A DNA stretch of 29,501 bases, taken from the NCBI GenBank assembly GCA_034530875.2, contig JAVRCJ020000062.1, forward strand, positions 1 through 29,501. Direction: 5' to 3'. The DNA comes from Nostoc sp. DedSLP01. GTDB lineage: Bacteria; Cyanobacteriota; Cyanobacteriia; Cyanobacteriales; Nostocaceae. This document shows, piece after piece, positions 1-29,501 of the stretch. The notes beneath the pieces are model-generated. The model was not told the origin of the DNA and ran no database searches. It saw only the letters and a program-made list of their open reading frames with translations. A program made the translations under genes and the position numbers. Numbering within the stretch: position 1 is the stretch's first letter; every line of letters begins with the position of its first letter.

Positions 1-61
1 GTTGACGATAACTATTTCTGATACGTACTTTATCTGAGACATTATCTTGATTATTGAACAT
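1..61 (-). CDS. 5' end of a small gene downstream of parM, putative ParR-like DNA-binding partner (runs off the window)
   Basis: Not in the ORF track. ATG at 61-59 is preceded by AGGAAAAAGCA and reads MFNNQDNVSDKVRIRNSYRQ to the edge. It sits directly after the reconstructed parM stop, and KVRIR resembles a ribbon-helix-helix beta strand. Confidence 0.5.
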   Translation of the reverse strand, partial: MFNNQDNVSDKVRIRNSYRQ

Positions 62-81
62 TGCTTTTTCCTACTGGATTT

Positions 82-858
82 TTAAGAATTTTTATTGACT
101 AGCCCCTTTGGGGCGGGGTGTGGGGTGTAGGGTGTAGGGAAAGAAAGAGTACCCCAAACAACAGGATACAAGCCTCTGTATTTATACATGGAATTAAAAG
201 AAGTATGTATTTTGACATACGTAGTACCAAAAATATAATGTCTTTGTTTGAAACCCCTTCTTTTAAGAATGAGATTTCCCTACACCCCACACCCTGTTCA
301 CTATTGCTTTGGCCATCTCCAATAACCCAACTGCATTAGCCTCTACCGGATTGTCCAGGACTTTGAAGCCATTTTTTTCTAGCAGCTTTTTAAATCCTGG
401 TAACAGACAGCCCCCACCAATCGCCCAGATTTCATCGCCTTGGTGTTTAGCATCGAGTGCCATACCTACTACTTTTTTCAAATATTTTTCATACCAATCC
501 TTAAAACAAGCCATGTAGACATCTTTGATATCAATGTCACGACTATATCTGGTGTGTTCGTTTTCTAAACAAAATCGCACCTTTGACGCGTCCCCAACTT
601 TACCTTCATTAAGATGTTTCATTTTTTGGGCAATCTCATCGATGAGGACTTCTACACCGACTGGGTAAGGTGTGTGTACTTCCCGCTTTCCTTGAGTGTA
701 TCAAGAATACAGTGTTGTGCCATTACCAAAGTCAATCACTGTTAACTTTTTGGGAAGGGAGCGTCCAAACAAAGCTCCCATTCCTTCTGGAACAACTTTT
801 AGCACTTCTACCTTGACTTCTGAGGGTTTGCCTGCGAGTGTTGCTTGATATTCTCCAT
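82..858 (-). pseudogene. parM: ParM/StbA-family actin-like plasmid segregation ATPase, 3' half only, inactivated
   Basis: ORFs 701..907 and 263..622 are in one frame, separated by a single TGA at 703-701 (GTTLYS*YTQGKREVH...). Actin-fold motifs VVPEGMGA, VIDFGNGTT, AIGGG and NPVEANAVG are present. The 5' half is replaced by IS sequence at about 859 and the 3' tip is interrupted by a 198-bp insert. Confidence 0.85.
102..299. mobile_element. MITE-like insertion with inverted (G/A)GGGTGT heptamer ends
   Basis: Left GGGTGTGGGGTGTAGGGTGTAGGGAAA and right TTTCCCTACACCCCACACCC are inverted. The element is flanked by direct ACTA at 98-101 and 300-303, and removing it restores parM ...AKAIVNKNS*. Confidence 0.75.
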
Positions 859-1856
859 TAGACTTATCCACAAAACGTAAATGCTTACTGTGAATGGGTT
901 TGAGCAATTCAGAGTGAATAGGCGATCGCTATCTTACTTTACGATAAAATAGGTGTTTGGCGGCATTGTGAGACAAAAAACTCAAATTGGAGTGAAAAGT
1001 ATAAAACAATAAAATTGATTTCTGGAGGAAAAATTAAGTATTAATGGTTAAGGATACTAAACGATTAAGTCTTAACCTAATTAGTCCGCAAACTGCCAGG
1101 ATTACCTGAGTATAGCGATGACGAGCTAGACGGAATTTTTCCGAGGCTACTCGAAATATTTTTACCCGACATATCATGTGTTCAACTGCGATTGTGCGAG
1201 ACGAAAGTTGTTTGTTCTCTTGTTTTTGTAATTCCGAAATTTCTGTATTCTTTCGTTTCTTATGAGGTGTGGTAATGGCATCATCTCCAATATAGGCCTT
1301 ATCGCCAATAAACCTTTGTGACTGAGCAAATTTACTCCGAGTATCTCGAAACAAATTAATATCACTTGTTTTTCCCAACATTCCCACATAGATATCTACA
1401 ATATCTTCACCACCAGGTAAGACAATAAACTGGTTTTTTAGAGTATGCATTTTTTTCTTACCTTCAGTTGTATCTTTTTTGTTCTTGAGAGTCTACAGGT
1501 CTAGCTGTAGGTTGTTCCGCACTATCAACAATTAATTCGTATTCGCACAGCATTCGCTGTAATTGATGATATTTTTGACTATCTATTGATGCTTCTTCCA
1601 TTTGAGATGCTGGTAAAATTTCTCTCCAAATATTTACCCAATAATTAAAAGCATCATTCGCTTTGGTTTTGGAAATATCAAAGAGTAACCCTAAAATCTC
1701 AAAAATTGGTTTTTGTCTGAGGTAAACTAGACACAAGCATATTCCTTCTTTAGGTGACATCTCTGGTTTGCGTCCGCCCCCAGGAGCAATAATCCGAATT
1801 TTATTTTTTTCAATTTCTGCCTGTTTCTCTATATGCCTTGTTTCTGCTAAGTTCAA
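859..1856 (-). mobile_element. Degenerate IS5-family (ISL2-like, HTH + DDE_Tnp_4) insertion sequence, 5'-truncated, transposase frameshifted
   Basis: 1464..1856 has GGGRKP, LVYLRQ and LIVDSAEQ; 1034..1450 has HTLKNQ, GDKAYIG and VEHMICRVK. The junction reads TAC AAC TGA A GGT AAG AAA AAA ATG (stop plus one extra base where YSGKKK is expected). A probable terminus TAGACTTATCCACAAAA abuts parM; no matching second end was found. Confidence 0.85.
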
Positions 1857-1883
1857 GGTTTTCTTTTTGATACCTGGAAACCA

Positions 1884-2378
1884 TCAATGATAGGCAAACA
1901 CTAAAAATCTAGTACCTTCGTATGTGAACTCTGCCATCTGAGACATCCCCATCTTTCTATGAGCGCGAAGTGATGGTTGATTGTTTGCTTTGATAAACAG
2001 TATCCCTTGACGTTGTGGTAAAAAATTTTTCAATTTAGAAAACATTGCCGCAGCAATACCTTGACCTCGCATAGTTTCCTCAACACAGATCGGACCATAT
2101 AAATAAGCGTCTTTTTCGCCAGGGTAGGCTTGTAACATTGCGGTGATAATTGGGATCTGTATTGATGCTTTTGACCAACTAAGTAAAAATCCTATAATCT
2201 TACTATCTTTGCGAGCAACAATGCCGGGCATTTGAGAGATGGTCTTGCTCACAGCTTCAGGTTCAAGACGACCCAATAACATTCCCCCATGTTCTGCATC
2301 ATTAGCTTGGGCCAACTCCAGAATTCCTGTAACATCTGCGACATTAGCACGCTCAATTACAAAATTAGAACAACACAT
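1884..2378 (-). CDS. GNAT family N-acetyltransferase
   Basis: Motif A ICVEETMRGQGIA and C-terminal NQPSLRAHRKMG. The ATG at 2378 is preferred over the TTG at 2393. Confidence 0.85.
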   Translation of the reverse strand: MCCSNFVIERANVADVTGILELAQANDAEHGGMLLGRLEPEAVSKTISQMPGIVARKDSKIIGFLLSWSKASIQIPIITAMLQAYPGEKDAYLYGPICVEETMRGQGIAAAMFSKLKNFLPQRQGILFIKANNQPSLRAHRKMGMSQMAEFTYEGTRFLVFAYH

Positions 2379-2551
2379 ACAGCGCCAAAGCAAAATAAGG
2401 AAATACTTAAAACCAAGAATCTTTTTTAAGAAAGATTAACACAACAGCCTCAAGTCTAACAGGTTAATATTACACAGTGCATTTGCCTTCAAAACTACGT
2501 ACATACCATTCACCGAATTCATCTTTGGGAAACCTCACCAATAAATAATTC

Positions 2552-2622
2552 AGGAGCCAGAATTAAAAATCTTCCTCAAAAAACCTTTAACTGAGGCATA
2601 GGTATTATGACTTCTGGCTCCT
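2552..2622. repeat. Intergenic inverted repeat
   Basis: AGGAGCCAGAA (2552-2562) and TTCTGGCTCCT (2612-2622) form a perfect 11-bp inverted pair, with an inner CCTCA/TGAGG pair. Confidence 0.55.
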
Positions 2623-2637
2623 AACTCTAAATCCTTT

Positions 2638-2886
2638 TTAACCAGCTATATCTTTGCCACTGTCGTAGCTCATAGCTCTGGGTTTTCTTTTTTTAACAGG
2701 CACTGCTGATTTCTTTGGAGGAGCAGGAGCGCGACAACTTAGGCAGTACAACGGACGGGGGCCATAAGTCTCGCGAGTAGTCGGCTTGTCGCACTGCTTG
2801 CACACAAAGTTGAAAGTGCGAGTATGAATTTGTCGCTTATGCGCTCTGACTGTATACTCTCGGACTTGAATTTCTTTGCTAGGCAT
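2638..2886 (-). CDS. Small basic Zn-ribbon-like hypothetical protein (82 aa)
   Basis: Two CxxC pairs (CKQC, CLSC) and a Lys/Arg-rich tail. Confidence 0.75.
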
Positions 2887-3106
2887 TGTTTAATGCTGGA
2901 CTTGTCAATTTTTTATTGGCTTAAAGCATCTTAGCTTTTACAGCCCAGATTTCAATACTTCCGGTAAACATAATTACCCACTTTATAGAACTTCAATTTT
3001 TCCGGCTACACCAAATCTAAACCGAAGGCGCAGCTAAATTCGCTTCAGTTTTAGGCGCAATAATTTCTTCAATTGTCTAGATGAATAACGAGCTGCTAAG
3101 AAAAAA

Positions 3107-3219
3107 GCGATCGCTGCTGCGCTATCCTGCCCTCTGCCTCCTGCCTTCGTTAATCATCCGCCAGTCGTACAAAATACCCAACTGAATTCTGACTCCTGAC
3201 TCCTGAATTCTGTTTGATA
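3107..3219. repeat. Nostoc-type heptamer/small-dispersed-repeat element (partial)
   Basis: CCTGCC(T) and CTGACTC heptamer runs. The core ATCCGCCAGTCGTACAAAAT is the reverse complement of ATTTTGTACGACTGGCGGAT at about 13624. Confidence 0.65.
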
Positions 3220-3230
3220 AGCCTAGATTT

Positions 3231-5855
3231 CTACAACCAATTACCAACTATAACGTAGGGTGCCCAGTACATCGGACGCTTATATTCAGGAGCTTCAAGT
3301 AATTTTAATTGAGCAAAGCGTAAAGCTTCTGCTGTAGTTTTACCAGTCACTAACTGGCGGTAAAATTCCTCAATAAATAAAGCTGTAGAGTTATCGCCAA
3401 TTTGCCACAGGGAGGCTAAAGTACTCCGCGCACCAGCACGCAAAGCCACCCCAGCTAATCCCAATGCAGCTCGGTTATCTCCTGCTGCTGTTTCGCAAGC
3501 GCTCAAAACAAGTAATTCAACTGGTTCTGTTAGTTTTTGCTCTCTACTTTTAAGCAAACTATCTAATTCACTCACATTGATGCGTCCATCAGCTGCTAGG
3601 ATAAAAGTGTCTTTTGCTTTAGAGCTAAATTGCCCGTGAGTTGCCAAGTGAACAACTTTAAAAGGTTGAGCGTTGATGGTTTTTCCTAAAGTCGTACTGG
3701 TAAAATTTTTATCCAATAATGTAGTTGTCGATACCCCGGATTCCTGAATTAATTTCAGTTCAACCTTAACGTAGGGAAGCGCTGCAAACTTTTCATTTTT
3801 GGGTGGTTGCGATAGTCCTCCAGCAAGGGCATTTAATTTTTTCTGTCCTAGAGATTTGGGAGTAAATAGTTGCAGTCCGGGGCTAATAACTACAGAATAT
3901 TTTTGGACTAAATACTCTCTGCCATCATACAATGCAGACATCGGGATATTTCGCAGCAACCCATCTGGAATAAAGACTAGAGTATTAACTTTACTATTTT
4001 TAAGGTCTATTTCAACTGGTTTAATTAACCAGTTATAAAGCTGTTGAGAAACTGCTTGAAATTTCTGATTAGCATCAGGTTCGACTATTGTCTCTCGTAT
4101 TTTTGTAATAACTTGCTCTAATTGCTGACGGTTGACTTGAGAAGTTTTATGAATCAACGGTTGCTTGGGAAGTTTGATAATAATTTCTAAATAATTATCT
4201 AGGATAATCGGGTAGAAAATAGCAGTATTCGGGTTGTCGCGGTCTACTACTTTGTCTAGAACCACAAATTGGTTACTTAAGCAAGCTTCTCGAAAAAAAT
4301 TGTCGAGTTCTGCAACTTGCAAAGCTTCTATTCGCTGACGTGCTTTATCTAAATTAGGTTTTCCTTGTCCTTTCTCTTGTAAAATCAACTCTACAGACTG
4401 CCGATAAAGAGGTTCTATACGATCGCGAAAATTGAACTGTACGTCTCGATTAACCGCAACTAAATCGCTGCGAAGAGACTGAAGAGTTGATACAGCAGCA
4501 TCATAAGCAGATATGGCGGCTTCGATATTTCCCTGTGCTTTGAGTAAGCGTCCTAACTGCCACTCAAGGCGATAAGCTATATCTGAGGCATCGATTTTTT
4601 GCGCTAGAAACAACGCTTGCTGAGTCAAATCCTGTGCTTCTTGCAATTGTTGGTTCTGCTCGTAAACTTCTCCCAAGCTGCCCAGTGCATAAGATTCGGC
4701 ACGTTCATCACCGATAATTTTGGCTTGGTGAACGCTAGTTGCCAGAATCTCTGCAATGTCTTTTTTGTTACCAATTGTGGTTAGAGTCTGAGCAAAATTG
4801 ATTCGTGCATAAATACCAGCTTGATTGGTAGGCAGATTAGGAAATTGAGATTGAATTGTGGGTATTAATAACTTTGCTTCAGTGATGCGTTCGTTTTCGA
4901 CTAGCAAACTCAGCTGATTAATCAGAGCTTGAACTTTGGCTAGAGGGTTTGGTGCAATTTTGGCAGCATTTTCATAATGAGCGATCGCATCTTTAATATT
5001 ACTTAACGACCTAGCAGTATTACCGAGGCTAAATTCCGTCAAACTAATTTCTAAAGGCAGTTGCAGACGTTGAGCGATTTCTAAGCTTTGTTGTAAGTTT
5101 TTCTGGGATAACTCTAGTTCGCCTAATTGTTGTAAGACATTGCCAAGCGATCGCAAAGCTGTTACTTTTACAGGTGAGTCAGGTTGGGAACTTAATTGTT
5201 GGGATACTTTATTCAATATATCTAAGCTACGACGGTAAAAACCAGCAACTCGTAGCGCTTGTGCTTGGTTAACACGGCTGCGCGTTACTCCAGCATTGTC
5301 ACCTAATTTCTTCCAGATTTGCTCTGCTTGTTGTGATGTTTTTACAGATGCATCAGTTTGTCCGTCTGCTAATTGCAATTCGCCCTGAATGTTTAGAGTT
5401 TGTGCAAGAATTTCTAACAATTCAGATTTGGGATTGTTGACATTTAACTTTTGATTTATCTCATCCCAACCAAGCAAATTTAAGCTATTGTCAATAGTTG
5501 CATAAGCTTCTTTCCAGGAGCCGAGTTGCTGGTATACAAGACAGAGGTTAGTCAGCGCTGCGGCTTGTGCAAGGTTATTGCTTTCTCGTTGATAAATACG
5601 GACAGCTTGTTGTAGAACATTTACTGCTTCAGTAAAGCGTCCAGCTTGATAAAGTGCTTCTCCTTGCTCAATAAGTTGCTGTGGTGTTGTAGCTGGAGGT
5701 TTATTTGTTTGGATGTGAAACCCGTTTGATGAATTTGTCTGGATTTGTTTAGCAAATGTGCTAGGGATAAGAGTCAGGAAAATAGCAAGGGTAAATAGGA
5801 CTACGGGAGTTACCGCAAATCTAATTACTTGCTTTGGCAGCTGAAGTTTTGCCAT
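3231..5855 (-). CDS. TPR-repeat CHAT-domain (caspase-like) protein with N-terminal signal peptide
   Basis: Hydrophobic N-terminus ending STFA, helical TPR-like repeats, then CHAT motifs LVFIPDG, HLATHG, LVLSACET, ASLW and YWAPYVIVGNWL. RBS GGAGG lies upstream and the start overlaps the upstream gene by 35 bp. Confidence 0.93.
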   Translation of the reverse strand: MAKLQLPKQVIRFAVTPVVLFTLAIFLTLIPSTFAKQIQTNSSNGFHIQTNKPPATTPQQLIEQGEALYQAGRFTEAVNVLQQAVRIYQRESNNLAQAAALTNLCLVYQQLGSWKEAYATIDNSLNLLGWDEINQKLNVNNPKSELLEILAQTLNIQGELQLADGQTDASVKTSQQAEQIWKKLGDNAGVTRSRVNQAQALRVAGFYRRSLDILNKVSQQLSSQPDSPVKVTALRSLGNVLQQLGELELSQKNLQQSLEIAQRLQLPLEISLTEFSLGNTARSLSNIKDAIAHYENAAKIAPNPLAKVQALINQLSLLVENERITEAKLLIPTIQSQFPNLPTNQAGIYARINFAQTLTTIGNKKDIAEILATSVHQAKIIGDERAESYALGSLGEVYEQNQQLQEAQDLTQQALFLAQKIDASDIAYRLEWQLGRLLKAQGNIEAAISAYDAAVSTLQSLRSDLVAVNRDVQFNFRDRIEPLYRQSVELILQEKGQGKPNLDKARQRIEALQVAELDNFFREACLSNQFVVLDKVVDRDNPNTAIFYPIILDNYLEIIIKLPKQPLIHKTSQVNRQQLEQVITKIRETIVEPDANQKFQAVSQQLYNWLIKPVEIDLKNSKVNTLVFIPDGLLRNIPMSALYDGREYLVQKYSVVISPGLQLFTPKSLGQKKLNALAGGLSQPPKNEKFAALPYVKVELKLIQESGVSTTTLLDKNFTSTTLGKTINAQPFKVVHLATHGQFSSKAKDTFILAADGRINVSELDSLLKSREQKLTEPVELLVLSACETAAGDNRAALGLAGVALRAGARSTLASLWQIGDNSTALFIEEFYRQLVTGKTTAEALRFAQLKLLEAPEYKRPMYWAPYVIVGNWL

Positions 5856-8502
5856 ATTTCACACCTCCCTGAGATACAGGACAGTCAGCAGGTGTTTGCC
5901 AAGGGCTGTGGGGGTTGAGTTGAGGAACTTGTGCTACTAGTTCTATGTTTCCCTTGCGATCGATAACCCAGCCAGAAGCTTCCACAATTGGGATTGTAGC
6001 AGCAATAGAAGTAGCTGAAACTTCTGTTGGTTGTGGTACAGGCGTTATGTTTGCCAAGTTTTCTGATTTTGGTCTTAATTTTACCCACACAGATACAGTA
6101 CTTGAATCTTGTAACGGTTCAGTGGGACTCATGGGTAGTCCGCCGCGTCCTGTTGCCACAAATGTATTTTGGAATTGCCGAGTTCCAGGCGTGCAGGCGG
6201 TGGAAATTTGGTTAGAAGCATCAACTAGATTAATTGGGAGTTCGACTAAGCCCTGAGTGGGGTCTAAATCAGGTAGAGTAATTTCTATATTTCCGATTAA
6301 ATCAGGTGTTGCTCCTTTGGCGGTAATATCACTATTTGGAGAAGGTTCTTTTCTAGACTGAATACCAAAGATCCCTGCAATATTTTTGATAATGATATTT
6401 CCACCACGGAAATTAGCAGAATCTGCTCTAATATCGCTATTTTCTAATGGAACAGCGATGATGAAACCATTTTTAGCATCAATGGTAATATTGCCGCCAC
6501 TAATATTGTCTCCACTAGCGTTAGTGGTGATACTACTACCACGACGCAGTAGCAATAGAGGTGAATTAACAATGATATTTCCCCCTCCGCCAGTAGTATT
6601 AGCATTAATTTCGCCGGCGTTATTCAACACGATAGAGTTAGCATTTACAGTTATGTCACCTGCCTTACCTTTGGCATCAAATGTGCTAGCACTAACATTT
6701 GCCCCATCTCGAATTAGTAATTCACGAGTGTTTATCCTCAAGTCTCCTCCATCACCTGTACTGCCTCGGTCGGCGGCAGCAGACAAAAAGCTAATAAAGC
6801 GACCATCACTGGAACGACCAATCACTTGTACACTATCAGCAGTGATAGCCAAATTCCCCCCCTTACCTGCACCAAATGTGGCAGTACTAACATTTGCCCC
6901 ATCTCGAATTAGTAATTCACGAGTGTTTATCCTTAAGTCTCCTCCATCGCCTGTACTTTTCCCAGCTTGAGCAGACAAGATACTGAAGTTACCAATCACT
7001 TGTACACTATCAGCAGTAATAGCTAAATTCCCCCCCTTAGCTGCACCAAATGTGGCAGTACTAACAAATGTCCCATCTCGAATTAGTAATTCACGAGTGT
7101 TAATCGTTAAGTCACCCGCATTGCCTCTACCTACAGATTGAGCAACCAAGTTGCTGAATCTACCATCACTGGAGCGACCAACCACTTGTACGCTATCAGC
7201 AGTAACAGCCAAATTCCCTCCCTTACCTGCACCAAATGTGGCAGTACTAACAAATCCCCCATCTCGAATTAGTAACTCACGAGTGTTAATCGTCAAGTTG
7301 CCTGCATTGCCTATATCTTGAGATTGAGCTCCCAAGCTACTCGATCTACTAGCACTGGAGCGACCAACCACTTGTACGCTATCAGCAGTGACAGCCAAAT
7401 TCCCCCCCTGACCTGCACCAAATGTGGTAGCACTTACCTGTGCTCCATCTCGAATTAGGAATTCACGAGTGTTAATTGTCAAGTTACCTGCATTTCCAGT
7501 TGCATTTGGGTAAACTTGAGCAGACAAGTCACTGTATCGACCACTTGCATTTACCGACTCAGTAGCATTCACTAGCAAATTTCCCCCCTGTTTTGTCCCT
7601 AGAGTACTTGTCTCGATCTGAGAACCATTTGTAAGGGTGACACGTTTGCCTTGCAGTTGAATATCACCACCACCTTCCCCGCTTGCATCCACGGTTGCCT
7701 GTTGGGATAATTGAATATTTCCAAAACTTTGCACGCCACTATAACCCAAAGCAAAACCTTTGCTAGTCGGTGTGAGGCTAACTAAACCATTTCCGGCGAC
7801 AGAGCCTAATTCTATCTTTCCACCAGCAGTTTTCAGTGTTGCCCCTTCTAAATTAATATCTCCACCGACTAAAGCTAAAGTTCGATTGGGTCGCACTCGC
7901 AATGCATCTTGTGTATCAATGATGGGAGAATTAAAATCTCTTACTCCCTGACCATTACCCTGTACCTGAATCAAACCAGGATTCGCTCCAAATTGCAAAC
8001 CAATCGGCACGCTAATAGTTAATAAAGGTGTTGGTTGCGGTTTTTTGGCACTAAATTCCAAACCATCCGCAAATTTCATCACGTCGGCAGATGTGGCAAA
8101 AAAAGAACCGCCAATATCTAATCGAGCATTCTGACCAAATATAATACCGTTAGGATTAATCAAAAACAGATTCGCTGCGTTAGCACGAATTAACCCATCA
8201 ATATTAGAAATAGAATTACCCGTTACCCGACTAATAATATTTTGAATATCTGCGGCATTTTTAAACAAAGCCGTGCTGTTAGTAGGGACAGAAAATTCGG
8301 AAAAGCTGTGGAACAGATTACCCCCTCTGATGGTTCCACCCTCAATAATGGTGGTATTGCCGTCTAATTTCACATTGGAATTATTTGGCAGAGTGCCGTC
8401 TGGGGTGATTTGAGCAACTGAGCTATTTGTATATAAGGTAACTGCATTAATAATGGCAACTCCTAGACCTTGTAACCAGTTTGGCGCAGTTTTAAAAGAC
8501 AT
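5821..8502 (-). CDS. Filamentous haemagglutinin N-terminal-domain exoprotein (TpsA-like) #1
   Basis: Signal peptide (SVA|QITPD), TPS motifs NLFHSFSEF, SRVTG and LINPNG, five ~60-aa beta-helix repeats (INTRELLIRDG), and a C-terminal TGRGGLP...IVEASGW domain. Confidence 0.93.
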   Translation of the reverse strand: MSFKTAPNWLQGLGVAIINAVTLYTNSSVAQITPDGTLPNNSNVKLDGNTTIIEGGTIRGGNLFHSFSEFSVPTNSTALFKNAADIQNIISRVTGNSISNIDGLIRANAANLFLINPNGIIFGQNARLDIGGSFFATSADVMKFADGLEFSAKKPQPTPLLTISVPIGLQFGANPGLIQVQGNGQGVRDFNSPIIDTQDALRVRPNRTLALVGGDINLEGATLKTAGGKIELGSVAGNGLVSLTPTSKGFALGYSGVQSFGNIQLSQQATVDASGEGGGDIQLQGKRVTLTNGSQIETSTLGTKQGGNLLVNATESVNASGRYSDLSAQVYPNATGNAGNLTINTREFLIRDGAQVSATTFGAGQGGNLAVTADSVQVVGRSSASRSSSLGAQSQDIGNAGNLTINTRELLIRDGGFVSTATFGAGKGGNLAVTADSVQVVGRSSDGRFSNLVAQSVGRGNAGDLTINTRELLIRDGTFVSTATFGAAKGGNLAITADSVQVIGNFSILSAQAGKSTGDGGDLRINTRELLIRDGANVSTATFGAGKGGNLAITADSVQVIGRSSDGRFISFLSAAADRGSTGDGGDLRINTRELLIRDGANVSASTFDAKGKAGDITVNANSIVLNNAGEINANTTGGGGNIIVNSPLLLLRRGSSITTNASGDNISGGNITIDAKNGFIIAVPLENSDIRADSANFRGGNIIIKNIAGIFGIQSRKEPSPNSDITAKGATPDLIGNIEITLPDLDPTQGLVELPINLVDASNQISTACTPGTRQFQNTFVATGRGGLPMSPTEPLQDSSTVSVWVKLRPKSENLANITPVPQPTEVSATSIAATIPIVEASGWVIDRKGNIELVAQVPQLNPHSPWQTPADCPVSQGGVKYGKTSAAKASN

Positions 8503-8565
8503 TGCACTCTCCTATAGAAAAGGAAATTTAGGTTAGAAGCCTTAATCTTGAGTAGAAGTGTCAAA

Positions 8566-8735
8566 ACTGGCTCTTTCAAGGCAGGTAAAAAGTTTAGTTA
8601 ATAAATTACTTTTTAAGCTATTTACTCTGTGTTTTATGCTTCTATAGCAGTTAAATAAATTACTTATAAACCACAGAGGCACAGAGAGCGCTAAAGAAAA
8701 ACTAGATATTTAACGAGTCACCTTGAAAGGCTAGT
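8566..8735. mobile_element. Possible small MITE remnant
   Basis: Imperfect terminal inverted repeats ACTGGCTCTTTCAAGG and CCTTGAAAGGCTAGT. Confidence 0.4.
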
Positions 8736-8908
8736 CCTGTAAGTGTCAGGACAATGAACTTATGCACAACAGACGATATTAGCAAATTGGCACTGCTAAA
8801 TCAAGTGAATAAACCAGAGCAAGGGTTTGAGCGTTTGATAATTGAGGCAATTTTTTCCTCAATATCCTTATGCAACAAGGGTTTCACAAATTACGTGCGT
8901 TTGCCTTC

Positions 8909-9170
8909 GTGAATAAACTTATCTCACTGCTACTAATTAACAATCAGAAGGCAAAGCTAAAAAATCTCTGATTCGGGGTCGTGAATAAAATTATCTCACT
9001 GCTACCAATTAACAATCAGAAGGCAAAGCTAAAAAACTTCTGATTCGGGGTCGTGAATAAACCAATCTCACTGCTACCAATTAACAATCAGAAGGCAAAG
9101 CTAAAAAACTTCTGATTCGGGGTCGTGAATAAACTTATCTCACTGCTACCAATTAAGAATTAGAAGGCAA
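8909..9170 (+). repeat. Tandem 72-bp repeat array A (~3.6 copies), putative promoter plus hairpin units
   Basis: Units start at 8909, 8981, 9053 and 9125: GTGAATAAACTTATCTCACTGCTACCAATTAACAATCAGAAGGCAAAGCTAAAAAACTTCTGATTCGGGGTC. AATCAGAAG/CTTCTGATT forms a 9-bp stem. Confidence 0.92.
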
Positions 9171-9228
9171 AACCAAACTAGCGATCGCCTTCAGTTCAAG
9201 TTCAAACTTGAAATTTCGGAGATGTCTA

Positions 9229-9591
9229 ATGTCTAACATCAACAACTACGGAGTAGATATGAACGAGAAAACTTTAACAGAATTGAACTTCAGCGCAGTG
9301 AAGGAACTTAACGATGAGGTTGCTGCTACTTGTAGTGGAGGTAATGCACAGTTATTCCGGGGTGCTAACTTTCAGGGAGGTGGTATAACGTTTACTGGCA
9401 GCGATCGCAACCTAGCTAATAACAATTTCAACGACGCCACCTCATCTATTGTTATTACAGGAAATCAAAGATGGAGGTTTTATAAAAATACAAACTTTAG
9501 AGGTCCATCTATAACTTTAGGACCAGGACGATACCGTAGAGTTGCTGGAGGAGTAAACGATTCAATTAGTTCTCTCAAACGCTTATCATAG
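9229..9591 (+). CDS. Double-glycine-leader protein with single beta/gamma-crystallin domain #1
   Basis: Leader ends ELNDEVAATCSGG. The 82-aa mature part has two Greek-key motifs (LFRGANFQG...FNDATSSIVI and WRFYKNTNFRG...NDSISSLK). GGAG precedes the ATG at 9229 and the N-terminus matches the paralogues. Confidence 0.88.
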   Translation: MSNINNYGVDMNEKTLTELNFSAVKELNDEVAATCSGGNAQLFRGANFQGGGITFTGSDRNLANNNFNDATSSIVITGNQRWRFYKNTNFRGPSITLGPGRYRRVAGGVNDSISSLKRLS

Positions 9592-9635
9592 ATTTGACTT
9601 CTGTGTATCCGTTTTAGTGACTTTGGTTAGATAGT

Positions 9636-9677
9636 AAAATAGCCTCAGAGTATTCATCCATTTCTGAGGCTATTTTT
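9636..9677 (+). terminator. Intrinsic terminator
   Basis: 14-bp stem AAAATAGCCTCAGA / TCTGAGGCTATTTT ending in a T run, about 45 bp after the stop. Confidence 0.8.
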
Positions 9678-9885
9678 CTATTTCATGCCTCTGTTAAAAC
9701 TTCTCTCATCCCCTCTCTAATTTGCAACAGAGATTCTGCAATTAGAGTAAAAGTTTTTAGTATACATCATCCGAAATTTATATTACTTAATCGTCTATAT
9801 TGTCTCAAAGTCATTGTTGTCTAAGTGTCAGGATAATCAACTTATATACAACAGAAATATTAGCAAATTGGCACTGTTGAATCAA

Positions 9886-10071
9886 GTGAATAAACTTATC
9901 TCACTGCTACCAATTAATAATCAGAAGGTAAAGCTAAAAACCTCTGATTCTCAGCCGTGAATAAACTTATCTCACTGCTACCAATTAACAATTAGAAGGC
10001 AAAGCTAAAAAACCTCTGATTCCCAGCCGTGAATAAACCAATCTCACTGCTACCAATTAACAATTAGAAGG
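9886..10071 (+). repeat. Tandem 71-72-bp repeat array B (~2.6 copies)
   Basis: Units at 9886, 9957 and 10029 share the array A consensus, with linker TC(C/T)CAGCC. Confidence 0.92.
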
Positions 10072-10127
10072 AAGAAAACAAGCTTACTTTCAGTTCAAAC
10101 CCCAATCTAAAACTCAGGGGAAAAACA

Positions 10128-10487
10128 ATGTCTAACATCAAAAACTACGGAGTAGATATGAACAACAAGCAAATCAAAGACCTCTACAGCATCGAAGCTG
10201 TGCAAGACCTTGACCATGAAGCCGCTGCCACTATTAGTGGTGGTGCCTTAGACTTTTCCGACAAGAAGGATGGTGAAGGAAGGCGGCTAAATAATATCGC
10301 AAACGCACGACGCAGTTTAGGTAGCTTTAACAATAAAGCATCTTGGTACGAGGTGACGGGTAGAAAAGATTGGATTGTCTACAGTGGTGAGAATTTCACA
10401 GGTCAGAAGAGACGTCTCAAAGCAGGTTCAAAAGGTAACTTCACTGGTCCTTTTAACAACAACATCGCGTCTGTCAAACCTGCATAA
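10128..10487 (+). CDS. Double-glycine-leader protein with divergent beta/gamma-crystallin-like domain #2
   Basis: Leader ends DLDHEAAATISGG. Mature FNNKASWY...WIVYSGENFTG...FNNNIASVK aligns with the Greek-key pattern of #1. Confidence 0.82.
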   Translation: MSNIKNYGVDMNNKQIKDLYSIEAVQDLDHEAAATISGGALDFSDKKDGEGRRLNNIANARRSLGSFNNKASWYEVTGRKDWIVYSGENFTGQKRRLKAGSKGNFTGPFNNNIASVKPA

Positions 10488-10596
10488 TCAGCTCTGGTCT
10501 ATTTCATATCGTGTACTCGAATCCTTCAAAATCTCAAAGAGAAAAGAATGCCCTCACATAAGCTTTTAGCTGAGTAACATTCTTCTGTTGCAGTTC

Positions 10597-10629
10597 GTAG
10601 GGGCGAGGTCGTTTTCGCTCCTACTTTTT
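10597..10629 (+). terminator. Hairpin plus T tract (terminator, REP-like GTAG hairpin)
   Basis: GTAGGGGCGA...TCGCTCCTAC followed by TTTTT. Confidence 0.6.
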
Positions 10630-10676
10630 CATTCATATCAAGATAGCACAAATAAACATCAACACTGTTAACAGTT

Positions 10677-10752
10677 ATCAGAAGGCAAAGCTAAAAAACC
10701 TCTGATTCCCAGCTGAGAATAAACTTATCTCATTGCTACTAATTAACAATCA
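10677..10752 (+). repeat. Repeat array C (about one unit: hairpin half followed by promoter-like half)
   Basis: ATCAGAAGGCAAAGCTAAAAAACCTCTGATTCCCAGCTGAGAATAAACTTATCTCATTGCTACTAATTAACAATC. Confidence 0.88.
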
Positions 10753-10813
10753 CAAAGAAGAAAACAAGCTTATCTTCAGTTCAAACCCCAATCTAAAACT
10801 CAGGGGAAAAACA

Positions 10814-11170
10814 ATGTCTAACATCAATAACCACGGAGTCGATATGAACAACAAGCAAATCAAAGACATCTACAGCATCGATGTGCAAGACCTTGACTAT
10901 GAAGCCGCTGCCACTATTAGTGGTGGTGCCTTAAAGTTTTTCGACAAGAAGAATGGTATAGGAAGGAGGGTATTTTTTACCTTAAAAGTAGCAGCACGCA
11001 GTTTAGGCAACTTTAACAATAAAGCATCTTTTTACGTGTTGGGGGGTAGAGATGTGATTGTCTACACGGGTGAGAATTTCACAGGTCAATCAAGGCGTCT
11101 GAGAGCAGGTTCAAAAGGTAACTTTAATGGTCTTTTTAATAACAACATCGAGTCTTTTAAACCTGTTTGA
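10814..11170 (+). CDS. Double-glycine-leader protein with beta/gamma-crystallin-like domain #3 (close paralogue of #2)
   Basis: ATG at 10814 has the same 5' context as #2 (CTCAGGGGAAAAACAATG). Leader ends AATISGG; mature FNNKASFY...VYTGENFTG...NNNIESFK. Confidence 0.82.
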   Translation: MSNINNHGVDMNNKQIKDIYSIDVQDLDYEAAATISGGALKFFDKKNGIGRRVFFTLKVAARSLGNFNNKASFYVLGGRDVIVYTGENFTGQSRRLRAGSKGNFNGLFNNNIESFKPV

Positions 11171-11292
11171 AGAAGAATTCAGAAGTCAGAATGGGCTACG
11201 CCCCGCTACGCTAACAGGAGTCAGGACAAGAAAGTGGGGGATTCAGACCAGCCACTAATTGAAGACCACTAAATCGTTCGCGTAGCGTCTGG
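11170..11292. repeat. Nostoc-type heptamer/small-dispersed-repeat element fragment
   Basis: GAATTCAGAAGTCAGAA heptamers plus short GC-rich units GGGCTACGCCCCGCTACGCTAAC and TTCGCGTAGCGTCT. Confidence 0.5.
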
Positions 11293-11393
11293 AGAAATAG
11301 CACAAATAAACGTCAACGGTGTTAACAGTTATCAGGTAGGAAACGGACTCCTCTACCCCTTGTTAACTGCGGCTGTTACTGATTTTTTAAACA

Positions 11394-13592
11394 ATGAAAT
11401 ACCACAGCATATTGCAACACAGTGAAGAAGATTGTGGTGCAGCAAGCCTAGCCACAGTTTGCAAACACTACGGACGCACCTTTGCCCTCAATCGCGTGCG
11501 AGAAGCGGTAGGCACGGGAACGAGAGGAACTACACTACTAGGTTTAAGGCGGGGAGCAGAAACCCTGGGATTCCATGCTCGTCAAGTTCAAGCTACCCCA
11601 GAACTGTTTGAGAAATTAAATGAAGTCCCAATGCCCGCGATCGTTCACTGGAAAGGCTACCACTGGGTAGTATTATACGGGAAAAAGGGTAACAAATATG
11701 TCATCTCTGACCCTGCCTTCGGCATCTTATACCTCACCTCCCAGGAGTTAATCGCGGGTTGGAGTGATGGTGTGATGCTGCTGCTGATACCAGACGATAG
11801 CCGCTTCTACGAGCAAGGGGAAGATAAAATTGGCGGTTTTGGGCGCTTTATTGCCCGCGTTATGCCCTATCGCAATCTTTTGGTTCAGGCGATCGCTATT
11901 AACTTTGCGATCGGGCTGTTGTCCCTGGCTTCCCCTTTAATGATGCAACTCCTCACCGATGATGTGCTAGTGCGGGGAGATACCCAACTGCTAACAACGG
12001 TGGCAATTGGTGTGATTGCCATGAACCTAATTCAAAGTGCCATTGGTTTGGTACAATCTCACCTGATCGGTCATTTTGGTCAAAGGTTGCAATACGGGCT
12101 AATTCTAGAATACGGCCGAAAACTGTTGCGCTTACCCCTATCATATTTTGAAGCACGTCGCAGTGGAGAAGTCGTTAGCCGGATTGCTGACGTTCATACC
12201 ATCAATAATCTAGTCTCTCAAATTGTCCTTGGTTTACCCAGTCAATTTTTTGTGGCTCTGGTTTCCTTGGGTTTCATGCTCTTCTATAGTTGGCAACTGA
12301 CTCTCGCTTCCGTTGCTGCTTTTGTTATTGTCACAGGAGTCAACCTGCTTTTTCTTCCCGCCTTGCGCCAAAAAACCCGCAGCCTCATCGTTAAAGGTAC
12401 GGAAAATCAAGGCTTTTTAGTCGAAACCTTTCGCGGCGTTCAAGTCCTGAAAACCACCCAAGCGACTCCGCAAGCTTGGCAAGAATATCAAACAAATTTT
12501 GGTCGCCTTGCTAACTTAGACTGGACGACGATGAAGTTGGAGCTTTACAGCGGCACAGCCACTAGTATTCTTTCCAAATTGACGAGTATTGGCATACTCT
12601 GGTTAGGTTCTAGCTTAGTAATTAATCAGACATTATCTATCGGTCAACTGCTGGCGTACAGCGGTATGAGTGGTAGTTTTCTTGACTTTTTAGAGTCAGC
12701 AGTCGGGCTAATTGATGAATTTATCACTGCTCAAATTGTCGTTCAACGCTTGACAGAAGTGATAGATTCTACCCCAGAAGATGAAAATGACTTTAAAAAA
12801 CCTTGGGCAGAAATTCCTGGCAATGCAGATATTATTTGTTCTCAAATTAACTTCCACCATCCTGGTAGAACTGACCTGTTAGAAAATTTTTCTTTAACTA
12901 TCCCTGGTGGGAAAGTAATAGCCTTAATCGGTCAATCTGGCTGTGGCAAAAGTTCCCTTGGGAAATTAATTACTGGTTTATATCGCGTTCAATCTGGTAA
13001 CATTCGTTATGGTTTATACAACCAGCAAGATTTATCTTTAGAATGTTTGCGACAGCAAGTTGTATTAGTTCCCCAAGAACCTCATTTTTGGAGTCGTTCG
13101 ATTGTGGAAAATTTTCACTTCAGTTATCCCAACATTAGTTTTGAGGAAATAGTCAAAGCCTGTCAAATTGCTGGTGCAGATGAATTTATTAGTAAATTAC
13201 CTGATAAATATCAAACTGTTTTAGGCGAATTTGGTGCAAATATTTCTGGCGGACAAAGGCAGAGATTAGCTATAGCTAGAGCAATTGTAATTGACCCACC
13301 TGTATTAATTTTAGATGAATCTACAGGCGCTCTTGACCCGCTAAGTGAAACCCAAATTTTAGATAGATTACTTAATCACCGTCAAGACAAAACTACAATT
13401 ACGATCAGCCACCGTCCTCAAGTTATCAAACGGGCTGATTGGATTGTGTTGCTTGAAGATGGGTGCTTAAAAATTCAAGGAACTCCAGAAGAATTACGTC
13501 ATATCCCTGGAGAGCATTTAAGCTTTCTTGATGAAATTTATCCTTCTAATAATGGTAATGGCTTGAAATCTTCTTTACTTTTTCGGAATTAG
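11394..13592 (+). CDS. Peptidase C39-containing ABC transporter (PCAT, bacteriocin-type exporter)
   Basis: QHSEEDCGAA (catalytic Cys), HWKGYHWVV (His), a transmembrane domain, Walker A GQSGCGKS, signature ISGGQRQR and Walker B LILDES. Confidence 0.96.
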   Translation: MKYHSILQHSEEDCGAASLATVCKHYGRTFALNRVREAVGTGTRGTTLLGLRRGAETLGFHARQVQATPELFEKLNEVPMPAIVHWKGYHWVVLYGKKGNKYVISDPAFGILYLTSQELIAGWSDGVMLLLIPDDSRFYEQGEDKIGGFGRFIARVMPYRNLLVQAIAINFAIGLLSLASPLMMQLLTDDVLVRGDTQLLTTVAIGVIAMNLIQSAIGLVQSHLIGHFGQRLQYGLILEYGRKLLRLPLSYFEARRSGEVVSRIADVHTINNLVSQIVLGLPSQFFVALVSLGFMLFYSWQLTLASVAAFVIVTGVNLLFLPALRQKTRSLIVKGTENQGFLVETFRGVQVLKTTQATPQAWQEYQTNFGRLANLDWTTMKLELYSGTATSILSKLTSIGILWLGSSLVINQTLSIGQLLAYSGMSGSFLDFLESAVGLIDEFITAQIVVQRLTEVIDSTPEDENDFKKPWAEIPGNADIICSQINFHHPGRTDLLENFSLTIPGGKVIALIGQSGCGKSSLGKLITGLYRVQSGNIRYGLYNQQDLSLECLRQQVVLVPQEPHFWSRSIVENFHFSYPNISFEEIVKACQIAGADEFISKLPDKYQTVLGEFGANISGGQRQRLAIARAIVIDPPVLILDESTGALDPLSETQILDRLLNHRQDKTTITISHRPQVIKRADWIVLLEDGCLKIQGTPEELRHIPGEHLSFLDEIYPSNNGNGLKSSLLFRN

Positions 13593-13599
13593 TTAATGT

Positions 13600-13721
13600 T
13601 TATCAAAGAGAATTCAGAATGAATTTTGTACGACTGGCGGATAGTGAGCCTTGCCTCCGGCACGCCAAGGGCGAACGAGCGTCTTGATTCTGAATCCTGA
13701 ATTCTGTATTCTGTATTCTTC
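13600..13721. repeat. Nostoc-type heptamer-flanked dispersed element between PCAT and HlyD
   Basis: TTTATCAAAGAGAATTCAGAATG...TTCTGAATCCTGAATTCTGTATTCTGTATTCTTC. It shares a 20-bp core and the terminal TTATCAAA with 3156-3219 in inverted orientation. Confidence 0.65.
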
Positions 13722-13728
13722 AAAACTT

Positions 13729-15234
13729 ATGATTAGTAAGTCTCAAACAAATTTTTTACCCTTAGTTCAAGACAACGAGTTTCTTCCACCAATTAATCGT
13801 TGGACTACGTTTGGCGGACTATTTATCGTGTTTGCCTTGGCGTTATCTGTTCCTGTGGCTGCGGTTGCTAAATATAAAGTTACGGTGATTGGGCAAGCGG
13901 TTGTCCGTCCTGCGGGTGAATTGCCAATTGTACAGGCGGCGATAGAAGGACAAGTAATGCATATTTACGTCAAAGAAAATCAAACGCTGCAAAAAGGAGA
14001 TACGATCGCTACTATTGATGATTCTCGATTGCAAACCAAAAAAAACCAGCTGCAAACTAATATTCAACAAGCTAGGTTACAACTAATTCAAACCGTTCCC
14101 CAAATTAATGCGATCGATAGTCAAATTCGAGCCGAAAGCGATCGCACTAATCGGACTATCGCCTCTGCTAAAGCTGAATTGCAAGGACGCGATCGCGATT
14201 ATCAAGACAAAAAAATTACCACTATCACTGAACTTCAAGAAGCATCAGCCAACGTCAAAATGGCCCAAGAAGAATTATATGCAGGGCAAGCACAGTTACA
14301 ATCAGCATTAGCTAATCTCCACGCAACTGAGGCGGCTTTAGGAGCAGCAACATCAAAGCAGAGCCGATATGAAAGTGTTGCTAAACAAGGGGCATTATCC
14401 CGCGACCAACTAGAAGAAGTACAGCTGGCTGCCAAACAGCAACAACAAGCTGTAGAGGCGCAAAAAGCCACTTATAAAGCCCAAGAAAAAACAAATGAAC
14501 GGCTAAAACAAGCTGTTTTAGGGGCTATTGCTAAACGCTCGCGCACTCAAGCAGCTCTCAACCCAAGCAATGCAGAGGTAGCAATAGCGACTGAACGCAT
14601 TGCTCAAGAAAAAGCCGCTGGGGAAGTAAATAAAGCATCGTTAGAAAGAGAACTTCAAGCACTTATAAAACAGAAAATTGAAACCGAAAAACAATTAGAG
14701 CGCGATACTAGCGAATTCAAGCAAGCTGAAATTGACCTGAAGCAAACTACTATTACCGCTACAGCCGACGGGATTATTTCCAAACTAAATTTGAGAAACC
14801 CCGGTCAAACTCTCCGGGCTGGGGAGGAAGTTGTGCAAATTGTTCCTAGTCATGCACCTTTAGTTATCAAAGCAGCTGTCGGTTCTGAAGAAAAAGGTAA
14901 GATAAAAGTCGGTCAAAAGGTGCAAATGCGAGTTAGTGCTTGTCCTTATCCTGATTACGGTACTCTCAATGGCTTTGTCAAAGCGATTTCCCCGGATGCT
15001 GTTAATTCACCAAAAAAGGATGCAGATACGGATACGAACTCTACCCCAAAAGCAACTGCTGTAGGCGCTTTTTACGAAGTCACAATTGAACCAGAGAAAC
15101 TTGCTTTAGGTCGTAGCAGCACAAAGAAATGTCAAATTCAATTGGGTATGGATGGCAGAGTTGATATTATTACCCACGAAGAAACTGTACTGCAATTTGT
15201 ACTCCGCAAAGCCAAATTAATGACGGATTTTTAA
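13729..15234 (+). CDS. HlyD-family periplasmic adaptor (membrane fusion protein)
   Basis: One TM segment, lipoyl-like VKENQTLQKGD, a long coiled coil, ITATADGII, and ACPYPDYGTLNG. The ATG at 13729 is chosen because the upstream extension is repeat-derived. Confidence 0.94.
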   Translation: MISKSQTNFLPLVQDNEFLPPINRWTTFGGLFIVFALALSVPVAAVAKYKVTVIGQAVVRPAGELPIVQAAIEGQVMHIYVKENQTLQKGDTIATIDDSRLQTKKNQLQTNIQQARLQLIQTVPQINAIDSQIRAESDRTNRTIASAKAELQGRDRDYQDKKITTITELQEASANVKMAQEELYAGQAQLQSALANLHATEAALGAATSKQSRYESVAKQGALSRDQLEEVQLAAKQQQQAVEAQKATYKAQEKTNERLKQAVLGAIAKRSRTQAALNPSNAEVAIATERIAQEKAAGEVNKASLERELQALIKQKIETEKQLERDTSEFKQAEIDLKQTTITATADGIISKLNLRNPGQTLRAGEEVVQIVPSHAPLVIKAAVGSEEKGKIKVGQKVQMRVSACPYPDYGTLNGFVKAISPDAVNSPKKDADTDTNSTPKATAVGAFYEVTIEPEKLALGRSSTKKCQIQLGMDGRVDIITHEETVLQFVLRKAKLMTDF

Positions 15235-15239
15235 GATTC

Positions 15240-17645
15240 CTAACGATGTTGAATCAACATTACAACAACACCGCTTGCAACCACGGCAAAGGCAGAAGGA
15301 ATAAATGGCAACCATAGCCCTTGTTTTAAAAGGATGATGCTCCCAAAAGGAGCTGCCCAAAGAGCGATCGCACAAACTCCATATAAAATGATAGCGATCG
15401 CAAATATAGCGCATCCCTTATTAAGTAGTGAATGACGCACGCACCAAACAATCAAACCAGATACGCTCGACCATGCCCATATCCAAATAATATCAACCCA
15501 GAAAGGCAAAACCCCAAGAATTGGACGTTTGTCTAAAACTGCACTCAAAATTTGACTGACCATTTGCGCTTGTATAAATATGCCTGGTATTTCCTGGTAA
15601 GGTTGTTGTGCCGCTGAGTAGGGAGTTGACCAAGTATCGCTGATAGTGTTAGCTGTCACTCCTATGAGAACAACCTTATTTTTGAAAAAAGTATAGTTAA
15701 CCTTATTACTCAATACATCTGCTAAAGAAACTCTTTGGTAATCTGCATGACGGTAGTTGACAAGTATTTGAATTCCACCTAAATCAACTCTTTGTTGATA
15801 GCCACCACTGCGACCAGGCTTTAAGCGTTTAAATACTTTAGAACCAAATTGTATATAATCTTCATTTAAATTAGGTTGAATATTTTCGTAAAATAAATAA
15901 CGACCAGCTAATTGTAACGAGAGTGAGTAAGGCGTTGTACAAACAGACGAAGGCTCTTGTGCCATCATCATAATTTGGCGACGGACGATACCATCTGAGT
16001 CTTGAATTGCATCAGTAAAACCCTGACGTTCTATAGGGACTTCAAGAGGTGGTTTAACACCTTGGGGGTCGTGTTTGCGATCTCTGCCTTTACAGACAAC
16101 TACCACATTTTCTTTGCTCAGTTCAGTGGGGAGTTGTATCGGCTTTGATTCATTTGGAGGGTCAGTAAAATCTCTATAAATATCCAGTCCAATGACTCGC
16201 GGTTGATACTTTTGTAATTTGTTGAGTAATTGAGCTAACGTACTATCCGAAATAGATTTCACTCCTTTTGTCGTCTCTTGTCGGGATTGAATATCTTTTT
16301 CAGTAACTTCAACAACGAGCAATCTTGGATCTAAATCTTCCTTTGTCCGCAGGAGTAGCATTTGGTCAAAAGTTTGCAGCTCAGCTTTTTCAAAAATCCC
16401 CAAGTATCTCAGACCTATCGTTGAAAGAGTCACAATAGCAGTACTCAGCAGTACAGTCCAAAGTTTGTGCTTTCGAGTCGCAATTGTGCTTTTGGTCTTG
16501 GCGATTGAAATTCTGCTCTGAGTCGAAACCTCTCTGCGAGTCTTGGTGTCACCCGAACCACTGCGTAGTTCTTGCCAAGTAGTAGGAACAGTTGTAGGAT
16601 TTTGGCAGATAACTGGCAACCAACTAGCACAAGGAAAATCATTCTCCAATCCTTGAAGTCTTTCCCGCGCTTCTCGCACCGCCAGATAAAATGGCTTATT
16701 AAGAGCAAAAGCGACAAGAAAGTTTTTCAAAAACTCCTGTGCGACTAAATCTGACACCCCTTCCCGCATCACAATCATCTGGGGAATGTTCAAATCAGCC
16801 AAATTTCGTGCCAAACCAATGCCATCACAGGAGTTAAAAATTGCCAGTTTTAAACCGTGTGTAATTGCTGTTTTAAGTGCATTTTTAAATTGGTAAATTG
16901 TTAAACTTTCGCTTTGATTAATGTAAATTTCCCCTATCTCTCCATCTGCAATACTACCGCTATGTCCGGCAAAAAATAGAATATCCCAATTCTGATTCCA
17001 CAGTTGCTCGTCAAGTTCTTTTCGTGTAGGTTCGACAAGAAACGTAGTTTGAGTATCTGTTAAACTTTGCAACCAAGAACGGTCTTTATCAATATCAATA
17101 CCAAAACTGTTACCGAGAATTGCTAAAATCTTGACTTGAAGTGTAGTAGATTTTTGTACAACTTGAGGAGATGCATACTCATGATTGCTCAAAGCTAATT
17201 CTGCTTTCGGGTAATCTTCAAAAAAATTCCACAGATGCCAAGGTAACCGATGCAATAAAGATATATTTGTTTCAAAAATAACTCTAATTTCATCATCTCG
17301 GCTGAGTAGAGTTCTTAACTGTCGTTCAATATGTTGGAAGGATTCAGATTTTAACCAAGCATTGATATGTGTTTGTAACTGATGACATACTTCATCGAAA
17401 TCATTCACAGAAATATTGGTAATATCTTGTGAATGCACTTTTATCCGTTGATTGCTGCCCAGACGCTGATGGATAGCTTCGTAGAGTAATCTCCATCTTC
17501 TATAGAGTTCGGAAAGTTCTGGTATTGCTGGTAGACTCCCTATTATTTTAAATAATTGGTTATTGTGCCAAAGTTGAGCCGTGACAACAGGAAATCCTTG
17601 ATTTAAGTCTCCTCCTAACAAGCTGAAGATGACTAGCTGACTCAT
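15240..17645 (-). CDS. Membrane receptor: N-terminal CHAT domain, TM, CHASE2 sensor, 3 TM
   Basis: LPWHLW, FFAGHS and IFNSCDG (His/Cys dyad); TM LWTVLLSTAIVTLSTIGL; CHASE2 motifs DPRLLVVEV, PRVIGLDIYRD, DSDGIVRR, KVVLIG and PGIFIQAQMVSQIL; hydrophobic C-terminus. Confidence 0.9.
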   Translation of the reverse strand: MSQLVIFSLLGGDLNQGFPVVTAQLWHNNQLFKIIGSLPAIPELSELYRRWRLLYEAIHQRLGSNQRIKVHSQDITNISVNDFDEVCHQLQTHINAWLKSESFQHIERQLRTLLSRDDEIRVIFETNISLLHRLPWHLWNFFEDYPKAELALSNHEYASPQVVQKSTTLQVKILAILGNSFGIDIDKDRSWLQSLTDTQTTFLVEPTRKELDEQLWNQNWDILFFAGHSGSIADGEIGEIYINQSESLTIYQFKNALKTAITHGLKLAIFNSCDGIGLARNLADLNIPQMIVMREGVSDLVAQEFLKNFLVAFALNKPFYLAVREARERLQGLENDFPCASWLPVICQNPTTVPTTWQELRSGSGDTKTRREVSTQSRISIAKTKSTIATRKHKLWTVLLSTAIVTLSTIGLRYLGIFEKAELQTFDQMLLLRTKEDLDPRLLVVEVTEKDIQSRQETTKGVKSISDSTLAQLLNKLQKYQPRVIGLDIYRDFTDPPNESKPIQLPTELSKENVVVVCKGRDRKHDPQGVKPPLEVPIERQGFTDAIQDSDGIVRRQIMMMAQEPSSVCTTPYSLSLQLAGRYLFYENIQPNLNEDYIQFGSKVFKRLKPGRSGGYQQRVDLGGIQILVNYRHADYQRVSLADVLSNKVNYTFFKNKVVLIGVTANTISDTWSTPYSAAQQPYQEIPGIFIQAQMVSQILSAVLDKRPILGVLPFWVDIIWIWAWSSVSGLIVWCVRHSLLNKGCAIFAIAIILYGVCAIALWAAPFGSIILLKQGLWLPFIPSAFAVVASGVVVMLIQHR

Positions 17646-17663
17646 TTGTTTTTTGTCTTTATT

Positions 17664-17700
17664 TAATGACCAATGACTAATGACTAATGACTAGTGACTA
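17664..17700. repeat. Short tandem heptamer repeat (STRR2-like), 5 copies
   Basis: TAATGAC CAATGAC TAATGAC TAATGAC TAGTGAC. Confidence 0.85.
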
Positions 17701-18879
17701 AATAACAAAATTTTCTGTTATCTGATAACTATCAAAAGTAATTTGGATGCTAAAACATTCTCCTATTTCTCCATCAAAGCGTTTCAATTGGATGTAGTTA
17801 TCTTGTTCTCTTGCTTGTACTTCCTGAATAATTTCCTCTGACTCTAAAACCAAAGCTAACTTGATATTAACAGGTAGATATTCTCCATTGGCAGGATGTA
17901 GTTGCACGCGAATACTAACTTGTTGGCTATCCTCTGGTATGAAGGCAACTAATAGCACCACTTTTTGAGACTCTATTTCTATTCCCAAATCAATCAGCTT
18001 GGCTCGTTTGATACTACCAAAACCTGACCCGGAGCTACTCCTGAAATTAAAAGCTAGACTGTTGGAATTGAGGGGCAAAAATGTTTCTACTGCTTCCCAA
18101 GCATTATCGTATATACCTTCTAGCCAACGACTTAGATTCACTCGCACTTGTAATGATTGTGGTTGCTGCCGTTGTTGGTACAAGCGTTGCCGCCACTGCT
18201 CATTCTCTAGTAACGATCCCCAAGTGCTAAATGGTACTGCCAATCTAGAGAAACGAAAAGAAGCATTGCCTAACTGTTGCACCAGATTTTCTGCTTGCTC
18301 GGTAGATAGTTGTGGTAATGGAGCTACAGCCGCTTTCATCTCTTCTGTTCTGCAAAATTGGTAGCTTAAAGAGAAAGCATTGAGGTCTTTTGTCAAATGC
18401 TGTGCATCTATACAATAAGTCTTATCCACTGAGTCATAGTGAGCCAGAGATTTTAGTTCTTTATGGGTTGTGTAACCCCAAATTCGTATCCACTCGCCAT
18501 CCGGTTTGACTTGCACCGCTAAATAGTAGTCTGCTGCCCAACTAGGAATATCTACCCATTCTTGAGGGACTTCTAACTCGCGATCGTCAATTGCTTCACT
18601 GGGAATCAACGCGACTCGCCTTCCCTCTAACAAAATTACTGTGCCATTGACAAATTCCCAAAAAGCTGGAGTACCAGGAAAACTGTACCAAACACTCGCT
18701 TTTGAAAAATCTTCAGTTGAGATCCAATCCAAGAAAGCATGGAGACAAATTTGATTTATGTAAGCGCACCAGCGACTACTAGGCGTGGCATAAACCTGGC
18801 TTTGCTGCCAGGATTGCGCCTGAATTGTTGATGATATTTCTAATAACCATTCTCTGGGATCTGCAAACGCGCAAGTCAT
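17698..18879 (-). CDS. DUF1822 family protein
   Basis: Motifs WEFVNGT, LIPSEAID, VPQEWVDIPSWAADYYLAVQV, IWGY, VNLSRWL and RAKLIDLG, ending ITENFVI. Confidence 0.85.
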   Translation of the reverse strand: MTCAFADPREWLLEISSTIQAQSWQQSQVYATPSSRWCAYINQICLHAFLDWISTEDFSKASVWYSFPGTPAFWEFVNGTVILLEGRRVALIPSEAIDDRELEVPQEWVDIPSWAADYYLAVQVKPDGEWIRIWGYTTHKELKSLAHYDSVDKTYCIDAQHLTKDLNAFSLSYQFCRTEEMKAAVAPLPQLSTEQAENLVQQLGNASFRFSRLAVPFSTWGSLLENEQWRQRLYQQRQQPQSLQVRVNLSRWLEGIYDNAWEAVETFLPLNSNSLAFNFRSSSGSGFGSIKRAKLIDLGIEIESQKVVLLVAFIPEDSQQVSIRVQLHPANGEYLPVNIKLALVLESEEIIQEVQAREQDNYIQLKRFDGEIGECFSIQITFDSYQITENFVI

Positions 18880-18906
18880 TTTTACTACCTTGTGAAAATT
18901 AAGGTT

Positions 18907-20094
18907 TTAGTTTATACCACCATACTGGTTTCTCAACCATTCTTCCAAAGCAAGACTCATATCTTTAATTTGGTTGGAATTAACAGAAATATTCAAATCT
19001 TGGCTCCACTTAAGGAGTGCTGCAAGTATAGATTCTCTACCTTTAACTAGTCTGCGAGACACTGTAGGCTGACTCATCTGCAACTGTTGCATAATCTGCT
19101 GCTGAGTGAGTCCTTGTTCGTAATAAAGCTTAAGTACTTCTTGGGATTGTACATCTAGGCTCTGTAAGGCTTTTAACAATACACCAGACATCTGAGATAT
19201 TTGGTTTTGTCGATTTTGGACATCCTCTTCGGCTATCATATTAGCCATTGGTTCCTCAGAGGATGGGTCTGGCAAATCAAACGTTACTGTCGTGCTATCA
19301 TTTTGCTCGAAAGCATTTAGAGATTTCACAGGTGGAAATAAATAAGCTCGCACGTAGAGAGCTGTCTGGGTTAACCACTGTTCAATTGTCTGGGTGTTGC
19401 GTGCGAGAGTAGGTTGAGTGATTTGGCTTTGGCGTTGGTGGTTGTATAGGTTGGCAATGGCTTCCCAAAGTTGACGATTCGGTTCTGGTAACTGAGAGTT
19501 ACCTCCTGGTTGGTTTTGGATGTACAGTTCCTTGAAACAAGTCCAAGCTAAACAATATTCAGCAATTGCACTTTGTGATAATCCAGCTTCACTAAGAGCT
19601 TCACTAAGCAGCTTTTTGCTCACTTTGCGTAACAATGCCCAATTGGTGCAAATATCAGCTTCCCTACGTTGACGTAAAATATCTTTCAGCCGACTGGACA
19701 TTGCCATGATGGCATAAGCTTTTAAGCTAGAAGATTTTTCTGGGTTGAAGTCTTTAAGAATTGTTTCAACTTCTGCGATCGCCATTTGGAAGTAGTCAGC
19801 GAGCATGTACTGGCTGAAATTAAATTTAGCAACTGTTTTTGAAGCAACCCAATAACATGGTTCTTGTAAATAAGCTAACAAATGCATTCTAGCAAGGTTA
19901 TCAAACCCAGAGCGCCATTGCTTGTACCAGTAAAGCGCCCAAAAGTTCTCTGATTTAAGTGCTGATGACGATCGCTCCAAGTGGTTTTGGATATTTCTAT
20001 ACAGTTTGCGATCGGTCAACCATTTGCTGAATCTGCCTCTTTCCAACTCCACGAATGTTGAAAACATATCCGTAATTTCTTGGCGAGGACGCAT
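18907..20094 (-). CDS. Sigma-70 family RNA polymerase sigma factor (cyanobacterial DUF1822-associated type)
   Basis: Region-2-like LADYFQMAI...FNPEKSSSLKAYA and region-4 HTH LKLYYEQGLTQQQIMQQLQMSQPTVSRRL. ATG at 20094 (MRPRQ). Confidence 0.88.
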   Translation of the reverse strand: MRPRQEITDMFSTFVELERGRFSKWLTDRKLYRNIQNHLERSSSALKSENFWALYWYKQWRSGFDNLARMHLLAYLQEPCYWVASKTVAKFNFSQYMLADYFQMAIAEVETILKDFNPEKSSSLKAYAIMAMSSRLKDILRQRREADICTNWALLRKVSKKLLSEALSEAGLSQSAIAEYCLAWTCFKELYIQNQPGGNSQLPEPNRQLWEAIANLYNHQRQSQITQPTLARNTQTIEQWLTQTALYVRAYLFPPVKSLNAFEQNDSTTVTFDLPDPSSEEPMANMIAEEDVQNRQNQISQMSGVLLKALQSLDVQSQEVLKLYYEQGLTQQQIMQQLQMSQPTVSRRLVKGRESILAALLKWSQDLNISVNSNQIKDMSLALEEWLRNQYGGIN

Positions 20095-20424
20095 AAGCAA
20101 TTTAAAATATAAATTGAAGCAGGACTCAAGCAACTAAGTAGATAGGCACAAATAAATTTAACTATCTAATGAAAACCAAAACGCCTAAAAGTCTTTACCT
20201 TCGGCGTAGCTGCTTTGTCTCATGGATAAATAAGTACGCGTACCTATTTATCACCTATGTTTAAGATATTATCCCACATCAGTAATATTCCTAAGCTTAC
20301 AGAGCCTCACAACTTCTTTGCTTCAACTCTTTCTTTTATTCGGTAAAAAAACATCAAGATCTGACTTTTCCGTTAAGCCTCAAAAAGCTTGTTCGCAAGG
20401 GATTTATAGAAAAGCACAGTAGAT

Positions 20425-20568
20425 CTCGGATGGCTCAATCGATTTCGGCGTTTGAGTAAGGATTATGAGTTGTACACACAGTTCAAGTGAAGCCACGATC
20501 TATGGCTCATTGATTCGTCTGATGGTAAAGCGCATAGCATCTTAAGCTTTTGTTTACGAATTAGCTAT
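20425..20568 (+). pseudogene. 3' remnant of an IS5-family (IS1031-like) transposase
   Basis: Not in the ORF track. Reads LGWLNRFRRLSKDYELYTQF, then a frameshift, then SEATIYGSLIRLMVKRIAS* (stop 20543-20545). Confidence 0.8.
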
Positions 20569-20734
20569 TACAGCAGATTGAAAGTAAGTGAGAACAGGAC
20601 TGATTCATCAAAGATAAAGAGTTTCTTTCTAACTCCTACCTCCTCCTGCCGACGCTCGCGGACACGGCGAATCGCTGCTCTATCCTGCCTCAAAACCCGT
20701 AACTTTGTACTTCATGTAAATGAAAACTGCTGTA
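20569..20734. mobile_element. MITE-like element with TACAGCAG termini (IS630-like TA ends)
   Basis: TACAGCAG at 20569 and CTGCTGTA at 20727-20734, weaker complementarity further inward, and internal CTCCTGCC repeats. Confidence 0.6.
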
Positions 20735-20736
20735 TA

Positions 20737-22461
20737 TCAAAACGGCTGATAGCGTACTGAAAAATTAAAGCCATTATCTTGCAGTGAACTACCGCTTTTG
20801 CTTGTTTCAATTAATGGTAAACCGTAGTCTGCACGTAATACCAAACCGTTAAAAGGCTGCCATTGTAATCCTAATCCTATGCTAGCCAAGGTTTGCGGGT
20901 CGGGGTTGCTCGCACGATTGTTCCAAACTGTACCGATGTCAAAAAATGGCAGTAACTGTAGGGTTTCTACATTCGATGCTAAGGGAATCCTAACTTCCAC
21001 ACCTCCAACTACTCCATTGTCTGCAACAAGTTGATTTTGAGAATAACCGCGCACTGTCTCAACTCCGCCAATGCTAATTTTTTCTAACGTCAGTAAGGAA
21101 TCAGGTGTTAGTTGAGTGTTAATTTTGGCCAGGATTAAGACACGAGGTGATAGCCGCTGTACCCATTGAAATTGTCCTACCCATGAGAAAAAACGCCCAT
21201 CAGTACCTGTATCATTGATGGTTGCATCAAATGCATCTATGCCAAAACTAAATTGCGATCGCGCCGCTAAGACAGTGTTAGCATTACGTTGTAACCAATC
21301 TTGGGAAAAGCGGATGACCGTAACTTTTGATTTTCCATTTTCGGGACCTTCGCCGAAAGTGTAGGGGATATCATTAAAGATATAGGTTTGACTGCGCCGC
21401 AAATCGAATGCTAAAGAGAGAGCTAATTCGTTATTTGGAGTATAAATTAGCGGTTGACGGACATTAAAAGAAATAGTTTCGGCTTCGCTGCGGATATTCA
21501 ACTCACGAAATAGGCTTTCAATAATACGGCTACCACTGTTGCTGTAACGGATACCAATAGTTCCATCTAAAGCGTTAAAGGGAACAGAATAATTGATATC
21601 GTAAATATCTAAGCCTTCAGTAATACCATATTCAGCACTCAATCGATCTCCAAACCCTAACAAATTATCGCGAGCAACAAAAATATTCCCTTGTTGCGAA
21701 CCAACGCTAGTTGGCTGGTTATTTGCAAAGGTAATTCCTGCATGGAATGGCTGGGATTCGGTAATTTTCACCTGTAAAATATTGCTACCTGAAGTGCTAC
21801 CTGCGGTTAACTCAGCATTAACTCGTTCAATTGCTGGGTCAAGTTGTAATAATTGCAGTGCTTCTTCCAAGCTATTTTTATTTAATGGTTTTCTGGCAAA
21901 TCGCTTAATCCGAGAACGCACATATACAGGTCGCAATCTTTGTAATCCTACAATGGAAATTCCTTCCAGTTCGCCTTCTACAACTTGGATTTGCACAACA
22001 CCACTAGCAACATTTTGATTGTTGGGAATAAATGCACCACTAGTGATGTAACCATTTTTAACATAAAGTTCAGTGATTTGCGATCGCAGTTGCAATAACT
22101 GCTCAAATGTAATTTTTTTATTTTCTAAGGGCTGTTTTAACTTAATGATTTCATCTTCTAAAACAGAATAGCCTCTAATTTGGATTTCTTTGACAAAAAA
22201 ACTTTCACCACTGGGAAAGGTTATGTCTGGTAGATTTTCTTGTGGGGATGATGGAAGTATGGGTACAGTTGGACTGTATGGAGTGAAAGAAGGCTGTGGT
22301 GATGGCGATCGGGGTAGAGTTTGTTCGACTTTCCCTGGTGTACCGGGGGGAATCGTTACTCCCGATGGGGGTTTTGATTGTGCCAATGTAGCAGATGGAG
22401 TGATACAGATGCAAGAAAGTAATATTAAAAACAGCTGTTGAATCCGAAGGTAGCAAACCAT
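20737..22461 (-). CDS. ShlB/FhaC/HecB family two-partner secretion outer-membrane transporter (TpsB)
   Basis: Signal peptide, Pro-rich linker, POTRA (LYVKNGYITSGA, IQVVEG), barrel motif VRGY and C-terminal Phe. Confidence 0.95.
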   Translation of the reverse strand: MVCYLRIQQLFLILLSCICITPSATLAQSKPPSGVTIPPGTPGKVEQTLPRSPSPQPSFTPYSPTVPILPSSPQENLPDITFPSGESFFVKEIQIRGYSVLEDEIIKLKQPLENKKITFEQLLQLRSQITELYVKNGYITSGAFIPNNQNVASGVVQIQVVEGELEGISIVGLQRLRPVYVRSRIKRFARKPLNKNSLEEALQLLQLDPAIERVNAELTAGSTSGSNILQVKITESQPFHAGITFANNQPTSVGSQQGNIFVARDNLLGFGDRLSAEYGITEGLDIYDINYSVPFNALDGTIGIRYSNSGSRIIESLFRELNIRSEAETISFNVRQPLIYTPNNELALSLAFDLRRSQTYIFNDIPYTFGEGPENGKSKVTVIRFSQDWLQRNANTVLAARSQFSFGIDAFDATINDTGTDGRFFSWVGQFQWVQRLSPRVLILAKINTQLTPDSLLTLEKISIGGVETVRGYSQNQLVADNGVVGGVEVRIPLASNVETLQLLPFFDIGTVWNNRASNPDPQTLASIGLGLQWQPFNGLVLRADYGLPLIETSKSGSSLQDNGFNFSVRYQPF

Positions 22462-22510
22462 TGTTTATGCATGAGATATGTGAATTCGCTCTAAAAGAGT
22501 ATGATTTTTA

Positions 22511-22631
22511 ACGTTGCTCCCATTAAGTGATAATTCTTTTGGAGTAGAGCAGAAAGCCTGCCGCAGAAATACAACAAGCAAGATGCTCATTCCAGAAAGC
22601 CAACAAAATTATCCTGCAAAGGGAGCAACGT
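22511..22631. mobile_element. MITE-like inverted-repeat element
   Basis: Perfect 11-bp inverted ends ACGTTGCTCCC / GGGAGCAACGT, with an inner GATAATT/AATTATC pair. Confidence 0.6.
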
Positions 22632-22745
22632 CTGATTTTTTAAGTACTATTACTTCATCAAAATAATACAATAGTTTTGCTGGCGATTGAATGACTTGTG
22701 CAGAAAACTGTAAGTGCTATTTTTGCTATATGTGCAATATTTTCT

Positions 22746-25493
22746 TTAATCGCAAGTCCTACTCAAGATTAGTTGCCCATCAGGTAATCGGTACAACCCT
22801 TGTGCTTCAATGATAGGGTCGCCTTTTTTCCAAGGACGCGATGTTGGTTCAATATTACGTACTTCACCAGTTGAATAGTCAGACATTAATGCATCGCCTG
22901 GGCTATTGCGTAAAGCACCAGAACCCGTGATGGTAAAAGAGTTTTCTTGCCGTTGATTGCCTCGTGAAATGCAGCTATTGGCAATCAGTGCGTTGGTGTC
23001 AATCACGTTTGGTGATATTTGGGTGAAGCTGTTTTGAATGGAACTGTTATCGGGTGTATTTAGTTCGACAGTACCATTTAACTCAGGACTTTTCCCAATA
23101 GCGGTAATGTCACTTTGACCAGTTAGTTCTGTGCGGGACTTAATACCAAAGATACCTCCTTTTTGAAGATTAATCTTAATAGTCCCACCTTTACCATTGA
23201 AAGCATCAGCACTAATATCGCTATTCTCGTTGGGAAACGCCACGATGAATTTGCCATTAATGGTAATATTACCACCAGCACTAGCAGTTTCAGCATTTGT
23301 AGAAATTTTACTACCGTTACGTAGTAATAATAAGTCTGCCAGATTTAGGGTAATGTTACCGCCAGTATTGCTGCTGGTTGCGGTGGAAATTGTCCCCCGA
23401 TCCAGGATAAGAGAACCTGCGATAAGCTTGATATTACCGCCACTCCCTTTTCCCTGGCTATAGGCAGAGATAGTTGCTCCATCTCGAAGAATCAAAGTTT
23501 TGGAGTCGGTCGTAATATTGCCACCCTTGCTAGCAGAATCTTCAATTGTATTGGCTGATATTCGTGTGTTTGAGCCAGAAACGATGATGTTATCTTTTAC
23601 TTTGAGGGTGATATTACCTGCATCTCCGTTTCCTTTAGTACTGGCACTCAGTTGGGCACCATTGGTAACTACTAGGGAGTTAGTGGTAATCGATACATTC
23701 CCACCTTTGCCTGTTGCTTTAAGGTCGACTCGGCTTGATGCCCCACTGGGAAATTTGCCTTCTCCGTCAAACTTGATTACATCTGTGGCAATTATGGTGA
23801 TACTGCCCGCATCTCCTTTGCCATAAGTGCCGCTATCAAGTCCGGCACCATTGAGTACCTCAAGCGAGCCAGTGGTAATCGATATACTCCCAGCGTTGCC
23901 TACGTTTCCAGAATTGGTTTGGCTGGATGCTCCACTACCTTGTCCTTTGTTGCTTTCACCATCAAACTTGGTTGTGTCTTTTGCAGTAATGGTGACACTG
24001 CCCGCATCTCCTTTGCCATTGGTACTGGCATCAAGTCGAGCACCATTGAGTACTTCAAGCGAGTTAGTAGTAATTGATATACTCCCACCTTTGTATCCTG
24101 TTTGAGAATACTTAGTGATTCCGCTGAATGCTCCACTAGCGTCTCCATCCTTGCTTTCACCATCAAACTTGATTGTGTCTTTTGCAGTAATGGTGACACT
24201 GCCCGCATCTCCTTTGCCATAGGTACTGACTTCAAGTCGGGCACCATTGGTAACTGCTAGGGAGCCAGTGCTAATCGATACACTCCCACCTTTGCCTACT
24301 GCTCCAGGGATGACTCGGCTGAATGCCCCACTGGAAAATGTGCCTTCACCATCAAACTTGATTGCGTCTTTTGCAGTAATGGTGACACTGCCCGCATCTC
24401 CTTTGCTAAAAGTAGTGGCATCAAGTCGGGCACCATTAAGTACTTCAAGCGAGCCAGTGGTAATCAATATACTCCCACCTTTGCCTGCTCCATGAAGATT
24501 GACTTGGCTGAATGCTCCACTAGGTTCTCCATCCTTGCTTTCACCATCAAACTTGATTGCATCTGTGGCATCAATTGTAATATCTCCTGCCTGAAACTCT
24601 GGTCTATCCAAACCTTTAGGGATACCAGTAAAAAGTTGACTTCCTTGTGTTACCTCGAAATTTCTGGCATTAACTGTAATCGAGCCTCCCCCACCAACAC
24701 GCACATCAACTTTTGCCGCATTGAACATTGATATATCTGCTCTGGCTAGATTATTTGGAAAACTCAAACTGCCATCACCATTTAACCCAATCGTTCCGGC
24801 TGCTGAAACACCGCCTAACTCAACTCGTCCTCTCGGTGCGAGCAACCTTCCACCATCAATATTTACTGCACCGCCTGCTAAAGTTAAGCTTTGACCTCCC
24901 TGAACCTGTAAAGTTGCTCCCTGCACTTGAATTGCACCTGGATTGCTGCCATACTGCAACCCTACAGGCACACTCACCGTCAGTAATGAAGGTGTTTGAG
25001 GGTTTGTGGCACTAAATAATTCTTGATTGCCAAACTCTACTCCATTAGCTGTTGTGCCGACAAAACTCCCTTGCAAATCTAACTTTGCATTCTGCCCAAA
25101 TACTATTCCTGCTGGATTAATCAAAAACAAATTGGCAGCACCATCCACTCCCAAAGTCCCGAAAATATTTGATGCCTTCCCACCTGTTACCCGCGTCAAG
25201 ATATTTTCTACCCCAGTGGGGTTGGCAAAATACACGCGTTGCCCTTGGTTGATATTAAACTCGCTGAAACTATGAAACAGATTGCTGTCGCGTCTTGCAC
25301 CACCTTCAATTCCATCAGCTACTTTGCCATTAATTATCTGATTTTGATTCAAGCCAGAAGCTTCTGTACCCAAGGTGTTATCCGGTATGATTTGCCCTTG
25401 AACTGGTGAAGCAATCCTGAATGCCGTCCAAATGATGTATAAATAAACAATACTTTTAATACTCAGTTTTTCTAATGGATGTACCCGATTCAT
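22746..25493 (-). CDS. Filamentous haemagglutinin N-terminal-domain exoprotein (TpsA-like) #2
   Basis: Signal-like N-terminus (VQG|QIIPD), NLFHSFSEF, TRVTGG and LINPAG, five KFDGE repeats, and a C-terminal C...TGSGAL...IIEAQG...C domain. The ATG at 25493 is preferred over the TTG at 25535. Confidence 0.92.
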   Translation of the reverse strand: MNRVHPLEKLSIKSIVYLYIIWTAFRIASPVQGQIIPDNTLGTEASGLNQNQIINGKVADGIEGGARRDSNLFHSFSEFNINQGQRVYFANPTGVENILTRVTGGKASNIFGTLGVDGAANLFLINPAGIVFGQNAKLDLQGSFVGTTANGVEFGNQELFSATNPQTPSLLTVSVPVGLQYGSNPGAIQVQGATLQVQGGQSLTLAGGAVNIDGGRLLAPRGRVELGGVSAAGTIGLNGDGSLSFPNNLARADISMFNAAKVDVRVGGGGSITVNARNFEVTQGSQLFTGIPKGLDRPEFQAGDITIDATDAIKFDGESKDGEPSGAFSQVNLHGAGKGGSILITTGSLEVLNGARLDATTFSKGDAGSVTITAKDAIKFDGEGTFSSGAFSRVIPGAVGKGGSVSISTGSLAVTNGARLEVSTYGKGDAGSVTITAKDTIKFDGESKDGDASGAFSGITKYSQTGYKGGSISITTNSLEVLNGARLDASTNGKGDAGSVTITAKDTTKFDGESNKGQGSGASSQTNSGNVGNAGSISITTGSLEVLNGAGLDSGTYGKGDAGSITIIATDVIKFDGEGKFPSGASSRVDLKATGKGGNVSITTNSLVVTNGAQLSASTKGNGDAGNITLKVKDNIIVSGSNTRISANTIEDSASKGGNITTDSKTLILRDGATISAYSQGKGSGGNIKLIAGSLILDRGTISTATSSNTGGNITLNLADLLLLRNGSKISTNAETASAGGNITINGKFIVAFPNENSDISADAFNGKGGTIKINLQKGGIFGIKSRTELTGQSDITAIGKSPELNGTVELNTPDNSSIQNSFTQISPNVIDTNALIANSCISRGNQRQENSFTITGSGALRNSPGDALMSDYSTGEVRNIEPTSRPWKKGDPIIEAQGLYRLPDGQLILSRTCD

Positions 25494-25709
25494 AAATAAA
25501 TTACCTGAGATAAAATCCAATTCACGATATCTCAACAGCTACACCTGAATCTGAAAATGGCTCTCACTCAAACAAATGTTTATTAACTGTACTTATGCTA
25601 CACCAGCTTTGCTCCAAATAATACAGTTAAAGTTTTTTGCCGCATAAGTAAATGAGAAAAAAACTCAGTTGAATACGAGATATTTAAGAAATACGAACGA
25701 GCTAGCAAG

Positions 25710-26303
25710 CTATTCATTGCTAAGAACTTGGATTATGTCACCTCGCCCAATCCTACGTAAATAATTGATGAAAAGATACATTATTGTTGGTTGATTACGT
25801 GTTGGACGCAAGGCATATTCTTCTATAGTGGCAAACAGTAATCTATCTTGCAGGTGTCTATCATTAGTAAATTCAGCGATGCAAGCCATTTGCTGTTGCA
25901 GATAGATATCATTTTGCAGTAATTCCTGAATCACTTCTTGTAATATATCTATCAAACAGTGTTGGCGATCGCGACTGGAAGCTATCCAAGTTGGAATGTG
26001 GCTGCGGTAAATAACTAAACTTCCCAATCGTATGATTAAGTTGCGATAAGCTCCTTCTCTAGAGCTTCTTAAGTAGCGTTGGCGTAAAATTTTCCAGCGA
26101 TGCTCCATTGCTTGCTCGATCGTCTCCAGTTCTAATGGTTCAACTTGTTCAAACTGTCTTAAGTCCGTTTTCAAAAGCCAACAAACAATACTCTCTCTGG
26201 TAGTTGCACTTTGCTCTGGGCATTCCTGTACTAGACGTTTGTGCCAATACTGCTTTAGTGTTACAGCATTTTCTGCGATAAGAAGATTGTATTTATTAAA
26301 CAT
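25710..26303 (-). CDS. HetZ-related protein, N-terminal portion only (short or truncated)
   Basis: YWHKRLVQECPEQS, ESIVCWLL, RQRYL, AYRNLIIRLGSLV, SRDRQ and EEYALRP recall the cyanobacterial HetZ-related family; no C-terminal HTH is present. Confidence 0.7.
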   Translation of the reverse strand: MFNKYNLLIAENAVTLKQYWHKRLVQECPEQSATTRESIVCWLLKTDLRQFEQVEPLELETIEQAMEHRWKILRQRYLRSSREGAYRNLIIRLGSLVIYRSHIPTWIASSRDRQHCLIDILQEVIQELLQNDIYLQQQMACIAEFTNDRHLQDRLLFATIEEYALRPTRNQPTIMYLFINYLRRIGRGDIIQVLSNE

Positions 26304-26467
26304 TTTGCATCATGGCTCCTTTGCTGCCTTTAGCGTTATTTGCTTGTGTTTAGTGGTTGCACAACTTTTCGGGTTACATACAAGGTATATAGGAATCAAA
26401 CTCTAATGGTTACTGACTTATGACTGACTTGAGCGCGTAAAATTGAAATAGTTGCCAGCAATTAGCT

Positions 26468-26737
26468 ATGCCAAGATCGGTCAAAGTTCGTAGCGATCGC
26501 ATTGAGAAAGTCAAATTAGCACTCAAGCGTAATACCTATCCCAGTCAAAGAATTTTGGCTCAAGAGGTAGGGCTGGCTCTAGCAACAGTTAGTAACTTCC
26601 TGACAGGTAAACCTGTAGACCATGCGACTTTTAAAGAACTCTGTCAGAGATTGGCGCTAGATTGGAGAGAAATCGCGGATTTGGAAGTTTCATCAGTTGT
26701 CCTAAGTACTTTGTCTGAGTGGTTTGTTAAAGCTTGA
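26468..26737 (+). CDS. Stand-alone XRE-like helix-turn-helix protein (possible truncation)
   Basis: SQRILAQEVGLALATVSNFLTGKPV...LCQRLALDWREI, the HTH module usually seen N-terminal to cyanobacterial AAA/NACHT proteins. Confidence 0.75.
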   Translation: MPRSVKVRSDRIEKVKLALKRNTYPSQRILAQEVGLALATVSNFLTGKPVDHATFKELCQRLALDWREIADLEVSSVVLSTLSEWFVKA

Positions 26738-26896
26738 GTTTTTACATAACACTTAGATTAAATAAAAAGACCTGATAATGTATTCACCTTTCATGCATAG
26801 CCGATTACATGATTTTTACCTTGTAATTACATGCTTGTGTATTCTCTTGTGCAGAAAACTGTACATACTATTTTCACTATATGTGCAATATTTTCT

Positions 26897-29501
26897 TTAA
26901 TCGCAAGTCCTACTCAAGATTAGTTGCCCATCAGGTAATCGGTACAACCCTTGTGCTTCAATGATGGGGTCGCCTTTTTTCCAAGGACGCGATGTTGGTT
27001 CAATATTACGTACTTCACCAGTTGAATAGTCAGACATTAATGCATCGCCTGGGCTATTGCGTAAACCACCAGAACCTGTGATGGTAAAAGAGTTTTCTTG
27101 CCGTTGATTGCCCCGTGAAATGCAGCTATTGGCAATCAGTGCGTTGGTGTCAATTAAGTTTGGTGATATTTGGGTGAAGCTGTTTTGAATAGAACTGTTT
27201 TCGGGAGTATTAAGATTGATTACACCAGTAACACCTGATACCGAATTGGCAGTGATACCACTTTTGTGGGTTTCTTTTGGGTATGGCTCGATTCCAAAGA
27301 TACCTTGCGAGTTGATTTCGATGTTTCCACCATTTCCACGGGAAGCATTAGCACTAATGTCGCTATCCTCACTAGGAAACGCCACTATGAACTTGCTATT
27401 AATAGTAATGTTACCGCCATTACCATCTTGCCCTAGAGTTCCAGCATTTGTGGAAATTTTACTGCCGTTGCGTAGTAATAGTAGGTCTTGCACATTTAGA
27501 GTAATGTTACCGCCAGTATTGCTTTGGGTGTCAGTAGAAATTTTTCCATTATCGAGTGTGAGAAAGCCTGCGGAGAGTTCGATATTACCGCCAACCCCTT
27601 TTCCCTGGCTATTGGCAAAGATACTTGCACCATCGCGAAGTATTAAAGTTTTGGGGTCGATGATGATACTGCCACCCTTGCCAGTAGAATTTTCAGTTGT
27701 GCTAGCAAATATTCCTGTGTTTGAGCCAGAAAGGGTGATGTTATCTTTTACCTTGAGGATGATATTACCTGCTGGGAATTCGTTGGAAGTACTGCTAACA
27801 AGTCGACCACCATTGCTGGAGTTAAAGGTGTTGGCAATAATATCGATAATACCTGCATTTGCGTTTCCTATAGTACTGACATCAAGTAGGGCACCATTGA
27901 GTACCTCAAGCAAGCCAGTGGCAATCGATATACTCCCAGCTTTGCCTGCTTCAATAGAACCGACTTTGCTGAATTCTCTTGTAGAACTCAATGCTCCACT
28001 GGGATCTCCTTTTTTGCTTTCACCATCAAACTTGGTTGTATCTGTGGCAGTAATGGTGACACTGCCCGCATTTCCATTGGCATAAGTACCGACATCAAAG
28101 TAGGCACCATTGGTAACTGCTAGGGAGCCAGTGGTAATCGCTACACTCCCAGCATTGCCTCCTCCTTTAGAAGTGACTCGGCTGAATGCCCCACTGGGAA
28201 ATTTGCCTTCCCCATCAAACTTGGTTGTATCTGTGGCAGTAATGGTGACACTGCCCGCATCTCCTTTGCCATAGGTACTGACATCAAGTCGGGAGCCATT
28301 GAGTACCTCAAGCGAGCCAGTGGTTATCGATACACTTCCAGCGTTGCCTCCTTTTCGAGAATTGACTTGGCTGAATGCTCCACTGGATTCTCTTTTGTTG
28401 CTTTCACCATCAAATTTGATTGCGTCTTTTGCAGTAATGGTGATATTGCCCGCATCTCCTTCGCCATAGGTACTGGCTTCAAAGCGGGCACCATTGAGTA
28501 CCTCAAGCGAGCCAGTGGTAATCGATACATTCCCACCTTTGCCTGCTCCTCTAGAAGCATCACTGGGGGATACTCTTACAGAACCGACTCCGCTGAATAC
28601 TCCACTGGTGAATACTCTATAGGGGTCTGTTTTTTTGCCTTCCCCATCAAACTTGGTTGTATCTGTGGCAGTAATGGTGACACTGCCCGCATCTCCTTTG
28701 CCATAGGTACTGACATCAAAGTTGGCACCACTGGTAACTGCTAGGGAGCCAGTGGTTATCGATATACCCCCACCTTTGCCTTCTCCTTTACCAGTGACTC
28801 GGCTGAATGCCCCACTGGAAAATGTGCCTTCCCCATCAAACTTGATTGCGTCTTTTGCAGTAATGGTGACACTGCCCGCATCTCCTTTACCATAGGTACT
28901 GGCATCAAGTCGGGCACCATTGAGTACCTCAAGCAAGCCAGTGGTAATCGATACACCCCCACCTTTACCTGTTCCATCAGGATTGACTTGGCTGAATGCT
29001 CCACCGGGTTCTCCAGACTTACTTTCACCATCAAACTTGATTGCGTCTTTTGCAATAATGGTGACACTGCCTGCATCTCCTTTGCCAAATGTACTGGTAT
29101 CAAGCCGGGCACCATTGGTAACTGCTAGGGAGCCAGTGGTAATCAATATAGCCCCGGCTTTGCCTGCTCCACTTTTACCGACTTGGTTGAATGCTCCACT
29201 GGGTTCTCCATCCTTGCTTTCACCATCAAACTTGATTGCGTCTGTGGCATTAACTGTAATATCTCCTGCCTGAAACTCTGGTGTACCCGAACCTTCAGGG
29301 ATACCAGTTAAAAGTTGACTCCCTTGTGTTACCTCGAAATTTTGGGCATTAACTGTAATCGAGCCGCCCCCACCCGCACGCACATCAACTTTTGCCGCAT
29401 TATTTATTGATATATCTGCTCTGGCTAGATTATTTGGAAAACTCAAACTGCCATCACTATTCAACTCAACCGTTCCGGCTGTTGAAACACCGCCTAACTC
29501 A
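26897..29501 (-). CDS. Filamentous haemagglutinin-like exoprotein (TpsA-like) #3, 5' end outside the window, paralogue of #2
   Basis: The frame is open to the edge (ELGGVSTAGTVELNSDG aligns with ELGGVSAAGTIGLNGDG of #2). It has seven KFDGE repeats and a C-terminus nearly identical to #2. Confidence 0.92.
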   Translation of the reverse strand, partial: ELGGVSTAGTVELNSDGSLSFPNNLARADISINNAAKVDVRAGGGGSITVNAQNFEVTQGSQLLTGIPEGSGTPEFQAGDITVNATDAIKFDGESKDGEPSGAFNQVGKSGAGKAGAILITTGSLAVTNGARLDTSTFGKGDAGSVTIIAKDAIKFDGESKSGEPGGAFSQVNPDGTGKGGGVSITTGLLEVLNGARLDASTYGKGDAGSVTITAKDAIKFDGEGTFSSGAFSRVTGKGEGKGGGISITTGSLAVTSGANFDVSTYGKGDAGSVTITATDTTKFDGEGKKTDPYRVFTSGVFSGVGSVRVSPSDASRGAGKGGNVSITTGSLEVLNGARFEASTYGEGDAGNITITAKDAIKFDGESNKRESSGAFSQVNSRKGGNAGSVSITTGSLEVLNGSRLDVSTYGKGDAGSVTITATDTTKFDGEGKFPSGAFSRVTSKGGGNAGSVAITTGSLAVTNGAYFDVGTYANGNAGSVTITATDTTKFDGESKKGDPSGALSSTREFSKVGSIEAGKAGSISIATGLLEVLNGALLDVSTIGNANAGIIDIIANTFNSSNGGRLVSSTSNEFPAGNIILKVKDNITLSGSNTGIFASTTENSTGKGGSIIIDPKTLILRDGASIFANSQGKGVGGNIELSAGFLTLDNGKISTDTQSNTGGNITLNVQDLLLLRNGSKISTNAGTLGQDGNGGNITINSKFIVAFPSEDSDISANASRGNGGNIEINSQGIFGIEPYPKETHKSGITANSVSGVTGVINLNTPENSSIQNSFTQISPNLIDTNALIANSCISRGNQRQENSFTITGSGGLRNSPGDALMSDYSTGEVRNIEPTSRPWKKGDPIIEAQGLYRLPDGQLILSRTCD

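Follow-up and report, generated by a model that had tools for sequence, protein, structure and literature searches.

Tandem 72-bp units in a Nostoc island are likely amplified, predicted cognate promoters of an uncharacterised sigma factor family

Introduction

The closest described arrangement to the repeats considered here is the NsiR1 array of Nostoc PCC 7120, in which each of 12 copies gives rise to an sRNA of approximately 60 nt from a DIF1 promoter under the control of HetR (PMC9045159). A second relevant group is formed by the EACC2-caspase(-CHASE2) systems with an ECF sigma factor and DUF1822, for which a pathway of protease activation was proposed that ends in a sigma factor with control over many genes (Kaur et al., 2021; PMC8195603). 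Islands of this sigma/DUF1822/caspase kind are common in filamentous cyanobacteria and the literature found describes them from sequence only.

The locus studied here is a stretch of 29,501 nucleotides from Nostoc sp. DedSLP01 (the window) in which 72-bp units stand ahead of three crystallin genes. The window carries the same gene set as the systems of Kaur et al. with a caspase/CHAT-CHASE2 sensor next to sigma and DUF1822 genes (PMC8195603). The units are likely to represent a tandem amplification of promoters predicted to be cognate to a sigma factor family that is uncharacterised. Our main reading, to which we give a probability of about two in three, is that each unit would be a complete promoter with the stacked copies all feeding mRNA.

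Repeat units and the surrounding island

The same unit had been noted ahead of all three crystallin genes in about 3.6, 2.6 and 1 copies, in agreement with which TRF returned 72 bp × 3.7 (8907-9171) and 72 bp × 2.6 (9886-10071), and the eight copies fall into three arrays with starts at 8909, 8981, 9053 and 9125, at 9886, 9957 and 10029, and at 10715. Array 1 (8909..9199, plus strand), delimited from the repeat family and TRF, holds four predicted promoter units with -35 boxes TGAATA at 8910, 8982, 9054 and 9126, -10 boxes ACC/TAAT at 8932, 9004, 9076 and 9148, and predicted +1 positions, placed by the Y-R step, at 8946, 9018, 9090 and 9162. Array 2 (9886..10098, plus strand) holds three predicted promoter units with predicted +1 at 9923, 9994 and 10066, and gene 3 is preceded by a single degenerate unit (10715..10784, plus strand; AGAATA / ACTAAT with C at +2) with a predicted +1 at 10752. 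Directly 5′ of this unit a variant head, AAATAAA-N9-TGTTAACAGT, is joined to an ordinary hairpin half (10646..10714, plus strand), with a second variant head lying 5′ of the C39 exporter (11300..11335, plus strand). The copies are arranged head-to-tail and are 93-94% alike with no unique spacers, as first reported, and a CRISPR-like repeat-spacer array was rejected since unique spacers are absent between copies.

Upstream of array 1 lies a leader ending in a -35 stub (8740..8814, plus strand), a second copy of which is found at 9822-9895 (89% identity over 75 nt). The stub that the first-pass annotation placed at about 8806 is present, but it is the left-hand target-site duplication flanking a MITE that has undergone internal deletion (8815..8908, no strand assigned), recognised by comparison with loci L002 and L026. 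Full-length relatives measure around 130 bp, carry terminal inverted repeats of 12 bp and duplicate 9 bp of their target. The stem-loop AATCAGAAG/CTTCTGATT described for the second half of the unit, said to be imperfect in some copies, was likewise found, being perfect in two of the five inner copies, and these five fold at -4.0 to -9.2 kcal/mol. The gene-proximal copies do lack CTGATT, but the closing arm is not absent from them as had been stated, a diverged arm, (G)CCTTC/CTTTC/TCTTC, closing a different small stem.

The unit is not scattered across the 8.57-Mb genome, which adds four related copies only, three on contig C60 beside a crystallin gene and a broken C39 exporter and one on C40 close to a sigma fragment that shares 69% identity with the sigma factor of the window. 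The strict two-box pattern has 10 genomic matches, all at these loci, versus one in a Markov-shuffled genome. Among public reads a single soil metatranscriptome reached a share of 0.05, and its contigs are largely confined to the array and gene 2, at 90-95% likeness; these contigs show neither strand nor starts and were excluded from the evidence.

The three cargo genes, encoding 120 (9229..9591), 119 (10128..10487) and 118 aa (10814..11170; all plus strand), had been called crystallin genes and do encode beta/gamma-crystallin proteins with a double-glycine (GG) leader, which match PF00030 at E 2e-12, 0.03 and 2e-4. Gene 1 is closed by a terminator-like hairpin (9637..9679, plus strand; -24.2 kcal/mol, z -6.9) and gene 2 by an intrinsic-terminator-like site (10597..10624, plus strand), such that each gene would need its own promoter. 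Downstream follow a C39-peptidase ABC exporter and HlyD adaptor (11394..15234, plus strand) and then, on the minus strand, genes for a CHAT (caspase-like)-CHASE2 membrane sensor (15240..17645), a DUF1822 protein that is a candidate anti-sigma factor (17698..18879) and a sigma70-family factor, the predicted reader of the unit, with the region-4 helix SQPTVSRR (18907..20094). Genes for TpsA (TPS domain) and TPR-CHAT proteins (3231..8502, minus strand) diverge from array 1 and the island also holds ShlB. The DedSLP01 genome has four intact sigma genes of the DUF1822/caspase-island kind. A structural model of the window sigma (approximately 395 aa) was weak (pLDDT 73, pTM 0.39) with its best fold matches being the group-3 sigmas SigD, sigma32 and SigB at a TM of about 0.2, and a PDB sequence search gave HTH-level matches only.

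Distribution among the Nostocales

The array region was matched in 48 of 301 family genomes, and the exact two-box pattern in the GTDB collection returned 117 stretches (112 Nostocales, two unlabelled and three unrelated). Once duplicates and arrays cut by locus edges were dropped, 256 arrays were reduced to 147. Copy number, the comparison of which across strains had been proposed, varies from one to six copies, with 62 arrays of one copy, 43 of two, 20 of three, 14 of four, five of five and three of six, and the array periods are mostly 70-77 bp. The leader of the 8740..8814 type precedes 46 of the 147. A sense ORF begins within 500 bp 3′ of 128/147 arrays at a median distance of 72 nt, compared with 67 at a median of 255 nt in the opposite direction.

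The tie to crystallin genes that the first-pass annotation had drawn did not hold, as of the 128 arrays followed by a sense ORF 80 stand before crystallins and 48 before other genes, among them exporters, hydrolases, GTPases and second sigma genes. Array-bearing islands across the Nostocales carry the sigma70/DUF1822/CHAT-CHASE2 module, and with 48 of 128 arrays preceding non-crystallin genes the unit is, judged by gene content, a feature of these islands and not of crystallins.

The two-box motif and its link to the sigma factor

Distant islands, with sigma factors 58-65% identical, carry single TGAATA-N15/16-ACCWAT sites without palindrome and without hairpin. The pattern TGAATA-N15-17-ACHWAT gave 73 matches in 40 island loci (about 727 kb), of which 25 were picked mainly by sigma match and 15 came from genomes already known to be element-positive; 72 of the matches are intergenic, and 68 of the 73 combine this with sense orientation and an ORF no more than 500 bp away. 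Four control patterns, with the boxes reversed, swapped or wrongly spaced, gave 5, 2, 1 and 2 matches in the same 40 loci. The spacer is 15 or 16 nt in 72/72 intergenic matches and its sequence varies among diverged sites. The W and H positions were brought into the -10 box once the sites of N. punctiforme had been seen, following which ACCTAT turned up in four further genomes; a duplicate locus (L180) was removed before the motif, tree and Y-R counts. Phylum-wide, the minimal motif is near chance (28 matches versus 19 for the control). No description of the motif TGAATA-N15/16-ACCWAT or of the 72-bp repeat was found in the literature searched, and subscription papers or supplements outside that search may contain one.

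A pyrimidine-purine (Y-R) step stands 8 nt past the hexamer at 43 of 46 repeat-type sites, at 16 of 23 diverged sites and at all 13 sister-motif sites (see below), and the predicted +1 is the A of C/T-AG, 8 nt downstream of ACCWAT. A start 3 nt earlier is a possible alternative, with a Y-R step there in 10/23 diverged sites. Given the predicted +1, the 8-nt extended -10 box ACCWATWA sits at -14..-7.

The element is present in 39/44 genomes with a sigma factor at least 67% identical to that of the window versus 9/257 others, these being mostly tail-only or weak matches, and within its own genus it is present in all 15 sigma-positive genomes. This co-occurrence is partly linkage, as one island carries both motif and sigma gene and kin are not independent, for which reason paralogous sigmas were tested. 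In a sigma tree of 42 rows the motif adjoins 21/29 members of one clade, none of five in a sister clade with the same helix and none of eight in a distant clade with a different helix, the eight motif-clade members without a site being so in the one-sided stretch covered. At nine loci whose sigmas have a different region-4 helix no site was found.

Beside the sigma of C21, whose paralogous clade has the recognition helix QQYQVSR/QQYTISR, two cargo genes share a sister motif, TGCATA-N15-ACGTGT. A search for it in 151 genomes gave 12 matches in nine genomes versus five for the control: the two source sites, four representing one orthologous non-island site in four genomes, two lone sites, and the others at two islands whose sigma groups with C21 and at one TpsA/CHAT locus. 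A de novo dyad search in paralog islands returned mostly AT-rich noise from which the C21 pair alone stood out, with no motif for the sigmas of C69, C7, L192, L193 and L194.

The first-pass annotation had proposed a bipartite alternative-sigma promoter read by the 18907-20094 sigma, and this is strongly supported by the comparative evidence above, which for the sigma factor is correlative, and the expression evidence below, the starts themselves being predicted only. It is very probable that the unit is the promoter of the 18907-20094 type of sigma factor.

Expression in Nostoc punctiforme

N. punctiforme carries the island on the 123-kb plasmid pNPUN03. In supplement 1 of an RNA-seq study of a sigJ mutant by Gonzalez et al. 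(2019), between 0 and 1 h CF051 rises from 30 to 378, CF054 from 47 to 413, CF055 from 61 to 661, CF056 from 42 to 475 and CF061 from 1 to 47 (PMC6495340). Among the 73 plasmid genes named there these five, counted by hand with tags matched by product and order, are the only ones to rise at least 8-fold, all of them lie behind sites, and five adjacent predicted RNAs rise alongside them (PMC6495340). Co-regulation of genes behind predicted sites was thus seen for 5/73 pNPUN03 genes in a single condition, the spike was not significant in the authors' wild-type-versus-sigJ test, and it may rest on one replicate (PMC6495340).

Arrays of two units stand before CF054 and CF055. No repeat precedes CF051 or the small gene that leads to CF061, and inspection there showed minimal GTGAATA-N16-ACCTAT-N7-Y-R sites; these two sites had not been used in deriving the motif and have a joint chance of about 4e-6. 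The strict pattern has exactly three matches in the 123-kb plasmid, one heading each induced region. On the plus strand of NC_010630.1 the predicted +1 positions are 52125, 63159, 63235, 63576, 63652 and 71739, which include both copies of each pair; the sigma gene of this island is Npun_CR059 and the DUF1822 gene CR058. The "TSS" that the supplement lists for CF054 is its start codon (PMC6495340).

Genes for TpsA, CHAT, DUF1822 and the sigma factor itself rise less than 3-fold (sigma 22 to 40, TpsA 31 to 29) and the 1-h sample of the sigJ mutant shows no spike for any of the 14 annotated sigma genes (PMC6495340). Since no sigma gene spikes in this sample, the data point to post-translational activation of the sigma factor.

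The hairpin and alternative readings of the unit

The transcript had been expected to start with a hairpin. The predicted +1 falls inside the 5′ arm, at the A of C/T-AG, so that the RNA of an inner unit would lack the full hairpin at its own 5′ end. Pairing of the outer 6 bp stands at 96-100% whatever the length of the loop (140 distinct inner segments), with inner pairs often broken; among these 140 segments compensatory changes are almost absent, and the hairpin is missing from distant sites. In the gene-proximal copies the first paired base is +2 in 67/129. The simplest reading gives read-through RNA a weak stem in its leader and the proximal transcript a stem that protects its 5′ end.

Several other features of the unit were set aside. 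G-U wobble was dropped as support for the AATCAG/CTGATT hairpin, as copies lacking that arm show the C/T alternation just as often, and it agrees with a pyrimidine at -1. GTGA/TCAC was rejected as an RNA hairpin, its core pairs being invariant, its outer pairs breaking (12-85% paired) and the whole being lost at distant sites. A likeness of part of the unit to the rrn boxA or the RfaH ops core was dropped, as distant sites no longer have the ops-like part and the conserved minimum comes down to the two boxes.

An unlikely alternative, at odds with our main reading, is an array of the NsiR1 kind in which inner copies stop near the hairpin and release RNAs of approximately 30-36 nt for regulation in trans or attenuation, with only the proximal copy leading into mRNA. 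The outer pairing over variable loops would suit such RNAs, as would the +1..+32 part being better conserved than the spacer (27/567 differences in the loop and 9/210 in CTGATT) and always different in the proximal copy, and Rockhopper "predicted RNAs" right before CF054 and CF055 are co-induced (227 and 367; PMC6495340). A co-induced "predicted RNA" also lies before the repeat-less CF051, so that these are equally likely to be 5′ leaders (PMC6495340). Further evidence runs against small RNAs, as the units have no U-tract and no terminator was called in them, the fold of the inner segment from the predicted +1 is no more stable than that of shuffled sequences (median -3.3 kcal/mol, z 0.35), compensatory changes are lacking, the C/T variant is as common in proximal (37/141) as in inner copies (40/144), and the Rfam search proposed at the outset found nothing above chance for the unit (best E 0.73). 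Cooperative operators, with either the GTGA-N11-TCAC palindrome or AATCAG/CTGATT as a DNA inverted repeat serving a transcription factor together with a housekeeping sigma, are more improbable still. GTGA/TCAC pairs occur in 94-98% of 194 distinct units, TCACTGCT is conserved like the boxes within arrays (4/280 differences), and the window contains an 89-aa HTH gene and a truncated HetZ-related gene, all of which would favour operators. The first-pass annotation had offered operator sites as an alternative, and this is disfavoured by co-induced and distant sites that keep the two boxes without the palindrome, by periods of 70 to 77 bp that change the helical phase, by the scarcity of housekeeping-type promoters in a scan (three found versus 6.5 expected) and by a motif that changes together with the recognition helix of the sigma factor.

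The last alternative accepts each unit as the promoter of the sigma factor and takes the extra copies as near-neutral products of unequal crossing-over, the proximal promoter alone working and copy number being irrelevant; we regard it as improbable, less so than the two readings above. In its favour 62/147 arrays are single-copy, identity is 0.89 within arrays versus 0.79 between them, indicating homogenised arrays, and outer copies decay, many of them being truncated and 36/147 arrays having in front of them a hairpin half whose boxes are lost or replaced. In N. punctiforme, moreover, single sites accompany equal expression with no trend by copy number, units with a single site reaching 378 and 992 (the 992 row being assigned by order only) and two-unit genes 413 and 661, these being different genes (PMC6495340). 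Against neutrality, 35 pairs of neighbouring inner copies of equal length, unequal pairs being left out, differ at 0/210 positions in the -35 box and 3/210 in the -10 box while spacer (27/210) and linker (36/280) drift by about 13%, bearing in mind that copy detection allowed one and two mismatches, a mild bias. Runs of at least two copies also adjoin three separate sigma subclades, and the distal copy of CF054 in N. punctiforme is the better match. The conservation of the boxes suggests that inner copies are under selection and makes it likely that they fire, as the main reading would have it, and a copy-number dial on expression is plausible but unsupported.

Proposed mechanism and significance

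Under the preferred reading of stacked promoters each unit would comprise the -35 box TGAATA, 15-16 nt and the extended -10 box ACCWATWA, read by the 18907-20094 sigma factor, such that a cargo gene behind a tandem array would have a series of start sites. Transcripts begun at upstream copies would continue across those downstream and on into the gene, the AAUCAG/CUGAUU stem forming in this read-through RNA only, with the GAAGG/CCUUC stem of the proximal transcript, beginning at +2, probably shielding its 5′ end. The sigma factor is probably held by DUF1822 and freed after a signal by the caspase-like CHAT proteins of the island. More copies would then give a bigger burst of secreted cargo, the least supported step of the scheme.

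More broadly, and as a tentative idea that we consider doubtful in its full extent, DUF1822-coupled sigmas could form a family of sigma/promoter pairs orthogonal to one another, with two motifs predicted so far, serving as outputs of caspase-gated signalling in multicellular cyanobacteria, the 72-bp promoter accordion of the Nostocales acting as a heritable gain dial in which captured genes join the burst and copy number sets its amplitude. A promoter consensus, named targets and base-level start predictions in the tractable N. punctiforme would provide a direct reporter for the signal and for the relay from protease to sigma factor. Natural amplification of a whole promoter, from one to six copies between species, offers a test case for the tuning of expression by copy number, and clade-specific sigma/promoter pairs could serve cyanobacterial engineering as orthogonal switches.

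Comparison with known systems

The units resemble the group-3 promoters of sigma28, TAAA-N15-GCCGATAA, and of sigma32, TTGAAA-N13/14-CCCCATNT, in having two boxes, in the Y-R step at the predicted start and in an extended -10 box of 8 nt at -14..-7 that is built on a CC..AT core. They differ from them in the -35 box and spacer. No known sigma factor with TGAATA-N15/16-ACCWAT was found in the literature searched.

The cyanobacterial double-glycine "bacteriocin" clusters (Wang et al., 2011; PMC3140520) share with the island a C39 ABC exporter, HlyD and GG-leader cargo, and the main text of that paper uses none of the terms crystallin, sigma, promoter, CHAT or DUF928. The sigma factor of the caspase systems is of the ECF type (PMC8195603), whereas that of the window appears by its modelled fold to be closest to group-3 sigmas. 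Domain searches of the window returned no profile for an EACC2 domain at the N-terminus of the sensor. Section 9 of Kaur et al. gives no promoter, target gene or repeat, and the present analysis goes beyond it with a predicted promoter, targets and a second clade-specific motif (PMC8195603).

The units show no likeness to the NsiR1 sequence in Rfam or to the DIF1 motif, their boxes being different. The gene hetF is, we assume, a member of the CHAT family, and the CHAT-CHASE2 of the window gives a weak match to NF045509. The NsiR1 array adjoins hetF and the 72-bp units likewise lie near a CHAT-family gene, both belong to heterocystous cyanobacteria, both are tandem direct repeats, and each repeat has its own specialised promoter, predicted from intact boxes in the case of the 72-bp units (PMC9045159). 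Unlike NsiR1, the 72-bp units occur in one to six copies, have a different two-box motif and no terminator, and stand in sense directly before protein genes at many loci (PMC9045159). The 72-bp arrays are thus likely to be arranged like NsiR1 but to drive mRNAs.

Sequences associated with the unit arrays

The 72-bp units are predicted promoters lying ahead of crystallin genes 1-3. In arrays 1 and 2 they are preceded by a conserved 65-bp leader located 5′ of the first unit (8740-8805 and 9822-9885), which is present at 46 of the 147 deduplicated arrays and may be an activator site. In array 1, the first -35 box is the insertion point of an internally deleted MITE (8815-8908), with the box being restored by the target duplication. 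The pattern of this insert was matched in at most 20 of the 147 arrays, at least one of these being a second match at one locus, and a sequence akin to the MITE is present on another contig of the source genome (C3:36910-36994). A variant head that reads AAATAAA-N9-TGTTAACAGT, and whose core is palindromic, is found ahead of gene 3 (10646-10680) and ahead of the C39 exporter gene (11300-11335), and in relatives is followed by one to three copies of TTATCAG. This variant head is possibly a second type of promoter or the site for a factor.

Further along the window, a gene for a truncated HetZ-related protein 2 (197 aa against a model of 367 positions) and a divergent 89-aa HTH gene (25710-26737) are flanked by two TpsA genes sharing 97% identity over 300 bp upstream.

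Related loci and sigma factors

A further crystallin/C39 locus in the source genome (contig C85) lacks the 72-bp unit and carries a different 69-bp upstream element, common to both sites (3880-3950 and 5335-5405). On a Nostoc plasmid, a paralogous island includes a LanM lanthipeptide cluster that has a Nif11 precursor (L193:11943-15777), divergent from the island's sigma gene.

A sister motif, TGCATA-N15-ACGTGT, adjoins a paralogous sigma clade (source-genome contig C21:87496 and 90011; loci L207-L211), with secreted and RTX-like genes standing downstream. In four related genomes (L212-L215) a sister-type site with a spacer of 16 lies at a non-island location, some 500-700 bp from an amine-oxidase-like gene, and is possibly a target in trans. 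At two other loci (L155:3592 and L163:2399) a TGAATA/ACCWAT-type motif precedes a second, distant sigma gene, which in L155 has its own DUF1822 gene alongside, and this placement of the motif suggests a sigma cascade.

Follow-up and report, generated by a model that had tools for sequence, protein, structure and literature searches.

The best-studied cyanobacterial cargo of a C39 peptidase ABC transporter (PCAT) is the EbfG1-4 set of Synechococcus elongatus, GG-leader proteins that build biofilm and are not antibiotics; their secretion requires the peptidase Cys of PteB, and mature EbfG is a protein of 6-7 kDa (PMC4997328). In that system, as in the one described here, several unmodified GG proteins are encoded directly 5' of a C39-PCAT and an HlyD (PMC4997328, PMC12267927). 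The group III 'bacteriocin' clusters of Wang et al. 2011 have the same organization, a short-type PCAT and HlyD with arrays of GG precursors and no LanM (PMC3140520). Class II microcins (PMC12219008) and the CtA cargo of PCAT1 (PMC6959990) are likewise unmodified, smaller than 150 aa, and cleaved from a GG leader and exported by a PCAT, as is predicted for the proteins described here. Known class II microcins are encoded next to a small membrane immunity protein (PMC12219008), CtA is unstructured within its transporter (PMC6959990), and the GG leader has the consensus L(-12)xxxE(-8)L(-7)xxxxGG (PMC6959990).

We analyzed a window of 29,501 nucleotides from Nostoc sp. DedSLP01, in which a locus of this kind encodes cargo with a recognizable globular domain, a crystallin. 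This sets it apart from the low-complexity core described for group III clusters (PMC3140520); from mature EbfG, which has no known domain (PMC4997328), whereas the 9-kDa crystallin is predicted to be folded and is under diversifying selection; and from class II microcins and CtA, in that the cargo here is hydrophilic and all-beta with a defined fold and has no adjacent immunity gene. With no LanM and no second ABC transporter the locus would by exclusion fit group III, and the word 'crystallin' is absent from the text and five supplements of the paper describing that group (PMC3140520). Full-text searches of mainly openly accessible literature turned up no account of a PCAT exporting crystallins with GG leaders. 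To our knowledge, the biological roles of bacterial single-domain crystallins are mostly unknown.

The precursors and their exporter

The original prediction, made from the DNA letters without database searches, had placed three genes with acidic GG leaders directly 5' of an intact C39-PCAT and HlyD, and this arrangement was confirmed by ORFs, motifs and Pfam matches (Table 1). The leaders have a pI of 4.1-4.5 and in precursors 1, 2 and 3 end in ELNDEVAATCSGG, DLDHEAAATISGG and DLDYEAAATISGG, with NAQLFR, ALDFSD and ALKFFD as the predicted mature N-termini. All three mature parts are hydrophilic (GRAVY -0.3 to -1.0) and have a pI of 10.3-11.7, with a net charge of +8 for gene 2 and +10 for gene 3; across the 138 mature domains of the family the net charge runs from -12 to +12, and many homologues are acidic. 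The predicted lack of Cys was borne out for genes 1-3 and extends to 138 of 138 mature domains. Precursor 3 is a tandem paralogue of precursor 2. The original observation that the window shows neither a modification enzyme nor an obvious immunity gene also held: no modification enzyme lies near the genes, a GNAT acetyltransferase being 6.8 kb off, and no conserved ORF resembling a small membrane immunity protein appeared when 699 unannotated ORFs of at least 50 aa from the loci were clustered and read by eye.

Table 1. Features of the crystallin-PCAT locus and its surroundings
Feature	Position	Strand	Remarks
Divergent TPS (filamentous haemagglutinin-type) and TPR-CHAT genes	3231..8502	-	Context, not core
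Tandem 72-bp cis element upstream of precursor 1	8907..9177	+	3.7 copies; core GTGAATA-N8-TCAC-TGCTACCAATT
Precursor 1	9229..9591	+	120 aa; 38-aa GG leader and 82-aa type A crystallin; mature part 9343-9588
Strong stem-loop after precursor 1	9636..9676	+	Terminator- or stabilizer-like; z -6.0 for 9600-9700
72-bp element upstream of precursor 2	9886..10073	+	2.6 copies
Precursor 2	10128..10487	+	119 aa; 39-aa GG leader and 80-aa type B crystallin; mature part 10245-10484
Intrinsic-terminator-like hairpin after precursor 2	10597..10624	+	
72-bp element upstream of precursor 3	10663..10757	+	Partial copies
Precursor 3	10814..11170	+	118 aa; 38-aa GG leader and 80-aa type B crystallin; mature part 10928-11167
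PCAT, short-type C39 peptidase ABC transporter	11394..13592	+	732 aa; motifs intact
HlyD-family periplasmic adaptor	13729..15234	+	501 aa from ATG; HlyD_3 62 bits
Convergent CHAT-CHASE2 sensor, DUF1822 and sigma-70 genes	15240..20133	-	Context, not core; candidate regulators

Among 138 homologue leaders, L(-12) was present in 117, E at -9 in 131, A at -7 in 132, G(-2) in 138 and G(-1) in 137. Judged by these positions, the crystallin leaders are a variant of the known GG consensus, with E at -9 and A at -7 where the group III leaders have E(-8) and I/L(-7) (PMC3140520). The PCAT matches PF03412, PF00664 and PF00005 above their cut-offs and retains C14, H90, D106, Walker A, Walker B, the ABC signature and the H-loop. 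Candidates for a TolC-type channel are given by PF02321 matches on three contigs of the same genome.

The linkage of cargo and exporter was found in both directions. A PCAT is present at 64 of 72 related, leader-selected loci, a recurrence that argues against the layout having arisen by chance, and all 12 close PCAT orthologues (C39 identity of at least 83%) have a crystallin precursor upstream. Where the locus holds a long PCAT frame, the crystallin ends within 612 nt of the PCAT in 57 of 61 cases, and 49 of the 71 matches found with the core only lie within 7 kb of a PCAT. Fold, leader conservation and this two-way linkage strongly support the prediction of single-domain crystallins that are cleaved from their leader and exported by the PCAT. 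Sister PCATs are accompanied by SH3b-like cargo (Pfam SH3_3, E 2e-4 and 3e-3, below cut-off) and other small folds, including at least two unnamed beta folds. An RNA library from another organism contained pieces over the PCAT, the HlyD and a leader, which is no proof of transcription.

Crystallin fold of the cargo

The original prediction gave each mature part two Greek-key motifs. Gene 1 scored 47.3 bits against Pfam Crystall (cut-off 25), while genes 2 and 3 stayed below the threshold with 14.9 and 21.8 bits. AlphaFold models of the gene 1 core (pLDDT ~90) and the gene 2 core (pLDDT 98) both match crystallins. For gene 1, Foldseek gave an rmsd of 1.3 A to 2bv2, with TM-scores by target length of 0.88-0.89 against single-domain crystallins; the gene 2 model reached Z 12-15 against canonical crystallins, in one case Z 14.8 with an rmsd of 1.4 A over 78 aligned residues. 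The crystallin fold of gene 3 is assigned through 68% identity to the gene 2 core. The two Greek keys stand for gene 1 and, in the model, for the fold of gene 2, but at the level of sequence the first of the two motifs has become degenerate in genes 2 and 3.

In its model, gene 1 is a canonical double-clamp crystallin with two intercalated Greek keys. It keeps both N/D-N/D-x-x-S/T-S motifs (NDATSS and NDSISS), which by the sequence criterion for Ca2+-binding microbial crystallins makes it a putative member of that group. Genes 2 and 3 have no Ca2+ motif, with NNKASW/F and NNNIAS/NNNIES at the motif positions; in the family, 81 of 138 cores have at least one such motif and 57 have none. M-crystallin (3hz2), the Ciona crystallin (2bv2), spherulin 3a and the protein S domain share the two Greek keys, and gene 1 also shares their double-clamp Ca2+ motif. 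Unlike these single-domain microbial crystallins, the proteins described here are made as GG-leader precursors in polymorphic arrays and include a subfamily, that of genes 2 and 3, without Ca2+ motifs. Other cyanobacterial single crystallins bear Sec-like signal peptides, as read by eye. Most hits in a profile search of representatives were crystallin proteins with several domains. Protein S and DdCAD-1, which we take to have coat and adhesion roles, were among the fold relatives in the structure comparison.

Likeness to killer toxins, also proposed in the original prediction, proved weak. Against the gene 2 model WmKT scored Z 6.5, AFP1 6.0 and SKLP 5.4, well below the canonical crystallins; WmKT, SKLP, AFP1 and MiAMP1 rank 25-29 (Z 5.4-7.0, rmsd 2.5-3.2 A), behind 24 entries headed by canonical crystallins, and on this ranking we rejected killer-toxin kinship as the closest relationship. 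None of the killer-toxin-like proteins was among the 60 best of 68 sequence matches for gene 1. Against Pfam Inhibitor_I36, genes 1 and 3 score above the cut-off. WmKT, SKLP, AFP1, MiAMP1 and Inhibitor_I36/SMPI share with the crystallins the overall fold, small size and secretion (predicted here), but the crystallins are without cysteines, and the antimicrobial and inhibitor proteins presumably use a different export route.

Arrays, upstream repeats and expression

Arrays contain from one to five precursors and turn over quickly. PCAT 5' remnants lie between precursors at nine of 72 loci, precursor 2 leads straight into the PCAT on the contig of a related strain, and a second contig of the same genome (C60) carries remnants and broken copies. 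The distribution of the family is patchy. An obligate pairing of types A and B was rejected, the two being mixed in just 13 of 72 loci.

CHAT-CHASE2, DUF1822 and sigma-70 genes often adjoin these loci. Of the 48 loci of at least 12 kb, 37 carry TPS, CHASE2, DUF1822, sigma or TPR-CHAT genes, in several gene orders, compared with 4.9% of random 16-kb windows from the same genome, a background that was counted without TPR-CHAT; the loci are related, so that this enrichment is not independent. TPS adhesin genes were present in 31 of the 48.

Copies of the 72-bp element occur at 38 of 135 loci and almost always lie directly 5' of precursors; in its own genome the element is confined to contigs C62 and C60 and one site on C40. 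The copies are probably promoter or operator repeats. The sigma-70 consensus showed no excess (3 sites vs 6.5 expected). A K-x-K motif in a ribosome-stalling leader peptide would fit macrolide induction, and we considered the repeat as such a peptide but rejected this, the 20-codon frame being kept in only 31 of 78 full units. A non-coding element is favored, though not proven, because the frame is poorly kept, 17 of the full units meet a stop codon no later than codon 13 and the spacer shows single-base variation. Rfam gave no match in two loci. For the sister clade, an RNA structure proposed in the 5' region was not supported, with one of nine pairs covarying.

Published RNA-seq data from Chlorogloeopsis describe a crystallin-PCAT-HlyD operon that is silent without drug and, when resistant mutants grow on erythromycin, increases 8,000-14,000-fold (PMC6424891). 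In three ermC mutants on 20 ug/ml erythromycin the relative transcript of UYEDRAFT_05690 went from 6.9e-6 to 5.5-9.6e-2, and two mutants without drug were at 0.93x and 0.91x (PMC6424891). Induction may be indirect, because the effect of erythromycin in the wild type was just 4.3x in white light (5 ug/ml) and 0.35x in far-red light (PMC6424891). The Chlorogloeopsis crystallin P0351 bears a GG leader, with AAYLYQ as the predicted mature N-terminus, and a search of 401 genomes with it gave matches of 57% and 62% only. We infer that P0351 is UYEDRAFT_05690 because the source names this organism for it and because 05690 is the sole locus tag annotated 'crystallin' in the published table.

Selection on the cargo and its possible function

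The mature crystallin domains diversify while the leader, PCAT, HlyD and CHASE2 do not. Comparing M2a with M1a in our own implementation, which contains no model of recombination or gene conversion although both can inflate the signal, we obtained an LRT of 79.5 for the type B crystallins (26 sequences), with omega 4.75 at 18% of sites, and LRTs of 13.6, 36.5 and 76.9 for three type A sets. Diversifying selection acts on about 14-29% of mature-domain sites. Elsewhere the LRT was 0.0 for the leader, 5.4 (p 0.07) for C39, 3.4 for HlyD and 0.0 for CHAT, and it did not exceed 2.2 in any of nine null simulations. When the type B alignment was halved, neutrality was rejected for both parts, each on its own tree (LRT 48.8 and 12.3). 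The median pairwise omega was 1.07 over 285 core pairs; for the exporter all 25 pairs gave an omega of 0.08-0.17, which indicates purifying selection. CHASE2 was not seen to diversify along with the cargo (LRT 0.0 and 0.0) and is itself under purifying selection (omega 0.25-0.35).

The original prediction did not choose between toxin, signal and sheath protein. Our preferred reading, to which we give a probability of about 0.45, is that the crystallins are secreted binders, polymorphic and induced by stress, that are directed against non-self targets and delivered by a dedicated one-step secretion module. Diversifying selection together with the erythromycin-dependent induction of a homologous operon favors such a role in conflict or defense. 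Each precursor combines an acidic GG leader with a single crystallin domain, in a variable tandem array before the cognate PCAT and HlyD. The C39 domain would, very probably, cut after GG, and the ~9-kDa cargo would leave by way of PCAT-HlyD and a TolC-type channel whose gene lies elsewhere, and fold outside, type A probably with Ca2+ and type B without. The Nostoc operon may also be stress-inducible, through its repeated 72-bp upstream element. Once released, the domains might bind, without catalysis, a target that is absent from the producer or not exposed by it, candidates being wall glycans and the secreted lytic enzymes or proteases of competing bacteria, fungi and other enemies; such a choice of target would explain why there is no immunity gene. 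This would be an inducible, diversifying extracellular defense repertoire, unlike pore-forming microcins. Against a role in conflict, the range of net charge in the family makes a shared cationic killing mode unlikely, EbfG1-4 build biofilm (PMC4997328), surface matrix or kin-recognition proteins can also diversify, the killer-toxin and antifungal crystallin-like proteins are distant matches in the structural comparison, and the induced operon is from another genus, with an inferred link to P0351.

It is somewhat unlikely, but worth serious consideration, that the crystallins are matrix, sheath or adhesion proteins, exported in bulk to form a protective layer under stress by coating the sheath or cross-linking it (with Ca2+ in type A); their polymorphism would then reflect kin recognition or evasion of phages and grazers. 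The Ca2+ motifs of the 81 cores, the coat and adhesion roles presumed for protein S and DdCAD-1 and the TPS adhesin genes at the long loci are consistent with this, but the motif is absent from the other 57 cores and diversifying selection was strong in four of four subfamilies tested. The very high induced transcript, 5-10% of the normalized total, suits a coat or matrix protein, but the Chlorogloeopsis TPS genes were not co-induced with the operon in six of six annotated rows (PMC6424891). Similarly, the layout is that of ebfG-pteB-hlyD (PMC4997328, PMC12267927), from which the lack of a known domain in mature EbfG detracts.

An improbable alternative is a strain-specific signal: CHASE2-CHAT would sense the crystallin and DUF1822 would free the sigma factor for the 72-bp promoters, closing an autoinduction loop. 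The frequent regulatory neighbors in several gene orders, a promoter-like repeat confined to these genes and the switch-like induction, which would fit positive feedback, all point this way. The reading is weakened by the neighboring CHASE2 domain, which does not diversify with the cargo, and by the Chlorogloeopsis operon, beside which the annotation shows no CHAT-CHASE2, DUF1822 or sigma-70 genes; its flanks hold AraC, TonB-receptor and oxygenase genes, and three DUF1822 genes of that strain changed at most 3-fold (PMC6424891). In addition, a signal would need far less than the induced level, and a protein of 9 kDa, once released beyond the outer membrane, would have to get back into the periplasm. 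The loci behind the enrichment are related, and the regulatory module may control the operon without sensing its cargo.

Quite improbable is a classical microcin-type toxin killing related Gram-negatives or cyanobacteria through a periplasmic or membrane target. Unmodified GG precursors below 150 aa with a PCAT and adaptor, three strongly cationic cores and diversifying selection suggest it, but the immunity protein found beside class II microcins (PMC12219008) has no conserved counterpart here, the cores are hydrophilic and many homologues are acidic. That the proteins have little specific function or are under relaxed selection, for example as general Ca2+ or stress buffers whose omega of ~1 reflects drift and gene conversion, is hardly credible, since the median pairwise omega, the broken copies on C60 and the patchy distribution are outweighed by the rejection of neutrality in both type B halves, the conserved leader and structural residues and the retention of a dedicated exporter.

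A broader and rather speculative extension of the preferred reading is that filamentous cyanobacteria have made an antibiotic-triggered, antibody-like defense out of a bacteriocin exporter. In such a scheme a radiation of PCATs would secrete sets of small folded proteins that act as binders (crystallins, SH3b-like domains and two or more unnamed beta folds). Tandem duplication and positive selection would diversify these binders, which would require no immunity gene; sensing of a translation inhibitor from a competitor would raise their expression ~10,000-fold, and they would neutralize or attack foreign cells or enzymes. Where erythromycin is used for selection in cyanobacterial genetics, it can raise such an operon to several percent of transcripts. 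The function of a cyanobacterial 'bacteriocin' cluster becomes directly testable, with a cultured strain (ermC mutants of Chlorogloeopsis fritschii PCC 9212) and a named inducer, erythromycin, under which the mature protein is expected in the medium in bulk. If the reading is true, families of folded domains would join short or unstructured peptides as PCAT cargo, and single-domain bacterial crystallins would gain a dedicated export route, an inducing signal and the sign of an arms race.

Gene arrangement and fold of the cargo

The window spans the whole of contig C62 of the 8.57 Mb genome G000, and its closest named homologues come from Nostoc and related genera. The original prediction of three GG-leader genes upstream of an intact C39 peptidase ABC transporter (PCAT) and HlyD was borne out by ORFs, Pfam and a residue check. 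Each precursor has an acidic leader of 38-39 aa ending in (E/D)LxxExAATxSGG, followed by a basic mature part, or core, of 80-82 aa (pI 10.3-11.7) with no cysteine. The PCAT retains C14, H90, D106 and all ABC motifs, and TolC-family genes are present elsewhere in the genome.

Features of the window and of other loci (C, contigs of the strain's own genome, G000; L, related loci gathered for comparison)
Feature	Position	Strand	Remark
Divergent TPS exoprotein	window 5821-8502		186-bp internal repeats
Precursor gene 1	window 9229-9591	+	ORF
Precursor gene 2	window 10128-10487	+	ORF
Precursor gene 3	window 10814-11170	+	ORF
Dispersed non-coding repeat	window 11171-11275		between precursor 3 and PCAT; many copies on dozens of G000 contigs
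PCAT, 732 aa	window 11394-13592		downstream of the three precursors
HlyD, 501 aa	window 13729-15234		downstream of PCAT
HetZ-related protein 2	window 25710-26303	-	match confined to model positions 2-179 of 367; looks truncated
Lone HTH ORF, 89 aa	window 26468-26737	+	looks truncated
Decaying crystallin locus	G000:C60:21205-22416	-	one intact precursor and a crystallin C-terminal remnant; PCAT broken off after about 78 codons; 72-bp elements degenerate
Copy of 72-bp core	G000:C40:46280-46327	-	upstream of a roughly 550-aa gene
Second cargo family	G000:C71:4074-4472 and 5432-5863	-	also L139-L142, L148, L155, L159
Five GG precursors	G000:C38:26118-28958	-	between PCAT and divergent HlyD; four are Gly-rich near-repeats
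Upstream region, C85-type clade	L002:3900-4031		also in sister-clade loci; begins with a TTGACG box
Lone bacterial SH3-like cargo behind GG leader	L146:3123-3452, L152:2000-2338, L058:7082-7423		also L154; in L058 shares the array with crystallins
Further GG-leader globular cargo	L193:3234-3650		also L103, L105, L144, L147, L156, L160, L176

The expected crystallin fold was recovered by Pfam for gene 1 and by structural models for genes 1 and 2. Gene 1 scored above the Pfam Crystall cut-off (47.3 bits), and genes 2 and 3 fell under it (14.9 and 21.8). The AlphaFold model of gene 1 (pLDDT about 90 in the core, low in the leader) best matched a Ciona crystallin (2bv2, rmsd 1.3 A) and the archaeal 3hz2 (1.7 A). 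The gene 2 core model (pLDDT 98) gave Z scores of 14.8 against 2bv2 and 14.1 against spherulin 3a, its input alignment containing canonical crystallin rows that pull it towards this fold; Foldseek returned crystallins too. The fold of gene 3, 68% identical to gene 2, was taken from sequence. Both copies of the crystallin Ca2+ motif, N/D-N/D-x-x-S/T-S (bioRxiv 10.1101/127746), are found in gene 1 and none in genes 2 and 3. Together, the Pfam scores, model matches and motif pattern indicate that the modelled cargo is made up of true crystallins of two types, type A with the Ca2+ motifs and type B (genes 2 and 3) without, and not of killer-toxin relatives. The killer-toxin comparison made earlier failed on structure and this kinship was discarded as the nearest one, the gene 2 model lying far nearer to canonical crystallins than to MiAMP1, WmKT, AFP1 and SKLP (Z only 7.0, 6.5, 6.0 and 5.4).

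Linkage to the transporter and distribution

A leader pattern run over 185,579 species genomes gave 171 matching stretches, 82 of them confirmed, and the best 80 of these yielded 72 loci, a set selected for the leader. PCAT sequence was present in 64 of these 72 leader-selected loci and HlyD in 58, and five of the eight lacking a PCAT run to the end of their contig. Where the PCAT frame is long (61 loci), a crystallin ends at most 612 nt from it in 57. Searched with a leader-free core profile, 60 genomes gave 71 matches, spread over 26 of them; 49 matches lie within 7 kb of a same-strand PCAT (a count that used 47 of 101 PCAT places). Of the remaining 22, 19 were inspected by eye: five look like orphan GG precursors, and the others carry Sec-like signals, contain several domains or are fragmentary. 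Starting from the transporter, a crystallin precursor lay within 1.5 kb upstream of all 12 non-self PCATs with at least 83% C39 identity, and each of the three crystallin loci in the strain's own genome adjoins a C39 gene, broken in the C60 locus. The anticipated linkage was thus found leader-first, core-first and transporter-first, and the observation is a real one. Databases label these proteins 'beta/gamma crystallin-related', and a full-text literature search, covering few subscription papers, found no description of them as GG-leader PCAT cargo.

Within the genus the family is widespread, with core matches in 23 of 36 genomes (a few of them non-GG forms); among 150 other genomes sampled from the whole phylum it is rare, with 4 positive. 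Plasmids also carry the family. Cyanobacterial crystallins with Sec-like signal peptides and no GG leader were seen by eye in L117, L118, L125, L126, L130 and L133, which suggests from sequence that the domain may act outside the cell by either export route.

Paralogous PCATs (66-76% C39 identity) are accompanied by GG precursors with other globular-looking cargo of 70-100 aa, including SH3b-like domains and an unnamed family also found on contig C71. This C71-type cargo (about 85-91 aa, often with a YEVFT start and an NPYDI-like end) sits ahead of a PCAT paralogue and HlyD and had no Pfam match; its Atlas hits were to clusters without names, VHL being a weak lead. The further cargo, encoded ahead of related PCATs, includes one C2-like protein (by eye), two beta-rich proteins of about 100 aa and an 'NYTING'-type group, and the C38 cluster resembles the asr5139-alr5148 / EbfG-type cluster in layout. 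A FastTree tree built from 104 PCATs places the window's transporter in a clade of 33 (support 1.0) whose cargo is crystallin throughout; another clade mixes crystallin and SH3b-like cargo, and deep branches are weak.

Array turnover and diversifying selection

In the family set of 138 precursors (72 loci, the window and contig C85) the mature parts measure 64-106 aa, and the absence of cysteine extends to all of them. Their cores carry two Ca2+ motifs in 66 cases, one in 15 and none in 57, and range in net charge from -12 to +12. Arrays hold one to five precursors, with types A and B together in 13 of 72. PCAT 5' remnants lie between precursors in 9 of 72 arrays, a trace of tandem duplication, and on a related strain's metagenome contig precursor 2 leads straight into the PCAT.

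The mature domains are under diversifying selection. Median pairwise omega was 1.07 for cores (285 pairs) and 0.28 for leaders (237 pairs), and PCAT values were 0.08-0.17 (25 pairs). Codon site models (M1a vs M2a, our own implementation, with recombination outside the model) put 18% of sites in the gene 2/3 subfamily at omega 4.75 (LRT 79.5, from 26 sequences and 78 codons). Separate trees for the two halves of this subfamily produced LRTs of 48.8 and 12.3, and the values for three type A subfamilies were 13.6, 36.5 and 76.9. Same-loci controls were not significant: leader 0.0, C39 5.4 (p 0.07), HlyD 3.4, CHASE2 0.0 and 0.0, and CHAT 0.0. Nine null simulations with an earlier optimiser gave LRTs of at most 2.2. 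In gene 2 the sites under selection include pairs at matching positions of the two Greek keys (K7/E49, R13/K55).

Regulation, induction in a relative and possible function

A 72-bp tandem element precedes the precursors (3.7 copies before gene 1, 2.6 before gene 2, partial before gene 3) and occurs in 38 of 135 loci; in the own genome it is confined to two related crystallin loci and one C40 site. Read as a short ORF, its frame is kept in only 31 of 78 units, and this poor conservation favours putative tandem promoter or operator sites. The C40 gene downstream of it looks by eye like a secreted sulfatase; a sigma remnant lies nearby, and homologues directly follow HlyD in five crystallin loci (L042, L043, L049, L051, L056), so that it may be a candidate for the same regulon. 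The conserved upstream region of the C85-type clade is unrelated to the 72-bp element, and support for an RNA structure is weak. TPS, CHAT, CHASE2, DUF1822 or sigma genes adjoin 37 of 48 long loci vs a 4.9% background, the loci being related and not independent; AraC or HTH-ATPase genes are the neighbours at others. It is plausible that this module regulates the crystallin genes. Among loci L003-L056 the length of the TPS open frame ranges between about 770 and 1,720 aa; in the TPR-CHAT gene that lies behind it, identity among related loci is mostly 88-94%.

P0351, a crystallin of a Chlorogloeopsis strain according to its source, has the same GG leader and shares 45 of 113 residues with gene 1; we infer that it is UYEDRAFT_05690, the gene whose relative transcript climbed from 6.9e-6 to 5.5-9.6e-2 (8,000-14,000-fold) in three ermC mutants on 20 ug/ml erythromycin (PMC6424891). 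In the same operon, fold changes were 3,900-5,000 for the hypothetical gene that follows, 12,000-15,000 for the C39 peptidase and 1,400-1,900 for an efflux-pump gene. Neither DUF1822 nor haemagglutinin genes rose with them. Two mutants without drug stayed at baseline (0.93x and 0.91x); wild type on 5 ug/ml erythromycin gave 4.3x in white light (C39 gene 11x) and 0.35x in far-red light (PMC6424891). The joint induction from crystallin to efflux gene means that this homologous operon forms one transcription unit, inducible by the drug.

In the parts of the papers covered, the machinery corresponds to group III among the cyanobacterial clusters described by Wang et al. 2011 (PMC3140520) and resembles ebfG-pteB (PMC4997328, PMC12267927) and class II microcin loci (PMC12219008), though, unlike the last, with no conserved immunity gene among the clustered ORFs; the passages of PMC8195603 hold nothing further on this system. 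By analogy with PCAT biology as covered in part of PMC6959990, C39 would very probably cut after GG, and the cargo would be exported unfolded, one at a time, and fold outside.

Among the alternatives for function, a stress-induced coat for matrix or adhesion is conceivable though less likely, and a signal to the CHASE2-CHAT module is improbable. A classical microcin has still less in its favour, since clustering of 699 unannotated ORFs of the loci yielded no conserved immunity-like ORF, in keeping with the original prediction of no obvious immunity gene. Relaxed function is very improbable. We tentatively prefer (probability roughly 0.45) that the released crystallins would be non-catalytic binders of non-self targets, and that the secreted proteins would form an inducible repertoire for defence or competition.

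Follow-up and report, generated by a model that had tools for sequence, protein, structure and literature searches.

In a window of 29,501 nucleotides from Nostoc sp. DedSLP01, the whole stretch of DNA that was analysed, three minus-strand genes encode a sigma-70 family factor, a DUF1822 protein and a receptor in which a CHAT domain is combined with CHASE2, and they lie beside a peptidase-C39 ABC exporter and three small crystallin-like proteins (Table 1). This arrangement raises the question of whether the receptor is a protease that frees the sigma factor from DUF1822, and which genes the freed sigma factor would read. The original prediction, a tightly spaced co-directional triad converging on HlyD, is borne out at the level of layout, with 27 nt between the sigma and DUF1822 genes, 52 nt between the DUF1822 and receptor genes, and stop codons of receptor and hlyD only 5 nt apart.

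Table 1. Positions in the window of the triad, the 72-bp units and the neighbouring genes.
Feature	Position	Strand	Remarks
TPR-CHAT protein, N-terminal hydrophobic segment, intact His/Cys motifs	3231..5855	-	
TPS (filamentous haemagglutinin-like) exoprotein	5821..8502	-	PF05860
Tandem 72-bp units, 3.7 copies, before crystallin gene 1	8907..9171	+	candidate target promoter
Beta/gamma-crystallin protein 1, 120 aa	9229..9591	+	PF00030 47 bits; double-glycine-type leader ending GG
Tandem 72-bp units, 2.6 copies, before crystallin gene 2	9886..10071	+	
Crystallin-like protein 2, 119 aa, GG-type leader	10128..10487	+	no Pfam match
Single 72-bp-type unit before crystallin gene 3	10715..10772	+	45 bits
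Crystallin-like protein 3, GG-type leader	10814..11170	+	PF00030 E 3e-4, below cut-off
PCAT, peptidase-C39 ABC exporter	11394..13592	+	PF03412, PF00664, PF00005
hlyD adaptor	13729..15234	+	PF13437; ATG at 13729; convergent with receptor
Receptor, 801 aa	15240..17645	-	EACC2-position N-terminal region, cytoplasmic CHAT, TM, CHASE2, three TM
DUF1822 protein, 393 aa, candidate PatU-like anti-sigma	17698..18879	-	PF08852 345 bits
Arg280 codon of DUF1822, predicted P1 residue (LAFNFR↓S)	18040..18042	-	PatU alignment
Sigma-70 family factor, 395 aa	18907..20094	-	ATG at 20094; TIGR02937 104 bits, Sigma70_r4 above cut-off

The triad is common. The Nostoc sp. DedSLP01 genome holds seven DUF1822 loci, and in filamentous cyanobacteria a single genome can have as many as eight DUF1822 matches. 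In 79 of 80 orthologous loci the sigma gene immediately precedes DUF1822, and a full-length receptor comes next in 72, all of which retain both catalytic motifs; family-wide, sigma adjoins DUF1822 in 71 of 80 loci, and CHASE2 is present in 30 of the 45 loci with an intact receptor. The three genes almost certainly form one functional module. Among the neighbours, a TPS gene is found near 43 of the 80 orthologous loci, TPR-CHAT near 26 of these and 20/80 family-wide, and DUF928 near 26/80 family-wide. The co-occurrence of the triad with PCAT, a check proposed with the original prediction, stands within its own clade (29/80 orthologous loci) and falls across the family (6/80), the PCAT link being a feature of this sigma clade and not of the family.

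The sigma factor, for which the TIGR02937 cut-off is 42.9 bits, has region 2 at about residues 80-145 and region 4 at about 300-355, with an insertion of about 150 residues between them and extensions at both the N- and C-terminus. Its family profile matches SigF (1l0o) in both regions (E 1.6e-12), and the best solved-structure matches are SigF, FliA and WhiG. Of 37 NCBIfam matches, the best 25 include no HetZ family, and homology to HetZ was rejected, the profile matches being short, inconsistent, HTH-like and of a probability of at most 9%.

The 72-bp units were followed across genomes. The units are real, as two tandem arrays and one further unit before the three crystallin genes, the second of which encodes a protein with 36% identity to that of gene 1 and 72% to that of gene 3. 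The motif is bipartite with a variable spacer, its second block being about 23 bp long. Of 33 genomes with an orthologous sigma, 15 contain its exact form, as against none of 118 without one (Fisher test, P 6e-12, which serves for description only, since the genomes are related and therefore not independent); 18 of the 33 sigma-positive genomes are without the exact pattern. Of 38 crystallin genes, 28 have it upstream, and other genes found behind it encode a mannan-binding lectin, AfsA, an SH3 protein, Nif11 and an MFS transporter; a guess that the cargo labelled L054 is a LysM protein was not confirmed. The unit was found upstream of none of 47 TPS genes, and autoregulation of the sigma factor through it was rejected, as it occurs in none of 77 sigma upstream regions. 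The claim that the sigma factor drives both the units and the exporter is partly supported: the unit tracks the sigma clade, but it stands before PCAT in just 3 of 27 cases, and at the present locus only a degenerate unit stands directly before the PCAT gene.

Taken together, this co-occurrence tips the balance, if narrowly, towards the 72-bp units being the target of the triad's sigma factor. One alternative, which we consider unlikely, is that the cascade is right and the crystallin/PCAT cassette with its units is a passenger of a mobile island, read by another regulator, while the real sigma targets lie elsewhere, for example in the TPS/TPR-CHAT/DUF928 arm. Indeed, motif and sigma gene are physically linked, 2-28 kb apart, in 14 of the 15 genomes, so that co-inheritance could explain the distribution, and a further copy of the motif in the same genome (contig C40) is located 5 kb from a broken remnant of the orthologous sigma gene. 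The family-wide scarcity of PCAT compared to DUF928 and TPR-CHAT, noted above, points in the same direction, as does a crystallin-PCAT cassette on contig C85 (PCAT 78% identical) that carries no motif. Against this, the motif is kept before the unrelated cargo listed above, its two blocks are set apart by a variable spacer, and it was found in none of the 118 genomes without an orthologue.

The N-terminal CHAT domain of the receptor, with its FAGHS histidine (His228) and FNSCD cysteine (Cys273), is confirmed by a PF12770 match at residues 191-342 (37 bits, cut-off 24), and the dyad aligns with that of HetF. Profile comparison (99% probability, E 7e-18) clearly shows the domain to be homologous to that of HetF, but the homology is limited to the CHAT region: against the HetF family NF045509 the receptor reaches 19.7 bits at a cut-off of 1200 and is not HetF, and its N-terminal region gave no significant match to the HetF N-terminus (17 columns, P 0.13). 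A sequence search of the PDB with receptor residues 1-365 likewise found nothing significant. The N-terminal region, EACC2 by position, is conserved along its whole length in five paralogues, as it is in most receptors across the family. The receptor matched neither a TPR nor a zinc anti-sigma family. CHAT precedes the first TM, from which it is separated by a long linker (about residues 350-393). The proposed order of one TM, CHASE2 (residues 405-730, 214 bits) and three TM fits the hydropathy peaks at 394-412, 715-733, 744-762 and 780-798, of which the first pair reaches a modest height of about 1.5; another peak of similar height, at 686-704, is ambiguous.

The AF2 model of DUF1822 (pLDDT 88.9) consists of a nuclease-like alpha/beta N-domain (1-180), helices (190-278), a disordered loop (281-285) and an eight-stranded beta-sandwich (290-392). 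The best fold matches of the N-domain are DNA-binding PD-(D/E)xK nucleases (Z 6.2-6.9, below Z 8), while the sandwich is a generic Ig-like fold with Z of at most 8. A TPR or TRADD-N assignment was rejected, as the model is without helical repeats and neither is among the fold matches listed, though absence from such a list does not by itself dismiss a fold. An anti-sigma-like segment in distant relatives (RsiW, E 0.32) is not significant and gave no alignment with the DUF1822 helices.

The C-terminal half of DUF1822 resembles PatU, at the level of a lead. When residues 190-393 were used as query in the ESM Atlas, the top two matches were PatU clusters (0.81), and with PatU as query the top three named clusters were DUF1822 (0.83-0.84), all below the bar of 0.9; an Atlas structure search with PatU had no DUF1822 among the matches listed. 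Profile scores between the two are weak (P 0.005-0.033), and one of 40 block-shuffled controls outscored the pair, but across only 36 columns as compared to 161. In the AF2 models both proteins lose order directly after the matching Arg and both have C-terminal beta-sandwiches of eight main strands, the PatU model having an extra helix (206-224). This likeness points to an exact cut site, since the unforced profile alignment places Arg280 of DUF1822 on PatU Arg186, which equals PatU3 Arg117. An Arg occupies position 280 in 136 of 142 aligned DUF1822 homologues, beside a loop that is otherwise variable. An Arg near the site (within a loose 8-residue window) also persists where no receptor gene is nearby, in 33 of 35 such DUF1822s, and hence Arg and receptor give no signal of co-variation; an apparent one (36/45 versus 13/35) was traced to an alignment shift, the Arg of other clades lying a few residues away. 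On this evidence DUF1822 is likely to inhibit its partner sigma factor, and a cut at Arg280 by the receptor CHAT of the same operon is fairly probable.

Two other readings of the protease step were weighed against cleavage of an inhibitor, and both appear improbable. In the first, the signal would cause autoproteolysis of the receptor, and the released EACC2-caspase part would act on the sigma factor with DUF1822 as an uncleaved adaptor. This was proposed, in the accessible sections of the paper, by Kaur et al. 2021 (PMC8195603), is similar in spirit to DdvA, a CHAT-bearing anti-sigma proposed to self-cleave (PMC11506125, in the part available), and would suit the long CHAT-TM linker; yet it leaves the conserved Arg at the edge of the variable loop unexplained, and HetF, the closest characterised protease, has a separate substrate. 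In the second, the cut at Arg280 would activate DUF1822, its sandwich docking on the protease and its N-fragment serving as sigma co-activator or DNA binder, a reading consistent with the nuclease-like N-domain, with a second motif block that is long for a -10 element and with a Kaur supplement in whose available portion DUF1822-family N-termini upstream of EACC2-caspase genes vary (HTH, EAD4, TRADD-N) around a constant C-terminal part, but disfavoured by the low fold scores and by the apparent homologue PatU being an inhibitor (PMC13342950, as far as accessible).

The preferred reading remains a cascade of protease, anti-sigma and sigma factor, in which both binding and cleavage are predicted. 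It is plausible and better founded than mere analogy, because of the CHAT-HetF homology, the PatU-like DUF1822 with its conserved Arg and the motif that tracks the sigma clade. At rest, DUF1822 would bind and block the co-translated sigma factor. An outside signal on CHASE2 would bring His228 and Cys273 of the cytoplasmic CHAT into alignment, and the protease may then cut DUF1822 after Arg280, where the disordered loop between helices and sandwich begins, as the PatU alignment suggests. The freed sigma factor would transcribe from the tandem units before the small exported crystallin-like proteins and other cargo, a step suggested by their co-occurrence. That the whole works as a one-step transmembrane proteolytic switch in the manner of HetF-PatU-sigmaHetZ is an analogy to which we give close to, though short of, an even chance.

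A wider proposal is more tentative still: the DUF1822 proteins, a large family in cyanobacteria, could be anti-sigma factors of the PatU type, each cut at the same conserved Arg by a caspase-like protease that is fused to its own receptor, and HetF-PatU-sigmaHetZ a derived member of widespread, many-copy, one-step transmembrane protease-to-sigma switches, whose output in this clade would be a portable tandem promoter cassette with captured crystallin-like secreted proteins, lectin and other cargo. If DUF1822 is such an anti-sigma cut at Arg280, the family acquires a function, the 72-bp promoter becomes a direct reporter in the search for CHASE2 ligands, and an evolutionary origin is provided for the heterocyst switch, itself only recently solved. 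What the model predicts is at the level of the single residue. A literature search, with most subscription papers outside it, found no bench study of the triad and no work linking PatU with DUF1822.

Compared to known systems, the gene set itself is not new, as the triad corresponds to the EACC2-caspase/sigma/DUF1822 system of Kaur et al. (eLife 2021, PMC8195603), a computational study that predicted EACC2-caspase/ECF sigma/DUF1822 systems in which, according to its accessible sections, sensing activates the protease and the pathway ends at the sigma factor. As there, an N-terminal domain and a caspase are fused to CHASE2/TM beside sigma and DUF1822 genes, the His-Cys CHAT, C-terminal CHASE2/TM sensor and both neighbours being present here. 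The two accounts differ in that Kaur et al. propose autopeptidase activation and we propose cleavage of DUF1822 as anti-sigma, and in that DUF1822 is a TPR protein in their account and shows no TPR repeats in the AF2 model of the present member. The sections covered give no cut site, promoter or cargo; new in relation to that prediction are the PatU resemblance, the exact candidate cut site and the candidate target promoter.

In the available parts of two further papers, HetF of Anabaena PCC 7120 cuts PatU3 after Arg117 (Xing et al. 2022, PMC9457339), and HetZ is a sigma factor that is bound and inhibited by PatU3, a potential anti-sigma (Hu et al. 2026, PMC13342950). The present locus shares with these a membrane-bound cytoplasmic CHAT protease, an insertion-rich sigma co-transcribed with a (here candidate) inhibitor, and an Arg at the matching position. 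It differs in its sensor (CHASE2 here, TPR in the HetF system), in having the protease gene within the operon, in a sigma outside the HetZ family and in a motif unlike the sigmaHetZ TCCGGA-N16-17-TGNA. DUF1822 furthermore has a nuclease-like N-domain that PatU is without. The same genome carries its own hetF and hetZ-patU elsewhere.

In type III-E CRISPR the CHAT protease Csx29 cuts the sigma-sequestering protein Csx30, and RNA is the trigger, via Cas7-11. Unlike in that system, no Cas families were found among the 19 window proteins scanned. Craspases are said to target putative anti-sigma factors in the available part of a paper on DdvA/DdvS of Myxococcus xanthus (PMC11506125), where, as predicted here, a membrane CHAT protein controls an alternative sigma factor. 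DdvA unites a periplasmic TPR-CHAT and a cytoplasmic zinc anti-sigma in one chain, whereas the CHAT of the present receptor sits at the N-terminus, on the cytoplasmic side, and the candidate anti-sigma has a gene of its own. On the output side, the locus resembles the cyanobacterial double-glycine PCAT export clusters, which comprise a C39-ABC exporter, HlyD and small GG-leader proteins (PMC3140520, PMC4997328); it departs from them in that the cargo is beta/gamma-crystallin-like and lies behind 72-bp units in tandem that are linked to a single sigma clade.

In the window, which comprises an entire contig (C62) of an 8.57 Mb genome, every operon feature of the original prediction is present: the sigma gene, the DUF1822 gene, the receptor with its catalytic dyad, CHASE2 and 1+3 transmembrane (TM) pattern, and the convergence with hlyD. 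Gaps of 27 nt (sigma-DUF1822) and 52 nt (DUF1822-receptor) separate the three genes, and the stop codons of the receptor gene and hlyD are only 5 nt apart. The nearest named homologues of the DUF1822 protein are in Nostoc and related genera. The available text of Kaur et al. 2021 (PMC8195603) places ECF sigma and DUF1822 beside EACC2-caspase proteins that carry CHASE2 and TM helices, and the triad had therefore already been predicted; that of the window is a real further case of this gene set.

Features of the window, with residue positions for protein domains
Feature	Position	Strand	Remarks
Sigma gene	18907-20094	minus	passes TIGR02937
DUF1822 gene	17698-18879	minus	
Receptor gene	15240-17645	minus	CHAT 191-342; CHASE2 405-730; His228 and Cys273; 1+3 TM pattern
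Degenerate unit variant	10640-10692	plus	before crystallin gene 3; 10 bits
Degenerate unit variant	about 11295-11340	plus	before PCAT; not detected by the 50-nt profile
ShlB/FhaC transporter and two further TPS-type genes	20737-29501	minus	189/195-bp repeats in the TPS-type genes
3' ends of the two further TPS-type genes	22695-22994, 26846-27145		97% identical over 300 nt; second gene runs off the contig
HetZ-related protein 2 gene, 5' fragment	25710-26303	minus	197 aa; NF037965 positions 2-179 of 367; flanked by two TPS genes; relative on contig C9, 58% identical
Split IS5-type transposase	1034-1856	minus	
Two fragments, which we take to resemble a ParM-type actin ATPase	263-907	minus	contig start

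The triad is a conserved and common module. Among 80 orthologous loci (56-93% identity) sigma is directly upstream in 79, and a full-length receptor is found in 72, all with the dyad kept. In a family-wide set of 80 loci, hand-picked among 150 matches listed from a phylum search and including a few orthologues, sigma adjoins in 71 and the receptor is intact in 45, 30 of these carrying CHASE2. DUF1822 matches occur in 173 of 251 genomes sampled over the phylum, although 91 of the 173 represent one small-genome family with weak matches; the source genome has eight matches at seven loci, and five additional full-length receptors with both catalytic motifs. Within L152-L231, one clade of sigma-DUF1822 pairs lacks an adjacent receptor, so that its DUF1822 may be cut in trans.

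When only close homologues were used in a PDB search, the sole significant match of the sigma protein was its region-4 HTH, while a more diverse profile of 79 sequences matched regions 2 and 4 of SigF (1l0o, E 1.6e-12) as well as FliA, WhiG and RpoS, which marks the protein as a sigma-70 factor carrying a long insertion. The sigma proteins preceding DUF1822 at L152-L231 fall into two size classes (about 210-270 and about 385-600 aa). Contig C40 carries a broken remnant of an orthologous sigma gene (41139-41429; 69% identity across 97 aa) and, 5 kb away, a lone 72-bp-type unit (46285-46327), close to another PCAT (peptidase-C39 ABC exporter) locus.

The receptor and HetF profiles align across 219 columns (99% probability, E 7e-18) and their dyads coincide; comparison of the N-terminal regions gave no alignment. 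The receptor is not HetF itself: where the cut-off is 1200 bits it reaches 19.7, and the genome has a separate hetF. In the AF2 model of DUF1822 (pLDDT 88.9, 142 sequences), residues 1-180 form an alpha/beta domain and 190-278 helices, 281-285 are disordered, and 290-392 fold into a beta-sandwich; the model contains no TPR repeats. The best fold matches of the N-domain are PD-(D/E)xK nucleases, all below Z 8 (I-Ssp6803I: Z 6.9, rmsd 3.3, 120 aligned; DpnI: Z 6.8). In f29, a family of the same phylum with genomes of about 2 Mb (L262-L295), 61 genomes were searched with a query of a DUF1822-like N-domain plus the following helical segment, and 58 gave one matching protein each; most of the open frames span 500-1300 aa, both of two read contain a long acidic stretch, and the helical segment resembles by eye a class I anti-sigma domain, with an RsiW match of only E 0.32.

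PatU3 is cut after Arg117 by the HetF CHAT domain (Xing et al. 2022, PMC9457339, available text). In the source genome patU sits behind hetZ, and an unforced profile alignment places DUF1822 216-386 on PatU 115-315, pairing Arg280 with PatU Arg186, a register that trimmed alignments and different, overlapping ones reproduced. Arg186 corresponds to the HetF site, being followed by 141 residues as is Arg117 in the 258-residue PatU3, and the published PatU3 peptide starting at Ser118 maps immediately after it. Arg280 is conserved in 136 of 142 DUF1822 homologues and Arg186 in 48 of 51 PatU; family-wide (n=80) the residue in the Arg280 column is Arg in 56 cases, Lys in 4 and another in 7, with gaps in the remaining 13. 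The PatU model (pLDDT 69) likewise loses order from Arg186 on and ends in eight strands. In the ESM Atlas, with DUF1822 clusters excluded, PatU clusters were the top two for DUF1822 190-393 (0.81, lead level), and DUF1822 clusters the top named ones for PatU (0.83-0.84, lead level). Against this likeness, the beta-sandwich is a generic fold, DUF1822 was not among the matches listed in an Atlas structure search, and the profile alignment gave P-values of 0.005-0.033, with one of 40 shuffled controls scoring above it. On balance, we consider homology of the two C-terminal halves rather likely. No paper treating both PatU and DUF1822 turned up in a literature search.

The 72-bp units were searched with a 50-nt profile, and strong matches within the source genome were confined to C62 (eight), C60 (three, surrounding a lone crystallin gene and a broken PCAT) and C40 (one). 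At a threshold of at least 20 bits, 39 of the 80 orthologous loci contain 118 matches in total; the 80 family-wide loci contain a single one, at a locus that is also an orthologue, and 60 hetZ/hetF loci contain none. Of 151 genomes of the family, 15 have the exact pattern, and each of these belongs to the 33 that carry the orthologous sigma; the other 118 lack the pattern, related genomes not being independent in these counts. The unit has a bipartite make-up, with a 9-nt block followed, after a variable spacer, by one of about 23 nt; it typically ends about 50 nt upstream of the start codon, and precedes crystallin (28/38), PCAT (3/27) and DUF928 (1/16) genes, and also mannan-binding lectin, AfsA, SH3, Nif11 and MFS genes; it was found upstream of none of 77 sigma, 47 TPS and 16 TPR-CHAT genes. 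This distribution is compatible with a candidate target promoter of sigma. A copy lies 2-28 kb from the sigma gene in 14 of the 15 genomes, and the two could thus be co-inherited on one island; the rival here is that the crystallin/PCAT cassette is a passenger. At L244 (962-1429), L076 (15376-15633) and L029 (14783-15040), unrelated cargo genes begin with residues identical or similar to crystallin leaders, which suggests that promoter, leader region and start codon may be mobile as a single cassette.

Triad and PCAT co-occur mainly in the triad's own clade, with PCAT no more than 10 kb away at 29 of the 80 orthologous loci; family-wide, PCAT is found within about 8 kb in only 6 of 80 loci, against 26 for DUF928 and 20 for TPR-CHAT. 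Downstream sequence of at least 9 kb is available at 62 orthologous loci, of which 60 carry a PCAT/HlyD arm or a TPS/TPR-CHAT/DUF928 arm, and in the window the PCAT cassette lies between the receptor and the TPS/TPR-CHAT pair. From these counts and this layout, the exporter is clade-specific cargo, with the secreted TPS arm as a candidate on the input side.

The best reading of the whole chain, to which we give slightly less than even chances, is that a signal on CHASE2 would activate CHAT, which would cut DUF1822 after Arg280; the cut would release sigma, and the freed sigma would transcribe from the tandem units. Two rivals concern the proteolytic step: receptor autoproteolysis, Kaur et al. 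2021 (PMC8195603, available text) having proposed autopeptidase activation ending at sigma, and a cut of DUF1822 that activates. To the predicted kind of system, this locus contributes a named putative cut site together with a promoter candidate. The available text of Hu et al. 2026 (PMC13342950) shows that HetZ, which contains insertions, is a sigma factor and that PatU3 is its potential anti-sigma; the main text and searched supplements do not mention DUF1822. The triad probably resembles HetF-PatU-sigmaHetZ in its mode of action but is not a member of that system.
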